Source: Thermoleophilia bacterium
GTDB lineage: Bacteria; Actinomycetota; Thermoleophilia; UBA2241
Direction of reading: 5' to 3'
Assembly (NCBI GenBank): GCA_035686425.1
Contig: DASRZL010000098.1
Coordinates: 2,761-66,760, forward strand
Length of the DNA: 64,000 bases
Every line of letters starts with the position of its first letter. Within the stretch, counting starts at the first letter, position 1. This document shows, one piece after another, positions 1-64,000 of the stretch. The translations under genes were made by a program, and so were the position numbers. Under the pieces are notes generated by a model. It did not search any database. It was not told the origin of the DNA and saw nothing but the letters and a program-made list of their open reading frames with translations.

Positions 1-196
1 GGCTTTCACCAGACGTGGGAGCGGCGCAAGCACCGTCTCTGGGACGTGATCGGCGGCAAGCCGCACCTCCCGCTGCCGCATCGCGACGGCCGCCGCGATC
101 GCCACGACCGCGGGCCGCGCGGAGGTTCACACGAGTCGCAGGGGTAGGCGGCCGGCCGGCCGGCGTCAGGTCGGTCCGGCCGGCTCTCCGCTGCCC

Positions 197-1564
197 TCAG
201 GCAGGCGGCCTCGAGGGGCCGTCCGCGCCATCGCCGGGCTCGCGAGCCACCGCAGTCGCGTACGCGCCGAGCGCCAGTTCGTAGACCACCAGCGCCGCGA
301 CGACGGCCAGCGCCGCGACCAGGGAGCCGGTGGTGAAGAGCAGCACGACCAGCGCCACGGCGATGCCGGCGACGCGCAGCAGATCGAGGTGCGTGGCCGT
401 CCAGCGCTTGGCGCGGGTGTCCGGCGCGGAGAGGTCCGCGGCGATGCCGAGCAGTCCGGCGAAGCCGCGGCTCATGGCGTCCAGCCACGCCGGCCTGCCG
501 GCGAGGATGGCGGCGACGGCGACGATCACGCCGGCTACGGCGATCCAGACGAAGAACGGGTGCAGGCTGCCGATCACCGAGCTCACGATCGACTTGGCCA
601 CCGCCGCGCCGTCTTGGGACGTCGCGGCGACGACGGCGGCCTCTTCCGCCTGCCCCTCGATCACCCGGGCGGCCACGACGCCGATCAGGGCGCCGAGGCC
701 GAGCCACAGGGCGGTGCGCCGGCGGCGGACAGACACCAGCAGGGCCGCGCCGATCAGGACGATGGTCAGGACGACCAAGGGGACCGCCAGATCGGTGAGG
801 CGCCCGAGCGTTCGCTTGGCCTCGTAGGCCTGGTTCCCCTCGAGCAGGGTGACGGAGCCGATGTCCGCCGGCAGCTCCCTGCCCAGCGCGTCCTGCAGCA
901 ACGTGTGGATATCGTCGGGGGCGGTGGCCGGGTCGATCGGCGGCAGTGTGACGTCCCGCCCGAGTAGCTGTGGCAGCTTCACTTCGAGTCGCTGCAGCGC
1001 TATGGCGATGATCGGCAGCAGGTTCAGCTTCACGTCGTTGCGGCCAACGGTGACGTTGCGGCTGTCGTCCCGCGGCGCGGCGAGGAGCTGCTCGTGAGCC
1101 AAGCGGTTGCTGTCCGCCCAGAGGCGCTGCGCGAGCTCGGTGCCGAGGAACGTGTCGACCTCCTCGACGAGGAAGCCTTCGGGGTTCGCCGCGGGCAGCG
1201 CGGCGAGGAGCTCGGCGTCCGACGGCAGCGCGTCCGCGATCCGAGCGCTCAGGTCGGTGATCTCGAGCGCCTTGGCGGCAATGTACCTGCTGACGGCATC
1301 GCGGGCTTGTGAGTCCTCGGCTAGGGGGGTAACGGCCGTCACCCACGGGTCGGTATCGAAGACGACGCTGCGGGACCACAGAGCAAGCGCACTCATCAGG
1401 ATGGCGAGCGCGGAGGCGACGACGAGCAAGAGCGCGACCCAGGAGCGGATGCGCGGGGCGCGCTTGGAGTCCAGGACGCGCTTCACCGGCGCCAGGGCGC
1501 GAGCGGCGCCGGCGTCCGCCTCGCCGCGTTCCTCCGGATCCGTGCCCGGCGTCTTCTCTGCCAT
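197..1564 (-). CDS. Hypothetical integral membrane protein
   Basis: Long ORF with an N-terminal TM helix, a soluble domain and several C-terminal hydrophobic helices. Start moved from the ORF-track call to ATG 1564 (MAEKTPG). Confidence 0.75.
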   Translation of the reverse strand: MAEKTPGTDPEERGEADAGAARALAPVKRVLDSKRAPRIRSWVALLLVVASALAILMSALALWSRSVVFDTDPWVTAVTPLAEDSQARDAVSRYIAAKALEITDLSARIADALPSDAELLAALPAANPEGFLVEEVDTFLGTELAQRLWADSNRLAHEQLLAAPRDDSRNVTVGRNDVKLNLLPIIAIALQRLEVKLPQLLGRDVTLPPIDPATAPDDIHTLLQDALGRELPADIGSVTLLEGNQAYEAKRTLGRLTDLAVPLVVLTIVLIGAALLVSVRRRRTALWLGLGALIGVVAARVIEGQAEEAAVVAATSQDGAAVAKSIVSSVIGSLHPFFVWIAVAGVIVAVAAILAGRPAWLDAMSRGFAGLLGIAADLSAPDTRAKRWTATHLDLLRVAGIAVALVVLLFTTGSLVAALAVVAALVVYELALGAYATAVAREPGDGADGPSRPPA

Positions 1565-1871
1565 CAGAACTCTCCCTCGCCGGTGCCCGAGCGCCTGGCC
1601 GCCGGACCCGCGGATTCCCACGCCCCGGCGCGGGCAGGATGCAGGTTGCTGCCGACTGCCTCGTCTGGCGACTCCGGCACACCCGGCGCCGAGACGACGT
1701 TGCCCGTCGTGCCTGGCCCGGGAACCTCACCGCACGCTGTGTCTTGGGCACCGCCGCTCCGGAGTCTGGCATCCGAGACCGCCTCGTGATGCCACACGCG
1801 GCGTCGACGGCCGGCCCCCGCGGACGGCGAACAGCGGCCTCCCGGGATCCGCGGCCGGCGGACCATGCCCC

Positions 1872-3041
1872 TCAGGCGCCGCGGCCCGCCGCGTCCGCGA
1901 TGGCGGCTCCGAGGCGCTTGGCGCCTTCAGCGAGGCTTGCCTCGTCGTAGAGACTGAAGGCCAGCCGCAGGCTGCGGTCGGCGCCGTCGGCGCAGAAGCG
2001 CCGGCCCGGCGCGAAGGCGACGCCGTGCTCTTCCGCCACCGGCAGCAGTCCGGAGGCGTCGAGCCCCGGCGGGAGCGTGATCCAGAGGAAGAATCCGCCG
2101 GCCGGTACGGAGAAATCGCAGCCGGGCGGCAGGTGCTTGCCGAGCGCCGCCGCGAGGGCGTCGCGACGTGAGGCATAGGCGGTGCGCAGGGCGGCTACGT
2201 GGGCGTCGTACCCGCCCGCTTCGAGCACTGCAGCGACCACGTGCGCCGAGAACTGGCTGACGCAGCCGCCGCTCTCCAGGACGCCGGCGCCGGCCAGGCG
2301 TTCGCGCAGGGCGGCCGGCGCGTCGATCCAGCCCAGGCGCAGCCCCGGCGCGAGCGACTTGGAGAACGAGCCGAGCCGCACCACGGGCGCCGCGGGGTCG
2401 AGCGTCCGAAGCGCCGGCGGCGCCTCTCCCTGGTAGACGAGCTCGCGGTAGACGTCGTCCTCCACCACGACGAGGTCGTGGCGCCGCGCGAGTTCAAGGA
2501 GCTGCTCCCGGCGGGTGCTGGAGAGGCTGACGCCCGCTGGGTTGTGGAAGGTCGGGATGGTGTAGAGCAGGCGCGGCCGGCGGCCGGCCGCGCGGGCCTC
2601 GCGCACGGCCACCCCGAGGGCGTCCACGTCGAGACCCTGGTCGTCCAGCGTGACGCCGGCGATCGTGACGGGGTGATCGGCGACGATGCCGAGAGCGAGG
2701 TTGTACGTGGGGCACTCGACGTAGACGACGTCGCCCGGCTTCGTAAGCATCGTCATCGCCTGGTCGAGGGCCTGCGAGTTGCCGCCGGTGACGAGGAGGT
2801 CGCCCGCGGTGACATCGTGCCCCTCGAGCTCGGCGGATCGCTCGGCTATCGCCGCCCGCAGTCGCTCGGGACCTTCGTTGGAGCCATACGCGAGCGCGCC
2901 CGCGCCACCGGCGCCGAGCGCTCGCGCCGCGGCGTCTCGGACGAGCCCGACGGGGAGCAGCGCCGGGTCGGGCTCGCCGAAAGCGAACTCGATGACGCCC
3001 TCGCGGAGGGTGTTCTGGGTGAAGAGGGGTGGCTCGCTCAC
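1872..3041 (-). CDS. PLP-dependent aminotransferase class I/II (LysN/MocR-like catalytic domain)
   Basis: Motifs DDVY and GSFSKSLAPGLRLGW (PLP lysine). GTG start at 3041 has TATCAT 6 nt upstream. Confidence 0.9.
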   Translation of the reverse strand: MSEPPLFTQNTLREGVIEFAFGEPDPALLPVGLVRDAAARALGAGGAGALAYGSNEGPERLRAAIAERSAELEGHDVTAGDLLVTGGNSQALDQAMTMLTKPGDVVYVECPTYNLALGIVADHPVTIAGVTLDDQGLDVDALGVAVREARAAGRRPRLLYTIPTFHNPAGVSLSSTRREQLLELARRHDLVVVEDDVYRELVYQGEAPPALRTLDPAAPVVRLGSFSKSLAPGLRLGWIDAPAALRERLAGAGVLESGGCVSQFSAHVVAAVLEAGGYDAHVAALRTAYASRRDALAAALGKHLPPGCDFSVPAGGFFLWITLPPGLDASGLLPVAEEHGVAFAPGRRFCADGADRSLRLAFSLYDEASLAEGAKRLGAAIADAAGRGA

Positions 3042-3142
3042 GCGGCTATGATACGCGATGTCCCGCGGGATGCCGCGGCCCGAAGCGAACCCCGGCTGGC
3101 GATCGGTCGTCCCTTTCCCTAGACTGGCTCCAGACTCGCCGC

Positions 3143-4672
3143 ATGCTGTTCCCAACCATCACATTCGCCCTCTTCTTCCTGCTGGTCTTCGTCGGGAACT
3201 GGCTGCTCATGCCCCGGCAAGGGGTGTGGAAGCCGTTCATGCTGATCGCCAGCCTGGTGTTCTACGGCTGGTGGGATTGGCGCTTCGTGCTGCTGCTGGC
3301 GCTCAGCGCGGTCGCCAACCAGTTCTTCGCGCTCTGGATCGCGGGGATGCCGCAGCGCGGCTCCGGGCGCAAATGGGCGCTCGCCGTCGCCGTCGCGGCC
3401 AACCTCGGCGTGCTCGGCGTGTTCAAGTACTACGGCTTCTTTGTCACCTCGGTCGCCGACTTCTTGAGCGCGCTCAATCTCAACGCCGACCTGCCGCTCC
3501 TGCGCATCCTGCTGCCGATCGGCATCTCGTTCCTGACCTTCCGCGTGCTCAGCTACGTGATCGACGTGTACCGCGGCACGCTGCGGCCGGCGTCCTTGCT
3601 CGACTTCTCCGTGTACGTCGCCTTCTTCCCGTATCTTGCCGCCGGCCCCATCGCTCGCGCCTCCGAGTTCCTGCCGCAGCTCAGGGGGCCGCGCGACCCC
3701 CGGAACGTGGACACGGCGCGCGCCTTCTTCCTGATCTTCGGCGGCCTGGCGAAGAAGATGCTGATCGCCGACTACCTGGCGACCCACATCGTCAACGGAG
3801 TGTTCACGACGCCCGGGCAGTACTCGTCCCTCGAGGTGCTGGTCGGGATCATCGGCTACTCGGTGCAGATCTACTGCGATTTCAGCGCCTACTCCGACAT
3901 CGCCATCGGTATCTCGCTCCTGCTCGGGTTCGAGTTGCCCGACAACTTCAACGCGCCCTACACCGCCGCGTCCGTACAGGACTTCTGGCGGCGCTGGCAC
4001 ATGACGCTCTCCCGCTGGCTGCGGGACTACCTCTACATCCCGCTGGGTGGTAGCCGCAGGGGCACGACGCGAACGTATGTGAACCTGATGCTCACCATGG
4101 TTCTCGGTGGTCTCTGGCACGGCGCCGGCTGGACGTTCGTGTTCTGGGGCTTCCTGCACGGCGCGGCGCTCGTCATCGAGCACGCCCGCGTGATCCGCAG
4201 CAAGGGCCGCGCCCTGGTGGTGCAGCGCCAGCGCAGGGAGCTCGCGGCGGCCCTCGAGGTCTTGGGCGAGGCCGCGCCGCCGACGGACGATCGCGGCGCG
4301 GCCGGGCCGTCTCTCGAGTACGACCACCGGCCGTGGCACGGCGCTGTGTGGCCGCGCATCGGTGTCTTCGCCTTCGTGACCTTCGCCTGGATCTTCTTCC
4401 GCTCCGACACGTTCGCCGCGGCGGTGAGCGTCATCGCGCGGCTCTTCCAGAGTTGGGGCACAGTGGGCGCGGCCGTCACGCCCGGCGTGGTCCTCGCCAT
4501 CGTCGTGGGCATCGGAGTGCAGTACGTCCCTCGTTCGGTCTGGCAGCGCGGCGAGGCCGGACTTTCGACGCTCAACCCGGCGCTGCAGGGCGTTCTCCTG
4601 GCCGTGGGCCTGATGCTCCTCGACGTCCTCGGTCCCACCGGACCCGCGGCCTTCCTCTACTTCAAGTTCTGA
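3143..4672 (+). CDS. algI: MBOAT family O-acyltransferase (AlgI/PatA-like), copy 1
   Basis: Starts MLFPT; contains LPIGISF, YCDFSAYSDIA, FWRRWHMTLS and GLWHGA; polytopic. Confidence 0.9.
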   Translation: MLFPTITFALFFLLVFVGNWLLMPRQGVWKPFMLIASLVFYGWWDWRFVLLLALSAVANQFFALWIAGMPQRGSGRKWALAVAVAANLGVLGVFKYYGFFVTSVADFLSALNLNADLPLLRILLPIGISFLTFRVLSYVIDVYRGTLRPASLLDFSVYVAFFPYLAAGPIARASEFLPQLRGPRDPRNVDTARAFFLIFGGLAKKMLIADYLATHIVNGVFTTPGQYSSLEVLVGIIGYSVQIYCDFSAYSDIAIGISLLLGFELPDNFNAPYTAASVQDFWRRWHMTLSRWLRDYLYIPLGGSRRGTTRTYVNLMLTMVLGGLWHGAGWTFVFWGFLHGAALVIEHARVIRSKGRALVVQRQRRELAAALEVLGEAAPPTDDRGAAGPSLEYDHRPWHGAVWPRIGVFAFVTFAWIFFRSDTFAAAVSVIARLFQSWGTVGAAVTPGVVLAIVVGIGVQYVPRSVWQRGEAGLSTLNPALQGVLLAVGLMLLDVLGPTGPAAFLYFKF

Positions 4673-5850
4673 TGGCGGACGGACGCACACCGATGGACGA
4701 CCAGCGTGCCGCCGGGCAAGACGAGGCGACGCCCGTGAGCGGCGAATCGACGCCGCGGGATGAGCGCGGCGACGAGGCCCTGCCCTTTGGACGCCGCCGC
4801 CGCACCGCCGCCAGCGCGCTCGTGGCCATGCTGGTCGCCCTGGCGCTGGGCGCGCTGTTCAACGCGCCGGCCATGAAGAAGACCGCGCTCGAACTGCCGT
4901 TCGGCGGCGAGCGCAGCTTCCGGCTCGCCCTCGTCGACCCGCTCGCGACGGTGAGTCACTGGCTGTTCCTCGATCGGCCGGCGAGGCTCACCGCCGACGC
5001 GCTGGGCAGGCCCGACCCCGGCCCGACCGACACACAGGTCGTGGTCATCACCCCGACGCCCGAGCCGACCGAGGGCGGAGACTCGAGCGGCGGCAACGGC
5101 GACAAGCCGAAGAAGACCCTGCAGGAGAAGCCCCTGCCCAGGCCGTTCCAGGGGCACCCGATGCACCTGTACATCGCCGGAGATTCCATGATGGGGCTGC
5201 CGGGGATGGCGCTCACGAATCTCTCCAACAAGACGAAGCTCATCAAGGCGCAGCTCGACTACCACATCTCGTCCGGCCTGGTGCGCCCGGACTTCTTCGA
5301 CTGGCCGGCCCAGCTTCAGGCGAAGGCCAGGTCCTTCGATCCCGGCGCCGTCGCCGTCATGTTCGGCGCCAACGACAACCAGGCGTTGCAGACCTCGTCG
5401 GGCAAGGTCCACCAGTTCGGCAGCGACGGCTGGAAGAAGGAATACCGCAAGCGGGTCGAGGACGTGATCGCGCTGCTGTTCCAGAATGGCGTGCGGCGCG
5501 TGTACTGGATCGGGCAGCCGATCATGCCGGAACCGTCGTTCAACAACCAGATGAAGCTCATGAACGAGATCTACGCCAGCGTGGCCGAAGAGACGTTCGG
5601 CGTCCAGTACATCGACGCCTACAAGCTCCTCTCCAACGGCAGCGGGCAGTTCTCGCAGTACCTGCGCGACACGAACGGCAAGCTGGAGAGGGTCCGCGAG
5701 CAGGACGGCGAGCACCTCACGTACGCCGGCGGCCTGCGCATCGCCGAAGCGGTGATCGCCGCGATCACGAAGGAGTGGCTGTCCGCCAAGAAGGGGGAGG
5801 CCGGCGCGCCGTCGCCGAAGGCGTCGGCGACGGCTTCTCCCGCCCCCTGA
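4672..5850 (+). CDS. SGNH hydrolase / DUF459-like membrane-anchored protein (AlgJ/PatB-like), copy 1
   Basis: ATG overlaps the MBOAT stop (TGATG). N-terminal anchor, GDS nucleophile (IAGDSM), GAND, DGEH. Confidence 0.8.
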   Translation: MADGRTPMDDQRAAGQDEATPVSGESTPRDERGDEALPFGRRRRTAASALVAMLVALALGALFNAPAMKKTALELPFGGERSFRLALVDPLATVSHWLFLDRPARLTADALGRPDPGPTDTQVVVITPTPEPTEGGDSSGGNGDKPKKTLQEKPLPRPFQGHPMHLYIAGDSMMGLPGMALTNLSNKTKLIKAQLDYHISSGLVRPDFFDWPAQLQAKARSFDPGAVAVMFGANDNQALQTSSGKVHQFGSDGWKKEYRKRVEDVIALLFQNGVRRVYWIGQPIMPEPSFNNQMKLMNEIYASVAEETFGVQYIDAYKLLSNGSGQFSQYLRDTNGKLERVREQDGEHLTYAGGLRIAEAVIAAITKEWLSAKKGEAGAPSPKASATASPAP

Positions 5851-5990
5851 CGCCGGGGCTCCGGCCGGCCCGTCCCCGGGCGTGTGGGCCGAGGGAAGGT
5901 CTTCGCCGCCCGCGCGCCCCTGGTGTAGCATCCCCGCGACAGGCGGGGCTGCCCGTGCGGCACTCGCACTCGTGACCGACAGGCGGCAGC

Positions 5991-7430
5991 GTGCTCTTCC
6001 CGACGATCACGTTCGCGATCTTCTTCCTCGTCGTGTACGCGGCCAACTGGCTGCTCATGCCGCGGCTGCGCCTCTGGAAGTGGTTCATCATCGGCGCCAG
6101 CTACGTGTTCTACGGCTGGTGGGACTGGCGCCTGGTACTGCTGCTCATCGGTGCGACGCTCGTGAACCAGACGCTCGGCGTCCAGGTTCACCGGGCGCGC
6201 GGGCGCCGCGGCAGCACGGCCGCCGCCCGTCGCTGGGTCATCCTCGCCGTGGCCGCGAATCTCTGCCTGCTCGGCGTGTTCAAGTACTTCGACTTCTTCG
6301 CCGTGAACCTCAACGACGTGCTCGGCGCCCTGAGTCTCGGCGCGCCGCTCCCGCTGCTTCGCGTCATCCTGCCGGTCGGCATCTCGTTCCTGGTGTTCCG
6401 CATGCTGACCTACGTGATCGACATCTACCGAGGCCAGCTCGCGCCGGCGCCGACTCTCGACTACGCCGTGTACACGGCCTTCTTCCCGTACCTCCTCGCC
6501 GGCCCCATCGCCCGCGCCCGCGAGTTTCTCCCGCAGCTCACCTCGCCGAGAGACCCTCGCGGCGTTGACTCTTCGCGTGCCTTCGCGCTCATCCTCGGGG
6601 GTCTCGTGAAGAAGATGCTGATCGCCGACTACCTCGCGACCCACATCGTCAACGAGCTGTTCGCCTCGCCGCAGACGTACTCGTCCTGGGAGGCCTTCTG
6701 GGGGATCGTCGCCTACTCGGTGCAGATCTACTGCGACTTCAGCGCCTACGCCGACATCGCCATCGGCATCGCGCTGCTCCTCGGGTTCGAGCTGCCGGCC
6801 AACTTCGACGCGCCGTACACCGCGCGGACGATCCAGGACTTCTGGCGCCGCTGGCACATCACCCTCTCCAGCTGGCTGCGCGACTACCTGTACATCCCGC
6901 TCGGCGGCAATCGCAAGGGTCGGGGACGCACGTACGTGAACCTTGTAGGCACCTTCCTGCTCGGCGGCCTGTGGCACGGCGCGGGGTGGACCTTCGTCTT
7001 CTGGGGGCTCATGCACGGCACCGGCCTCGCGCTCGAGCGTGCGCGCGCCGACGCCCGTCACGCCGGAGGCCTGCGCGAGCCGGGGGCGACGGCGGGCGCC
7101 CGGGCGCTGCAGAGGCTGGCGGTGTTCGCCTTCGTCACGGTGGCATGGGTGTTCTTCCGCGCCGAGTCGATGGGCAACGCCTTCGCCGTTCTGTGGCGCC
7201 TCATCGCCGGCCTCGGGTCCATCGGGACGGCGGTGACACTGCCCGTGGTCGGCCTCGTCGCGCTGGGCATCGCCATCCAGTACGTGCCGCGACGGACCAT
7301 CGAGGACCTCGAGGCCGGTTTCAGCCGCGTCGGCTGGGTGGGCCAGGGGCTCGTGCTGGCGCTGGCCCTGTTCCTGATCGACGTGCTCGGCCCGGCCGGG
7401 CCGGCCGAGTTCCTGTACTTCCGATTCTGA
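5991..7430 (+). CDS. algI: MBOAT family O-acyltransferase (AlgI/PatA-like), copy 2
   Basis: Same motif set as copy 1 (YCDFSAYADIA, FWRRWHITLS, GLWHGA). GTG start. Confidence 0.9.
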   Translation: MLFPTITFAIFFLVVYAANWLLMPRLRLWKWFIIGASYVFYGWWDWRLVLLLIGATLVNQTLGVQVHRARGRRGSTAAARRWVILAVAANLCLLGVFKYFDFFAVNLNDVLGALSLGAPLPLLRVILPVGISFLVFRMLTYVIDIYRGQLAPAPTLDYAVYTAFFPYLLAGPIARAREFLPQLTSPRDPRGVDSSRAFALILGGLVKKMLIADYLATHIVNELFASPQTYSSWEAFWGIVAYSVQIYCDFSAYADIAIGIALLLGFELPANFDAPYTARTIQDFWRRWHITLSSWLRDYLYIPLGGNRKGRGRTYVNLVGTFLLGGLWHGAGWTFVFWGLMHGTGLALERARADARHAGGLREPGATAGARALQRLAVFAFVTVAWVFFRAESMGNAFAVLWRLIAGLGSIGTAVTLPVVGLVALGIAIQYVPRRTIEDLEAGFSRVGWVGQGLVLALALFLIDVLGPAGPAEFLYFRF

Positions 7431-7447
7431 GCTGGTGAGTCTGGGCG

Positions 7448-8749
7448 ATGACTGACGACGAACGATACGCAGGGGAGACCGGAGGAGATGATCGGCGACC
7501 CTCCGACGAGGGCGCCGACGACCTCTTCGTCTGGGACGGCCTGCGACCGCCGGCGCCCGGGCGGCGCGACTACGGCGGCGCGCCGGGCGCGGGACGCCGC
7601 GAGGACCGCCCGCGGCGTCCGCGTGACGACTGGCGGCCGCCCGAGCACCCGACGGGCGCCGGCCCGGCGCCGCGTCCGCCGGCTCGCGACGGCGGCTACG
7701 ACGCCTCAGAGGAGTGGGAGGAGTGGCTCGAACCCGAGGGGCCACATGGCCCCAAGACGATCGGGCCGCTGCCGGAGCGCCGCAAGGGACCGCGCCGGCG
7801 CCGGCTCTCGGCCGGCGCGGTGCTGCTCGCCATGCTGCTCGGTTTCTTCCTCGCCGGTCTGCTCGACGCGCGCACCATCCGCAAGGACGTCGAGGGCCGG
7901 CCCTACGGCGCCCTGCGCTCGCTCCAGCTGGCCCTCCTCGCTCCGATGACGGGGCTCAGCGGGTTGCTGCGCGCCGACGACCTCGGGTCAGCCGTCGCCG
8001 GTGCGCTGGGGCGAGGCGAGCAACAGCATCACAAGCTCGCCGAGGTCAAGAAGTCGGAGAAGCCCCTCTGGCCGCGCGCCGTCACGACGAAGAGACCGCT
8101 CCGGTTGTACGTCGCCGGCGACTCCATGAATCAGGTCTTCGGCTCGTCGCTCGTCAACCTGGCGGAGGAGACGACGCTGGTGAAGGGCAAGAACGACTAC
8201 CACGTCTCCAGCGGGCTCAGCCGCCCCGACTTCTACGACTGGCCGCAGCAACTGGTCGACCAGATCGTCGACTTCAGGCCCGACGCGGCCGCCGTCCTCT
8301 TCGGCGCCAACGACGGCCAGGACGTCTCCTACGAGGGCAAGGTGCTCAAGGTCGGCACCAAGGCCTGGCAGGACGTCTACGCCAAGCGCGTCGGGGAGGC
8401 CATGGACATCCTCACCCGGGGCGGCCGACGGGTCTACTGGGTCGGCAACCCGATCATGAAGGACGCCGGCTACCGCGAGCGGATCGCGATGATGAACCGC
8501 ATCTACGCGGCGGAGGCGGAGAAGCGCCCCGGGGTCACCTTCGTCAGCACCTGGGCGGCGCTGGCCGACGAGAAGGGCTCGTACACGGCCTACCTCAAGG
8601 ACGAGAACGGCGACCGGACCTTGATGCGGGCGCCGGACGGCATCCACGTGACGCGCGCGGGCGGCGACCGCATGGCCCAGGTCGTACTCGGCGTGATCAT
8701 GAAGGACTGGGGCATGAACGGCCGGCCGGCACCCACCCCCGGTACCTGA
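7448..8749 (+). CDS. SGNH hydrolase / DUF459-like membrane-anchored protein, copy 2
   Basis: VAGDSM, GANDGQ and DGIH motifs; long low-complexity N-terminus followed by a TM anchor. Confidence 0.8.
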   Translation: MTDDERYAGETGGDDRRPSDEGADDLFVWDGLRPPAPGRRDYGGAPGAGRREDRPRRPRDDWRPPEHPTGAGPAPRPPARDGGYDASEEWEEWLEPEGPHGPKTIGPLPERRKGPRRRRLSAGAVLLAMLLGFFLAGLLDARTIRKDVEGRPYGALRSLQLALLAPMTGLSGLLRADDLGSAVAGALGRGEQQHHKLAEVKKSEKPLWPRAVTTKRPLRLYVAGDSMNQVFGSSLVNLAEETTLVKGKNDYHVSSGLSRPDFYDWPQQLVDQIVDFRPDAAAVLFGANDGQDVSYEGKVLKVGTKAWQDVYAKRVGEAMDILTRGGRRVYWVGNPIMKDAGYRERIAMMNRIYAAEAEKRPGVTFVSTWAALADEKGSYTAYLKDENGDRTLMRAPDGIHVTRAGGDRMAQVVLGVIMKDWGMNGRPAPTPGT

Positions 8750-8820
8750 CCGGCGACGTTCAGCCGCCGAAGCGCGCCGAGAGGTCCTGACCGGGTGTGA
8801 CGGGCGCGCCGACCGTGCTT

Positions 8821-9804
8821 TCAGCCCCCGCTTGAGCCGTCGTCCACCCAGTCGCGGGTCAGCACCAGCCAGAAGGCGAGCCCGGCGTGGTCGCCGTATC
8901 GGCGAAAGCGCCGGACCATCGTGCGGTCGGAGACGAGGCGGCCCTTGGGCCTTCCCAGCAAGCGCGCGTACTTCGGCCGCGTCCACGAGTCGAGGACGAG
9001 GCGCGAGTGGCGGCCCAGGAGAAGCATGACGTGGGCCGCCGCGTACGGCCCGACGCCGGGAAGCTCGAGGAGCCGGCGCTCGACCTCGTCGTCCGGCGAC
9101 TCGTCGCGCTTCGCGGTGAGCAGCGCCTCGAGGTCGACGTCGCCTGCGGCGACCAGCACGGCGATGCCCCGCAGATAGGCGCCGCGGTATCCGGCGCGGG
9201 CGACGCCGGCGTAGAAGTCGTCGCCGGCGGCCGCCATCGCCTCCGGCGTCGGGAAGGTTCGGCCGGCGACGGCCTCGGGCGGCGCTCCCGGGGTCGGCTC
9301 TCCGAGCCGGCCGACCAGGGCGCCGGTCATGCGCTCCGTAGCCGACCAGGCGCAGTTGGTCGTGCAGACCGTCTTGATCACGTCCTCGAAGACCGTCGGA
9401 CTGCGCAGCAGACGTCCGGCGCCCCCGCAGGCCCACGCCAGCGCGGGGTCGTCCGCGCAGGCGGCGTAGAAGCCGCTGAGGTCGTTGTCGAGGCAGAGCA
9501 TGCGGCGCACGGAGGCGGTGATGGCCGCCGCACCCCGTTCGTCCAGCGGCGGTCTCGCGTCGGCCGTCTCGATCTCCACGGAGGATGCGCCGGGGGCGGC
9601 GTCGCCGACCGGCCCTGGTCCGGCTTCTGAGAGGCGGACCGTCCACGGCCCCTCAGCCGTGGCCAGCGTAACGGTCGCCCCGCGACCGTCGCCGTCGACC
9701 ACCATCGGTGGCAGGTCGGCCACGCCGTGTGACAGCAGGGTGCGCCGGAGGTCGACGGGCTCGCCGCCGGCGCCGCGAAGCTCGATCGTCGCGACGCGGG
9801 TCAT
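8821..9804 (-). CDS. HhH-GPD base-excision DNA glycosylase (AlkA/OGG-like)
   Basis: HhH motif LPGVGPYAA plus a downstream Asp (LVLDSW). ATG 9804 overlaps the EamA stop. Confidence 0.8.
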
Positions 9805-10781
9805 CCGGTGGCGATGAGGGCGATGCCGGTGAGCGTCGCCGCCGCGCCGGCCAGCTGGTGAGGAGCGATCCGCTCGCGCAACACCCCGAAGGCGAGGAGA
9901 ACCGTGACGACGGGATAGAGCGAGCCGAGCACGGCGACGAGGCTGAGGTAGCCTTGGGTCGTCGCCAGCGCGAAGAGCCCGTTGGCGCCCGTGTCGAGGA
10001 TCCCGACGGCCATGATGAAGGGCAGGGCGGAGCGTTCCACCTTGACATGCGGCCGGAGCGCGAAGAACAGCATCGCGAAGATCGTGGCCGAGGAGAAACG
10101 CCCCGCCAGCATGGCCCACAGCGGATCGTAGCGGGCCGTCGCGTCGTAGCCGATGAGGACCAGCCCCATGCAGACCGCCGCGGTCAGGGCGAGGATGACG
10201 GCAAGCCTCTGGTCCCGGCGCGCGGGACGCGGGGCATGGCCGGACAGCGCGGGATAGGCCGGCAGGCCGGCCCCTCCCGCGCTCTCTGCCGCGCCGAAGA
10301 GAGTCGCCGCGCCCGCCGGCTCTACCGCCGGTTCTCCGGGGAGCGCCGCTGCCCCGATCGTCTCGCCGCTGCGCGCCGGTTCGATCGCGACGAGGATCAC
10401 GCCCAGGGCGGCCAGGACGACGCCGGCCAGCTGCATGGTCGTCGGCCGCTCGCCGGTGGCGATGCCGGCGGCGAAGGGGATCATCGCGTTCATGGCGCTG
10501 ATCGGCGCGACGATGCTCATCGTGCCGATCGCGAGCGCCTTGTAGAAGAGGGAGATCGCGACGACGCTGGCGAAACCGCCGAGCATCACCGGCCACACGG
10601 CGTGCAGGCCCGGCCAGCTGTGGCCGGTCCCGAACGTCACCAGCGCCGCCCCCGCGAGGCCCACGGCCTGGCTCCCGATGATGACCGCCCACAGGCTCGC
10701 GCGCCGGGTGCTGAGGCCGCCGAGGAAGTCGCCGGATCCCCAGCAGATGGACGCGCCGAGGGCAAGGGCGATGCCGAGCAT
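9801..10781 (-). CDS. EamA/DMT family transporter
   Basis: About 10 TM helices in two repeats; motifs WGSGDF and [16 protein letters not shown]. Confidence 0.9.
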
Positions 10782-10853
10782 GGCCAGAGGCTATCACGGC
10801 GCGGTGATACGCTTGCTGAGGCGCCGCCCGGCGCCCGCGACCGGAGCAGAACC

Positions 10854-11213
10854 GTGCCCGAAGCCATCGACATCCCCGAGAGCGACGAGGCTCTCCTCGC
10901 CGAGTGCGAGGTGCAGACCTTCCGCGCCGGAGGCCCGGGCGGCCAGCACCAGAACGTCACCGACAGCGCCGTGCGGCTGAAGCACCTGCCGACCGGGCTC
11001 ACGGTCACGTGCCGGGCGCAGAGGAGCCAGTACCTCAACAAGATGGATGCGCTGCGTCGCCTGCGGCTCAAGCTCAAGAAGCTGAACGAGCCGCCGCCTC
11101 CGCCGCGCCGGCCGACCAGGCCGTCACGCGCGGCCAAGGAGCGGCGGCTCGCCGAGAAGTCACGCCGGGGCGCCGCCAAGCGCCTGCGGCGCCCCCCCAC
11201 CGCCGACGAATAG
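10854..11213 (+). CDS. arfB: Alternative ribosome-rescue peptidyl-tRNA hydrolase ArfB (YaeJ)
   Basis: GGPGGQHQN (GGQ motif) and a basic C-terminal tail [18 protein letters not shown] start at 10854. Confidence 0.8.
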
Positions 11214-11371
11214 CCGACGGAGCGGGGCTATCGTGGGGTGCGCCGAAGGCGCAGCGCACAGCAGCCCTCGCGACGGTGCCGTAGCGGGCGCTGCGCGGAC
11301 GAGCTGGAGACCGGGTCGGATGTCGCGCACCGAGCTCAGCGCTCACTGACCGGCGTGTAGAGTAGGCGCCG

Positions 11372-12184
11372 ATGGCAGTCATCGTCGGCATCCTCCTCGT
11401 CGCCTTCCTGGCCGGCGTCTTCGGCAGCATGCTCGGCGTGGGTGGCGGTGTCATCATGGTTCCGGTCCTGAGCCTCGCGTTCGGCGTGCCCATCAAGACG
11501 GCCATCGCGACGAGCATCGTCTGCGTGATCGCCACCTCGTCGATGGCTCAGACGACCTTCGCCGCCCGTGGCATGACCAACATGCGCCTCGGTATGTTCC
11601 TCGAGGTCGCGACCACCGTCGGCGCGATCGCCGGCGGCGTGACCGCGGTGCTCGTCGACGGCCGCATCCTGCAGGGCTGCTTCGCCGCCGTGCTCTTCTA
11701 CGTGGCCTGGCAGATGAGCCGCCGGGGCGCCGACGTCCCACCGGTGGAGACGAGCGTGATGCCGTCGCGGTACTACGACCCCGCGGAGGGCCGTGAGATC
11801 AGCTACGGGGTCCACGGCCTGTTGCCGGGCTTCGTCCTGTCGCTCGCGGCCGGCAACGTGTCCGGCCTTCTCGGCGTCGGCGGCGGCGCGTTCAAGGTGC
11901 CGATCATGAGGCTGCTCATGGGCGTACCGCTCAAGGCGACGATCGCGACCAGCAACCTCATGATCGGGGTGACGGCCGCGACCGGCGCCGCGATCTTCTA
12001 CGGCCGCGGCTACATGGACCCGTACTGGGCCGTCCCGGCGGTCCTCGGCATCCTCGCCGGCGCGCTGGTCGGCCCGCGCCTGGCGATCCGTCTGCGGACC
12101 CGGATCCTCGTCATCCTCTTCGAGGCGGTGCTCGCCGTCTTCGGAGTGCTGATGCTGCTACAGGCGACAGGGGTGGAACTGTGA
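11372..12184 (+). CDS. TSUP / TauE-SafE family sulfite exporter-like membrane protein
   Basis: GSMLGVGGGVIMVP and SGLLGVGGGAFKVP repeats; ATSNLMIG. Confidence 0.9.
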   Translation: MAVIVGILLVAFLAGVFGSMLGVGGGVIMVPVLSLAFGVPIKTAIATSIVCVIATSSMAQTTFAARGMTNMRLGMFLEVATTVGAIAGGVTAVLVDGRILQGCFAAVLFYVAWQMSRRGADVPPVETSVMPSRYYDPAEGREISYGVHGLLPGFVLSLAAGNVSGLLGVGGGAFKVPIMRLLMGVPLKATIATSNLMIGVTAATGAAIFYGRGYMDPYWAVPAVLGILAGALVGPRLAIRLRTRILVILFEAVLAVFGVLMLLQATGVEL

Positions 12185-12603
12185 GCGCCGACCAGCGGCC
12201 AGACGGGCCGGGGACCGGCTCCCGCGGCGCTCCCGGCGCCGGCGGGGTGGACGCGCCCGCCCGGCACGTCATGGACCCCGTCGAGCGCACGGTGCGCAGG
12301 GTCCTCATCGCGGGGATCGCCGTCAGCGTGGCGCTCATGGCGATCGGTCTCGTCCTCGGCGCCCTCGACGGAGACGGCCTGCCCTCCGGCGTCGTGCCGC
12401 TCGCCCACCTGGCGTCGCGGCTGGGTGACGCCGACCCGGCCGCCTATCTCTCGCTGGGCCTGATCGTCCTCATCGCGACGCCGTTCGTGCGCGTCGCCGC
12501 GTCCGTCGTCGTGTTCGCGCTCGAGGGCGACCGACGCTACACGCTCATCACAGCGGTCGTGCTCGGGATCATGTGCGTGAGCGTCGTCCTCGGCAAGGCC
12601 TGA
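12181..12603 (+). CDS. DUF1634-like small membrane protein (usual TSUP partner)
   Basis: GTGA overlap with TSUP; motif LGLIVLIATPFVRV; 3 TM helices. Confidence 0.75.
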   Translation: MSADQRPDGPGTGSRGAPGAGGVDAPARHVMDPVERTVRRVLIAGIAVSVALMAIGLVLGALDGDGLPSGVVPLAHLASRLGDADPAAYLSLGLIVLIATPFVRVAASVVVFALEGDRRYTLITAVVLGIMCVSVVLGKA

Positions 12604-12654
12604 CGGGAAAGCCCGTCTCGAGTGCGGTGCGCCGGCGGGAAGTCCGGGCCGGCG

Positions 12655-13914
12655 CTACAGGGCGCAGGCGGGGCCGACGTCGAGGCCGCGAACGGCCGCT
12701 GCGGCGCGACGGCCTGAGACCATCGCCCCCTGGAGCGACGCCGTGTCGCGGTGATCGCCGCAGATGAAGAGGCCGCTTGCGAGGCGCACCGGTCGCTCGG
12801 GCTGGGCGAGCACCGCCGGCGGCTGCGCCGGGAGGGCGAAGGGGATGCGGAGCACGCGCAGCAGCCGCCATCCGTCCACCTGCGCGCCGAACCAGCCTCG
12901 GAGCTGGCCGCGGATGGCGCCGTCAAGCGCCTCGTCGGAGAGCGGCGGCACACCGAGCACGGTAGCCGAGACCAGCGCCGCACCAGGAGGCGCGTAACTC
13001 GGCGCGACGTCACTGGGCACGCAGAGGTCGTTGACCGGGCCGTGCCCGTCACCGTCGAGCACGAGGACCGGCTCGCCGACGGGCGAGCGCTCGGCTGCGT
13101 AGTGGACGTTGGTCACGGCCCGGGGCGCCGGCGCCTCGATGGCGCCGGTCAGCCTGGCTGCCTCCGGACCGTCCGCGGCCACGACCACGGCGGAGGCCGC
13201 GAGCCGTTCGCCCCCGGCGAGGACGACCTCTCCCGGCCCGGTGGACTCGACCGTCGCGCCGCAGCGAAAGGCCGCCTCCGGCAGGCTCGCGGCCAGCTGG
13301 CGCGGGATCGCCTGCATGCCGGCGACCGGCAGCGCGGCCTCACCCTCGCCGAAGAGCTTGAAGACGAAGGCGAAGAGGCGGCTCGACGTCTCCAGTGAGG
13401 GATCCAGGAAGATGCCACCGAGGAAGGGGCGGAAGAACGCGTCGACAAGCTCTTGCGAGAAGCCCTCGCGGCGCAGCGCCTCGGCAGTCGTGACCTGCGG
13501 CGCGGTCAGGATCTCGTTCAGGGAGAAGGGCGAGAGCCGGGACCGGAGGCGAGCGACGCGGATCTTGTCGAGGATGCTGCCGGGGGCGTCTCGGAGGCTC
13601 TCGAGCGCCCTGCGCGGGTGCCGGAACGGGTCGGCGATCCGCGCGAAGCGGTCCCCGCGACGGATCAGGGCGCCGCTCTCGAACGGGCGCAGACGCAGAC
13701 GCTCGTAGTCGAGCACGCGGCGCGCCTCTGGATACGCGGTGAGGAGCACCTGGAAGCCGCGGTCGAGCAGGAACCCGTCGACGACGTCGGTGCGTACGCG
13801 CCCGCCCGGCTCGTCGCCGCGTTCGAGGACGAGGACGTCGAGCCCGGCGGCATGAAGTTCACGGGCGCAGCAGAGACCGGCGAGGCCGGCGCCGACGACG
13901 ATGACGTCAGGCAT
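12655..13914 (-). CDS. NAD(P)/FAD-dependent oxidoreductase, amine-oxidase/protoporphyrinogen-oxidase-like
   Basis: VVGAGLAG Rossmann motif, GGRVRTD, DRGFQV and C-terminal CGDH...SLQGAMVSG. Start ATG 13914. Confidence 0.85.
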   Translation of the reverse strand: MPDVIVVGAGLAGLCCARELHAAGLDVLVLERGDEPGGRVRTDVVDGFLLDRGFQVLLTAYPEARRVLDYERLRLRPFESGALIRRGDRFARIADPFRHPRRALESLRDAPGSILDKIRVARLRSRLSPFSLNEILTAPQVTTAEALRREGFSQELVDAFFRPFLGGIFLDPSLETSSRLFAFVFKLFGEGEAALPVAGMQAIPRQLAASLPEAAFRCGATVESTGPGEVVLAGGERLAASAVVVAADGPEAARLTGAIEAPAPRAVTNVHYAAERSPVGEPVLVLDGDGHGPVNDLCVPSDVAPSYAPPGAALVSATVLGVPPLSDEALDGAIRGQLRGWFGAQVDGWRLLRVLRIPFALPAQPPAVLAQPERPVRLASGLFICGDHRDTASLQGAMVSGRRAAAAVRGLDVGPACAL

Positions 13915-14513
13915 CGGCGGCGCTCCCGCAGCAGTTCGCCGCGTCCCCGAACGGCGCGGTCCGCCGGCGCCCCATGTCGGCACCGGCGGCGCCGTGCGCC
14001 ACGCGAACCCAGCAGCCGCCGGGCCGGTGGGCGAGTGAGCTGCGCGTGCTCAGACACCAGCGCCACGCCGCCCGCTCCTCGACACTGAGACGACTGCGGG
14101 TCTGCTGCGGTCTGCTCAAGGACTTCCTCCACACTGGTTCGCTGGCAGTATACCCGGGTGGCGGGAGCCCCCGTTCATCCACGCGCAGGCGGCGCCGGGA
14201 ACCGACGACGGAGTCGTTCGAGCGGGAGGCGCGTTCCGGCGCCGCGCTCCTGCACGAGGTCGTGCAGCAGCTTGGCGGTGACCGTATCGGCGTCGGTCCG
14301 GAGGACCTCTCGCAGCGACAGGCCGAGGCCCGCGACGTGGGAGCGGCTGGGGTGCAGCAGTTCCGCGGGGCGCATCCGCGGGTCGAAGGGCACGGTTTGC
14401 TGCCGCGCCGGAACGCTGTGCGCCTTCTACGACGAAGTGCTCTCGTGGGGATCACTCCCGGCGGCCGTGATCGGGTGGGGCATGAGGCTGGGGCCTCCCC
14501 CGGCCGCCGCGGA

Positions 14514-15851
14514 TCAGATCCTGACCCGCTCGCGTTCTTCGGCGCCCCACAACACGACCGTGTCGCGGCCGTCGGCCTTGGCCCGGTAGAGCGCCTTGTC
14601 GGCGAGCTCCATGAGCTCGTCCAGCACGGTGGCGTCGCGCGGGCAGGTGGCGACCCCGACGCTGATCGTCACGTTGGCCTCGGGCGGGAGCCCGAGGCCC
14701 GTGTAGCGCGTGCCGCCGAGCGTGCGGCGGATGCGGTCGGCCACGAAGTACGCGGCATCGCCCGGCGTACTGGGCAGCAAGACGGCGAACTCCTCGCCGC
14801 CGTGCCGGGCGCAGATGTCGGGCTTGCGCAGCACGTCTTTCATCGCCCTCGCCACGGTCTGCAGGACGCGGTCGCCGGTCGCGTGCCCGTAGGTGTCGTT
14901 GAACTGCTTGAAGTGGTCGATGTCGACCATGAGCACGCTCAGCGGTTCCTGGTGCCGCAGGCTGCGCTCGATCTCCTCGCCGGCGCGGTTCATGAAGTAG
15001 CGCCGGTTGTACAGCCCCGTCAGGTGGTCGGTGACCACCTGACGGCGGATGGCGTCGTACTTGTGGGCGTTCGTGAGCGCGCTCTGGACGTGGTTCTGGA
15101 GAGCGCCCAGGATGTCGTCCGTCAGCAGTTCCGCATACTCGCCGCTGGTGGAGGTCGTGAGCAGCGCCATATCGCCGACGTTCTCCACCTTGACCGGGAT
15201 CACCATCTGATGGGTCATCGTGTGCGGGAACAGCGTGCAGACGTGGCCCTCGACGCGCGTCAGCTTCCCGGATGCGATGGCCTGGCGCACCGGGCAGTCG
15301 GGCGAGTACGCGCAGCACTCGGCCGAGAGCGTCGGCGTGATCACGCCCTGCTTACCCTCGAGCGAGAAGGCGCGTGCCTCCGAGTCCAGCAGCAGCAGCG
15401 CCCCGAAGTCCGCGTGCAGAAAGGTCCTGCTGCGCGAGAGCACGCGCTCGACCGTCTCAAGGTACGGCAAGGCCGCGTTCATCTCGCGCCCCAGCACGCC
15501 GACGTCCATGAGCTGGCGGTTCAGCGCCTGCACGCGCATGAGGTCGTCCTTGATGCTTTGCGCGACCCACTCCTTGTCCTTGGACGCCGTGAACACGGCG
15601 ATCAGGGTGCGGACGAGGTAGCCGAGCTCGCGCGCCTCGTCGCGGTAGAAGGGGTCGTTGCGCTCGTAGTCTCCGCTGAGCCGTGCGCGCGACCGGCGGA
15701 CAAGGGCGTTGATGGGGCGGAAGAGCAGCAGGTCGAACGCCACGGCGATGACGACGAAGAGGGCGACCAACACGGCGGCGATCTGCCAGGCCGACTGCGG
15801 GTCCACGACGTAGGCGAGCAGCACGAACGCCGCGGCGAGCGCCAGGGCCAC
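14514..15851 (-). CDS. Membrane-anchored GAF + GGDEF diguanylate cyclase (start uncertain, may extend upstream)
   Basis: DHLTGLYNRR, DIDHFKQFNDTYGH..GD, intact GGEEF, and RxxD I-site (RKPD) five residues upstream. Confidence 0.9.
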   Translation of the reverse strand: MALALAAAFVLLAYVVDPQSAWQIAAVLVALFVVIAVAFDLLLFRPINALVRRSRARLSGDYERNDPFYRDEARELGYLVRTLIAVFTASKDKEWVAQSIKDDLMRVQALNRQLMDVGVLGREMNAALPYLETVERVLSRSRTFLHADFGALLLLDSEARAFSLEGKQGVITPTLSAECCAYSPDCPVRQAIASGKLTRVEGHVCTLFPHTMTHQMVIPVKVENVGDMALLTTSTSGEYAELLTDDILGALQNHVQSALTNAHKYDAIRRQVVTDHLTGLYNRRYFMNRAGEEIERSLRHQEPLSVLMVDIDHFKQFNDTYGHATGDRVLQTVARAMKDVLRKPDICARHGGEEFAVLLPSTPGDAAYFVADRIRRTLGGTRYTGLGLPPEANVTISVGVATCPRDATVLDELMELADKALYRAKADGRDTVVLWGAEERERVRI

Positions 15852-16041
15852 GACCGCGGACGTCTTCAGTTCGAGGCTGACGCCTCTCTTGTGCCCGAGG
15901 CCGTCGCCTCGTCTCTGATCGTCGGGTGTGGCCGTAGTCGGCCTCGATTCGGGAGCCTGCCGTGCCAGTTCACGGTATCGGCAGATGCGTGCAGACCATG
16001 ATAGACGGACGCGCCGCGCGGGCTCGCCGGATCGGCGCCGC

Positions 16042-16230
16042 TCAGCCCCTGAAGCGGTTGAGGGTGCGCCTGTCGAGGGTCGGCCGGTGGATGGTGCGGC
16101 GTTCGCCGATGCGCCGGTCGCGCAGGTAGTACGGGCAGACGGCGCAGTAGCAGCTGCAGCTGAGGCGTGTGTCGACGTCGGCGACGCAGATCAACGGGGG
16201 CTGGGGGGTTGTGCTCGGCCTGTGCGTCAT
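16042..16230 (-). CDS. Small Cys-rich, Arg-rich hypothetical protein (CSCYCAVC; DRRIGERR..DRR)
   Basis: 62-aa ORF with GGTGA upstream, co-oriented between the receiver and the DGC. Confidence 0.5.
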   Translation of the reverse strand: MTHRPSTTPQPPLICVADVDTRLSCSCYCAVCPYYLRDRRIGERRTIHRPTLDRRTLNRFRG

Positions 16231-16319
16231 CTGATCACCACGTGCGTTCTACGCCGCTGAGATGCCGGCTCCTGCCCGTCGCCGGTCCCCGCGACGGGCC
16301 TGGCCTTGGGCCCGCGCCC

Positions 16320-16688
16320 CTATGTGCTCATGTAGCTTTCCACCACGGAAAGGATCTGGGCGATGCGAAACGGCTTCGTGATGTAGCCGTCGATGCCGAC
16401 GTCCGTGGCACGCTCCATGTCGGTCGCCATGGCCTTGGCCGAGAGGCCGACGATGACGATGTCCTTCGTCGTCGCGTCGGCCTTGAGCTCGGCCACCGCT
16501 TCGTAGCCGCTCAGGACCGGCATCATCATGTCCATGAGGATGAGGTCGGGGTGGTGCTGCCTCGCGAGGTCCACGGCCTCGCGCCCGTTCGTCGCCTTGT
16601 AGACCGTGTAGTCCTGGGTCTCCAGGGACATGGACACGATGCTCAGGATGTCTGGGTCGTCGTCGGCGACCAGGATGGCTCTTGTCAA
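16320..16688 (-). CDS. Single-domain response regulator receiver (CheY/DivK-like)
   Basis: ILVADDD, LMDMMMP (phospho-Asp), YITKPF. TTG start with GAGGAG SD. Confidence 0.92.
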   Translation of the reverse strand: MTRAILVADDDPDILSIVSMSLETQDYTVYKATNGREAVDLARQHHPDLILMDMMMPVLSGYEAVAELKADATTKDIVIVGLSAKAMATDMERATDVGIDGYITKPFRIAQILSVVESYMST

Positions 16689-16701
16689 CGTTTGCCCCTC
16701 C

Positions 16702-18540
<1,839 letters not shown>

Positions 18541-18663
18541 CTGGTCCGCCCGTCCTCCGAAACGCTGGTAGAGTATTCTATCCCGGACCCCCGGAATCCG
18601 CTCTCGAGCGTCCGGCCAGCCGGCCGCACATGGAGCCCGGTCGGTCGAAAGGAGGACCCCGTC

Positions 18664-20043
18664 ATGTCCGTCCCTCGTCTGGTCGTGTGCGGGCTCGAGC
18701 CCGGGCCCGCCGTCGCCCTCGCCTCCGGCGCGCTGCTCGCCGCGTTCGCGGACTATCGTGTCGTCCGCCCCATCCTCCTCGGCGTGGATCTGCCCTTGTG
18801 GCGCCTGCTCCACGGCGCGTCGGCGCGAGCGCCCAGGGTCCTCGATCCCAAGCTGATCGACGACGCGGTCGCCGGCGAGCTGTACGACTCGTGGGCGGCC
18901 GACACCGACCTCGCGATGCTGGTGGCCGTGGAGCCGGCGTTCGATCGCTGGCAAGGCGTGAAGGGCTCGCGCGCAGTCGACGTCGCCGTCGCGCTCGACG
19001 CCCCACTCGTGCTCGTCGTCGACGCCCGCGAGCGCGGGGCGACCGCGGCCGCGGCTGCGTGCGGCGCCAGGCTCCTGGCGGGGCGCGCCGAGTTCGCCGG
19101 CGTCGTGGTGATCGGCGGTGACGAGCACGGGCCGGCATCCGAGCTGCGGCACATCCTCGAGGAGACGGCCAAGCTACCCGTGCTCGGTTGGGTGCCGCCC
19201 CGGCTGAGCGAGCAGTTCGCGCGCCAGTACGGCGCGGGTCGGGAAGCGCTGCGCCAGATGGGTCCGCAGCTCGTCGAGGCCGGCGGAGCGACGCTCTGCC
19301 GCGAGGCCGGCGCCCACCTCGACCGCGAGGGGCTGGAGGCGGCGGCCGCGCGCCGCGGCTACCTGCCGGCGCGACCGCGTCGCCTTCTCGCGCCGCTGCC
19401 TGCGGCCGTCGGGCTGACGCTCGCCGTCGGCTGGGGTCCGCCGCTCGAGCCGTTCGCCCTCGAGGCTATGGACGTTCTCAAGGCGGCGGGCCTCACGCTC
19501 GCGCCGCTGCACATCGGGCGCGATCACGAGGTGCCGGCCGGGGTGAACGGTCTCCTGCTCGCCGGTCTTCTCGATGAGGAGGAGCTGCCGGCCTTCGCCG
19601 GCAACGACGCGCTCAGGGCGAGCATCGCCGATGCCGTGGCCGCCGGGCTTCCGACGCTCGCCTTCGGCGGCGGCGCCCTTCTGCTCCTCCGTCGGCTCGC
19701 CGACAGTCGCGGGCGCACGCACGAGCTCGCCGGCGTGCTGCCGGCCGAAGCCGAGCTCCTCGAGTGGTACGAGAGACCCCGGTACGTCCCCGCCGTGGCG
19801 GCGCGTGAGAACCCCTACGACGAGGGTGAGACCACACTGTACGAGCTCTTCGATCTCGAGTTCCTGACGCTTCAGCAGGAGGCGTTCGCGTACCGCGTCG
19901 GCGATGCCGGGGAGGAGGGGCAGGTCGAGGGCTTCGTGCACGGACGCTGCCTCGCTACCACGCTCGTGCCTTCCCTGCCGGCGGTGCCGGACCTGGCCGC
20001 CGGCTTCATCGCCGCGATGCGGTCGGCGGCCCCGGGCGAGTGA
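18664..20043 (+). CDS. CbiA/CobB (cobyrinate a,c-diamide synthase)-like protein with degenerate ATPase and glutaminase sites
   Basis: Scaffold matches the CbiA pattern (PRLVV.G, APLVLVVDAR, AGVV, PVLG..P, N..LRASI...G.P.LA.GG). The P-loop GKT and the glutaminase Cys are absent. GGAGG SD. Confidence 0.7.
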   Translation: MSVPRLVVCGLEPGPAVALASGALLAAFADYRVVRPILLGVDLPLWRLLHGASARAPRVLDPKLIDDAVAGELYDSWAADTDLAMLVAVEPAFDRWQGVKGSRAVDVAVALDAPLVLVVDARERGATAAAAACGARLLAGRAEFAGVVVIGGDEHGPASELRHILEETAKLPVLGWVPPRLSEQFARQYGAGREALRQMGPQLVEAGGATLCREAGAHLDREGLEAAAARRGYLPARPRRLLAPLPAAVGLTLAVGWGPPLEPFALEAMDVLKAAGLTLAPLHIGRDHEVPAGVNGLLLAGLLDEEELPAFAGNDALRASIADAVAAGLPTLAFGGGALLLLRRLADSRGRTHELAGVLPAEAELLEWYERPRYVPAVAARENPYDEGETTLYELFDLEFLTLQQEAFAYRVGDAGEEGQVEGFVHGRCLATTLVPSLPAVPDLAAGFIAAMRSAAPGE

Positions 20044-20098
20044 GCACGGCGGCCGTCGCCTGCGCCGCCTCCGGCGCCGAAGAGCAGGATCGGCTGCC

Positions 20099-21766
20099 GT
20101 GACCTTCTCCGCGCTCGAGGCATGGCTGCGTACGCGTCGCGGCCTGCTGGCGCTGTGGCTGGTCACGACCCTCGCCGTCACACTCGTCACGCTGCTGATG
20201 CAGTGGGGCGGCGTCCCCGGGTGGGACGACGCTGCCCACGCCTACAAGATCCTGCTGCTGCGCGACGGCGACTCTATCTTCTGGGACACCTACTGGTACG
20301 GCGGCGGCTACGGCGCCGTCACCTACGGGTTCATCTTCTACTGGATCGCGCAGTACGTCCCCGGCACGCTCATCGTCATCCTCGCCGCAGGGACGATCCC
20401 CGTGACGTTCTACGTCTACGTGCGTGACATCTGGGAGATCGACGACGTCTGGCCGGCCTGGGGCTTCGCCCTGGTCGTGGCGTTCTATCTGGCGCACGGC
20501 CAGGACCCCTTCCTGCTCGCCCTTGCGCTCACCATGGGCGGGCTCGCGCTTCTCGCCCTGCGGCATCCGCTCTGGGCAGCCCTGCCCGTGGCCATCGGGA
20601 TCTTCGCCAATCCGATGGGCCTCGTCGTCGCAGCGCCGTTCATGCTCACCGACTTCATCGTCCGGCCGGCGGCGCGGCGGCCGTACCTTCTGTTCGCCGC
20701 CGCCGTCGCGCCGGCGGTCATCGCCCGATTCCTGCTCGGGTGGGCGTTCTCGGAGCCGGGGTCCTACCTCAACGAGACGTCGCAGCTCATGGTCTTCCTG
20801 GGTTTCGCCCTCTTCGGGCTCGCTCTGGCCGGCGTGAACGCGGTCCACCCGCGCCGGCCCTTCCTTTTCCTGTTCCTGGTCTACGCCGTGATCTGCCTCA
20901 TCTCGTTCCTGACGCCCGGAAGTCAGCTCGGCAACAACATCGGCCGCTTCTTCATGGTCTTCGGACTGCCGCTTCTGCTCCTCCTGCGACACACGCGCCT
21001 GCGGCGGCCGTTTCCCCACGGGGAGCTCGCCATCATCCCTATCTTGCTCTTCGTCGTGCTGCAGTTCGGTACCGCGACCAGTCACTTCCTCAACGCGGTC
21101 GAGCGGCCCCAGACCACGCGCGCCTACTTCGCCCCGGCCCTGGACGCGGCCGCCGAGCTGTACGACCCGGACTACCGGGTCCACATCGTCGCCCTTCGCC
21201 GGCACTGGGAGGCGTTCTACTTCCCCGAAGCCGGCTACCCGATCACGCGCGGCTGGTATCGCCAGGCCGACGCGATCCACAACAGCTTCTTCTACACGCC
21301 CTACGACGCGGCGGACTACGTCCCTTGGCTGCAGAGCATGGGCGTGCAGTACATCTTCCTGCCGGCCGACGGACCACTCGACCCCTGGAGCCGGCGAGAG
21401 GCCAGGATCCTCGAGAGCTCGCCGGCCTTCGTCTTCGTGGAGCAGGCCGGCGCCTGGCGCATCTACCGGCTGCGGGATGCCCGGCCGCTGCTGGTCCCAC
21501 AGCCCGAAGTATCCGGCGCGGGCAGTGCGACGATCGGCGCCGTCGACCATGAGCGCATCGTCTTCACCGTGACCTCACCGGGCAGGTACTGGCTCAAGTT
21601 CACCTCGTCGCCGTACTGGGTGCTCGAGGGAGGTCCGGGGACGGTGCGACCTCGCCCGGACCGGTTCATGGACCTGGACCTCGGGCAGGCCGGCACCTAC
21701 GCGCTGCGCTTCGAGGTGACTCCCGCCAAGGCGCTCGACACCGCGGCGGCGAGGCTGGGCCTGTAG
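20099..21766 (+). CDS. Polytopic membrane protein, GT-C-like glycosyltransferase architecture
   Basis: First TM followed by a loop with WDDAAH acidic motif, many TMs and a C-terminal soluble domain. GTG start inferred. Confidence 0.6.
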   Translation: MTFSALEAWLRTRRGLLALWLVTTLAVTLVTLLMQWGGVPGWDDAAHAYKILLLRDGDSIFWDTYWYGGGYGAVTYGFIFYWIAQYVPGTLIVILAAGTIPVTFYVYVRDIWEIDDVWPAWGFALVVAFYLAHGQDPFLLALALTMGGLALLALRHPLWAALPVAIGIFANPMGLVVAAPFMLTDFIVRPAARRPYLLFAAAVAPAVIARFLLGWAFSEPGSYLNETSQLMVFLGFALFGLALAGVNAVHPRRPFLFLFLVYAVICLISFLTPGSQLGNNIGRFFMVFGLPLLLLLRHTRLRRPFPHGELAIIPILLFVVLQFGTATSHFLNAVERPQTTRAYFAPALDAAAELYDPDYRVHIVALRRHWEAFYFPEAGYPITRGWYRQADAIHNSFFYTPYDAADYVPWLQSMGVQYIFLPADGPLDPWSRREARILESSPAFVFVEQAGAWRIYRLRDARPLLVPQPEVSGAGSATIGAVDHERIVFTVTSPGRYWLKFTSSPYWVLEGGPGTVRPRPDRFMDLDLGQAGTYALRFEVTPAKALDTAAARLGL

Positions 21767-21797
21767 CGTTCGGACAGCGCGCGGGTAGAATGCGGCC

Positions 21798-22895
21798 ATG
21801 CCGCGCCATCGCCTCGCTCCCGACGTCTTCGCCCTGCCCGTCGACCGCATCCGCGAGGGGTACTACACCGACGCGTATTTCAACGGGTCCAAGCGCGTGC
21901 TTGAGGCCAAGGGCCGGCATCCGACGATGACCATGCAGGTCTTCCAGAAGACAGACGGCGCAGTGCTCGGCGGCATGGACGAGGCTCTGGCGACGCTGCG
22001 TCTCTGCGCCGGTCACTTCGAGGGCGAGGGGGCCACGCGGCGGTGGCGCGACGGCTGGGACCAGCTCGTCGTGCACGCGCTCTACGACGGCGACGAGCTC
22101 TCGGCGTGGGAGACGGTGCTGACGATCGAGGGCGACTACAGCCTCTTCGCACACCTCGAGACCGTGTACCTCGGCGTGCTCTCGCGGCGCACCCTGGTCA
22201 GCACCAACGTGCGCCGCGTCGTCGAGGCCGCGCGCGGCAAGACCATCCTCTTCTTTCCCGCCCGCTTCGACCACTACCGGGTCCAGACCGGCGACGGCTA
22301 CGCGGCGCACATCGCCGGAGCCATCGGCGTCAGCACCGACGCCCAGGCGTCGTGGTGGGGCGGCAAGGGCATCGGCACGGTGCCGCACGCGCTCATCGCC
22401 GCGTACGGCGGCGACACCGTGGCGGCGGCGCAAGCGTTTGCCGATCTGTACCACCCCGAGATCAACGTGACGGCGCTGGTCGACTGGGACAACGACTGCG
22501 TGGCGACCAGCCTCGCCTGCGCGCGGGCGCTCGGTAAGCGGCTCTGGGGCGTCCGTCTCGACACGAGCGAGACCATGGTCGACCGCTCGCTCTGGGACGA
22601 CATGGGTGTCTTCCGGCCGAACGGCGTGGCGCCGGAGCTTGTCCACGCGGTACGTCGCGCGCTCGACGATGAAGGATTCCAGAGCGTGCACATCGTCGTC
22701 AGCGGCGGCTTCGACGCGGAGCGCATCCGGCGCTTCGAGGCGGCCGGCGTGCCGGCCGACGCCTACGGGGTCGGGAGCAGCCTGCTGCGCGGCAACACCG
22801 ACTTCACGGCCGACGTCGTCCTGCTCGAGGGAGAGCCCTGCGCCAAGGTGGGCCGGCGTCACCGTCCGAACCCCCGGCTCGAGCGCGTGACGTAG
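21798..22895 (+). CDS. pncB: Nicotinate phosphoribosyltransferase-like (type II PRTase)
   Basis: YTDAYF, GTVPHALI (phospho-His position), GVRLDT, IVVSGGF, GVGS. Adjacent to a nicotinamidase-like gene. Confidence 0.8.
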   Translation: MPRHRLAPDVFALPVDRIREGYYTDAYFNGSKRVLEAKGRHPTMTMQVFQKTDGAVLGGMDEALATLRLCAGHFEGEGATRRWRDGWDQLVVHALYDGDELSAWETVLTIEGDYSLFAHLETVYLGVLSRRTLVSTNVRRVVEAARGKTILFFPARFDHYRVQTGDGYAAHIAGAIGVSTDAQASWWGGKGIGTVPHALIAAYGGDTVAAAQAFADLYHPEINVTALVDWDNDCVATSLACARALGKRLWGVRLDTSETMVDRSLWDDMGVFRPNGVAPELVHAVRRALDDEGFQSVHIVVSGGFDAERIRRFEAAGVPADAYGVGSSLLRGNTDFTADVVLLEGEPCAKVGRRHRPNPRLERVT

Positions 22896-22921
22896 CTCCC
22901 GCTGCCGGGTATCCGACCGGT

Positions 22922-23473
22922 ATGGACGATTCCACGAAGCCGCGCCGGGCGATCGTCGTCGTCGACATGCTGGTCGGCTTCTGCCGGGGCGGCAGCCTGT
23001 ACAGCCCGCGCTACGACCCTCTGGTCCCGCGCATCAGGGAGCGGCTCGCGGCCGCCGAGGCGGACGGCATCCCCGCCGTCTTCCTGGTCGACACGCACAC
23101 CCCCGACGACCCCGAGTTCGCGATGTTCCCCGCCCACTGCGTGGAGGGCTCCGGGGAGGGCGAAGTGATCCCGGAGCTCAAGGAGTTCGCCGACCGAGGG
23201 ACTGTGGTGCGCAAGAGCACGTTCTCCGGGTTCCACGGCACCGAGCTCGCGGAAGTGCTCGCGCGGCTCGCGCCCGATGTCGTCGAGGTGGCCGGCGTGT
23301 GCACCGACATCTGCGTGCTGCACACGGTCGCCGGCCTCAGGGCGCAGGGCTACGAGGTGCTGGTGCACAAGGAGCTCGTCGAGACCTATGACGCGCCGGG
23401 GCACGACGCCGAGGAGTTCAACCGCTTCGCGCTGGCACACGTCCGCGACGTGCTGGGCGCGAAGGTCGAGTGA
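22922..23473 (+). CDS. pncA: Cysteine hydrolase / isochorismatase family, probable nicotinamidase
   Basis: Catalytic D (VVDM), K (RKSTF) and C (GVCTDIC); metal ligands D-x-H and H-C. Confidence 0.7.
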   Translation: MDDSTKPRRAIVVVDMLVGFCRGGSLYSPRYDPLVPRIRERLAAAEADGIPAVFLVDTHTPDDPEFAMFPAHCVEGSGEGEVIPELKEFADRGTVVRKSTFSGFHGTELAEVLARLAPDVVEVAGVCTDICVLHTVAGLRAQGYEVLVHKELVETYDAPGHDAEEFNRFALAHVRDVLGAKVE

Positions 23474-23570
23474 GCGGCCCGGGATGCATTGCTCCTATCG
23501 GCGCCCCGCACGTCGACCCGAGTACGTCGGCTAGTGTGCGGTGCCCCGCACGCCAGCCCGTCTGCGTGGG

Positions 23571-24197
23571 CTACTCATCCTCCGCGTGGGTTTCCGAGCC
23601 TTGGTCCTCAAGCAGGTCGACGAAGCTCTGCGAGCGCCTGCCCGTCGTCGACTTGGGATCGAGCCGGGCGGCCGTCTGCCATTCGCTCTTCGCCTCGCCC
23701 ACGCGGCCGGCGGAGAAGTGGATGATGGCCATCGAGTAGTGCGCGGCCTGGTCGTCCGGGTGGGCGTCGAGCACCGCGCGCAGGGACTTCTCCGCGCGGC
23801 CTGATTCGCCCTTGGCGTGCCAGACCATGGCCAGACCGACCTCGGCGGCCGCGTTGTCCGGATCCTGCTGGAGGACCTCGTCGTACGCCTGCCTCGCCAG
23901 TTGCAGACGTTGGCCCAGGAAATACGCCTCGCCGAGCTTCACCAGGACGTCCACGTCGGCGGGATCTTCTGCGCGCTGCCCCTCGAGACGAGCGATGGTG
24001 TCCTCGACGCCGGCGTCGGGGGCGGGGTCCTCGGCCGGCTTGCTTTCGGCGGCGACACTGGGATGCCCCGACGGCACCGCCTCGGTAACCGTGCCGGCCG
24101 CAGCGCCGTCGTCACCAGAGGTCATGCCGGCGACGACGACGACAGCAGCAACGGCCACCGCGGCACCGACAGCGATGAGGGCCCAGGATCGTCTCAC
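23571..24197 (-). CDS. Signal-anchored tetratricopeptide repeat protein
   Basis: N-terminal hydrophobic anchor and several TPR-like helical repeats (LGEAYF..A..AY.EVL..DP.N). Confidence 0.8.
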   Translation of the reverse strand: MRRSWALIAVGAAVAVAAVVVVAGMTSGDDGAAAGTVTEAVPSGHPSVAAESKPAEDPAPDAGVEDTIARLEGQRAEDPADVDVLVKLGEAYFLGQRLQLARQAYDEVLQQDPDNAAAEVGLAMVWHAKGESGRAEKSLRAVLDAHPDDQAAHYSMAIIHFSAGRVGEAKSEWQTAARLDPKSTTGRRSQSFVDLLEDQGSETHAEDE

Positions 24198-24324
24198 TCT
24201 CGTCCTTCCGTGGGGGAGTGCGCAAGAGCGCCTCCGCAGGATACCACCGGGTTTCGCGGCTCGCGACCGGGTTTTGCCCGCAAAGCGGCACTATCGACAA
24301 CGACTGGGGCAGGTCTCCCCAAAG

Positions 24325-24341
24325 CTTAACCGGCACTTAAC
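24325..24341. promoter_or_regulatory. Tandem CTTAAC-N5-CTTAAC box (11-bp period; OmpR/PhoB-type site)
   Basis: Exact 6-bp direct repeat with 11-bp spacing in the divergent TPR/Rrf2 intergenic region. Confidence 0.45.
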
Positions 24342-24358
24342 ACGATGCGGGCGCGCGG

Positions 24359-24388
24359 TTGACCTCGCGGCGTCCGCGGCTATACAGT
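24359..24388 (+). promoter_or_regulatory. Sigma70-type promoter of the Rrf2 gene
   Basis: TTGACC at 24359 and TACAGT at 24383 (18-nt spacer). Confidence 0.55.
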
Positions 24389-24394
24389 TCAAAA

Positions 24395-24413
24395 GGACCG
24401 TTTCTGTCCGGTC
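24395..24413. promoter_or_regulatory. Palindromic operator just downstream of the Rrf2 promoter (likely autoregulatory)
   Basis: GGAC-N7-GTCC overlapping GACCG-N8-CGGTC. Confidence 0.4.
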
Positions 24414-24435
24414 TGTCGATCAAAGGTGAGGGACC

Positions 24436-24858
24436 ATGGGCCTCCAACTCACACGCGGTGCCGAGTACGCCATCAGGGCGATGTCGTACCTTGCGCGCTT
24501 CCCCGAGGGTCACGTCGCGTCGTTGCATGAGATCGGCGAGGCTCAGGACATCCCCGAGAGCTTCCTCGCCAAGATCCTGCAGAGTCTGGTGCGCGCGGAC
24601 CTCACGGTTTCTCAGCGGGGAGCGCACGGAGGCTTCGCGCTTGCCCGCCCGGCCGCGGAGATCACCATGCAGCAGGTGATCGAGGCGGTCGACGGCCCCA
24701 TCTCCGTGAACCAGTGCGTGCTCAGCCCTCAGGACTGCGCGCGGAGTGCGTCCTGCACGGTGCACGAGGCGTGGCTGCGAGCACAGGGTCAACTCATGGA
24801 CGTGCTGGGCTCCATCACGCTCGAGTCGCTGGCGCCTGCGCCGGCGACCGTCGACTGA
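24436..24858 (+). CDS. Rrf2 family transcriptional regulator with Fe-S ligand set (IscR/NsrR-like)
   Basis: EYAIRAM, RGAHGGFALARP, and C-x6-C-x5-C-x2-H. Confidence 0.9.
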   Translation: MGLQLTRGAEYAIRAMSYLARFPEGHVASLHEIGEAQDIPESFLAKILQSLVRADLTVSQRGAHGGFALARPAAEITMQQVIEAVDGPISVNQCVLSPQDCARSASCTVHEAWLRAQGQLMDVLGSITLESLAPAPATVD

Positions 24859-24872
24859 CCTCCGGCTGATCC

Positions 24873-25847
24873 TCAGCCGGCCGCGTACCCCTCGGGGTTG
24901 CGGCACATCCACGCCCACGCATCCGAGACGGCGTCCTTCAGGCTGCGATTCGGGCGCCACCCCAGATCCAGTTGCGCCCGCCGGTTGCCGGCGACGAGGA
25001 TCGGCGGGTCTCCGGCACGTCGAGGCGCCGTCTCCCGCCGCAGCGACAGCCCCGTGACCGACTCGACCGTCTCGAGGACGGCGTGGACGGAATCCCCGCG
25101 GCCGGTACCGAGGTTGAACGAGCCCTGGACTCCGGGGAGCGCCTCAAGCGCGGCGATGTGCGCATCCGCGAGATCGGCGACGTGAACGTAGTCGCGTACG
25201 CAGGTACCGTCCGGAGTCGGGTAGTCGGTCCCGAAGACGCGGATCGGCGTGCCGTCCCGCGCGGCGCGGAGCGCGAGCGGGACGAGGTGCGACTCCGGGT
25301 CGTGGTCCTCGCCGCAGGCGCCGTAGGCGCCGCAGGCGTTGAAGTAGCGAAGGGCGGTGCCGGCGAGATCGCCGCCGGAGCGCGCCTGATGGAGAAGACG
25401 CTCGCAGGCGAGCTTGGTGGCGCCGTACGGGTTCGAGGGAGCGAGCGGATCGTTCTCATCGATCGGCGTCCGTTCAGGCGCGCCGTACACGGCCGCCGTC
25501 GAGCTGAAGACCAGGCGGGCGGCACCGGCGGCGATGGCAGCTTCGATGACCGCAGCGGTGCCGTCCACGTTGACGCTGTGGTAGCGCTCAGGCTCGGCGA
25601 CCGACTCGGCGACCTCGGCGAGCGCCGCCATGTGCACGACAGCGTCGCAGCCGGCTTCGACCAGGGCCTTGCGAAGGAGGATACCGTCGCGGATGTCGCC
25701 GCGCACGAGGGGTGCCCCCGCGGGGAGCGCTGCCGCGTGCCCGCGGGAGAGATCGTCGTAGACCACCACGTAGTGCCCGCGCGCCGCGAGGCGCGCGACG
25801 ATCACGCTGCCGATGTAGCCGGCCCCGCCGGTGACAAGGACTCGCAT
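24873..25847 (-). CDS. galE: UDP-glucose 4-epimerase
   Basis: TGGAGYIG, FSSTAAVYG, NPYGATK, LRYFNACG, GTCVRDYVHV. Confidence 0.93.
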   Translation of the reverse strand: MRVLVTGGAGYIGSVIVARLAARGHYVVVYDDLSRGHAAALPAGAPLVRGDIRDGILLRKALVEAGCDAVVHMAALAEVAESVAEPERYHSVNVDGTAAVIEAAIAAGAARLVFSSTAAVYGAPERTPIDENDPLAPSNPYGATKLACERLLHQARSGGDLAGTALRYFNACGAYGACGEDHDPESHLVPLALRAARDGTPIRVFGTDYPTPDGTCVRDYVHVADLADAHIAALEALPGVQGSFNLGTGRGDSVHAVLETVESVTGLSLRRETAPRRAGDPPILVAGNRRAQLDLGWRPNRSLKDAVSDAWAWMCRNPEGYAAG

Positions 25848-25921
25848 GCGGCGATGCTATCAGGCGCGCCTGCGTGCGGCCGCCCGCCCGGGCGCTGCTC
25901 AGGTCGCCCCATGGCGCCGGT

Positions 25922-28297
25922 TCACCTCACGTTGTCGACCCAGATGGTCATGAACGCGGAGTTCATCGCCTTGACCTTGATGCGCACGCCGAGCTTCGGG
26001 ATCCGGGTCCCCGCTTCGGGCGCATCCGCGTACCACCAGGTCCTGCCGTCGTTGAACCACGGCCGGGCGGGCTTGCCCGGGGCCGTGCTCTCACCGACGG
26101 CCGTGCCCTGGTCGTAGTCGACGAAGTAGATGCTCTCCGTCTTCGTCGGCTTGGTGCTGAAGGACGCGTCGCGCACCTGGATGCGCGGCCGCCAGTAGCC
26201 CATGTAGTCGGTCTGGCCATCGCTGTAGGCGACGCCGGTCGGTCTCGGGTGGGCATCCACGACCTGCCATCCGCCGCGGCCGCTGTGGGTGGCTACGTCG
26301 TTGTCCAGGTAGAAGGTGTCGCGGTAGATCAGGTGCAGGCCGCGGTTGTAGCTGAACCAGTCGACCCAGCTGAGATAGTCGTGGTTCCACTGGTAGCAGT
26401 TCTTGAGACTCTCGTCGAAGCCGTCGTAGGTGCGGTATTCCGCGATGTAGTAGCGCGTGGTCGTCTGGGCCCGCCGGCCGTCGACGCGGAGCCAGCCGCC
26501 GGTCCTGAAGGCGGAGGCCGGCAGGGCGCCGCCGCCGATCTTGATGTCGGTGACTTCCCAGCCGTTCAGGGCCACACCGCCGTCGGTCATGTACTCGAAC
26601 CGGACGAGGATGCTCTCGCCCTCGTAGGCGGCGAGGTCGACCGTGACCGTTTCGGCCCAGTGGTCCATATCGCTGCCGGTGTACTCCCTGAGGGTGCCCC
26701 AGGTGTCACCGCCATCGTTCGACACCTCGACGAGGCCGTAATCGTAGCCTTGCTCGATGTCGTACCAGGTGCGGAAGGTGAGGTCGCCGCCCGTGGGCAC
26801 CGCGACCGCGTTCTTGGTCTCGAGGACGACGTCGAGGTCGTTGCCCATGGTCGAGTACCACTCCATTGGGCCGTCCCTGCCGCTGAGCCGGATGACGTGC
26901 CTGGCCTTGGGCAGCGGGATCTTGACGGCCGTGGCGTTGGAGCGGCCGTCGGCGGCCGCCTGCAGCCTCACCGTCGCGGTGCGCCCACGCTTGACGACCT
27001 TAGGCTGGACGAAGCCGAGGGAGGTCTTGTCGGCGGCGTTCATCGCCGCGGGCTTGGTGCCGATGCCCCACTGACGACCCAGCCAGGAGCCGCTGGCCAT
27101 GATGGTCCAGAAGCCGCTACTGGCGTCGCCGGTCGTGCTCGAGTAGTCGTACTGGTCCGGGAGGCCGAGGTCGTGGCCGAACTCGTGGCAGAACACGCCG
27201 ACGTCGCCGTCCTCGGGGTTGATCGTGTAGTTGTAGGCCCAGATGCCGAGGCCCTGCGGGCCCATGCCGTCGGTGCCGGGGATCATCATGCCTGGTCCAT
27301 TTCCGGGGCCGCCGCTGTGATTCTCGTCGATGCTCCACGAGTGCGCCCAGATGGCGTCGGCCTCCTGAGCGCCGCCGCCGGCCGACTGGTCGCTGCCGGC
27401 GTGGATGAGGATCAGGTGGTCGAGGTAGCCGTCCGGCTGGTCGAAGGCCGGACCGGTGATGCCCCAGGGGTTCTCGCGGTCGTACCGCGACCAATCCCAG
27501 CCGGGATTGTCTTGGGCGAACTTGATGATCGCGTCGCGGGCCACGCGCCAGACCGGTCCCGTGAGGTCGTCGGTCCAGTTCCAGGCGTCGCTGTCCGCGC
27601 CGTACCAGGACTCCGGCAGGTCGAGCGTGACCCAGTCGCCTACGTCGCCGGCGACCGTGTACGTACCGTGTGACTGTTCGAGGTAGTAGTTGCGCATCGT
27701 GTCGTCGCTGGTGCCGCGGAGTTGCGTCGCGAACGCCAGGCCGTTGCGACCCGCGGCCTTCGTCGCCGTCCGGCTGTCCTCGCTCAGAGAGAAGCCCAAG
27801 GCGCCGTAGATCGGATACGAGTTGCCGAAGAGCATCTGCCGGTAGTGCATCGAGCTGAAGTCCCCCGGCCAGAAGGTGGCGTTGTCGTCGGGCGCCGGTG
27901 ACGGGATCTGACCGGCCCGGGGGCCGTCCGTGTGGTGGCCGGAGGAGTCGCCCTCGGGCCACGGGTCGGTGCCGAACTCGACCAGAAGCACCAGCGCGTT
28001 GGTCGCGTAGGTGCCGGCGCCTCGGGCCTTGGCCACGCGGGCGGAGAGGTAGCGACCGAGCGTCTTGCCCGGCGCCACGGCGCCCACGGCCGGCTTGACC
28101 GGATGCTCGGTCCCCTGTGCGCCGAGCGCCCGCGCGGCGGCGCGGGCCATGGCCGGCGTCGCGTAGCTCGGCACGACGCCGAGGCGCATCAGGTTCTTCG
28201 CGATGAGGATCTCATTGGGCGGTACGGCGCCGGCCGGCGCCGTGGCCACGATCGCGAGCAGCGCCCCGAATGCCACGCCCACCAGGATTCTTCGCAC
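25922..28297 (-). CDS. Secreted immune inhibitor A-like metalloprotease (peptidase M6)
   Basis: Signal peptide, HLILIHAG, zinc motif HEFGHDLGLPD, W.IMASGSW. Confidence 0.9.
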   Translation of the reverse strand: MRRILVGVAFGALLAIVATAPAGAVPPNEILIAKNLMRLGVVPSYATPAMARAAARALGAQGTEHPVKPAVGAVAPGKTLGRYLSARVAKARGAGTYATNALVLLVEFGTDPWPEGDSSGHHTDGPRAGQIPSPAPDDNATFWPGDFSSMHYRQMLFGNSYPIYGALGFSLSEDSRTATKAAGRNGLAFATQLRGTSDDTMRNYYLEQSHGTYTVAGDVGDWVTLDLPESWYGADSDAWNWTDDLTGPVWRVARDAIIKFAQDNPGWDWSRYDRENPWGITGPAFDQPDGYLDHLILIHAGSDQSAGGGAQEADAIWAHSWSIDENHSGGPGNGPGMMIPGTDGMGPQGLGIWAYNYTINPEDGDVGVFCHEFGHDLGLPDQYDYSSTTGDASSGFWTIMASGSWLGRQWGIGTKPAAMNAADKTSLGFVQPKVVKRGRTATVRLQAAADGRSNATAVKIPLPKARHVIRLSGRDGPMEWYSTMGNDLDVVLETKNAVAVPTGGDLTFRTWYDIEQGYDYGLVEVSNDGGDTWGTLREYTGSDMDHWAETVTVDLAAYEGESILVRFEYMTDGGVALNGWEVTDIKIGGGALPASAFRTGGWLRVDGRRAQTTTRYYIAEYRTYDGFDESLKNCYQWNHDYLSWVDWFSYNRGLHLIYRDTFYLDNDVATHSGRGGWQVVDAHPRPTGVAYSDGQTDYMGYWRPRIQVRDASFSTKPTKTESIYFVDYDQGTAVGESTAPGKPARPWFNDGRTWWYADAPEAGTRIPKLGVRIKVKAMNSAFMTIWVDNVR

Positions 28298-28435
28298 TGC
28301 CGCCCCCTTCGTCGATGACGTTCTGGAGGACGCACCGGCTGACGCTGGTCACTCGCCGGCACTCGCTACGCGGATCCAGGGAGTCTACGACGGACGATTC
28401 GTCCCGGCGATGGCCCGGGGGGCCCGTGGCGGATA

Positions 28436-28477
28436 CAAAAGAGGCGCCCGGTGGCCGGAAGGGCCGCCGGGCGCCTG
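28436..28477 (-). terminator. Intrinsic terminator downstream of the FmdB-like gene
   Basis: AGGCGCCCGG/CCGGGCGCCT stem followed by UUUUG on the minus strand. Confidence 0.7.
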
Positions 28478-28502
28478 CATGAGCCGTCGCCCACTCGGGC
28501 GA

Positions 28503-28549
28503 TGAGGCTGAGCTGTGCGGCGCGACCGCGCCGCCGTGTTTCAGCCTCA
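28503..28549 (-). promoter_or_regulatory. Bacterial SECIS-like hairpin starting at the UGA codon
   Basis: UGA + 12 nt + GCGGCGC-[GGUC]-GCGCCGC. The lower stem UGAGGCUGA pairs with UCAGCCUCA. Confidence 0.7.
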
Positions 28550-28747
28550 GCCGAAGCCGCTGCTGCTCGGGACGGCGCAACCGCCGCCCGAACTGCCGCC
28601 GATGTTCTTGAGGAAGCTCGTGAACTTCTGCCGGACGTCGACGCTGTCGCAGTCCGGGCAGGTCTTGTCCTCGTCTTTGAGGAAGCCCTGCCGGAAGACT
28701 TCGAACTCGAGGCCGCACGCGTCGCAGATCAGGTCGTAGGACGCCAT
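28541..28747 (-). CDS. FmdB-family zinc-ribbon protein, probable selenoprotein (Sec67; ends GFG-U-G)
   Basis: CDAC...CPDC ribbon and GGAGG SD. The in-frame TGA at 28547-28549 is followed by GGC TGA and a SECIS-like hairpin. Without recoding the CDS ends at 28547. Confidence 0.75.
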
Positions 28748-28773
28748 GATCCTCCATCTCGGTGGTGGACAAT

Positions 28774-28789
28774 ATACCCTAGGGGGTAT
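28774..28789. promoter_or_regulatory. CsoR/CstR/RcnR-family operator overlapping the FmdB-gene -10
   Basis: ATACCCTAGGGGGTAT (ATACC-N6-GGTAT with C/G tracts); minus-strand TATAAT at 28788-28793. Confidence 0.7.
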
Positions 28790-28894
28790 TATACGCGAAG
28801 CTTGCGGGGGCGCAAACATCGGTCCCGGGGTAAGCTCTGCCGCGTGAGGGGACGTGAGGCGCACCGCCGGCGTCCGGAACAGAAAGGGAGATCC

Positions 28895-29380
28895 ATGAAG
28901 TCCAGGACGCTCGCGCTCGCGACGCTCGTCGCGGCTGTTCTCATCGCCGCCGTCGCGCTCTCCGCCTGCGGCTCGTCATCGGATACGCCGACCACCTCGG
29001 GCGACGTCGAGGTCATCGCGCCCAGCGCCTTCAGCGTGTCCGACTACGCCGGCAAGCCGCTGGTGATCAACTTCTTCGGCTCCTGGTGCGGGCCGTGCAA
29101 CGCGGAGGCTCCGGATCTCGCCACCTTCGCCACGGACAATCCCGATGCGCAGATCGTGGGCATCGCCGTGGATGACAGCGAAGGCGACGCCGTGGGTTTC
29201 ATGAACGAGTACGGACTCTCGTTCACGCTGGTGGTCGACGACCAGAGCCTCGCCGGCGAGTACGGCATCACCGGTGTGCCGACGACGATCTTCTTCGACG
29301 CCCAAGGCCAAGAGACCGACCGCCTCATCGGCGCCTCTACGCTGGCGCAGTTCGACGCAGGCTTCGCGAAGGCCCAGTGA
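28895..29380 (+). CDS. TlpA/ResA-like thiol-disulfide oxidoreductase lipoprotein
   Basis: Lipobox LSAC, active site WCGPC, cis-Pro GVPT. Confidence 0.88.
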   Translation: MKSRTLALATLVAAVLIAAVALSACGSSSDTPTTSGDVEVIAPSAFSVSDYAGKPLVINFFGSWCGPCNAEAPDLATFATDNPDAQIVGIAVDDSEGDAVGFMNEYGLSFTLVVDDQSLAGEYGITGVPTTIFFDAQGQETDRLIGASTLAQFDAGFAKAQ

Positions 29381-29419
29381 GGCCGCCGGCGCGGCAGTGA
29401 CGGCCGGCGTGGTCCTCGC

Positions 29420-30139
29420 ATGACCGCGGTCGAGATCACCTCTCTCAGCCTGACGGCGATCGGCCTCGCCTTCGCCGCCGGGCTGCTCTCGTTCGTCTCT
29501 CCCTGCGTCCTGCCGCTCCTGCCGGTCTACCTCTCGTTCATCTCCGGCGTGGGCGTCGAGGACCTCGGCCGGGAGCATCGCCGCCTGCTCTGGACGTCGC
29601 TGCTCTTCGTCGCCGGGTTCACGGCCGTGTTCGTGCTCATGGGAGCCGGCGCCGGCGGCGTCGGCCGGCTCCTGATCAGATACCGGCAGGAGCTGATGAT
29701 CGCCGCCGGCGCCTTCATCGTCGTGAGTGGCCTCCTGGTCTCCGGCGTGATCAAGCTGCCGGAGCCGGTGCTCAAGGTGGCGCCGAAGCGCGCCGGCGCC
29801 GCCGGCGCCTTCTTCACCGGCGCCGCCCTCGCCATCGGCTGGACGCCGTGCGTCGGCTACGTGCTCGGCGCGATCCTCTCCATGGCCGCCACCAGTCAGA
29901 GCGTGCTCACGGGCTCACTTCTTCTTCTGGTCTACTCGATCGGGCTCGGCGTGCCCTTCGTGCTCGCCGCGCTCGCCTTCGACTGGGTGAGCGCCCGGCT
30001 CGGCTGGGTCAAGCGCCACTATCGCACCATCCAGGTGGCCGCCGGCGCGCTCCTCGTCGTGTTCGGCGTGCTCATGATGCTGGGCGTCCTCGAACAGCTC
30101 GGCCGTTGGCTGCCGGCCTTCAGTCCAGGTGGGCTGTAA
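29420..30139 (+). CDS. ccdA: Cytochrome c biogenesis / DsbD-type membrane electron transporter CcdA
   Basis: SFVSPCVLPL and GWTPCVG motifs; 6 TM helices. Confidence 0.92.
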   Translation: MTAVEITSLSLTAIGLAFAAGLLSFVSPCVLPLLPVYLSFISGVGVEDLGREHRRLLWTSLLFVAGFTAVFVLMGAGAGGVGRLLIRYRQELMIAAGAFIVVSGLLVSGVIKLPEPVLKVAPKRAGAAGAFFTGAALAIGWTPCVGYVLGAILSMAATSQSVLTGSLLLLVYSIGLGVPFVLAALAFDWVSARLGWVKRHYRTIQVAAGALLVVFGVLMMLGVLEQLGRWLPAFSPGGL

Positions 30140-30217
30140 GCCGGTCCGGTCTCCGACGCCGCGGTGGGTGCGACCCGGCGCGCGTCCTGAGGTGGCGCGC
30201 GCGATATCCTTGACGGC

Positions 30218-33112
30218 ATGACCGCCCGCCATCGCATCCCCGAGCTCTCGCCGGAGGGCCGCGCCGCCGGGCAGGCGCTCCGGTGCGCGGTGGCCGGCAA
30301 GGTCTCGGCGTCGCCGCTCAGTCGCTGGCTCTACTCCACCGACGCCTCGGGATACCGCGTCGTGCCTGAGGTCGTCGTCGCGGCCGGCTCGCCGGACGAT
30401 CTGGCGGTCGTGGCGACGGTCGCGGCAGAGACCGGCCTGCCGGTCGTGGCCCGCGGCGCCGCGTCGAGCCTCGCCGGGCAGGCGATCGGCCCCGGCATCG
30501 TCGTCGACTGCTTCGGCCTGGACCGCATCCTCGAGATCGACGCCGGCGCTCGCCACGCTCGAGTCCAGCCCGGCGTCGTCCAGGCCGCGCTCAACGCCGC
30601 CGCGGCGCCGTATGGCCTCGAGTTCGGACCCGACACCTCGACCGTCGACCAGGCGACCATCGGCGGCATGGTCGGAAACAACTCCTCCGGCTCGCGCTCC
30701 ATCGTCTACGGCGAGACCAAGGACAAGGTGCTGCGCGTGGCCGGCGTGCTCGCCGGCGGCGAGGACATCGAGTTCGGGGCCTGTGTCGGGGACGACCTCA
30801 CGAGCGGCATTCGCGGGGCGGCAGGGGGAAGGCTCGCGGCGGAGCTGGCGCGGGTGCGCGAGCGGTACCGCGAGCCCATCGCGACCGGTTACCCGGAGAC
30901 GATCCGGTGCACCTCCGGCTACAACCTCCGGGAGCTGCTCGCGCCCAAGCCCGAGGTGGGCCGGCTGCTCGCCGGCTCGGAGGGTACGCTGGCCCTGTTC
31001 ACCGAGCTCGACGTGCTGCTCGACGCGCGCCCGGCCGCACGAGTCGGCGCCGCCTTCACCTTCGCGACCTTGCGCGAGGCACTGGAGGCCAACGTCGCCA
31101 TCCTCGATACAGGGCCATCCGCGACCGAGTTCCTGGACCTCGCGCCGCTGCGTCGCGCTCCCAACCTGGCCACGTACCGGAACATGGCCGCGATGGTGGG
31201 CGGCGGCGACGCGGCGCTGCTCACCGTCGAGTATCAGGGGAGCGAGGAGGAGGCCCACGCCGGCCTCGCGCGCCTGCGTGCCCTCGCCGGCGCCCTTGGC
31301 GCGACCCAGTCCCTCTGGCTCGAGCAGCCGGAGGAGCTCGCGGAAGCCGCGGCCCTGCGTCGCGCCGCCCTGCCGCTGCTCATGGGTGCGCCGGGCGCGG
31401 AGCGCCCGGCGTCGTTCGTCGAAGACGCGGCCGTGGCGCCAGAGCGGCTCGCCGACTTCGTCGACGACTTCCAGCGGGTGGTCGCGTCCCATGGCGCCCG
31501 CGCCAGCTACACCGGGCACGCCTCCGCCGGTTGCCTGCACATCCGGCCGTTGCTCGACCTCAAGACCGCGGCAGGCGTGGCCCGCATGGACGCGCTGGCC
31601 GGCGAGGTCGGCCGTCTCGTGGCCGACTACCACGGCGCGATCTCCGGCGAGCACGGCTGCGGGCGCTCGCGCAGCTGGTTCCTGCCACGGCTTCTCGGGC
31701 CCGGGCTGTACGAGGCCATGGTCGCCGTCAAGGACGCCTTCGACCCGCATCGCCTGCTGAATCCCGGGGTCGTGGTGGACGGCCCCCCGGTCACTGAGGC
31801 GCTGCGCTTCGGCGCCGACTACCGCGGCGACCGGGCGTGGGCGCCGCGGCTCTCCTACGCCGCCGAGGGCGGTTTCGACCTCGCCATCGAGAAGTGCTTC
31901 GGCGCCGGCCTCTGCAAGAAGCTCTCAGGCACGATGTGCCCGCCCGGCTCTGCGACGCGCGATGAGGCGCGCACCACCCGGGCGCGCGCCAACGCGTTGC
32001 AGGGGGTCGTCTGTGGAGCCGTGCCGTTGGCGGCGATCGGCGAGGACGAGTTCCGCGAAGTGCTCGGCACCTGCGTCGCCTGCAAGGCGTGCAAGACCGA
32101 GTGCCCCGCAGGCGTCGACATGGCCGCTCTCAAGGTCGAGTGGCTCGCGGAACTGCGCTCCCGCGAAGGCGTCCCGCCGCTCGCGCGCGGCATCGGCGAC
32201 TTCCGCCGGCTCGCGGCGCTCGCGGCGCCGGTCGCGCCGCTGGTCAACGTCCTTGGCCGCACCCGAGCGGCGCGGCTCGTGACCAACCGCGTCGGCGTCG
32301 CCCGCGAACGGCCGCTGCCTACGTTCGCGAGCTGGCCGCTCACGCGCCGGTGGGCCGCCCGGCCGGCGCCGACAGCCGTCGCGGCTTCGGGGTCCGCCAA
32401 GACCGCAACGCTCTTCGTCGATTGCTTCGTCCAGTATCAGGAGCCGGGCGTGGGCGAGGCACTGGCGCGGCTCCTCGCCGCCGCGGGCGTGCGCCTCAGC
32501 CTCACGGACGTTGGCTGCTGCGGCCGTACCGCGCTGTCGACGGGGCAGATCGAGCGGGCGCGCGCCGCTGCGCGGCGCGCTCTCGACGGGCTGCACGTTC
32601 GCGTCCGGGACGGCGCCGAGGTCCTCTTCATCGAGCCGTCGTGCCTGTCCATGGTGCGCGACGACTGGGCGCGGCTGCTCCCCGGGGACCCGCGTGTCGC
32701 CGAGGTCGCCACGGCGGCGCGTCCGGCGCTTGCTCTCGTCGCCGACCTGGCCGCTGAAGGCCGCCTGCGCTTCCGTGCCGGCGGCCGCGCGCTCCTGCAC
32801 ACTCACTGCCACGAGAAGGCGCTGGGCTTCGCCGCGGCGACGCAGGACGCCCTGGCCGCCGTTCCCGGCCTCGAGGTCGAGGATCCAGACGCCGGGTGCT
32901 GCGGCATGTCCGGCGTGTTCGGTTACGAGGCCGAACACTACGCGCTCAGCGTGGCTATGGGTGAGCGAGTGCTGCTGCCGGCGGTGCGGGCGGCGCGGCA
33001 GGACACGGCCGTGCTCGCGACCGGTACGTCGTGCCGGTCGCAGGTGCGCGATCTCAGTGGCCGCGCCGCTCTCCACCCGCTCGAGTTCCTCGCCGGTCGC
33101 CTCCAGACCTGA
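30218..33112 (+). CDS. FAD-binding and Fe-S-binding oxidoreductase (GlcD+GlcF / Dld-II-type fusion)
   Basis: GGMVGNNSSG, GEHG, CFGAGLC, CVACKACKTECP, and two CCG domains (GCCG). Confidence 0.88.
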   Translation: MTARHRIPELSPEGRAAGQALRCAVAGKVSASPLSRWLYSTDASGYRVVPEVVVAAGSPDDLAVVATVAAETGLPVVARGAASSLAGQAIGPGIVVDCFGLDRILEIDAGARHARVQPGVVQAALNAAAAPYGLEFGPDTSTVDQATIGGMVGNNSSGSRSIVYGETKDKVLRVAGVLAGGEDIEFGACVGDDLTSGIRGAAGGRLAAELARVRERYREPIATGYPETIRCTSGYNLRELLAPKPEVGRLLAGSEGTLALFTELDVLLDARPAARVGAAFTFATLREALEANVAILDTGPSATEFLDLAPLRRAPNLATYRNMAAMVGGGDAALLTVEYQGSEEEAHAGLARLRALAGALGATQSLWLEQPEELAEAAALRRAALPLLMGAPGAERPASFVEDAAVAPERLADFVDDFQRVVASHGARASYTGHASAGCLHIRPLLDLKTAAGVARMDALAGEVGRLVADYHGAISGEHGCGRSRSWFLPRLLGPGLYEAMVAVKDAFDPHRLLNPGVVVDGPPVTEALRFGADYRGDRAWAPRLSYAAEGGFDLAIEKCFGAGLCKKLSGTMCPPGSATRDEARTTRARANALQGVVCGAVPLAAIGEDEFREVLGTCVACKACKTECPAGVDMAALKVEWLAELRSREGVPPLARGIGDFRRLAALAAPVAPLVNVLGRTRAARLVTNRVGVARERPLPTFASWPLTRRWAARPAPTAVAASGSAKTATLFVDCFVQYQEPGVGEALARLLAAAGVRLSLTDVGCCGRTALSTGQIERARAAARRALDGLHVRVRDGAEVLFIEPSCLSMVRDDWARLLPGDPRVAEVATAARPALALVADLAAEGRLRFRAGGRALLHTHCHEKALGFAAATQDALAAVPGLEVEDPDAGCCGMSGVFGYEAEHYALSVAMGERVLLPAVRAARQDTAVLATGTSCRSQVRDLSGRAALHPLEFLAGRLQT

Positions 33113-33172
33113 TCGCGGCGGCCGCCTCAGACCTCCCTGCGCCGGCCCTCCCCGGCGTGTACGATGGTCGTC

Positions 33173-33352
33173 GTGAACTGGCTGATCCTGATCGCCGGCG
33201 TCGTCGGGTTGGGCGTCGCGGGGTACGGGCTGGTCGCGCTGACCATGCAGGCGGTGCGGCGGCGGCGCTACCTCGACATCGTCCTGGCCGTCGCCGTGGC
33301 CCTCGCCACCGTGGTCATGCTGGTGACGTTCGGAGAACGCATCATCCGCTGA
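33173..33352 (+). CDS. Small 2-TM hypothetical membrane protein
   Basis: Two hydrophobic helices flanking RRRR. TACGAT 7 nt before GTG 33173. Confidence 0.65.
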   Translation: MNWLILIAGVVGLGVAGYGLVALTMQAVRRRRYLDIVLAVAVALATVVMLVTFGERIIR

Positions 33353-33598
33353 CGGAGGCCGGGAAGGCGCGGTCGCACCAGGCCCGCAGGCTACTGCCCG
33401 GGCATGCCGCTAAGGTTCGTCCCGGCGTTGCCGATACTGGGAACGCCGGTCGGAGTGGATCGGTGGGGATGTCCGGATCTCCCGGTCGCGGGGCGCGCGC
33501 CGCCGCCGTCCTCAGCTGGATCCGGGCAGCCGATGCACTCCGGTGGTGCGACGCAAGAGTCGCGGCTCCCGACCCCGGCACGGCAGGAGAGTGAACTG

Positions 33599-34183
33599 AT
33601 GGCCAAGCGAATCCTCGTCGTCGACGACGAGCCCGACATTCGGCGGCTCGTGGCCGAAGCGCTCGAGATGACCGGGTACGACGTGCGCAGCGCCGCCAAC
33701 GGCAGCGAGGCCGTGCGCGTCGCGTCGCTCTATCTCCCGGACCTCGTGCTGCTCGACATCATGATGCCGGACATGGACGGGTTCGCCGTCTACGCGAAGC
33801 TGCGCGAGAAGCCCACGGATCTGCGCTCGCCGATCATCTTCCTGACGGCGCGTCGGGAGATCAGCGACAAGCTCCTGGGCTTCGAGAAGGGCGCCGCCGA
33901 CTACATCACCAAGCCCTTCCACATCAAGGAACTGCTGGCGCGCGTCAAGGTGCACCTGGGAGAGCTTGGGCCGCCCAGGGGCGACGTCCCCAACCCGATG
34001 ACCGACCGCGAGCTCGAAGTGCTGGGCCTGCTGGCCGGCGGCAAGACCTACAAGCAGGTCGCCAGGGCGCTCGATCTCAGCCAGAGCACGGTGCGCAACC
34101 ACTTGCACAACGTGTATCACAAGCTCAACGTGGTGGACCGCGCCCAGGCCGTCATCGTGAGCCGGGAGAACGGCTGGATCTAG
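33599..34183 (+). CDS. Response regulator, receiver + LuxR-type HTH
   Basis: ILVVDDE, LLDIMMP, YITKPF, then MTDRELEVL...TVRNHLHNVYHKLNV. GGAGA SD. Confidence 0.9.
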   Translation: MAKRILVVDDEPDIRRLVAEALEMTGYDVRSAANGSEAVRVASLYLPDLVLLDIMMPDMDGFAVYAKLREKPTDLRSPIIFLTARREISDKLLGFEKGAADYITKPFHIKELLARVKVHLGELGPPRGDVPNPMTDRELEVLGLLAGGKTYKQVARALDLSQSTVRNHLHNVYHKLNVVDRAQAVIVSRENGWI

Positions 34184-34212
34184 GGACGGCAGCGCTGGAT
34201 CGTGCGACGAAG

Positions 34213-34237
34213 AGGGCCGGCGCCGCGCGCCGGCCCT
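34213..34237. terminator. Hairpin between convergent genes (probable bidirectional terminator)
   Basis: 11-bp stem AGGGCCGGCGC/GCGCCGGCCCT with a 3-nt loop. Confidence 0.55.
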
Positions 34238-34262
34238 TCGTGCCTGTGGTGATGGACGAACG

Positions 34263-34520
34263 TCAGGAGGCGGAGAACGGCATGTCCGGCAGCGACCACT
34301 CCGGGCCCTCACCGCGACGGTCGCCGCGGCGACGCTCGGTGAAGGGACCGGATCCGCTGACCCAGCGCGGGCGGCGGCGTTCGCCGGTGCGCCGGTCGAC
34401 GACGACGCGCACGTCGTCGCGCCCCGCGAACGTGGCTGCAAGCCGTTCGTAGAAGAACCCCTCGAGCTGACGCGGGATCACGATCGTTCGCGGCTCGACG
34501 CTTTGCGTCGTCCCGGGCAT
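34263..34520 (-). CDS. Small hypothetical protein with VVVDRRTGERR...ERRRGDRR motif
   Basis: 85 aa, strong GGAGGAGG SD, protein-like composition. Confidence 0.7.
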   Translation of the reverse strand: MPGTTQSVEPRTIVIPRQLEGFFYERLAATFAGRDDVRVVVDRRTGERRRPRWVSGSGPFTERRRGDRRGEGPEWSLPDMPFSAS

Positions 34521-34720
34521 ACCAGACCTCCTCCGACACCCACAACGTACCACTTGAGATGCACAGTCATTCGCCGTTCGCGCGCGCTTCTCCTTGGCCG
34601 TGCCTGCACCGCGAGGCGCCGGCGTTGTCGGTATTGGCTACGAGCGGCTCCCGTGGCCGCCCGTAGACGGACTCCACCTCGACTGCGGGCGCGTTCTGCC
34701 GGAGGTACACTGGGCCACGC

Positions 34721-35419
34721 GTGATCCCTCTCAACGACGACATCCGTACGCGGCGCTTCCCGGCGGTGACGGTGGCGCTCATCGCCGCCAACGTCGCCGT
34801 CTTCATCGTCCAGCTTGCCCTGCCGCGTTGGGGCATCACGCTGCAGGGCTGGTACTACCTGCTGGGTGCGCGGCCCTTCGAGCTCACCCATCATCTGGAT
34901 GTGCCCCCATTCGGCTGGTTCCCCTGGTGGGCGACGCTGTTCTCGTCCATGTTCGTGCACGGCGGTTGGCTGCACCTGATCTTCAACATGCTCTATCTCT
35001 GGATCTTCGGAAGCAGGGTGGAGGACGCCATGTCGCGGCCGCGATACCTGGCGTTCTACGTCATCTGCGGGATGCTGGCGACGACGGCGCAGGTGCTCGT
35101 CGCCCCCTCCAGTGACGTTCCGCTCATCGGCGCCAGCGGCGCCATCGCCGGCGTGCTCGGCGGGTACCTCGTGCTGTTCCCTCGCGCCCGAGTGGTGACC
35201 GTCGTGCCGCTCATCTTCGTCTTCCCGGTCTTCGAGGTACCGGCCTGGATCCTGCTCATCGTCTGGTTCGCGCTCCAGGGCGTCGGCGGCGCGTGGTCCT
35301 ACGTCTCGGGGCAGCCCGGCGTCGCCTTCTTCGCCCACTTGGGCGGTTTCGTCGCCGGCATGCTGCTCGTGCTGCTCTTCGCGCGGCGCCGGCCCCCGCG
35401 CGCGCGACGTCGGGTGTAG
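34721..35419 (+). CDS. Rhomboid family intramembrane serine protease
   Basis: HGGWLHLIFN, GASG, AHLGG. Confidence 0.92.
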   Translation: MIPLNDDIRTRRFPAVTVALIAANVAVFIVQLALPRWGITLQGWYYLLGARPFELTHHLDVPPFGWFPWWATLFSSMFVHGGWLHLIFNMLYLWIFGSRVEDAMSRPRYLAFYVICGMLATTAQVLVAPSSDVPLIGASGAIAGVLGGYLVLFPRARVVTVVPLIFVFPVFEVPAWILLIVWFALQGVGGAWSYVSGQPGVAFFAHLGGFVAGMLLVLLFARRRPPRARRRV

Positions 35420-35466
35420 GCTTGCGCGCACGGGATCGTGCCGACCACCCGGGGGCCACGCGCAAG

Positions 35467-36285
35467 ATGTTCGCGGACTACCACATCCACACCGGGCTCT
35501 GCCCCCACGCGGAGGGTGAGCCGCGCGAGTACGTCGAGCGCGCCATTCGGCTCGGCATGACCGAGATGGGCTTCGCCGACCACCTGCCGTTCGTCGGCGG
35601 GTGGGCACCACGCTACGACCTCACCGACGACTGGGCGATGGCGCCGGAAGAGCTCGACGACTACGTCGCGCTCATCCAGGGGCTGGCCCGGGAGTACGCC
35701 GCCGACGTGCGCATCCTGCTGGGCATCGAGGCCGACTTCATCCCCGAGACGCTCGAGGACACGGCGGAGGTGCTGGCCGCCTATCCCTTCGAGTACGTGA
35801 TCGGCTCGGTGCACGTCGTCGGCGACCGCTTCGGCTTCGACCACCCCGAGATGGAACCCCGGCTGGCCGCCTACGGACTCGATCGCATCTACCTCGAGAG
35901 CCTGGACCTTTCGAGGCAGGCCGCGGAGAGCGGTCTGTTCCACATCCTCGGCCACCTCGACCACGCCAAGAAGTTCGTGCGCCGGCTGGACGACGAGCAG
36001 GCCGTGGCCGCCGCCGCGTCGGCGGCGCTGCGCGCTGCCGCGGCGGCCGGCATGGCCATCGAGATCAACACCAGCGGACTGCGCAAGGCAGTCGCCGAGG
36101 CGTTCCCCGGCCCGGCGCTGCTCGCCGAGGCCGCTGCGCTCGGCATCCCGCTCGTCCTCGGCTCGGACGCGCACCGGCCCGGCCACGTGGGTCACGCGTT
36201 CGCGCGCGCCGCGGAGCTCGCCCGCGAAGCCGGGTACACGGCCGTCCTTCGGCTCTCGACGGACGCGCAAGAGGCGCTGACGTGA
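35467..36285 (+). CDS. PHP-family histidinol-phosphatase (HisJ/HisK type)
   Basis: DYHIH, FADH, GIEAD, IGSVH, GHLD, EINTSG, GSDAH. Confidence 0.85.
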   Translation: MFADYHIHTGLCPHAEGEPREYVERAIRLGMTEMGFADHLPFVGGWAPRYDLTDDWAMAPEELDDYVALIQGLAREYAADVRILLGIEADFIPETLEDTAEVLAAYPFEYVIGSVHVVGDRFGFDHPEMEPRLAAYGLDRIYLESLDLSRQAAESGLFHILGHLDHAKKFVRRLDDEQAVAAAASAALRAAAAAGMAIEINTSGLRKAVAEAFPGPALLAEAAALGIPLVLGSDAHRPGHVGHAFARAAELAREAGYTAVLRLSTDAQEALT

Positions 36286-37172
36286 TCCGGCCCGGCGACC
36301 GTATCGCCGCCATCTTCAACCCGCAGTCCGGCGGCGGGGGGTACCAGCGCGACGTGCCGCTCATCTTCGAGGCGCTTCGGGGGCTCGGGTACTCAGTCGC
36401 AGAGCTGGAGACCGGTGGGCCCGGTGATGCGACGCGGCTCGCGCGAGAAGCGGTAGCCGCCGGGTTCGACGTCGTCTGCGCCATCGGCGGCGACGGGACC
36501 GTCAACGAGACGGTCAACGGCCTTGCCGGCAGCGGGACGCCGCTGGCCATCGTTCCCACCGGCACCGTCAACGTCCTCGCCATGGAGCTTGGGATCCCGC
36601 TCGATCCACCGGATGCGGTCCGTCTCCTGGAGGCGCCCGTGGTCTCGTGGATCGACCTCGGCCTGGCCGGCGATCGGTACTTCGGGCTCATGGCTGGGGT
36701 CGGCATGGACGCGGCCGTCGTCGCCTCGCTCAACCCCACGATGAAGAAGGCGCTCAAGGAAGCGGCGTTCGCCGTACAAGGCCTGGCCAACTACCTCACG
36801 CGTGAGGAACCGTTGATCAGGGTGACCTCTGAGGAGCGCACCGTCGAGGGCTACTTCGCCGTCTTTGGCAACTCGTCGAACTACGGGGGCGCGTTCGGGA
36901 TCACGCCCCTGGCCGACATGCGCGACGGGCTGCTCGACGTCTGCGTGCTCAAGGACAAGTCGTTTCTGAGCACGGTCTGGTACTGGACCGCCGCACTCAT
37001 CAACGCTCACATCAAGCATCCCAAGGTCGAGTACTTCCGCACGGAGCGCGCGTCCATCGCCACCGTGGAGGAGGGCAAGGAAGTGCTCGTCCAGACCGAC
37101 GGCGAGGTCGCCGGAAAGCTGCCGATGGAGTGCCGCGTCGTGCCCCGTGCCCTGCGCGTGGTCGTACCCTGA
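36282..37172 (+). CDS. Diacylglycerol/lipid kinase family protein (YegS/DgkB-like)
   Basis: NPQSG, GGDGTVNE, PTGTVN, QTDGE. GTGA overlap with the upstream gene. Confidence 0.9.
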   Translation: MIRPGDRIAAIFNPQSGGGGYQRDVPLIFEALRGLGYSVAELETGGPGDATRLAREAVAAGFDVVCAIGGDGTVNETVNGLAGSGTPLAIVPTGTVNVLAMELGIPLDPPDAVRLLEAPVVSWIDLGLAGDRYFGLMAGVGMDAAVVASLNPTMKKALKEAAFAVQGLANYLTREEPLIRVTSEERTVEGYFAVFGNSSNYGGAFGITPLADMRDGLLDVCVLKDKSFLSTVWYWTAALINAHIKHPKVEYFRTERASIATVEEGKEVLVQTDGEVAGKLPMECRVVPRALRVVVP

Positions 37173-37215
37173 CGGACTCCCTCTGCGGCCCTCGGGCCGG
37201 GAAGCAACACCGAGA

Positions 37216-37420
37216 ATGCTCGCGCGCATCACGCCGCCCCCCGCATCAGAACTCGACGACATCCACGAGACGACGCTGCGCCTGCTGGTCGAGGTCGGGC
37301 GCCGTCGCCTTGGTCGAGGAGATCCTGGCGACACACCGTCCCAAGCCGTTGCCGGCCGGCGCGGACGAGCGCATCGCCGCCGTCATCGCGACCGCGGGCC
37401 GCGAGCTGGGCGGCGGTTGA
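37216..37420 (+). pseudogene. Internally deleted remnant of an MttB (trimethylamine methyltransferase) family gene
   Basis: N-terminal-like ELDDIHETTLRLLVEVG is joined out of frame at about 37299 to C-terminal-like VEEILATHRPKPL...ERIAAVI. Confidence 0.55.
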
Positions 37421-37460
37421 GCGCGGACCTGCGACCGATAGCCAGGTCTCGAGGCCTGGC

Positions 37461-38054
37461 CTAGAGGCCCATCACCTGCGCGAGGGCGCGCAGGCGTTCG
37501 ACGTACTCCTTGCGCGCCTTCGCGTCGCGCTCGCGCAGCTCCGCCGGCGCCGCGATCGGCACTACCTTGAACGACGGGTTGTCGAAGAGCTTGAGTTCGA
37601 GCGAATCGTCGGGCTCATAGGGCCGGTTCTTGAAGAACTTGCCGAGCAGGAAACGCGTCGTCTCCTCGCCTACGGTGATCACGTAGTGCGGGGTGGTGAT
37701 CGTGAGTTCCTTGGAGAGATACGGATAGCAGGCCGTGAGCTCGTCGGCGGTGGGGCCGCGCTCGGCGGAGCCGCTGCGGGGGACGCACTTGACGAGGGTC
37801 GTCGCGTACACCTGATCGCGGCTCGTGGCGAGAGCCGGCATGAACTCGGCGAGCTCCGCAAGCGTGGTCTCGCCGGCCACTCCGCCTTCAGCCTCGTCGG
37901 CACGGGCCGGTGCGAGGGAGACGAGCATCACCGTGCAATGCGGGTGTCCACCGCCGGGTACGGCGCGGAGCCGGCTCGCCACGAGCTCGTCGCAGCGGGT
38001 GCATTCGCCGACGCTCCGCGCCAGATTGTCGAGCTGTTCGACCGCGTCTTCCAT
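37461..38054 (-). CDS. Uracil-DNA-glycosylase family 4/5-like Fe-S protein with degenerate catalytic motifs
   Basis: CTRC...VKC...TAC ligand set and RAVPG.G are kept. GEAPG reads SLAPA and HP(A/S) reads AAPA. Confidence 0.7.
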   Translation of the reverse strand: MEDAVEQLDNLARSVGECTRCDELVASRLRAVPGGGHPHCTVMLVSLAPARADEAEGGVAGETTLAELAEFMPALATSRDQVYATTLVKCVPRSGSAERGPTADELTACYPYLSKELTITTPHYVITVGEETTRFLLGKFFKNRPYEPDDSLELKLFDNPSFKVVPIAAPAELRERDAKARKEYVERLRALAQVMGL

Positions 38055-38097
38055 GAGTTCTCCTTGGTCACTACGGCCGGCTGCGCCGGCCGGACGG

Positions 38098-38439
38098 TCA
38101 GGCGCCGGGCTTGATGAGGCGGTACTCGCAGGCGAGGGCGCTGGACAGACCTACGAGCACGAGCATGAGCTCGCCGCCAAAGGGGGCGAGCACAACGTTG
38201 AGGTCGCCGAAGTCGACGGAGATGTACTTCGCCTCCGGCTGGGCGAGCTCGGCGGCGAGACGGGCGCCGATGTCGATGACGCCGGCCACCTGGGCCGCCA
38301 CGGCTTCGGCCCTGAAGTCGGCGGCGGCGTCGGCGGCGACGACGAACCCGTCGCGTGAGATCAGCAGGGCAGCGAGGATCCCGGGCGTCTCCCGGTAAGG
38401 GGCGAGCTGTGCGGCGAGGATATCTGCCTGGTCGGTCAT
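38098..38439 (-). CDS. Roadblock/LC7 (MglB-like) domain protein
   Basis: PGILAALLISRDGFVVA pattern; ATGA overlap with the upstream ORF. Confidence 0.85.
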   Translation of the reverse strand: MTDQADILAAQLAPYRETPGILAALLISRDGFVVAADAAADFRAEAVAAQVAGVIDIGARLAAELAQPEAKYISVDFGDLNVVLAPFGGELMLVLVGLSSALACEYRLIKPGA

Positions 38440-38735
38440 CGCGCCTCCAAGGCGGTCTCGAGTTGGCTGCGCACCGCGGCGGCGAAGGCCTGCGCGGCGG
38501 CGTCGTCGGTGAAGATCCGGGTGAGGCCCTCCCGCTTGCCGGCCAGTTCGCTGAGGAAGATGCCGGCGCGGGGGAGAGGTGACCCGTCAGTGTCGGGGAG
38601 CGATCCCTCGAGTGGGAGTTGGACCAGCGTGTCGCCGGTCACGAACAGTCTGCCGGTCTCGCGTCCGGAGAGCCGCACCACGACCTGCACGGCGATTCCC
38701 TCGGTGACCCGCTCGCTGGTGATGTCGATCTCCAC
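38436..38735 (-). CDS. Hypothetical protein (99 aa), first gene of a leaderless operon
   Basis: TAGTCT 6 nt before GTG; coupled to the Roadblock gene. Confidence 0.7.
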   Translation of the reverse strand: MEIDITSERVTEGIAVQVVVRLSGRETGRLFVTGDTLVQLPLEGSLPDTDGSPLPRAGIFLSELAGKREGLTRIFTDDAAAQAFAAAVRSQLETALEAR

Positions 38736-38796
38736 AGCCGAAGACTAGCGAGGCGAATGGAGAGTGGCAAGGTGCGGGCCGCTGCGGCCCGCCCGA

Positions 38797-39792
38797 TCAC
38801 TGGGCCGCTGCGAGCGGGACGACGGTCCCGGCCACCTCCGCCGGTACGGCGCGAGGCAGCGCCTCGTCGCGGGCTGCCGCCAAGAGGTCGTCGATGCGGC
38901 GCACCGTGGGGAAGGAGGAGGCGCCGGTCGCAAGCGTCTGCCGGCGCCCGGCGATGAGGCTCCCGCTCACCTCGTGGGCGAGGTCGCAGGCTGTCTGCCG
39001 GGCCTCGGTGAGCGAGAGGCCGGGGAGGACGAGCACGAGACCGTCAGGTCGCACGCGGAAAGCGCGCCCGTCGGCGCAGAGCCGGCGTTCCGCGCGCCGG
39101 GCGACGCCGCGGACGAGCTCTTCGCTGCCCTCGGCGCCGAGGAAGTTGCGGCTGTCCTCGTACTGCTCCAGACGCACGTACACGACGCTGAGCGGCCGGT
39201 GTTCTGCGAGGGCCGCCGCCGTCGACCCGTCCAGGAAGCCGGGAAGGCAGGCGGCGGTCGAGAGTCCCGTGCTCACATCGACCTTGGGTGCGTGCGGCTG
39301 TCGCCTGCCGCCGGCCGGCCGGCGAGGGAGCCTGGTCGCCGCGACGCAGCCGCCGGCGACCAGCACCACGATCTTGGCGACGCCGCCCACGCGGCTGCCG
39401 CCCAGCGACGGGTCGGCGATGGCCAGGACGACGATCAGACCCAGGGCGGGTCCGACGAGATATGGCCACTCACCACGCGGCGCACCCGCGAGCTGCCCCA
39501 TGGCGAGGAGTGGCACGGTGCCGAGCAGCCAGCTCTCCGCGCCGCCGGAGAGGACCAGAGCGAGGCCGAGGAGCAGCCAGTCGAGGACGACGAACGTGTG
39601 TGCGAGTTCGACGGGGCGCGTGCGCGCGACTCTGACGGAGTAGACGCCGATGAGGACACCGCCCAGCGCCGGCGCCGCCGCGGCGCGGTACCCGAGCGCC
39701 AGGGCGAGGACGGTGAGCAACAGGAAGAAGAGGGTCCGGTATCGTGCTCGCAGGAGCGCCGGGTCGCGGCGTCTGCGAGAGGGGCGGCTCAC
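38797..39792 (-). CDS. Membrane protein with degenerate GGDEF domain
   Basis: About 5 TM helices, then DVSTGLST, RLEQYEDSRNFLG..GSEEL and FRVRPDGL in place of R.GGDEF. Confidence 0.75.
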   Translation of the reverse strand: MSRPSRRRRDPALLRARYRTLFFLLLTVLALALGYRAAAAPALGGVLIGVYSVRVARTRPVELAHTFVVLDWLLLGLALVLSGGAESWLLGTVPLLAMGQLAGAPRGEWPYLVGPALGLIVVLAIADPSLGGSRVGGVAKIVVLVAGGCVAATRLPRRPAGGRRQPHAPKVDVSTGLSTAACLPGFLDGSTAAALAEHRPLSVVYVRLEQYEDSRNFLGAEGSEELVRGVARRAERRLCADGRAFRVRPDGLVLVLPGLSLTEARQTACDLAHEVSGSLIAGRRQTLATGASSFPTVRRIDDLLAAARDEALPRAVPAEVAGTVVPLAAAQ

Positions 39793-40339
39793 TCGAAGGC
39801 CGTCCGCGTCATGCGAGGCGTGAAGGGTGCGCGTTGCATGCAGGGACTATTCTGGCAGGGATCCACGAATCCTTCAAGGTCAAGTTCAGGGTTTGGGTTA
39901 AGGCCTCGAGAGCCGGCGATGGCGCACGGGCTGCGGGACCATGAACCGCGAAGCGGAGGGGTCTGGCGCCCCGGCGACCACACCCTCACCTCCGGCCTGC
40001 GCCATGCTTCGAGGAGCATCGGGGGGGCGACCGTGGAGCAGGAGAAGCCGAGGCGCCGACGCTCGACACGGCAGCCACCGCGCCGGTGCCGGCACCACCG
40101 GCACCACTAGCGGCACCACGAGCGGCATCACGCGCGCCACCGGCCGACGCCTCCAGCGGCACCGCTGCCGGAGCCATCCACGGTACCGCGCGGCATCGCT
40201 GGCGGCACCTCCGGCGGCACCGCGAGCGAGGCACAGCGTGGCGCCCTCACCGGCGGCGCCGGCGTGCGGTCGCGCCGGGTTCCGTCATCCGGACGGGGGA
40301 GGCTGGCGCGCGGCCGCGCCTCGGCTATAATCGGCCCCC

Positions 40340-42130
40340 TTGGAACGCCAGCTCTTCTTCTCCGGAAACGAGGCGATCGCCCACGGTGCTGCGCGCGCCG
40401 GGGCGGGTTTCGCCTGCGGGTACCCCGGCACTCCCTCCACGGAGATCATCGAGACCACCGCTGGGCTCGACGGCATCCACAGTGAGTGGTGCATCAACGA
40501 GAAGGTGGCTCTCGAGACCGCGGTCGGCGCATCGCTTGCCGGGGTGCGCAGCATCGTGACCATGAAGCACGTCGGCCTCAACGTGGCCGCCGACCCGTTG
40601 ATGACGCTTTCCCTGACCGGCGTCAATGCCGGCCTGGTCGTCATCTGCGCCGACGACCCCGGCATGCACTCCTCACAGAACGAGCAGGACAACCGCAACT
40701 TCGCGAAGTTCGCGAAGGTGCCCATGCTGGAGCCTTCCGACAGCCAGGAGGCCTACGACTTCGTCGCCGAGGCCTTCGCCCTCTCGGAGGAGTTCGACAC
40801 GCCCGTGCTGCTGCGGACTACCACCCGTATCTCGCACGGGCGCGGCCTGGTGCTGCCGCGCGTGCCGGTCGAGGTGCCGCCGCGCGAGTATGCGCGGGAC
40901 ATCACCAAGTACGTCATGGTCCCGCAGTACGCGCGGCAGCGGAACCGGCTCGTCCTCGAGCGCCTCGAACGGCTACGGCGGCGTGCCGAGGAGAGCCCGC
41001 TCAACGTGCTCGAGGCGGGCACGTCGGACTTCGGCATCATCGCATCCGGCGTCGCGTACGCCTACGCGCGCGAGGCGTTTCCCAAGGCGTGGTTTCTCAA
41101 GCTGGGCCTCTCGCACCCGTTTCCCTACGCCAAGATCACCCGCCTGTACGAGCACGTATCGCGCGTGGCCGTGGTGGAGGAGCTCGATCCGTTCTTCGAG
41201 ATGCAGGTGCGGGCGCTCGGCCTGCCGGTGATCGGCAAGGCGGCCATCCCGATGGACGGTGAGCTGAACCAGGAGATCGTCTTCCGCGCGCTGGAGCCGT
41301 ACGTGCTGCGCAAGCCCCCTCGGCGCCGGCGGCCGGTGCCTCCTCCGGCGCTGCGCATCTCGAGCCCGCCGCAGCCCGCCGCCGGGTTGCCGGTCCGCCC
41401 GCCGGTGCTCTGTCCGGGATGCTCGCATCGCACCGTGTACGCCGCCCTGCGGCGCCGCAAGCTCGCTCCGATGGGCGATATCGGCTGCTACACGCTCGGT
41501 GCGCTACCTCCGCTCCTGGCGCTGGACAGCTGCCTCTGCATGGGAGCCAGCATCGGCATGATGGCCGGCTTCAACAAGGCCCTGGGGCGTAAGGCGGCCG
41601 TCGCCGTGACCGGGGACTCGACCTTCTTCCATTCGGGCATCACACCGCTGATCGACGCCTTCTACAACGAGGTCGAGGGCATGGTGATGGTGCTGGACAA
41701 CCGCACCACCGCGATGACCGGCCACCAGGGTCACCCGGGGACGGGTCTGCACCCGGACCTCAGCGAGGGCCCCGCCGTAGACATCCAGAAGCTCGTCGAG
41801 GGCATCGGCGTTCGCTGCGTCACCATCGACGCCGGCGACTACCCGGCGCTGGACGCCGCCATCAAGGCCGAGGCGAAGGCCGCCGGTCTCGGCGTCATCG
41901 TCGCCCGTGCGCCGTGCGTCCTCACCACGCGCGCGAAGCCGGGCGAGGTCACGGTCGACGAGGAACGCTGTGATCTGTGCGGCGTCTGCGTGGGCCTGGG
42001 CTGCCCGGCGCTGGCCCCGGGGGAACTCTCCGTGTCGATCACCGAGACCTGCGCGGCCTGTGGTCTGTGCGTCGAGGTCTGCCGTCGCGGCGCCCTGAGC
42101 TACGCCGCCTCCCGCGAGGACGCGCCGTGA
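40340..42130 (+). CDS. iorA: Indolepyruvate:ferredoxin oxidoreductase alpha subunit
   Basis: GYPGTPSTE, NEKVALE, MKHVGLNVAAD, CPGCSHR, GDIGCY, GDSTFFHSG, two C-terminal ferredoxin motifs. Confidence 0.93.
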   Translation: MERQLFFSGNEAIAHGAARAGAGFACGYPGTPSTEIIETTAGLDGIHSEWCINEKVALETAVGASLAGVRSIVTMKHVGLNVAADPLMTLSLTGVNAGLVVICADDPGMHSSQNEQDNRNFAKFAKVPMLEPSDSQEAYDFVAEAFALSEEFDTPVLLRTTTRISHGRGLVLPRVPVEVPPREYARDITKYVMVPQYARQRNRLVLERLERLRRRAEESPLNVLEAGTSDFGIIASGVAYAYAREAFPKAWFLKLGLSHPFPYAKITRLYEHVSRVAVVEELDPFFEMQVRALGLPVIGKAAIPMDGELNQEIVFRALEPYVLRKPPRRRRPVPPPALRISSPPQPAAGLPVRPPVLCPGCSHRTVYAALRRRKLAPMGDIGCYTLGALPPLLALDSCLCMGASIGMMAGFNKALGRKAAVAVTGDSTFFHSGITPLIDAFYNEVEGMVMVLDNRTTAMTGHQGHPGTGLHPDLSEGPAVDIQKLVEGIGVRCVTIDAGDYPALDAAIKAEAKAAGLGVIVARAPCVLTTRAKPGEVTVDEERCDLCGVCVGLGCPALAPGELSVSITETCAACGLCVEVCRRGALSYAASREDAP

Positions 42131-42723
42131 ACGGGACGACGACGGTCTCGCTCGTCGGGGTGGGCGGCCAGGGCATCCTGCTCGGCACGGCCATCCTCGC
42201 GGCGACCGCCGCCGGCGCCGGCCTCGAGGTGAAGTCCAGCGAGGTCAAAGGCATGGCGCAGCGCGGCGGCAGCGTGCTCAGCAGCGTCCGCTTCGGCGAG
42301 CATGTCTGGTCGCCGGTCGCACCACACGCCGACGTCGTCGTCGCCACAGAGCTCCTCGAGGGCTTCCGCGGCCTCGGTCTGCTCGGCGGGAACGGAACGC
42401 TCGTCTGCGCCGCCACCACGCGGATCACGCCGGGAAGCGTGCTGCGTCGCGAGGAGGAGTACCCGGGTGATCTCGCGGGCGCGGCCGCGCTGCGCGGCGT
42501 GCGCCTGCTCGCCCTCGACGCTGAGGCGATCGCCCGCGAGGCGGGTTCGCTGCGCGCCGTCAACGTCGCGCTGCTCGGCGCCGCCTCGACCGTCCTCCCG
42601 TTCGACGATGAGCAGTGGCACCGCGGCCTCGAGGCCGTGGTGCCGGCGAAGATCCTCGAAGTCAATCTGCGCGCGTTCGAGCTCGGGCGCGCCGCGATCG
42701 CCAGCCAGGAGGTCGAGTCGTGA
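42127..42723 (+). CDS. iorB: Indolepyruvate:ferredoxin oxidoreductase beta subunit
   Basis: GVGGQG, GMAQRGGSV, N..LLGA, N.RAFELG. Confidence 0.92.
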   Translation: MNGTTTVSLVGVGGQGILLGTAILAATAAGAGLEVKSSEVKGMAQRGGSVLSSVRFGEHVWSPVAPHADVVVATELLEGFRGLGLLGGNGTLVCAATTRITPGSVLRREEEYPGDLAGAAALRGVRLLALDAEAIAREAGSLRAVNVALLGAASTVLPFDDEQWHRGLEAVVPAKILEVNLRAFELGRAAIASQEVES

Positions 42724-43133
42724 AGGTCACGCAGCTCACCGTGTTTCTCGAGAACCGCAGCGGTCGTCTGGCGGAGGTCGCCGACATCATCGGCAGGGCC
42801 GGGATCAACATCCGCGGTTTCTCCACCACGGAGGCGGCCGAGTACGGCATCGTCCGCCTGATCGTCACCGACCCGGAGCGAGCGCGCACGCTGCTGCACG
42901 ATGCCGGGTTCACGACGCACTTCTCCCGGGTCCTCTGCGTGAAGGTCGCAGACGAGCCCGGCGGGCTCGCCGAGGTGCTGGACCAGCTCGCGGCCGCGGG
43001 CGTCTCCATCGACTACCTCTACAGCATCTCGTTCTGGAACATCTGCTTTGCGGTGCGCGACATCGACCGCGCCGTCGAGCTCCTCGCCGACAAGGTGAAG
43101 CTGCTCACCGACGAGGAGGTGTGGGCCCTGTGA
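42720..43133 (+). CDS. ACT domain protein (tandem ACT)
   Basis: QLTVFLENRSGRL, GINIRG, DEPGGLA. Confidence 0.88.
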   Translation: MKVTQLTVFLENRSGRLAEVADIIGRAGINIRGFSTTEAAEYGIVRLIVTDPERARTLLHDAGFTTHFSRVLCVKVADEPGGLAEVLDQLAAAGVSIDYLYSISFWNICFAVRDIDRAVELLADKVKLLTDEEVWAL

Positions 43134-44530
43134 ATACCCGCCGTAGGCAAGGTATCGAGCGGGGCGCCGAAGGGACACCGCTCTCCACCGCTCTCGAGGA
43201 ACACCTCACCCCGGACGAGGCAGGCGGGCTCTACTGGCAGCCGGCCGCGGAGACCCTGGCCACGCCGCGGCTCGGCGAGCTGCAGATGGAGCGGCTCCGG
43301 GAGACGCTTGAGAACGCCTACGAGAACGTCCCGTTCTACCGCAAGAAGCTGGACGAGCTCGGCGTGATGCCCGGCGACGTGAGCAGTCACGGCGACGTCG
43401 CCGATCTGCCCTTCACGACCAAGATCGACCTCCGCGACCACTACCCCTTCGGCATGTTCGCCCGGCCGCGGGACCAGATCGTGCGCGTGCACGCCAGCTC
43501 CGGCACGACCGGCAACCCGACGACGGTCGGCTACACCCGTGGCGACATCGACGTCTGGAGCGACTTGATCGCCCGGACCCTCGCCGCCGGCGGCGTCAAG
43601 CCGGGCGACCTGCTGCAGAACGCCTTCGGCTACGGGCTCTTCACCGGCGGGCTCGGCCTGCACCTCGGGGCAGAGCGCCTCGGCTGCATCGTCGTGCCCA
43701 TCTCCGGCGGCAACACTGAACGGCAGCTCAAGATCATGCGCGACTTCGGCGCGACGGCCCTGAGCTGCACGCCTTCGTACGCCATGTACCTGGCCGACGC
43801 CGCTCGCGACCGCGGCCTGCGCCCGGACGACCTGCCGCTGCGCGTCGGCTTCCACGGCGCCGAGCCTTGGACCAACGAGCTGCGCGCCCAGATCGAAGCG
43901 GGGCTCGGCGAGGACGCCCTGGACATCTACGGGCTCTCCGAGATGGGCGGCCCGGGGGTCGGCTACGAATGCCTCTGCAAGGCGGGCATGCACGTCAACG
44001 AGGATCACTACCTCGCCGAGATCATCGACCCGGAGACACTGCGGCCGCTGCCTGAGGGCGAGGTCGGTGAGCTCGTCTTCACGACCCTCACCCGCGCGGC
44101 CCAGCCGCTCATCCGCTATCGCACCCGCGACCTCTGCACGCTCACCTCCGAGCCGTGCGCCTGCGGCCGGACCTCGGTGCGCATGAGCAAACCGATCGGG
44201 CGCAGCGACGACATGCTCATCATCAGGGGCATCAACGTGTTCCCCAGTCAGATCGAAGAAGTGCTGATGAGCATCCCGGCCATCGAACCGCACTACCAGA
44301 TCGTCGTCGACCGCAAGGGCTACCTTGACGTCATCGAGATCTGGGTCGAGGTCGGGGAGGACCTCTTCGCGGAGACCATGGGCGACCTCGAGCGCTTCCA
44401 GCGCGGCGTGCAGGCGCAGATCTACAACGTCCTGAACATCCAGGTCGCGGTCAAGCTCAAGGAGCCCAAGGCGATCCAGCGCTCCCAGGGCAAGGCGGTA
44501 CGCGTCGTCGACCGGCGCAAGGCGCTGTAG
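43130..44530 (+). CDS. paaK: Phenylacetate-CoA ligase
   Basis: HASSGTTG, YGLFTGGLG, YGLSE.GGPG, RYRTRD, GRSDDMLIIRGINVFP. Exact start uncertain. Confidence 0.92.
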   Translation: MNTRRRQGIERGAEGTPLSTALEEHLTPDEAGGLYWQPAAETLATPRLGELQMERLRETLENAYENVPFYRKKLDELGVMPGDVSSHGDVADLPFTTKIDLRDHYPFGMFARPRDQIVRVHASSGTTGNPTTVGYTRGDIDVWSDLIARTLAAGGVKPGDLLQNAFGYGLFTGGLGLHLGAERLGCIVVPISGGNTERQLKIMRDFGATALSCTPSYAMYLADAARDRGLRPDDLPLRVGFHGAEPWTNELRAQIEAGLGEDALDIYGLSEMGGPGVGYECLCKAGMHVNEDHYLAEIIDPETLRPLPEGEVGELVFTTLTRAAQPLIRYRTRDLCTLTSEPCACGRTSVRMSKPIGRSDDMLIIRGINVFPSQIEEVLMSIPAIEPHYQIVVDRKGYLDVIEIWVEVGEDLFAETMGDLERFQRGVQAQIYNVLNIQVAVKLKEPKAIQRSQGKAVRVVDRRKAL

Positions 44531-44542
44531 GAGAGACGGACG

Positions 44543-44588
44543 AGACGGCGGCGGGACCGGCTGTTCTCAGCCAGGCCCGCCGCCGTCT
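44543..44588 (+). terminator. Long hairpin after paaK
   Basis: 13-bp AGACGGCGGCGGG/CCCGCCGCCGTCT stem with inner GGCTG/CAGCC pairing; no U-tract. Confidence 0.5.
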
Positions 44589-44600
44589 ATGCTTCGCGCC

Positions 44601-45677
44601 ATGCCGTTCCCGCTGCAGACAGCGCGTCTGACGATCCGGCCGCTCACGGCGGCCGACGGCGCCGACGTGTACGCCGTCCTCGCCGCCCCGAGAGTCATGC
44701 ACTTCTGGAACAGCGCGCCGCCGGCGGACCTCGCGGAGGCCGGCGAGTGGGCGGCGCTCCTCGCCGACATGCAGCGCCGCCTTGGCTTCGCGCAGTGGCA
44801 TGTGAGCGAACGGGCCGGCGGACGCCTCGTCGGCATCGCCGGCCTGCAGCCACTGGACGGAGGATCCGAGGTCGAGATCACGTTCGCGCTCGAGCCGTCG
44901 GCGTGGGGGAGAGGCTACGCCACCGAAGCCGGCGCGGCAACGGTCAAGTACGGCTTCGAAGAGGCGGGGCTCGACCGCATCGTCGGCATCGCCCGTGAGG
45001 CGAACACCGCCTCGGTGACCGTGCTGCGCAAGCTCGGCATGCGCTCGTTGGGCGTCGCCGAGTACTGGGGCAGGCAGTGGGCCAAGTACGGGCTATCGGC
45101 GCGCGCCTGGCTCGCTGAGGATCGTGCCGCTACGCCGCCGCTGGTCACGGAGCGGCTCGAGCTACGCCGCTTCGCGGCGTCCGACCTCGAGCCTCTGCTC
45201 GGTGTGTTCGGCGACGCCGCGGTCATGCGCTTCGTCGGCGCCCAACGGCGCCCCCTCAGCGCCGGCGAGGTCAGCGCATCGCTCGCCGAGGCCGGCGAGC
45301 ACTGGACCGCCCACGGCTTCGGCCCGCTCGCGGTCGTGGAACGCGCCTCCGGGCGTGTGGTCGGGGAGACCGGTCTCCAGCTGCTGGAGGCCGGTCCGGA
45401 TGTGGAGTTGACGTATACGCTGGCCCGGGCCACCTGGGGTCAGGGATACGCAACTGAGGCTGCGCGGGCCGTCCTCCTCTGGGCCTTCGCCGGCTTGCGG
45501 CTGCCTCGAGTCGCCGCTGTCGTGGACCCGGCGAACACGACCTCGTTGCGCGTGCTCGAGAAGCTCGGCATGACCACGCTCGGTGAGCGTGACTGCTATG
45601 GGTCGCTGCTGGCCGAGCACGGGATGACCCTGGGCGAGTGGCGCGATCAGGCCGGACCCGCCGGGCTGCGTCTATAA
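44601..45677 (+). CDS. Tandem RimJ/RimL-type GNAT N-acetyltransferase (two domains)
   Basis: Two copies of T.RL..R...WG.GYATEA...N..S..VL.KLGM. TATGCT 7 nt before ATG 44601. Confidence 0.88.
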   Translation: MPFPLQTARLTIRPLTAADGADVYAVLAAPRVMHFWNSAPPADLAEAGEWAALLADMQRRLGFAQWHVSERAGGRLVGIAGLQPLDGGSEVEITFALEPSAWGRGYATEAGAATVKYGFEEAGLDRIVGIAREANTASVTVLRKLGMRSLGVAEYWGRQWAKYGLSARAWLAEDRAATPPLVTERLELRRFAASDLEPLLGVFGDAAVMRFVGAQRRPLSAGEVSASLAEAGEHWTAHGFGPLAVVERASGRVVGETGLQLLEAGPDVELTYTLARATWGQGYATEAARAVLLWAFAGLRLPRVAAVVDPANTTSLRVLEKLGMTTLGERDCYGSLLAEHGMTLGEWRDQAGPAGLRL

Positions 45678-45684
45678 TCAACGG

Positions 45685-47637
45685 GTGACCTCGCCCCCCT
45701 CAACCCTGCGGCCCCTCCGCGGTCTGCGTCTCGACCTCTCCCGGCGGACGTGCAGCGAAGAGCAGCTGCCCGCCGACGTCGCCCGTGCCTATCTCGGCGG
45801 GCGCGGGCTCGGCGCGTACCTGGCGCTCCGCGAGCGGCTGTTCGACGTGGAGCCGTTCGCTCCCGAGAATCTGCTGATCTTCGCGCCGGGCCCGCTCACG
45901 GGGACCGGTGCTCCGGCGAGCGGCCGCTACAGCGTCACCAGTCGCTCGCCGCTCACCGGGACCGTCTTCGACGGCAACTCCGGCGGCAACTGGGGCAACG
46001 CATTGCGCCGCCTGGGCTGGGACTACCTGGTCGTCGGCGGCGCGCTCGACGCGCCCGGCTACGTGACCATCGGGCTGGACGGCGACGGCGACGCTCGGGT
46101 CGCCGGACCGGAGGCCGCTCAGTCCCTCGACGGCGACGGCGGCGCGGTGCTGCGCCCCGCCGCGGACCTCTGGGGTCTCGACGTGCCGGAGACGCTGGCG
46201 CGCGTGCGCGAGCTGCACCCGAAGTCCGAAGCCGCCGTGATCGGCCCGGCCGGCGAGCGCGGCGTGCTGTTCGGCAGCATCGTGAACAACCGCGGCCGGT
46301 CCATCGGACGTGGGGGCCTCGGGGCCGTGATGGGATCGAAGCGGCTCAAGGCGCTGGTCGTCAGCGGGCGCGGCGATCGCAAGCCGCCGGTGGCCGACCC
46401 CGAGCGCCTGGAGTTCATCGTCTACGAGGCCGAGAAACTGCTCAAGGCCAACCCGATCACCTCGACGGCGCTGCCCGAGTTCGGCACCTCGGTGCTCGTC
46501 AACGTGCTGGACCAGGCCGGAGCGCTGCCGACCCGCAACCACCGCGAGAGCCGGTTCGAGGGCGCCGCGGCCATCTCCGGGGAGGCGCTGAAGAAACACC
46601 ACGTGCATCACCGCTCAGCCTGCCGCGGCTGCATCATCGGCTGCGCCCGGCGCACCACCGCCGGCAGCCAGAGCGGGGAGGGCCCCGAGTACGAGAGCAT
46701 CTGGGCGTTCGGGGCCGAGTGCGGCGTGAGCGACCTCACGGCGATCGTGCAGGCCAATTACGCCTGCAACCGCGCCGGCATGGACACGATCACGATGGGC
46801 GTCACCATCGCCTGCGCCATGGACCTCGCCGAAGAGGGCTTGCTGCCCGGTGGCCCTCGGTTCGGCGACGCGAGGGCCATCATCGAGCTTGCCGAGGCCA
46901 CAGCCACCGGCGAGGGCCTCGGGGCCGAACTCGGGCTCGGCTCGGCGCGTTTCGCCGCCCTCCACGGCCGTCCCGAGCTCTCGATGAGCGTCAAACGACT
47001 CGAGATGCCGGCCTACGACCCCCGCGGCATGAAGGCCCAGGGCCTCGCCTACGCGACCAGCAACCGCGGCGGCTGCCATCTGCGGGCCAACATGCTCGGC
47101 CCCGAGATACTCGGGATACCCAAGATGGTCGACCGCTTCGCCACGCTCGGCAAGGCGGGCCTGCTCATCAACATCCAGAACCTCAACGCGGTCCTCGATT
47201 CGCTGAGCGTGTGCAAGTTCACCGCTTTCGCGATGAAGGAGGACTACTACGCCCGCCAGCTCAGCGCCGTCTGGGGCGAGACCGTCGAGCCGCAGGAGCT
47301 GCTGCTGCTCGGCGAGCGCATCTGGAACACTGAGCACCTCTTCAATCTCGCCGCGGGCTTCACACGCGCCGACGACACACTGCCGCCCCGGCTCCTGCAC
47401 GAACCCGTGCCGGCCGGGCCGTCTGCCGGTCAGGTAGTAGACTTGCCGCCGATGCTGGATGAGTACTACATCTCGCGCGGCTGGGACGCGGGCGGCGTGC
47501 CCTCCGCGGCCAAGCTGGAACGCCTCGGGCTGACTGCGACTGCGGCGGCCGCGGGCATCGCCGCCGCTTCGGCCGGCGCGCCGGACGAAGCGGCGCGCGC
47601 CGGCGCGGCTCCGGAGACCGGAACGACCAACCCGTGA
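45685..47637 (+). CDS. aor: Tungsten-family aldehyde:ferredoxin oxidoreductase
   Basis: YLGGRGLG, SPLTG, GRGGLGAVMGSK.LKA, CRGCIIGC, EYES, DTI, RGGCH. Confidence 0.92.
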   Translation: MTSPPSTLRPLRGLRLDLSRRTCSEEQLPADVARAYLGGRGLGAYLALRERLFDVEPFAPENLLIFAPGPLTGTGAPASGRYSVTSRSPLTGTVFDGNSGGNWGNALRRLGWDYLVVGGALDAPGYVTIGLDGDGDARVAGPEAAQSLDGDGGAVLRPAADLWGLDVPETLARVRELHPKSEAAVIGPAGERGVLFGSIVNNRGRSIGRGGLGAVMGSKRLKALVVSGRGDRKPPVADPERLEFIVYEAEKLLKANPITSTALPEFGTSVLVNVLDQAGALPTRNHRESRFEGAAAISGEALKKHHVHHRSACRGCIIGCARRTTAGSQSGEGPEYESIWAFGAECGVSDLTAIVQANYACNRAGMDTITMGVTIACAMDLAEEGLLPGGPRFGDARAIIELAEATATGEGLGAELGLGSARFAALHGRPELSMSVKRLEMPAYDPRGMKAQGLAYATSNRGGCHLRANMLGPEILGIPKMVDRFATLGKAGLLINIQNLNAVLDSLSVCKFTAFAMKEDYYARQLSAVWGETVEPQELLLLGERIWNTEHLFNLAAGFTRADDTLPPRLLHEPVPAGPSAGQVVDLPPMLDEYYISRGWDAGGVPSAAKLERLGLTATAAAAGIAAASAGAPDEAARAGAAPETGTTNP

Positions 47638-48242
47638 GCTCGACCGTCCTCGAGCAGTTCCAGGCCGTCGGCCGCGATCTCTTCGTCGCCGGCGTCATCA
47701 GCTCGCACGGCGGCAACGTCAGCGTGCGCATGGGGGACCGCATCCTGATCACGCGGCGCGGGTCGATGCTCGCCCGTCTCGAGGAGCGCGACATCATCGA
47801 GACCGGGCTGGAGGAGAACGACGCGAACGTGATGCTCGCCAGCACCGAGATCAACGTCCATCGGGCCATCTACGAGGGAACGGCCGCGCAGGCGATCGTG
47901 CACGCACACCCGCCCTACGCGATCGCCCGCTCGCTCATGTGTGACGAGATCGTCCCCATCGACAGCGAGGGGTCGTACCTCCTGCACAAGGTCCCCGTTG
48001 TCCACACGGAGCTCACGGCGGGATCGAAGGAAGTCGCCGAACTGCTACCCAGGTGGCTCAAGGAATACGACGTCGTGATGCTCCGCGGCCACGGACCCTT
48101 CGCCATCGGCCACTTGCTCGAGGAGGCCTACCAGCTCACCAGCGTGCTCGAGATGGCCTGCCGCATCATGACCATCGCCGACGGCCTGGGAGAGCAGGTC
48201 AAGGAGTACCGCAAAGGATCGGACCGGTACGAGACCTGGTGA
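47634..48242 (+). CDS. Class II aldolase/adducin family protein (FucA-like)
   Basis: GNVSVR, STE..VH..IY, HAH, LRGHG. GTGA overlap with aor. Confidence 0.88.
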   Translation: MSSTVLEQFQAVGRDLFVAGVISSHGGNVSVRMGDRILITRRGSMLARLEERDIIETGLEENDANVMLASTEINVHRAIYEGTAAQAIVHAHPPYAIARSLMCDEIVPIDSEGSYLLHKVPVVHTELTAGSKEVAELLPRWLKEYDVVMLRGHGPFAIGHLLEEAYQLTSVLEMACRIMTIADGLGEQVKEYRKGSDRYETW

Positions 48243-48308
48243 GGCGCGCCGCCGCTGCGCCGCCGAGCACCGGCCCCCTGGTCAGAGCCCGAGCAGGCCG
48301 GCGGCTGT

Positions 48309-50462
48309 CTAGCCGCCGGCAGCGGTCGGCGTAGTCGTCGGCGTCGGCGCAGGCGTCGTCGGCTTGGGCGTAGTCGGCGTGGGCTTGGGCGTCGTCGGCG
48401 TGGGCTTGGGCGTCGTCGGCTGCGGCTGCGGCGTGATGGTCTTGGTCGGGGTGGCGGTCGGCGACGCGCTATCGCTGGCCGACGGCGAAGCCGACGGCGA
48501 GGCCGACGTCTGCATCTTGCCCTCCCACGGGCTGAACGTCCACGGGTAGTCCTTGAAGCTCGGGTGCGATGCGCCCTTGAGCGCCGCGGCGAAGAACTTG
48601 GCCCACATCGGGGCCGAGTACGTGGCACCGTACGCGGGCATGGCAGAGCGCTCGTCGGCGTCGCCCATCCAGACGGCCCCCGCGAGCTGGGGCGTGTACC
48701 CCACGTACCAGAGGTCGGCTCCATCCTCGGTGGTCCCCGTCTTGCCGGCGCGCGGATACGGGAAGTACGAGCCCGTGGCCGAGCCGGTGCCCGACGAGGC
48801 CACGCGCTCGAGGCACTGTGTGACGACGCTGGCCACGCCGGCCGGGATGGCGCGCTTGCCCGCGGTCTTGGGCTTCCAGTCGACGCGCCCGCCGGGCATG
48901 ACCACACGGACGATCGCCTGCGGCCTGTGGCGGATGCCGCCGGCGGCCAGTGTCGCGTAGGCGTCCGCCATCTCGAGCGGTGTGACTCCGGACGTGCCCA
49001 GGGTGATGGACGGTACGGCGTCGAGCGGGCTGGTGATGCCCATGCGGTGCGCCGTATCCACGCTGTTCTTGGGGCCGACGTCGACGCTGAGCTGCGCGAA
49101 CACGACGTTGTCCGAGATCGTCGTCGCGGCGGAGACGCTCTCGGGGCCGCCGGGCCCGTCGCCGTTGACGACCCATGGCGCCGCGTAGGCGCCCATCGGG
49201 ATGATGATGGGGCTCTTGGACGAGTAGTACGTCGTGTCGGGGTTCATGCCCTGCTCGACCGCGGCAGTGAGGACGAAGGGCTTCATCGCCGAGCCTGGCT
49301 GGCGCTTGCCCTGCCAGGCGAGGTTGAACTTCTGCGTCTCGTAGTCGAGGCCGCCGACCATGGTGCGGATGTAGCCGTTGGCCGGGTCGATGGCGACGAG
49401 CGCCGCCGACGGCTTGAAGCCGAAATCGAGCGGTGACATGGTGCTCTTGATGATCTTGATGGCCTCTTTCTGCCAGTCCATGTCGATGCTCGTGTACACG
49501 CGCAGGCCGCCCTCGAAGACGGTGCGCGAGCCGTAGCGCTTGGTGAGCACGCGCGTCACGTAGTCGACGAAGTAGTCGGCCATGCTGTTGTTGGTGCTGG
49601 GCGGGTGCTTGTACACGCCCAGCTTGCTCCTCATGAGCTTGTCGGCGCGCGCCTGGCTGACGTACCCCTGATCGGCCAGCAACTGGAGGACGATGTTGCG
49701 GCGCTTGAGGGCCTGCTTGGGGTCCACCGTGGGGCTGAAGGCGCTCGGCGCCTTGGGCAGCGCGGCGAGCAGTGCTGCCTCCTTGATGGTGATCTTCGAC
49801 ACCGGCTTGTGGAAGTACGTCTGGGCCGCGGCCTGGACACCGTAGGCGCCGGCGCCGTAGGGCACGGTGTTGAGGTACTCGGTGAGGATCTTGTCCTTGC
49901 TCCACTGGTCCTCGAGCTGCCACGCCAGCACGGCCTCGCGGATCTTGCGCGTGTACGATTGCTCGTTGCCCACGTAGGCGTTCTTGATGTACTGCTCGGT
50001 GATGGTGGAGCCGCCCTGGACGACGCCCCCGGCCTTCACGTTGAGGATCACCGCGCGGGCGACTGCCTGGTAATCCACGCCGTGGTGCTCGTAGAAACGC
50101 TCGTCCTCGACGGCCACGGTGGCCTGCTTCATGATGTCCGGGATCTTGCCGCTCTTGACGAGCTCGCGGTTCTCCGCCCCATGCAATTTGGCGATGACCG
50201 CGCCGTTCCGGTCGTAGATGACCGTGTTGACGGCTGTCGGGTTCTTCTCAAGCTCCTCGAGGGACGGCAGATCGCGGGAGAGGGCATACATGGCGCCGGC
50301 GGCGACGGCCAGTCCGGCGATCATCGAGAGCAGGACGACGACGACAAAGATCTTCACGAACAGCCATTTGCGGCTGCTCGCCTTGGAGCGCTTCTTCTTG
50401 CGCTCGCGCTGGCGCCGTGGGAGGTCCTCGGGCCCTACGGTGTATCTCGTGTATTCAGCCAT
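48309..50462 (-). CDS. Class A penicillin-binding protein (PBP1A; transglycosylase + transpeptidase)
   Basis: EDERFYEH, GGSTITEQ, RKIRE; SAMK (SxxK), SDN, KTG; Pro/Thr tail. Confidence 0.95.
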   Translation of the reverse strand: MAEYTRYTVGPEDLPRRQRERKKKRSKASSRKWLFVKIFVVVVLLSMIAGLAVAAGAMYALSRDLPSLEELEKNPTAVNTVIYDRNGAVIAKLHGAENRELVKSGKIPDIMKQATVAVEDERFYEHHGVDYQAVARAVILNVKAGGVVQGGSTITEQYIKNAYVGNEQSYTRKIREAVLAWQLEDQWSKDKILTEYLNTVPYGAGAYGVQAAAQTYFHKPVSKITIKEAALLAALPKAPSAFSPTVDPKQALKRRNIVLQLLADQGYVSQARADKLMRSKLGVYKHPPSTNNSMADYFVDYVTRVLTKRYGSRTVFEGGLRVYTSIDMDWQKEAIKIIKSTMSPLDFGFKPSAALVAIDPANGYIRTMVGGLDYETQKFNLAWQGKRQPGSAMKPFVLTAAVEQGMNPDTTYYSSKSPIIIPMGAYAAPWVVNGDGPGGPESVSAATTISDNVVFAQLSVDVGPKNSVDTAHRMGITSPLDAVPSITLGTSGVTPLEMADAYATLAAGGIRHRPQAIVRVVMPGGRVDWKPKTAGKRAIPAGVASVVTQCLERVASSGTGSATGSYFPYPRAGKTGTTEDGADLWYVGYTPQLAGAVWMGDADERSAMPAYGATYSAPMWAKFFAAALKGASHPSFKDYPWTFSPWEGKMQTSASPSASPSASDSASPTATPTKTITPQPQPTTPKPTPTTPKPTPTTPKPTTPAPTPTTTPTAAGG
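48361..48423. repeat. 21-bp tandem repeat (x3) encoding the PTTPKPT linker of PBP1A
   Basis: GGCTTGGGCGT(A/C)GTCGGCGTG units read directly. Confidence 0.85.
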
Positions 50463-50509
50463 GACTCATCATTGTACTCGACAGGGGACGCGTCGGCCCC
50501 CGGCCGCGT

Positions 50510-51313
50510 TCACGCAGGCGCGCGGCTGGGGGAGTCGTCGCCGTCGCCGGAGTCTCCCGTGGCGACTTGCGTCTCCTTCTTCGGCTGGACGAAGCGGGCG
50601 AGGACGATCGACACCTCGTAGAGGATGTAGAGCGGCAGGAACATCGCCAGCATGGAGAAGGCGTCCTGGCTGGGGGTGATGAAGGCGGCGGACACGGCGA
50701 GGATGATCACCGCCCAGCGGCGGTTCTTGCGCAGGAACTTGTCGTCGACCACGCCGACCTTGGCCAGGAGCACGAGGATCACGGGGAGCTCGAAGACCAC
50801 GCCGAAGGCGAGGATGAAAAGCGCCATGAAGATGAAGTACTCGCTGGCGCGGAGCTGCACGTTGAAGTAGCCGGCGCTGAACGTCAGCAGGAACGCCAGG
50901 CCCTTGGGAAGGACCAGGAAGTAGCCCAGCGCCAATCCGGCGAAGAACAGCATGGACGAGGCGAAGACCACGGGGTAGAAGTAGCGTTTCTCGCCCTCGG
51001 TGAACGCGGGGGACAGGAACGCCCAGAGCTGCCAGATGAGGAACGGCGACGCCATGATGATGCCGCCGACGACCCACACCTTGAGGCTGACCATGAACGG
51101 CTCGGCCGGGCTGAACGTGGTGATCGTCTGCGCCGACTCGGGCAGACCGGGGACCTGGCGCAGAGGGTACAGCAGGATGTCGAACATGAAGTCGCTGAAG
51201 ATCGCCGCGAGGAGCACGCCGACGGTCACGGCGATCATGGACAGGAACAGGCGACGGCGGAGCTCGTCGAGGTGTTCGAACAGCGTCAGACGATCCTCGG
51301 CGCTGAGGGCCAC
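50510..51313 (-). CDS. tatC: Twin-arginine translocase subunit TatC
   Basis: LFEHLDELRRR, SPAEPF, WQLWAFLSPA, FELP, ITPSQD. Confidence 0.95.
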   Translation of the reverse strand: MALSAEDRLTLFEHLDELRRRLFLSMIAVTVGVLLAAIFSDFMFDILLYPLRQVPGLPESAQTITTFSPAEPFMVSLKVWVVGGIIMASPFLIWQLWAFLSPAFTEGEKRYFYPVVFASSMLFFAGLALGYFLVLPKGLAFLLTFSAGYFNVQLRASEYFIFMALFILAFGVVFELPVILVLLAKVGVVDDKFLRKNRRWAVIILAVSAAFITPSQDAFSMLAMFLPLYILYEVSIVLARFVQPKKETQVATGDSGDGDDSPSRAPA

Positions 51314-51317
51314 GCGG

Positions 51318-51794
51318 TCAGGCTCCCGTCGGGGGTCCGCCGGCCGTTCCGGCGCCGGCGGACACGGTGTCTTCGGGCGCCTCAGGCGCCTCGGGCGCCT
51401 CGGGCGCGACGGCGAGCGCCTCCGTCTCCGGCGTGACGGCAGGGGCCTCTGGACCCGGCGCCGTGGCGGGCGTCTCCGGCTCGGACGCGCCGGCGCCGGC
51501 GAGGCCGGCGGCCGCGGCCGCTCCGGACGCCGCCGCATCCTTGCCGGCGACCGGAGCCTCGATCGCCGACTTGAGGTCGACGCTCGACTTGAGGTCGCCG
51601 AAGGTGCCCTTGACCTCGTTGATCTGGTCTGTGACCTCGCTGAGGCCGAGCTCGGACTTGGCGGTCTCCGCCGCCTTGCGGAACTCGCGCACGCCCTTGC
51701 CCAGCGACCTGCCCATCTGCGGCAAGCGCTTGGGCCCGAAGACGAGCAGGGCGATGATGAGGACGACGATGATCTCGGTGGGACCTATGTTCAC
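51318..51794 (-). CDS. tatA: Twin-arginine translocase TatA/TatB subunit
   Basis: IGPTEIIVVLIIALLVFGPKRLPQMGRSLGKGVREF with a low-complexity tail. Confidence 0.9.
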   Translation of the reverse strand: MNIGPTEIIVVLIIALLVFGPKRLPQMGRSLGKGVREFRKAAETAKSELGLSEVTDQINEVKGTFGDLKSSVDLKSAIEAPVAGKDAAASGAAAAAGLAGAGASEPETPATAPGPEAPAVTPETEALAVAPEAPEAPEAPEDTVSAGAGTAGGPPTGA

Positions 51795-51964
51795 GTGGGG
51801 GGCACCTCTGACCGGGGGAATCGTGCCGCTCCATCGTACGAGCCGGAGGGCCGAAGTGCAACGCGGCCGCTTTCGGCAATCAAAGAAAGTGGCGCCGCAC
51901 AGGCCGAATCGGCGGGGGATGTCGTGATTACCCTGCACAGAACGGATATTCCGGGGTACCCCCA

Positions 51965-52010
51965 CCGGTTTGCGTGCAAGTTGCGTCCTGCAAACCGGCT
52001 TTGGTAGAGT
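51965..52010 (+). promoter_or_regulatory. nuo operon promoter with flanking 9-bp inverted repeat
   Basis: TTGCGT (51981) ... TG-G-TAGAGT (52005); CCGGTTTGC-N16-GCAAACCGG brackets the -35. Confidence 0.5.
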
Positions 52011-52065
52011 ACGCGGGCCGTCCGGCGGCTCCCAGGGGGGGAGCCCGGGCGTCGCAACCTATCGA

Positions 52066-52434
52066 ATGACGAACGCATACCTCACTGACTGGTTGTATGT
52101 CTGGCTGTTCATCGTCGCCGGAGCGGGTCTGGTCGTCCTCATCCTGCTCTTCTCCAAGCTCATCAACCCGAGCCACCTCACAGCGGAGAAGCTGCAGCCG
52201 TACGAGTGCGGCATCCCGCCGGTCGGCAACCCGTGGCAGCCGTTCGCCGTACGGTACTTCGTGTTCGGACTCCTCTTCCTCGTCTTCGACGTGGAGGCGG
52301 CCTTCCTGTTCCCGTGGGCGATCGTCTTCCGCTCGCTGGGCGCAGCGGGGTTCATCGAGATGCTGTTGTTCATCGCGGTGCTCGCCTTCGGCCTGCTCTA
52401 CGCGTGGCGCAAGGGGGCCCTCGAGTGGGCATGA
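52066..52434 (+). CDS. nuoA: NADH-quinone oxidoreductase subunit A
   Basis: [20 protein letters not shown]. Confidence 0.95.
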
Positions 52435-52982
52435 GTGAGCGTGCCAAGACGATCCGCTACCCCAAGCTGGAGCATTTCAGCGAGCCGAACGTCATCACCA
52501 CCACCGCCGATTTCATCTTCAGCTGGGCGCGCTCGCACTCGGTCTTCCCGTTCACCTACGGCCTCGCCTGCTGCGCCATCGAGATGCTCAGCTCCGGGTT
52601 CGCCCGCTACGACGTCGCCCGGTACGGCATGGAGGTCTTTCGCCCCACGCCCCGACAGTGCGATCTCATGATCGTGGCGGGCACCGTCAACGAGAAGATG
52701 GCTCCAGTCCTCAAGCGCCTGTACGACCAGATGTCGGAGCCCAAGTGGGTCATCAGCATGGGCGCCTGCGCCACCAGCGGCGGGCCGTTCTACGACGGCT
52801 ACAACGTCGTCAACGGTGTCGACAAGATCGTGCCGGTCGACGTCTACATCCCCGGCTGCCCGCCGCGCCCCGAGGCGTTGTTCCAGGGCCTGCTGGAGTT
52901 GCAGGGCAAGATCCAGCAGCACAAGTTCGTCCCCGAGAAGCCGGCGGCGCCCGAGACGGCCGCCCCGGCCGTGGAGGCCTGA
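52431..52982 (+). CDS. nuoB: NADH-quinone oxidoreductase subunit B
   Basis: [24 protein letters not shown] (N2 ligands). Confidence 0.96.
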
Positions 52983-52986
52983 GCGC

Positions 52987-53481
52987 GTGGGCCTCACCGT
53001 CGGCAGCAACCCCATGAGCATGGACGCGATCGCCGAGCTGCTCGCCGAGCGCTTCGCCGGCGACCTCGCCGACGTGCGCATCCAGGAGCCGGACACCATC
53101 GTCGCCCGGGCGCCACGCGAGAAGCTCAAGGACCTCGCCGCGCGCCTCAAGGCGGACCCCGACGCCGGCTACGAGACGCTCAACTGGATCGCGGGCGTCG
53201 ACCGTCAGACCGGGTTCGAGAGCGTCTACCACGTGTACTCGTGGAAGACGAACACCTACCTCGAGCTGCACGTCGACCTGCCGCGCGAGAGGCCGGAGGT
53301 CGACACGGTCACCGCTGTCTGGCCGGCGGCCGACTGGCACGAGCGCGAGTCGTGGGACATGGTCGGCATCGTCTACGTCGGCCACCCCGACCTGCGCCGC
53401 ATCCTGCTCAAGGACGACTTCGTCGGCCACCCGCTGCGCAAAGACTACGTCGACCTCGCGGCGAACCACCCGCATGCCTGA
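52987..53481 (+). CDS. nuoC: NADH-quinone oxidoreductase subunit C
   Basis: ADWHERE.WDM.GI...GHPDLRRIL...F.GHPLRKDY. Start is GTG 52987 or ATG 53014. Confidence 0.93.
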   Translation: MGLTVGSNPMSMDAIAELLAERFAGDLADVRIQEPDTIVARAPREKLKDLAARLKADPDAGYETLNWIAGVDRQTGFESVYHVYSWKTNTYLELHVDLPRERPEVDTVTAVWPAADWHERESWDMVGIVYVGHPDLRRILLKDDFVGHPLRKDYVDLAANHPHA

Positions 53482-54688
53482 CCAGTTCGCCACCGCCGAG
53501 CCGGACGAAGCCGTGAAGCTCGCGCTGCGCCGTATCGAAGAGGCGACGGCGCGGGGCGAGGGCTCCGACGTCGACGGTCTCGCCTTCAACGAGGTCGTGG
53601 TCAACATGGGGCCGCAGCACCCCAGCACGCACGGCGTGCTGCGCCTGGTCGTGACTCTCGACGGCGAGCTCGTCAAGGACGTCATCCCGGTCATCGGCTA
53701 CCTGCACCGCTGCAAGGAGAAGCTCGCCGAGCGGCGCACGTACTTCCAGTACATCCCGATCGTCGACCGCACCGAGTACGTCGCCAGCATCAACTGCGAG
53801 TGGGCGTACGTGATGGCGGTCGAGAAGCTCGCCGGCATCCAGGTGACGCGGCGGGCGGAGTTCATCCGCGTCATCACCGGCGAGCTCATGCGCATCGCCA
53901 GCCACCTGGTGGCGGTCGGCACCTTCACCGCCGACCTCTCGCCGCTGGGGACGGCCATGGTGTTCTACATGTTCCGCGAGCGCGAACAGATCCTCGACCT
54001 CATGGAGCAGCTCACGGGCGCGCGCATGATGTTCAACTACTTCCGCTTCGGCGGCGTGCGCTACGACCTGCCTGACGGCTGGGTCGAGCGGTGTCGCGAC
54101 TTCCTCGCGAAGTTCCCGAAGCTCATCAAGGAGTACGAGGCCCTCGTCGACGACAACGCCATCTTCCTGCAGCGCACGCAGGGCAAAGGCGTCATCACGC
54201 AGCAGGACGTCGTCGACTACGGGATCACCGGTCCCAACGCGCGCGCGTCCGGCATCGACCTGGACCTGCGGCGCACGCGTCCGTACTCGGTGTATCCGGA
54301 GCTTGACTTCGCGCTCTGCACCGAGCAGCACGGCGACATCTTCGACCGCTACCGGGTGCGCATGGAAGAGATGCGCGAGAGCGTCAAGATCATCGAGCAG
54401 TGTCTGGATATGCTCCCGATGGGACCCGTGCAGGTTGGTTCGCTGCGCGCCCCGTACGTGATCACGCCGCCGCCCGGATCGTGCTACGTCGGCCAGGAGA
54501 ACCCGCGCGGCGAGTACGGCACCTACATCGAGAGCGACGGGTCGCGGTATCCGTACCGTCTCAAGTTCCGCGACCCCTGCTTCTGCAACCTGCAGATCTT
54601 CCCGAAGCTCCTCAGCGGCAACAAGATCGCCGATGCCGTCGCCATCTCGGGCAGCATCGACCTCGTGCTGGGAGGGATCGACCGCTAA
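53474..54688 (+). CDS. nuoD: NADH-quinone oxidoreductase subunit D
   Basis: NMGPQHPSTHGVLRL, GYLHR, DRTEY, ENPRGE, C-terminal D.VLGGIDR. Confidence 0.95.
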   Translation: MPDQFATAEPDEAVKLALRRIEEATARGEGSDVDGLAFNEVVVNMGPQHPSTHGVLRLVVTLDGELVKDVIPVIGYLHRCKEKLAERRTYFQYIPIVDRTEYVASINCEWAYVMAVEKLAGIQVTRRAEFIRVITGELMRIASHLVAVGTFTADLSPLGTAMVFYMFREREQILDLMEQLTGARMMFNYFRFGGVRYDLPDGWVERCRDFLAKFPKLIKEYEALVDDNAIFLQRTQGKGVITQQDVVDYGITGPNARASGIDLDLRRTRPYSVYPELDFALCTEQHGDIFDRYRVRMEEMRESVKIIEQCLDMLPMGPVQVGSLRAPYVITPPPGSCYVGQENPRGEYGTYIESDGSRYPYRLKFRDPCFCNLQIFPKLLSGNKIADAVAISGSIDLVLGGIDR

Positions 54689-54689
54689 G

Positions 54690-55808
54690 GTGGATATCTT
54701 CCTCGGCATCCTCCGTGCCATCCTCTTCGTCGTCATCGCGTACGCTGTGGTGTTCGTGGCGGCGCTGGTGAACATCCTCTTCGAGCGTCGCGTCCTTGCG
54801 TTCATGCAGGACCGCCTCGGTCCCAATCGAACGGGCCCGCAGGGCGTGCTGCAGAGCGTCGCCGACGCGTTCAAGATGATGGGCAAGGAGGACTTCCGGC
54901 CGCTCCTCGCCGACCCGTTCCTCTTCACGCTCGCGCCGGTGACGGTCATGATCGGCGCCGTGGCCGTCCAGCTCGTCGTGCCGTACACCGGCGGGCTCAT
55001 GGGGACGAGCCTCAACGTCGGCATCATCTTCCTCGTCGCGATCACGAGCTTCACGACCCTGTCGATCCTGCTCGGCGGCTGGTCGTCGCGCAACAAGTAC
55101 TCGCTCGTCGGAGCGCTGCGCGCCGCCGCCCAGATGATCAGCTACGAGATCCCGATGATCCTCGGCCTGCTCGTGGTGGCGATGATCGTCGGCTCGCTGC
55201 GCGTCGACGTGGTCGTCGCCTTCCAGGCCGGCTACGAGTGGATCGGCTTGTACGCGCCGTTCACCTTCCTCATCTTCTACATCGCCTCCATCGCCGAGCT
55301 GAACCGCGGCCCCTTCGACCTTCCCGAGTCCGAGTCGGAGCTCGTGTCCGGCTACGGCACCGAGTACTCGGGCATGCGCTTCGGCATGTTCTTCCTGAAC
55401 GAGTACGCCGGGATGACGATCATGTCCATGGTAGCCGTCACGCTGTTCTTCGGCGGCTGGATGGGGCCGGGCGCCGGCGCGATCCAGTTCTGGGGCGTCT
55501 CCTGGATCGGGCTGATCTGGTTCCTCGTCAAGACGTATGCGCTGGTCTTCGCGCTGGTCTGGATCAGGCTCTCGCTGCCGCGCCTCCAGGTCGACCAGCT
55601 CATGGCCTTCGCCTGGAAGATCCTCATCCCGCTCGGGCTCGTCAACATCCTCGCCACCGCGGCGATCATGCTGTGGGTGCCGAGCTGGAAGTGGGGCCTC
55701 GCGATCTTCAGCTGGGTCTCGTTCCTCGCCTTCGTCGGCCTCCTGGACCCCATCCTCAAGCGTCGCCTGCGCAAGCAGCGTGAGCGCCAGCCGGTGGTGA
55801 CTGCCTGA
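54690..55808 (+). CDS. nuoH: NADH-quinone oxidoreductase subunit H
   Basis: ERR.LA.MQ.R.GPNR, DAFK..GKED, SYE, NR.PFDLPESESELVSG. Confidence 0.95.
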   Translation: MDIFLGILRAILFVVIAYAVVFVAALVNILFERRVLAFMQDRLGPNRTGPQGVLQSVADAFKMMGKEDFRPLLADPFLFTLAPVTVMIGAVAVQLVVPYTGGLMGTSLNVGIIFLVAITSFTTLSILLGGWSSRNKYSLVGALRAAAQMISYEIPMILGLLVVAMIVGSLRVDVVVAFQAGYEWIGLYAPFTFLIFYIASIAELNRGPFDLPESESELVSGYGTEYSGMRFGMFFLNEYAGMTIMSMVAVTLFFGGWMGPGAGAIQFWGVSWIGLIWFLVKTYALVFALVWIRLSLPRLQVDQLMAFAWKILIPLGLVNILATAAIMLWVPSWKWGLAIFSWVSFLAFVGLLDPILKRRLRKQRERQPVVTA

Positions 55809-56569
55809 TGCTCGGCATGTTCAAGGCGATGCGCACGACGCTCAAGCATCTGCCCATGAAGAAGATCACGGTGCAGTACCCGGAGCAGCGGGAGGTACTG
55901 CCGGCGCGCAGCCGGGGTCTCTTCCGCGTGGTCATCGACCCCTCCAACGGCGAGCCCCGCTGCCGCTCGTGCACGCTGTGCGAGAGCAACTGCCCCGTCC
56001 AGGTGATCCGCGTGAACCACACGAGCAAGTACCTGCTGCCGGTGCCCAACGCGGCGCGCATCGCCGAGGCGCGCCTGGCCGCGCAGCAGGGCATCGAACT
56101 CAAGGACCTGCAGCCCGTGCTCGACGACTACTACGAGCACGGCACCGGCCTCATCGCCATGCTGCAGAACGCGCAGGAGGTCTACGGCTACCTGCCGCGC
56201 ATCGCCCTCCAGGAGATCAGCCTGCAAACGGGCGTCTCGCTCAGCCAGCTCTACGGCGTCTCGAGCTTCTACAACCAGTTCCGGCTCTCACCGGTCGGCG
56301 AGTACATCATCGACGTCTGCCACGGCACCGCCTGCCACGTCGCGGGGGCGGTCCAGATCACCGAGGCCTTGGAGGAGGAGCTCGGGGTCGCCGACGGCAA
56401 GACGACCACCGACATGAAGTTCACGCTCTCGTCGGTCGCCTGCATGGGCGCCTGCTCGCAGGCGCCCGTCATGCGCATCGGCGACCAGACCTACGGCGGT
56501 CTCACCCCTGACCAGACACGCAAGATCATCCGCGACCTCATGGAAGAGGTCGGCGGTACGAAGGGGTGA
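55808..56569 (+). CDS. nuoI/nuoE: Fusion: N-terminal half of NuoI (one CxxCxxCxxxCP) + NuoE/HydC [2Fe-2S] domain
   Basis: aa 1-70 read TVQYPE...RG...CRSCTLCESNCP. From about aa 97 it reads LQNAQEVYGYLP...SFY.QF, VCHGTACH, ACMGAC. Confidence 0.88.
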   Translation: MLGMFKAMRTTLKHLPMKKITVQYPEQREVLPARSRGLFRVVIDPSNGEPRCRSCTLCESNCPVQVIRVNHTSKYLLPVPNAARIAEARLAAQQGIELKDLQPVLDDYYEHGTGLIAMLQNAQEVYGYLPRIALQEISLQTGVSLSQLYGVSSFYNQFRLSPVGEYIIDVCHGTACHVAGAVQITEALEEELGVADGKTTTDMKFTLSSVACMGACSQAPVMRIGDQTYGGLTPDQTRKIIRDLMEEVGGTKG

Positions 56570-58482
56570 GCAGAAGCACCATGACTGACGACATCACCAC
56601 CCCGCGCCCCGACACCGAGGGCCGCAACGTCAGCGTCGCCGCGCGTCCGGGCGGAGGCTACAACGTCAAGGTCTGCGCCGGCACGGCCTGCTTGTTCGCC
56701 GGCTCGATGGCCGTGTACGACGCCTTCGTCCAGGAGGTCCAGACCGCCGGGCTCGGCGACAAGGTCGAGCTGAGCCTCATCGGCTGCCACGGCCTCTGTT
56801 CGATGAGCCCTGTCGTGGTGCTCAGCGACGACACGCTGTACGGCCACCTCAAGCCCAAGGACGTCGCCAAGGTCGTCGAGGAGCACCTGAAGGGCGGCCA
56901 GCCTGTCGAGCGCTTCCTCTACAAGGACGCGCAGACCGGCGAGCGCATCCGAAACTGGAAGGACATCGGGTTCTACAGGCTGCAGACGCGCATCGCGCTG
57001 CGCGACGTCGGCGTCATCAACCCGGAGACCATCGACGCCTATATCGCCGTCGGCGGCTACGAGGCCGCCAGGATGGCGCTCACCGAGAAGACGCCCGAGT
57101 GGATCATCGAGCACGTCACCGACTCGGGTATCCGCGGTCGCGGCGGCGCGGGGTTCCCGACCGGCGTCAAGTGGAAGTTCGCCAATCAGTCCAAGAGCGA
57201 CGAGAAGTACCTCATCTGCAACGCCGACGAGGGCGACCCCGGGGCGTTCATGGACTGCTCGATCCTCGAGGGCGACCCGCACGTCGTCATCGAGGGCATG
57301 ATCATCGGCAGCTACGCCATCGGCGCGCACGAGGGCTACGTGTACGTGCGCGCCGAGTACCCGACGGCCGTCAAGCGCCTCACCATGGCGGTCGCCGCCG
57401 CTGAGGAGCGCGGCTTCCTGGGCAAGGACGTCTTCGGCACCGGCTGGGAGTTCAACGTCCACCTCAAGCTCGGCGCCGGCGCGTTCGTCTGCGGTGAGGA
57501 GACGGCGCTCATCGCCTCCATCGAGGGCAAGCGCGGCATGCCGCGCACGCGGCCGCCGTTCCCTGCGGTCTCGGGCCTCTGGGGCAAGCCCACGAACATC
57601 AACAACGTCGAGACCTTCTCGAACATCCCGTGGATCATCAAGAACGGCGCCCAGGCCTACTCCGCGCTCGGCGCCGAGACCAGCCGCGGCACGAAGGCCT
57701 TCAGCCTCGCCGGCAAGGTGGTCAACGGCGGCCTCGTCGAGGTGCCCATGGGATCGAGCCTCCGGCATCTGATCTTCGACGTCGGCGGCGGCATCAAGGA
57801 CGGCAAGAAGTTCAAGGCCGTGCAGCTCGGCGGCCCGTCCGGCGGGTGCGTGCCGGCGAGCCTGCTCGATACGCCGGTCGACTACGAGAGCCTGGCCGCG
57901 ACCGGCGCCATCGTCGGCTCCGGCGGCATGGTCGTGGTCGACGAGGAGACCTGCATGGTCGACCTGGCGCGCTTCTTCCTCGACTTCACGCAGAAGGAGT
58001 CGTGCGGCAAGTGCGTCCCCTGCCGCCTCGGCACCAAGCGCATGCTCGAGACGCTCGACCGCATCAGGAAGGGCGATGGGCGCGAGGGAGACATCGAGCT
58101 GCTCGAGGAGATGGGCCACTACATCATCGAAGGCAGCCTGTGCGCCCTCGGCGGGACCGCCCCGAACCCCGTGCTCACCACGATCAAGTACTTCCGCGAC
58201 GAGTACGAGGCCCACATCCGCGAGAAGCGGTGTCCGGCCGGCAAGTGCAAGGAGCTGATCACCTACTACATCGACGCCGAGGCCTGCACCGGCTGCACCC
58301 TGTGCGCCAAGAAGTGCCCCACCTTGTGCATCACCGGCGAGAAGAAGCAGCTGCACGTCATCGACGCGGCCGACTGCATCAAGTGCGACACCTGCCGCCA
58401 GGTCTGCAAGTTCGACGCCGTCAAGGTGCGCTCGGGCATCGAGCACGCAGTGGCCGGCGCCGGCGAAGGAGCTGAGGCCTGA
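56566..58482 (+). CDS. nuoF: NuoF/HydB-type FMN/NAD(H) subunit with extra N-terminal [2Fe-2S] and C-terminal 2x[4Fe-4S] domains
   Basis: CAGTAC...GCHGLC, GRGGAGFP, NADEGDPGAFMD, GAFVCGEETAL, ESCGKCVPC, CTGCTLC..CP / CIKCDTC..C. Confidence 0.92.
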   Translation: MSRSTMTDDITTPRPDTEGRNVSVAARPGGGYNVKVCAGTACLFAGSMAVYDAFVQEVQTAGLGDKVELSLIGCHGLCSMSPVVVLSDDTLYGHLKPKDVAKVVEEHLKGGQPVERFLYKDAQTGERIRNWKDIGFYRLQTRIALRDVGVINPETIDAYIAVGGYEAARMALTEKTPEWIIEHVTDSGIRGRGGAGFPTGVKWKFANQSKSDEKYLICNADEGDPGAFMDCSILEGDPHVVIEGMIIGSYAIGAHEGYVYVRAEYPTAVKRLTMAVAAAEERGFLGKDVFGTGWEFNVHLKLGAGAFVCGEETALIASIEGKRGMPRTRPPFPAVSGLWGKPTNINNVETFSNIPWIIKNGAQAYSALGAETSRGTKAFSLAGKVVNGGLVEVPMGSSLRHLIFDVGGGIKDGKKFKAVQLGGPSGGCVPASLLDTPVDYESLAATGAIVGSGGMVVVDEETCMVDLARFFLDFTQKESCGKCVPCRLGTKRMLETLDRIRKGDGREGDIELLEEMGHYIIEGSLCALGGTAPNPVLTTIKYFRDEYEAHIREKRCPAGKCKELITYYIDAEACTGCTLCAKKCPTLCITGEKKQLHVIDAADCIKCDTCRQVCKFDAVKVRSGIEHAVAGAGEGAEA

Positions 58483-58484
58483 CC

Positions 58485-60959
58485 ATGGCGACGACGGTGG
58501 AGAACGTGCCGCAGACCACGCCGCGCCCCGGCCAGATCACCCTGACCGTCGACGGTCAGGAGGTGATCTGCGAGCGCGGCGACACGATCCTCGACGCGGC
58601 GCAGCGCATCGGCATCCACATCCCGACGCTCTGCTACGAGCCGCGGCTGCCGGCGACGGCCGCCTGCCGCATGTGCATCGTCGAGGTCGAGGGCGCCCGC
58701 AAGATGATCCCGAGCTGCTCGGCCGCGGTCTCGGACGGCATGGTCGTGCGTACCGACACCGAGAAGGTCCGCGCCATGCGGCACCTCTACCTCGAGCTGC
58801 TGCTCAGCGACCACAACTCGTTTTGCACGCCGCCGTGCCGCGACGCCTGCCCGACGCACATCAAGATCCCGCAGTTCCTCGACTACATCGCGCACAAGGA
58901 CTACAAGAACGGTGTGCGCAAGCTGCGCGAGGACCTGCCCTTCCCGGCCGTGCTCGGGCGCGTCTGCCCGCGGCCGTGCGAGGGCCCGTGCCGCCGGCAG
59001 CTCGTCGAGCATCCCATCACCATCTGCCAGCTGCACCGCTTCATGGCCGATCAGACCATCGACGAGGAGCAGACCGGCGAGCTGCTGCTGCCGGTCGAGC
59101 CGAAGGCCGACACCGGCAAGAAGATCGCCATCGTCGGCGGTGGGCCGGCCGGCCTAGCCGCCGCCTTCTATGCCCGGCTCGAGGGGCACTCGGTCAAGAT
59201 CTTCGAGGCCCTGCCCAAGCCGGGCGGCATGCTGCGCTACGGCATCCCGAGCTACCGCCTGCCGCGCGACCTCCTGGACAAGGAGATCAACGTGCTGTGG
59301 CGCTTGGGCGTCGAGCTCCAGGTCAACAGCCGGCTCGGCGCCGACTACCAGCTCGAGGACCTCACGGCCGAGTACGACGCCGTGTTCCTCGCCCTCGGCG
59401 CCTTCAACAGCAACGACATGCGCATCCCCGGTGAGGACGCCGACGGCGTGGTCACGGCCGTCGACTTCCTCGGCGAGCTCGAAGTGACCGGGGCCGTGCA
59501 CGTGGGCGACAAGGTCGCCGTGATCGGCGGCGGCTTCACCGCCATGGACGCCTGCCGCACCAGCATCCGCAAGGGCGCGAAAGAGGTCACGTGCCTCTAC
59601 CGGCGCTCACGAAAAGAGATGCCGGCTCACGTCACCGAGGTCGACGAGGCCGAGGAGGAGGGCGTCAAGCTGGAGCTTCTCATCGCCCCGGTGCGCGTGC
59701 TCGCCGACGAGCAGAACAAGGTCACCGGCATCGAGATGCAGCGCATGGAGCTCGGCGAGCCTGATGCCTCCGGCCGCCGCCGGCCGGTACCGATCGAGGG
59801 CTCCGAGTTCATCATCGAGTGCGACCAGGTCATCGCCGCCGTCGGCCAGTTCCCCAAGCTCGACGGCACCAGCGAGGAGCAGGGCGTCAAGCGCACCAAG
59901 TGGCGCACCATCCAGGTCGACGACTGGACGTTCCAGACCGAGGACCCGCGCGTGTTCGCCGGCGGCGACGCCGTGCTCGGCGCGCAGACGGTGATCCAGG
60001 CGGTCGCCCAGGGCAAGAAGGCCGCCTGGAGCATGGATGCCTACTTACGCGGCGCCGACATGACCGAGGTCTCGCAGTCGCTCGCCGAGCTCAAGGCGAC
60101 GCCGTTCTTCCACGCGCTGAGCGCCAAGACCGACCTCGACCCACGGATCTCCCGCATGGCCGAGCTCCCGCCGGTGTTCATCGACATGACCACGGACGTG
60201 ACGCACCCGAGCCCGCCGGCCGAGATGCCCAAGCTCGGACCCGACGCCCGCACGACGAACTTCGAGCAGATCGAGCTCGGGTTCAGCGAGGCCGAGGCCG
60301 TACGCGGCGCCGAGCTCTGCCTGGATTGCTACTGTCCGGCCAGCGGCAAGTGCGACCTGCAGCGCTACGGCATCGAGTACGAGGTCTTCAAGAACCGCTT
60401 CCACGGCGGCGACGCCCACGACTACCCGGCCGACTTCCGCCACGACTTCATCATGCGCGAGCCCAACCGCTGCATCAATTGCGGCCGCTGCGTGCGCGTC
60501 TGCCGTATGGAGGTCGGATCGAGCTGCTACGACAACATGGACCGCGGTTTCGACACCATCGTGAGCACCGCCGACAACCTGCCGCTGCAGCTGGTCGGCT
60601 GCGTGAGCTGCGGCAAATGCGCCGAGACGTGCCCCACGGGTTCCATCGAGACCAACCCGCGCATCCTCGGCACTTACGACCTCGACGAGAGCCGCTGCAT
60701 CTTCTGCGGCGAGTGCGTCGAGGTCTGCCCCTACGACGCGCTCGAGCAGTCAGACTTCTTCGAGCTCGCCGGCTACAGCCGCACGGCCATGGCGCGCGAG
60801 TCCCTGTACGTGCGCGAGCCGCGCCCCGTCGACCCGTTGCGCGAGACGGTCAAGGACCTCGTCCCGCACGTGCACGACGCCGAGCTCGGCCGCGGCTGGG
60901 TGTGGGAGCCCATGAAGGACGATCCCATCCCGCTCGACGACCCGGAGGACGTGAGCTGA
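58485..60959 (+). CDS. Multidomain Fe-S flavoprotein: NuoG/HydA N-terminal [2Fe-2S] + GltD/NfnA-like FAD/NADPH domain + 2x[4Fe-4S] + C-terminal half of NuoI
   Basis: PTLC..ACRMC..PSC; PCRDACP/CPRPCEGPC; GGGPAG; GGGFTAMD, YRRSR; CINCGRC, CVSCGKC; then YDLDESRCIFCGECVEVCP..FELAGYSR. Confidence 0.88.
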   Translation: MATTVENVPQTTPRPGQITLTVDGQEVICERGDTILDAAQRIGIHIPTLCYEPRLPATAACRMCIVEVEGARKMIPSCSAAVSDGMVVRTDTEKVRAMRHLYLELLLSDHNSFCTPPCRDACPTHIKIPQFLDYIAHKDYKNGVRKLREDLPFPAVLGRVCPRPCEGPCRRQLVEHPITICQLHRFMADQTIDEEQTGELLLPVEPKADTGKKIAIVGGGPAGLAAAFYARLEGHSVKIFEALPKPGGMLRYGIPSYRLPRDLLDKEINVLWRLGVELQVNSRLGADYQLEDLTAEYDAVFLALGAFNSNDMRIPGEDADGVVTAVDFLGELEVTGAVHVGDKVAVIGGGFTAMDACRTSIRKGAKEVTCLYRRSRKEMPAHVTEVDEAEEEGVKLELLIAPVRVLADEQNKVTGIEMQRMELGEPDASGRRRPVPIEGSEFIIECDQVIAAVGQFPKLDGTSEEQGVKRTKWRTIQVDDWTFQTEDPRVFAGGDAVLGAQTVIQAVAQGKKAAWSMDAYLRGADMTEVSQSLAELKATPFFHALSAKTDLDPRISRMAELPPVFIDMTTDVTHPSPPAEMPKLGPDARTTNFEQIELGFSEAEAVRGAELCLDCYCPASGKCDLQRYGIEYEVFKNRFHGGDAHDYPADFRHDFIMREPNRCINCGRCVRVCRMEVGSSCYDNMDRGFDTIVSTADNLPLQLVGCVSCGKCAETCPTGSIETNPRILGTYDLDESRCIFCGECVEVCPYDALEQSDFFELAGYSRTAMARESLYVREPRPVDPLRETVKDLVPHVHDAELGRGWVWEPMKDDPIPLDDPEDVS

Positions 60960-61468
60960 TGCCCGGCGGCGACTTCCATCCCTGGTTCTTCGTCGTCGTG
61001 GCTGCGTGGGTGCTCGTCTGCGCCCTCGGCGTCGTCCTGTTCAAGAAGATCATGTACTCCGCCGTCTCGATGGTGTTCTGCTTCCTCGGCGTCGCCTTCG
61101 CCTACGCGCTGCTCAACGCCCCCCTGGTGGCGGTCATCCAGATCCTCGTGTACGTCGGCGCCATCTCGGTCGTCATCATCTTCGCCATCATGCTCACCGA
61201 GGTCCAACACGGTGGGTACGAGCTGTTCTTCAACCGGCAGACGGCCGTCGCCGCGGCCGCGGCGCTCATCGGCGCCGCGGTGCTCGCGATCGTCTCTCTC
61301 TCCGCCGACATCGGCCCGATCGGCGACAAGTCGCTGACGCCGGGCCTCCGCCCGCTCTCCAAGCTCATCTTCGACCGCTACGTGCTCCCGTTCGAGCTGG
61401 TCTCGCTCGTGCTCGTGGCGGCGATGATCGGCGCGATCGTCCTGGCGACTCGCGAGAGGGAGCGCTGA
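60959..61468 (+). CDS. nuoJ: NADH-quinone oxidoreductase subunit J
   Basis: QILVYVGAISVVIIFAIML and PFELVSLVLVAAMIGAIVL. TGATG overlap. Confidence 0.93.
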   Translation: MPGGDFHPWFFVVVAAWVLVCALGVVLFKKIMYSAVSMVFCFLGVAFAYALLNAPLVAVIQILVYVGAISVVIIFAIMLTEVQHGGYELFFNRQTAVAAAAALIGAAVLAIVSLSADIGPIGDKSLTPGLRPLSKLIFDRYVLPFELVSLVLVAAMIGAIVLATRERER

Positions 61469-61776
61469 TGAACGCCCTTTACTGGTGGCTGCTGCTCGCC
61501 TTTCTGCTCTTCTGCATCGGCGCGTTCGGCGTGCTCGCGCGCCGCAACATCATCCTGGTCGTCATGAGCCTCGAGATCATGCTCAACGCGGTCAACATCG
61601 CCCTCGTCGCGATCGCCAACTTCCGCGGCGGCGCGCGCGGCGCCGGCACGCTGTTCGCCCTGTTCATCATCGTGCTGGCAGCCGCCGAAGTGACGGTGGG
61701 CCTCGCCATCGTGATCGCCAACTACCGCAACAGGAGCACCGTGCAGACCGACACCTACGACGAGCTCAAGGGCTAG
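61468..61776 (+). CDS. nuoK: NADH-quinone oxidoreductase subunit K
   Basis: RRN..V.MSLEIMLNAVN and LAAAEVTVGLAI. Confidence 0.95.
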   Translation: MNALYWWLLLAFLLFCIGAFGVLARRNIILVVMSLEIMLNAVNIALVAIANFRGGARGAGTLFALFIIVLAAAEVTVGLAIVIANYRNRSTVQTDTYDELKG

Positions 61777-61789
61777 CGAGGAAGCGCAC

Positions 61790-63703
61790 GTGGAGGGGAC
61801 CCAGTACATGAAGATCGCCGTGGCGCTGATCGTGCTGCTGCCGCTGGCCGGCTTCATCATCACACTGCTGCTCGGCAAGCGTTTCTTCCGCGCCAAGGCG
61901 CACATCCTGCCGGTCACCGTGGTCACCATCACGGCCGTGCTGTCGATCTATGCGTTCGAGTGGGTCTTCCGGCATCCGGAGGAGGCCTTCATCTGGAACG
62001 CGTTCACGTGGGTGGCCGCAGGCCGGTTCACGGTGGAGTGGGGTTTCCTCGTCGACCCGCTCACCGGGATCATGCTCCTCGTCGTCGGCATCATCGGCAT
62101 GCTCGTGCACTACTATTCCATCGGCTATATGAAGGACGACCCCGGGTACTACCGGTTCTTCGCCTATCTGAACCTGTTCATGTTCGCGATGTTCGTGCTC
62201 ATCCTCGCGAACAACTACCTGCTCCTCTTCCTCGGCTGGGAAGGAGTGGGCCTCTGCTCGTACCTGCTCATCTCGTTCTGGTTCCGCAAGAAGAGCGCCA
62301 GCCAGGCAGGCAAGAAGGCGTTCCTGGTCAACCGCGTCGGCGACTTCGGCTTCACGCTGGGCATGTTCCTGATCTTCGTCACCACCGGCACGCTGCAGTT
62401 CACCGGCGTCTTCGACAAGGCCGAGATGATCGGCTCGGGCACGCTGCTCTGGATCTGCCTGCTGCTCTTCACCGGCGCCGTGGGCAAGAGCGCCCAGTTC
62501 CCGCTGCACGTATGGCTGCCGGACGCCATGGAAGGCCCCACGCCGGTCAGCGCGCTCATCCACGCCGCCACCATGGTCAACGCCGGCGTCTACATGGTGG
62601 CGCGCTCGTACCCGCTGTTCCTTCACTCCGACGTGGCGATGCTCATCGTGATGATCGTCGGCACGTTCACCGCGATCTACTCCGCGTACATCGCCATCAC
62701 CCAGAACGACATCAAGAAGGTGATCGCCTACTCCACCGTATCGTCACTCGGTTTCATGTTCCTGGCCCTCGGCGCCGGGGCGTGGGCGGCCGGCATCTTC
62801 TACCTCTTCGCGCACGGCTTCTTCAAGGGCCTCCTGTTCCTCTGCTCGGGCTCGGTGATCCACGCCATGAGCGGCGAACAGGACATGCGCCAGATGGGCG
62901 GGTTGCGCAAGAAGATCCCCATTACGTTCTGGACGATGCTCATCGGCGCCATCGCTCTCATCGGCGTCTTCCCCTTCGCCGGGTTCTGGGCCAAGGACGA
63001 GATCCTCGGCGGGGCCTTTGTCGGCGGGTACTACGTGGTGTGGGCGGTCGGCATCGTCACGGCCTTCCTGACGGCCGTGTTCGCCTTCCGCCTCATCTTC
63101 ATGACGTTCTTCGGCGAGTCCCGCGCCTCCGAAGAGGTGCAGCACCACATCCACGAGTCCCCCAAGGTCATGACCATCCCGCTGGTGCTTCTGGCCATCC
63201 CGTCGGCGCTGTTGGGAGCCGTCGCCGGCTTCCCGCCGGAGAAGGGCTGGATCCACACGTTCCTCGAGCCGGTCTTCTACGATGTCGAGCACGAGGAGTT
63301 CTACTGGGTCGGCGAGGGCGGTGGCCTCATGCTGTTCTCGGTCGCCGTGGCCCTGCTGGGCGTCTACGTGGCCTACGTGCTGTACATCAGGCGTACCGAG
63401 GTGCCGGGGCGCATGGCGAAGCGTCTGCCGATCGCCTACAAGGCATCGCTCAACAAGATGTACATGGACCAGGTCTACGAAGTGGTGCCTATCCGCAGCA
63501 CCTTGGCCCTCGCCAGTTGGCTGTGGACCTTCTTCGACGTGAAGATCATCGACGGCGCCGTCAACGGGCTCGCCTGGCTCTGGGGCTGGTTCGGCGACAA
63601 GCTGCGGCCCATCCAGACCGGCCACGTGCAGAACTACGTGATGTACGTGTTCGGCGGCATGATCGTGCTCGTCGTGGTCGTCTCCTGGGTGTGGGGGGGC
63701 TGA
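61790..63703 (+). CDS. nuoL: NADH-quinone oxidoreductase subunit L
   Basis: GWEGVGLCSYLLI, GKSAQFPLHVWLPDAMEGPTPVSALIHAATMV, AHGFFKGLLFL. Confidence 0.96.
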   Translation: MEGTQYMKIAVALIVLLPLAGFIITLLLGKRFFRAKAHILPVTVVTITAVLSIYAFEWVFRHPEEAFIWNAFTWVAAGRFTVEWGFLVDPLTGIMLLVVGIIGMLVHYYSIGYMKDDPGYYRFFAYLNLFMFAMFVLILANNYLLLFLGWEGVGLCSYLLISFWFRKKSASQAGKKAFLVNRVGDFGFTLGMFLIFVTTGTLQFTGVFDKAEMIGSGTLLWICLLLFTGAVGKSAQFPLHVWLPDAMEGPTPVSALIHAATMVNAGVYMVARSYPLFLHSDVAMLIVMIVGTFTAIYSAYIAITQNDIKKVIAYSTVSSLGFMFLALGAGAWAAGIFYLFAHGFFKGLLFLCSGSVIHAMSGEQDMRQMGGLRKKIPITFWTMLIGAIALIGVFPFAGFWAKDEILGGAFVGGYYVVWAVGIVTAFLTAVFAFRLIFMTFFGESRASEEVQHHIHESPKVMTIPLVLLAIPSALLGAVAGFPPEKGWIHTFLEPVFYDVEHEEFYWVGEGGGLMLFSVAVALLGVYVAYVLYIRRTEVPGRMAKRLPIAYKASLNKMYMDQVYEVVPIRSTLALASWLWTFFDVKIIDGAVNGLAWLWGWFGDKLRPIQTGHVQNYVMYVFGGMIVLVVVVSWVWGG

Positions 63704-63757
63704 CATGAGCGGTATGCCTACGTTGTCCCGCTCGTGTACGCCGGAAGAGGGAGCGTC

Positions 63758-64000
63758 ATGAGCTGGAGCGACCAGATCGGCTTCCCGCTGCTCTCGATCA
63801 TCACGTTCCTGCCTCTGGCGGGCGTGCTCCTCATCCTGCTCTTCGGCCGCGGCAAGCCGGCCGTCTACAAGGTCATCTCGCTCATCGTGACCCTGGCGGC
63901 CTTCGCTCTCTCGGTGTGGATGCTCTTCGCCTTCAAGATCAAGCTGCCCGGCATGCAGTTCGCGGAGAACGTCACCTGGATCAAGGCACTGAACATCAAG
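63758..64000 (+). CDS. nuoM: NADH-quinone oxidoreductase subunit M (5' part; truncated by window end)
   Basis: My translation from ATG 63758: MSWSDQIGFPLLSIITFLPLAG...MQFAENVTWIKALNIK. Follows nuoL. Confidence 0.85.
   Translation, partial: MSWSDQIGFPLLSIITFLPLAGVLLILLFGRGKPAVYKVISLIVTLAAFALSVWMLFAFKIKLPGMQFAENVTWIKALNIK

What the first reader, a model, noticed from the sequence alone, without database searches (positions are those of the whole stretch)
55808..60959. Electron-bifurcating-type NfnABC/HydABC module wired to a quinone-reducing complex I
The NuoF subunit has the extra N-terminal [2Fe-2S] and C-terminal 2x[4Fe-4S] domains, and the GAFM / GAFVCG residues associated with bifurcating HydB. 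The third subunit has no H-cluster or Mo site but carries a GltD-type FAD domain with an NADPH-type YRRSR motif, as in NfnABC-type transhydrogenases. NuoB keeps the N2 ligands and NuoD keeps the quinone His/Tyr. Inference: one complex could link NADH, NADPH, ferredoxin and menaquinone to proton translocation, forward or in reverse electron transport. IOR and AOR in the same window supply reduced ferredoxin.
Basis: partly seen in the sequence, partly recalled or inferred. Interest (0 to 1): 0.8.

Follow-up and report, generated by a model that had tools for sequence, protein, structure and literature searches.

The report
Complex I with split NuoI
In an uncultured group of soil and sediment Actinobacteria (class Thermoleophilia), a three-gene NADH/NADPH/ferredoxin module of the electron-bifurcating type has been inserted into the complex I gene nuoI, so the module is covalently joined to the membrane proton pump.

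Summary
ORFs 55808-56569, 56566-58482 and 58485-60959 encode BfuC/NuoE-like, BfuB/HydB-like and NfnA/StnC-like (2Fe-2S, GltD FAD/NADPH domain, Fe-S) proteins inside a nuo operon.

Its N-terminal half (first CxxCxxCxxxCP motif) is fused to the front of the NuoE-like protein. Its C-terminal half (second motif) is fused to the end of the NfnA-like protein, where it replaces the usual molybdopterin-like domain. Gene order is nuoA-B-C-D-H-[I_N::E]-F-[A::I_C]-J-K-L-M-N.

This order is colinear in 47 complete and 17 contig-limited loci of Thermoleophilia genomes assembled from metagenomes (MAGs). All cluster-ligand cysteines are conserved, and independent assemblies span both junctions.

The flavoprotein is about 59% identical to structurally solved bifurcating BfuB subunits. 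It falls inside the BfuB radiation, away from true NuoF.

Most likely this is one membrane complex with NADH, NADPH and ferredoxin sites feeding menaquinone through A4, N6a, N6b and N2. Whether it truly bifurcates or confurcates is untested.

A Bfu module on complex I ("Nuo-Bfu") was already predicted in 2022. The Nfn-type module and the split NuoI appear undescribed, so this is a new variant of a known kind.

The parts
52066..52434 (+). nuoA
   Evidence: Pfam Oxidored_q4, E=1.7e-37
52431..52982 (+). nuoB. The cluster N2 ligands are present (tandem [14 protein letters not shown]).
   Evidence: Pfam Oxidored_q6, E=4.5e-30; motifs read
53014..53481 (+). nuoC
   Evidence: Pfam Complex1_30kDa, E=1.5e-40
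53474..54688 (+). nuoD. It has the quinone-site motifs QHPSTHG and GYLH and no NiFe cysteines.
   Evidence: Pfam Complex1_49kDa, E=2.6e-94; sequence
54633..55808 (+). nuoH (start codon uncertain). Its stop TGA overlaps the ATG of ORF1 by one base.
   Evidence: Pfam NADHdh, E=2.7e-108; junction read
55808..56041 (+). N-terminal half of NuoI (ORF1 residues 1-78). It holds the first CxxCxxCxxxCP motif (C52, C55, C58, C62), which supplies three ligands of N6b and one of N6a.
   Evidence: NCBIfam NuoI models match ORF1 res 1-74, model positions 2-66 of 121. It aligns colinearly with TYKY/NuoI of solved complex I. The Cys are invariant in 48 of 49 rows.
56105..56569 (+). BfuC/NuoE/HydC-like thioredoxin-fold [2Fe-2S] domain (ORF1 residues ~100-253; C171, C176, C212, C216 form cluster C1). 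It is joined to the NuoI N-half by a linker of about 25 residues.
   Evidence: Pfam 2Fe-2S_thioredx, E=1.8e-46, positions 4-144 of 145; NCBIfam NuoE NF005722 above cut-off
56566..58482 (+). BfuB/HydB-type flavoprotein. It has the FMN/NADH site, B1 [4Fe-4S], an N-terminal [2Fe-2S] (B5), a His/Cys Zn (B2) site and a C-terminal 2x[4Fe-4S] domain (B3/B4, the ferredoxin-facing domain).
   Evidence: Pfam. About 800 bits and ~59% identity to 7t2r_B, 9bov_B and 8oh5_B. Trees. Ligands conserved.
58485..60644 (+). NfnA/StnC-like part of ORF3 (residues 1-720). It has the A1 [2Fe-2S], the GltD/NfnL-like FAD + NADPH domain inserted in the His-ligated cluster motif (res ~114-523), and then the A3/A6 and A2/A4 [4Fe-4S] motifs. 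There is no MopB/Fdh-like domain.
   Evidence: phmmer to 9bov_A, 636 bits, res 19-744 against 5-698 of 1178; 8oh5_C, 566 bits. Pfam.
60660..60959 (+). C-terminal half of NuoI (ORF3 residues 726-824). It holds the second CxxCxxCxxxCP motif (C738, C741, C744, C748) plus a C-terminal tail. Its stop TGA overlaps the ATG of nuoJ by one base.
   Evidence: NCBIfam NuoI NF004537 positions 103-162 of 204 match ORF3 res 726-790. Colinear alignment to NuoI structures. The fusion is in frame in all 57 loci with clean sequence. Junction read.
60959..61468 (+). nuoJ
   Evidence: Position and synteny. PF00499 is recorded on merged gene calls of orthologs.
61468..61776 (+). nuoK
   Evidence: Position and synteny
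61790..63703 (+). nuoL
   Evidence: Synteny. The L-like paralogs M and N follow in related loci (Proton_antipo_M).
63734..64000 (+). nuoM, 5' part only (it runs off the window)
   Evidence: Open-ended ORF. Orthologous loci continue with nuoM and nuoN, then an unrelated ymdB.

Best explanation
This is one membrane-bound complex I whose electron-input module is an Nfn-type member of the Bfu (HydABC-like) family, stitched into subunit NuoI.

Origin (inferred): an 11-subunit-type nuo operon (A-B-C-D-H-I-J-K-L-M-N) received a bfuC-bfuB-nfnA cassette in frame, inside the loop between NuoI's two [4Fe-4S] motifs.

What is shown:
- The N-half of NuoI is now the N-terminus of the NuoE-like subunit.
- The C-half of NuoI is the C-terminus of the NfnA-like subunit, where it replaces the Fdh-like domain.

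What is inferred about assembly: the two halves re-form the NuoI ferredoxin fold in trans, so each of N6a and N6b is ligated by two polypeptides. This docks the module on NuoB/C/D/H.

Inferred wiring, by homology to the NfnABC structures:
- NADPH -> FAD -> A7 -> A6 -> A3 -> A2.
- NADH at FMN, with B1 and C1 (the Bfu 'flavobicluster'), connects through A1 to A2.
- Ferredoxin docks at B3/B4.
- From A2, the branch A4, which is a dead end in soluble NfnABC, leads straight into N6a -> N6b -> N2 -> menaquinone.

Most likely physiological role: oxidation of NADH, NADPH and reduced ferredoxin with menaquinone as acceptor, coupled to proton pumping. NADH and ferredoxin may be used jointly (confurcation), as proposed for 'Nuo-Bfu'. 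The same wires would also allow Nfn-type NADPH/NADH/ferredoxin balancing.

My probabilities: about 0.9 that it is one physical complex, about 0.75 that it reduces quinone from NAD(P)H, and about 0.4 that obligatory bifurcation or confurcation with ferredoxin operates.
For: Split NuoI:
- NCBIfam NuoI models hit ORF1 res 1-74 (N half) and ORF3 res 726-790 (C half).
- The two pieces joined align as one ungapped stretch with NuoI/TYKY of solved complex I (7ar7_I E=1.5e-19, residues 4-119 against 23-137).
- Each piece holds one orphan CxxCxxCxxxCP motif.
- No other NuoI-like gene lies between nuoH and nuoJ.

Conservation:
- The order A-B-C-D-H-[I_N::E]-F-[A::I_C]-J-K-L is complete and colinear in 47 loci. 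It is colinear as far as the contig reaches in 17 more. All carry Thermoleophilia or other Actinomycetota labels except one 'Deltaproteobacteria' contig. ORF3 identity goes down to 57%.
- All Fe-S ligands are conserved.
- There are 1-base TGATG overlaps at nuoH/ORF1 and at ORF3/nuoJ.
- Unitigs from four independent studies span both junctions.
- Short metatranscriptome contigs match ORF1-3 and nuoJ.

Module identity:
- ORF2 scores about 800 bits with ~59% identity to bifurcating BfuB structures. True NuoF structures score about 400 bits, and a true NuoF representative (P0346) is 48% identical.
- The Thermoleophilia BfuB sequences are monophyletic (support 99-100) inside the BfuB radiation.
- ORF3 res 19-744 equals NfnA res 5-698.

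Wiring:
- In Csac NfnABC the path is FAD-A7-A6-A3-A2-A1-[B1-FMN-C1]-B3-B4, and A2-A4-A5 is a dead-end branch (PMC11829005).
- Here the A4 motif (C706-C716) is followed 21 residues later by the NuoI C-half motif.
- In E. coli NuoI the residues listed around N6a lie by the second motif, and those around N6b lie by the first (PMC8357420).

Precedent: a Bfu module on complex I was predicted as 'Nuo-Bfu' (PMC9304861).
Against: - There is no biochemical, proteomic or structural datum. All organisms are uncultured.
- Assembly of a ferredoxin fold in trans is inferred, not shown. The single-chain AlphaFold2 model of ORF3 was unreliable beyond residue 563 (pLDDT below 50).
- With menaquinone (about -74 mV) as acceptor, both NADH and ferredoxin oxidation are exergonic on their own, so confurcation is not thermodynamically required.
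- The A7 cluster's Lys ligand, whose replacement impairs bifurcation in Stn, is His here.
- The immediate sister of the BfuB clade is not stable between trees (against 60-62).
- RNA evidence consists only of short contigs at 93-100% identity, and none spans the I_N::E junction.
Confidence: 0.6

Rival explanations
1. It is the same single complex, but it works as a plain two-donor dehydrogenase. NADH (via FMN) and NADPH (via FAD) each reduce menaquinone by simple downhill electron transfer. The ferredoxin-facing B3/B4 domain and the gating cluster C1 are inherited baggage or have only a structural role.
For: Both donor sites and an unbroken cluster chain to N2 can be read from the sequence. Menaquinone is a far better acceptor than either nucleotide, so no coupling is needed. 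The Lys-to-His change at A7 may mean the bifurcation-tuned potentials have been relaxed. Canonical complex I also keeps an off-path cluster (N1a, N7).
Against: All ligands of B3, B4, B5, C1 and the Zn site are conserved across two diverged subclades in which BfuB identity falls to 49-60%. This argues for selection on the low-potential branch. Characterised relatives with this full cofactor set all bifurcate (PMC9304861).
Confidence: 0.25
2. The main physiological direction is the reverse. Menaquinol plus proton-motive force drives reduction of NAD(P)+ and, through the flavobicluster, of ferredoxin. That is reverse electron transport supplying low-potential reductant.
For: Complex I and Bfu enzymes are reversible (established; PMC9304861). 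An NADPH site on a pmf-coupled enzyme would make a membrane transhydrogenase-like NADPH source.
Against: The window encodes ferredoxin-reducing catabolic enzymes (IOR, AOR). That suggests a surplus of reduced ferredoxin, not a shortage. No menaquinol-generating lithotrophic system was seen in the window. Nothing in the sequence sets a direction.
Confidence: 0.1
3. There is no joint complex. Either nuoI was broken by insertion of a mobile nfnABC-like cassette, giving a dead complex I and a soluble transhydrogenase, or the junctions are assembly or gene-calling artefacts.
For: Annotation pipelines name the products only 'NAD(P)H-dependent oxidoreductase subunit E' and 'FAD-dependent oxidoreductase'. 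Without the split-NuoI reading, the operon therefore looks as if it lacks nuoI.
Against: The same in-frame fusions occur in at least 64 loci of different species, with all eight NuoI cysteines and all nuo genes intact. Independent short-read assemblies span both junctions. Both outer junctions keep translational-coupling overlaps. A broken operon would not be kept intact over this divergence, with ORF3 down to 57% identity.
Confidence: 0.03

Closest known systems
Nfn-Bfu transhydrogenases: StnABC of Sporomusa ovata (8oh5), NfnABC of Caldicellulosiruptor saccharolyticus (9bov/9bp5) and of Thermococcus sibiricus
   Same: The three-subunit C-B-A make-up is the same. BfuB has FMN, B1, the Zn site, B3/B4 and the N-terminal 2Fe-2S-type domain. 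BfuC has C1. The A subunit has a 2Fe-2S, a GltD/NfnL-like FAD + NADPH domain inserted in the His-ligated cluster motif, and the A2/A4 ferredoxin domain. Scores are 636 and 566 bits for A and about 800 bits for B.
   Different: Those enzymes are soluble. Here the Fdh-like domain with A5 is absent and its place is taken by the C-half of NuoI, and BfuC carries the N-half of NuoI. The A7 Lys ligand is His. All four Cys of the N-terminal 2Fe-2S site of BfuB are kept, whereas that site holds Zn in the Csac and Tsi enzymes. Short soluble NfnA forms (650 aa, no MopB domain) exist elsewhere.
'Nuo-Bfu', the 14-subunit complex I with a Bfu-type NuoEFG predicted by Schut et al. 2022 (Geobacter, Deferribacteres, Planctomycetes, Nitrospirae)
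   Same: A Bfu-type module is encoded in the middle of a nuo operon. The proposed use is NADH plus reduced ferredoxin to reduce menaquinone with proton pumping (PMC9304861).
   Different: Nuo-Bfu has the standard order A-B-C-D-E-F-G-H-I..., an intact NuoI and a NuoG-type A subunit with no NADPH domain. Here the order is the 11-subunit type, with the module inside nuoI and an Nfn-type A subunit. No Actinobacteria appear in that survey.
11-subunit complex I-like enzymes without an N-module (NDH-1 of cyanobacteria, Fpo, and the enzymes of Desulfitobacterium and Dehalococcoides)
   Same: The nuoA-B-C-D-H-I-J-K-L-M-N backbone order and content are the same. There is no canonical nuoEFG (PMC11238625 abstract).
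   Different: Those enzymes have an intact NuoI and take electrons from ferredoxin, F420 or unknown partners that dock non-covalently. Here a flavoprotein module is fused into NuoI.
Canonical 14-subunit NADH:quinone oxidoreductase (NuoEFG N-module)
   Same: The folds of E, F and the N-terminal part of G are homologous, as are the downstream chain N6a-N6b-N2 and the quinone site.
   Different: In the canonical enzyme the exit from G to NuoI is the His-ligated cluster N5. Here that position carries the GltD branch, and the exit must be through A4. ORF2 is below the NuoF equivalog cut-off (500 against 558.65), and the NuoG MopB domain is absent. In E. coli the N-module interface is stabilised by non-covalent extensions (PMC8357420). 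Here it is stabilised by covalent fusion.
Mbx-like complexes in which a GltD-related flavoprotein takes the place of NuoI (Thermotoga and proteobacteria; Degli Esposti 2015)
   Same: A GltD-type NAD(P)H flavoprotein is attached to a complex I-like membrane module (PMC4758237).
   Different: There the GltD protein replaces NuoI and the NuoD homolog is hydrogenase-like. Here NuoI is kept in two pieces, a full Bfu core is present and NuoD has the quinone-site residues.

Membership tests
Bfu (BfuABC / HydABC-type) family | BfuB with an FMN/NADH site and the adjacent B1 [4Fe-4S] | tested here: met
   Complex1_51K and NADH_4Fe-4S domains are found. C480, C483, C486 and C526 are conserved in 45 of 46 rows.
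Bfu (BfuABC / HydABC-type) family | BfuB extras that are absent from non-bifurcating NuoF: the C-terminal 2x[4Fe-4S] (B3/B4), the His/Cys B2 (Zn) site and the N-terminal thioredoxin-like B5 site | tested here: met
   Fer4 motifs lie at 574-584 and 604-614. H550, C556 and C561 are present, as are C37, C42, C74 and C78. All are conserved.
Bfu (BfuABC / HydABC-type) family | BfuC with the C1 [2Fe-2S] cluster | tested here: met
   PF01257 matches positions 4-144 of 145. C171, C176, C212 and C216 are conserved.
Bfu (BfuABC / HydABC-type) family | BfuB groups phylogenetically with bifurcating BfuB, not with NuoF | tested here: met
   The clade is nested in the long-form radiation with 7t2r_B, 9bov_B and 8oh5_B. 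True NuoF representatives (P0346 passes the TIGR01959 cut-off) lie outside. The immediate sister group is unresolved.
Bfu (BfuABC / HydABC-type) family | Tightly coupled electron bifurcation or confurcation with NAD(H) and ferredoxin | not testable with these tools
   This needs enzyme assays.
Nfn-Bfu (NfnABC / StnABC) | A subunit with an NfnL/GltD-like FAD + NADP(H) domain inserted after the N-terminal 2Fe-2S domain | tested here: met
   Fer2_4, Fer4_20 and Pyr_redox_2 domains are found, with GxGxxG, GxGxxA and YRRSR motifs.
Nfn-Bfu (NfnABC / StnABC) | A7 [4Fe-4S] ligated by three Cys and one Lys | tested here: not met
   The Cys equivalents C122, C161 and C165 are present. Lys170 of Csac NfnA aligns with His184, which is H in 69 of 70 filled rows.
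Nfn-Bfu (NfnABC / StnABC) | Fdh-like (pterin-less MopB) C-terminal domain with A5, as in the solved enzymes | tested here: not met
   There is no Molybdopterin or Molybdop_Fe4S4 hit. Homology to NfnA ends at residue 744. Short soluble NfnA forms without this domain do exist.
Nfn-Bfu (NfnABC / StnABC) | Soluble, free-standing heterotrimer | tested here: not met
   The first and last subunits are fused to halves of the complex I subunit NuoI, inside a nuo operon. This is a sequence-level inference.
Respiratory complex I (Nuo/NDH-1) | Core subunits A, B, C, D, H, J, K, L, M and N encoded together | tested here: met
   nuoN lies outside the window but is present in the ortholog L026.
Respiratory complex I (Nuo/NDH-1) | NuoI as one polypeptide with two CxxCxxCxxxCP motifs (N6a, N6b) | tested here: not met
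   The two motifs lie on two different polypeptides, ORF1 52-62 and ORF3 738-748.
Respiratory complex I (Nuo/NDH-1) | N2 ligands in NuoB and the quinone-site His/Tyr in NuoD | tested here: met
   Read directly: [17 protein letters not shown] and GCPP in NuoB; QHPSTHG and IGYLH in NuoD. Residue equivalence to T. thermophilus Nqo6 and Nqo4 rests on my own knowledge.
Respiratory complex I (Nuo/NDH-1) | Canonical N-module (NuoE, NuoF equivalog, and NuoG with a MopB-like domain) | tested here: not met
   ORF2 scores 500.2 against the TIGR01959 cut-off of 558.65. NuoG models match only the N-terminal ~100 residues of ORF3.
'Nuo-Bfu' (predicted, Schut et al. 2022) | bfuABC-type genes embedded in a nuo operon | tested here: met
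'Nuo-Bfu' (predicted, Schut et al. 2022) | 14-gene order with E-F-G between D and H, an intact NuoI and a NuoG-type BfuA | tested here: not met
   The module lies between the two halves of nuoI, after nuoH. The A subunit is Nfn-type.

The most novel reading that the evidence does not exclude
The complex is a natural four-substrate, proton-pumping bifurcating machine. The side branch A2-A4, a dead end in soluble NfnABC, has become the outlet to N6a/N6b/N2 and menaquinone. NADH, NADPH and ferredoxin would then be exchanged and jointly coupled to the quinone pool and the proton-motive force in one enzyme. It would be held together by a new assembly principle: a 2x[4Fe-4S] ferredoxin-fold subunit divided between two polypeptides, so that each cluster is ligated in trans. 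If so, it is the first sequence-level proof that Bfu modules dock on complex I, and a living intermediate for how complex I acquired its N-module.
Probability: 0.3. Interest if true: 0.85.

Novelty: new variant of a known kind. Interest (0 to 1): 0.7.

Why it matters
How complex I acquired its NADH-oxidising module, and whether bifurcating Bfu modules really attach to membrane proton pumps, are open questions. 'Nuo-Bfu' and 'Mbh-Bfu' rest only on gene neighbourhood.

Here the attachment is written into the polypeptides. NuoI cannot be completed without the first and last subunits of the module, so physical association follows from the sequence.

The arrangement also gives a different docking geometry from canonical complex I, with the exit through A4 rather than N5. 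It adds an NADPH port on a respiratory complex. It would be a natural case of a split dicluster ferredoxin fold.

Practically, annotation pipelines will report nuoI (and the true nature of these 'NuoE' and 'FAD-dependent oxidoreductase' genes) as missing in this widespread group of anoxic soil, peat and sediment Actinobacteria. That distorts metabolic reconstructions.

Tried and rejected
I could not look for a second nuo operon, an intact nuoI, nuoEFG, menaquinone genes or ferredoxins elsewhere in the genome.

2. I searched for an unsplit nuoI in close relatives, using the two halves joined as a query. Only half-matches came back (residues 1-78, or 52/33-177 inside ORF3 orthologs). No ancestral state was found, but the search is limited to close relatives.

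3. I searched for other fusions of this kind. The NuoI N-half inside NuoE-length proteins gave 175 clusters. The NuoI C-half as the tail of large proteins gave 149 clusters. All belong to this one family. These searches are word-limited, so distant cases could be missed.

4. The sister group of the BfuB clade is unsettled. The first FastTree run put the Nfn clade (Csac NfnB plus StnB) as sister with support 98. This was not reproduced with more Thermoleophilia rows or with a quick IQ-TREE run. I therefore do not claim an Nfn origin for BfuB.

5. The AlphaFold2 model of ORF3 from 36 close homologs had mean pLDDT 62.9, and below 50 from residue 563 to the end. It is useless for the A4/NuoI-C geometry, and no fold search was run on it.

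6. Metatranscriptomes gave only short contigs at 93-100% identity. They are weak evidence of expression and give no read-through of the I_N::E junction.

7. No paralog of the module lies in the window.

8. Promoter and terminator scans found nothing informative. There was no sigma-70-like site, and the terminator-like hits are weak and lie inside genes.

9. Literature searches for split NuoI, Nuo-Bfu, Thermoleophilia complex I and UBA2241 found no description of this arrangement.

Full report
**1. What is there.**

The window has about 70% G+C. From 52066 to its end it carries one tightly packed plus-strand operon.
- Pfam assigns nuoA (52066-52434), nuoB (52431-52982), nuoC (53014-53481), nuoD (53474-54688) and nuoH (54633-55808).
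- Three ORFs of the finding follow.
- Then come nuoJ (60959-61468), nuoK (61468-61776), nuoL (61790-63703) and the start of nuoM (63734 onward).
- In the ortholog L026 the operon ends with nuoM and nuoN, followed by an unrelated ymdB.

**2. The three ORFs.**

ORF1 (55808-56569, 253 aa) has a complete NuoE/HydC thioredoxin-like [2Fe-2S] domain at residues 104-244.

ORF2 (56566-58482, 638 aa) has these domains:
- an N-terminal thioredoxin-like 2Fe-2S domain;
- the FMN domain and SLBB;
- the N3-type 4Fe-4S domain;
- a C-terminal 2x[4Fe-4S] domain.

ORF3 (58485-60959, 824 aa) has a NuoG/HydA-type 2Fe-2S domain, a GltD/NfnB-type FAD/NAD(P)H domain and further 4Fe-4S motifs. It has no H-cluster domain and no molybdopterin domain.

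These are GAFM, GAFVCG and YRRSR, the N2 ligands in NuoB and the His/Tyr motifs in NuoD.

**3. The split NuoI.**

No nuoI gene lies between nuoH and nuoJ. Instead:
- NCBIfam NuoI models match ORF1 residues 1-74 (model positions 2-66 of 121).
- A NuoI model matches ORF3 residues 726-790 (positions 103-162 of 204).
- Each piece carries exactly one CxxCxxCxxxCP motif: C52-C62 in ORF1 and C738-C748 in ORF3.
- The other two such motifs of ORF3 (663-673 and 706-716) belong, by homology with NfnA, to the A2/A4 ferredoxin domain.

Joined end to end, the two pieces align as a single ungapped stretch with NuoI/TYKY of solved complex I structures. For example, 7ar7_I gives E=1.5e-19, with residues 4-119 matching 23-137. 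The break falls in the loop between the two cluster motifs.

The outer junctions keep the look of an ordinary nuoH-nuoI-nuoJ arrangement. The nuoH stop and the ORF1 start overlap as TGATG, and so do the ORF3 stop and the nuoJ start. ORF1/ORF2 overlap as GTGA, and ORF2 and ORF3 are 2 nt apart.

Another first-stage note on this stretch had also proposed a split NuoI. I tested the idea independently with the calls above.

**4. It is real and conserved.**

A scan of one genome per species returned 80 loci.
- 47 show the complete colinear order A-B-C-D-H-I_N-E-F-A-I_C-J-K-L.
- 17 more are colinear as far as their contigs reach.
- 16 are a paralog, described in section 11.

All are MAGs. Nearly all are labelled Thermoleophilia, Actinomycetes or Actinomycetota, and they include UBA2241. 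One contig, labelled Deltaproteobacteria, is 92% identical and is probably mis-binned.

ORF3 identity goes down to 57%. The A::I_C fusion is in frame at the same spacing in all 57 loci with clean sequence.

The Fe-S ligand cysteines of the two NuoI pieces, of BfuC, of BfuB and of the NfnA-like part are invariant. The only exceptions are rows with obvious frameshifts or truncations.

The stretch occurs in soil and sediment metagenomes of at least 12 studies. Unitigs from four of them span the nuoH/I_N::E junction and the A::I_C/nuoJ junction. Short metatranscriptome contigs at 93-100% identity match ORF1-3 and nuoJ, which is weak evidence of expression.

The two diagnostic fusions were found only in this family, as 175 and 149 clusters at 90% identity. 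No unsplit nuoI turned up among close relatives.

**5. What the module is.**

ORF2:
- It scores 767-806 bits against the B subunits of solved bifurcating enzymes. These are A. mobile NiFe-HydABCSL (7t2r), Csac NfnABC (9bov), S. ovata StnABC (8oh5), a further NfnABC entry (9n5u) and the FeFe-HydABC entry 7q4v.
- It scores about 390-405 bits against true NuoF.
- Identity is about 59% to the BfuB structures and 48% to a genuine NuoF representative.
- It stays below the NuoF equivalog cut-off.
- The 'H-I-R-E-K-R-C-P-A-x-x-C' Zn-site stretch and both C-terminal cluster motifs are shared with the structures.

Trees were built from a search of 1.84 billion representatives.
- The Thermoleophilia BfuB sequences form one clade (support 99-100).
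- That clade sits inside the long-form BfuB radiation and is separated from true NuoF.
- Its immediate sister is not stable between trees.

ORF3 residues 19-744 align with residues 5-698 of Csac NfnA (636 bits) and with StnC (566 bits). [quoted passage not shown] Homology stops where the Fdh-like domain of NfnA begins. From there ORF3 continues as the NuoI C-half.

A soluble bfuC-bfuB-nfnA cassette with a short NfnA (650 aa, no MopB domain) exists in other metagenomes. It is the kind of unit that could have been inserted.

One difference from the solved enzymes stands out. The Lys that ligates cluster A7 is His184 here, and this is conserved.

**6. How it most likely works.**

In Csac and T. 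sibiricus NfnABC the path is NADPH -> FAD -> A7 -> A6 -> A3 -> A2 -> A1 -> [B1-FMN-C1]. From there electrons go to NAD+ at the FMN and to ferredoxin through C1, B3 and B4. The branch A2-A4-A5 leads nowhere (PMC11829005; PMC12018979).

In the Thermoleophilia protein the A4 motif is followed 21 residues later by the NuoI C-half.

In E. coli NuoI the residues listed around N6a lie beside the second motif, and those around N6b lie beside the first (PMC8357420). From my own knowledge, N6a is the entry cluster and N6b faces N2.

The inferred wire is therefore A2 -> A4 -> N6a (mostly on ORF3) -> N6b (mostly on ORF1) -> N2 (NuoB) -> quinone (NuoD/NuoH). Cluster A2 becomes a three-way hub for the NADPH branch, the NADH/ferredoxin core and the quinone branch.

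This geometry differs from canonical complex I. There the His-ligated N5 hands electrons to N6a. Here that position is occupied by the GltD branch.

The covalent fusions plausibly replace the contacts normally made by the NuoG MopB-like domain. In E. coli the same interface is reinforced by non-covalent extensions.

**7. Function.**

Shown:
- binding motifs for NADH/FMN and for NADPH/FAD;
- a ferredoxin-type domain;
- an unbroken set of cluster ligands;
- the quinone-site residues;
- three antiporter-like subunits.

Inferred:
- a single complex that oxidises NADH, NADPH and reduced ferredoxin and reduces menaquinone while pumping protons;
- joint use of NADH and ferredoxin, as proposed for Nuo-Bfu (PMC9304861), and Nfn-type balancing of the three soluble pools, both possible;
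- reverse operation, also possible.

IOR (40340-42720), a PaaK-like ligase, a GNAT and AOR (45685-47634) lie upstream. They suggest amino-acid or aromatic fermentation that yields reduced ferredoxin. They are a separate unit, however, divided from nuoA by three minus-strand genes.

**8. Comparison with what is known.**

- Bfu family membership is met for every sequence-level criterion.
- The characterised Nfn-Bfu type is matched in domain make-up. It is not matched in the A7 ligand, the Fdh-like domain or solubility.
- Complex I membership is met for the core, but NuoI is in two pieces and the canonical N-module is absent.
- The predicted Nuo-Bfu class shares the idea but not the gene order, the intact NuoI or the NuoG-type A subunit. 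The survey that defined it lists no Actinobacteria.
- I found no paper describing a split NuoI or an Nfn-type module on complex I. The held library is not the whole literature.

**9. Limits.**

Other nuo genes, the quinone type and ferredoxins in the rest of the genome are therefore unknown.
- The single-chain structure model failed for the Fe-S-rich C-terminus.
- All functional statements are inference.

**10. Verdict.**

This is a new variant of a known kind, with a distinctive and apparently undescribed way of attaching an electron-input module to complex I.

**11. The paralog.**

The 16 paralog loci encode a protein 64-68% identical to ORF3 residues 2-742. In L045 it continues into a full molybdopterin domain, with an in-frame TGA in the motif 'CART*HAPTVAGL'. 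It looks like a selenocysteine formate dehydrogenase carrying the same GltD insertion. No bfuB or bfuC lies beside it.

Noticed in passing
L045:7917-12227 (+); also L043-L056, L064 and L072: The same genomes hold a paralog of ORF3, 64-68% identical over residues 2-742. It continues into a full molybdopterin oxidoreductase domain and has an in-frame TGA in the motif CART*HAPTVAGL. This is probably a selenocysteine formate dehydrogenase with the 2Fe-2S + GltD (NADPH) insertion. No bfuB or bfuC lies next to it. It is closer to ORF3 than the solved NfnA proteins are, and may share ORF3's origin.
   Followed up: partly
window 59034-59036 (ORF3 His184): The non-cysteine ligand of cluster A7 is Lys in the solved NfnA/StnC enzymes, where its replacement impairs bifurcation. 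Here it is His, both in the orthologs and in the FDH-like paralogs (H in 69 of 70 rows).
   Followed up: partly
L075, L071, L061, L025 and L032 (ORF1/ORF2 orthologs): In one subclade the BfuB and BfuC subunits are much more diverged from the window's (48-60% identity) than the NfnA-like subunit (57-78%) or NuoB/NuoD (76-87%). All BfuB sequences nevertheless form one clade. The rate is uneven, and the cause is unknown.
   Followed up: partly
window 40340-48239 (+): A catabolic cluster: indolepyruvate:ferredoxin oxidoreductase alpha and beta, a PaaK-like aryl-CoA ligase, a double GNAT protein, a tungsten-type aldehyde:ferredoxin oxidoreductase and a class II aldolase. It suggests fermentation of aromatic amino acids that yields reduced ferredoxin.
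   Followed up: partly
window 30218-33109 (+): A 964-aa fusion of an FAD-linked oxidase (GlcD/D-lactate dehydrogenase type) with a 4Fe-4S dicluster domain and a CCG domain (GlcF/HdrD-like). It may be another quinone- or heterodisulfide-linked dehydrogenase.
   Followed up: no
L030 and L120 (JBLMXT010000054.1 and JBLMXT010000061.1): Two short contigs binned as 'Deltaproteobacteria bacterium MAG248' carry ORF3 and ORF1 orthologs 92% identical to the window's. This is probably a binning error rather than gene transfer.
   Followed up: no
L035, L037, L071 and L078 (ORF3 region, about 2.7-2.8 kb against 2.47 kb): In the peat and bog subclade the tblastn match for the ORF3 ortholog spans a stretch about 220-330 nt longer than in the window. 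The cause was not examined: it could be a longer gene or upstream sequence drawn into the match.
   Followed up: no
P0393, P0396 and P0399: Some database entries merge the ORF3 C-terminus with NuoJ (PF00499) in one predicted protein. This is most likely a frameshift or gene-calling artefact at the 1-base overlap, but a real further fusion was not excluded.
   Followed up: no
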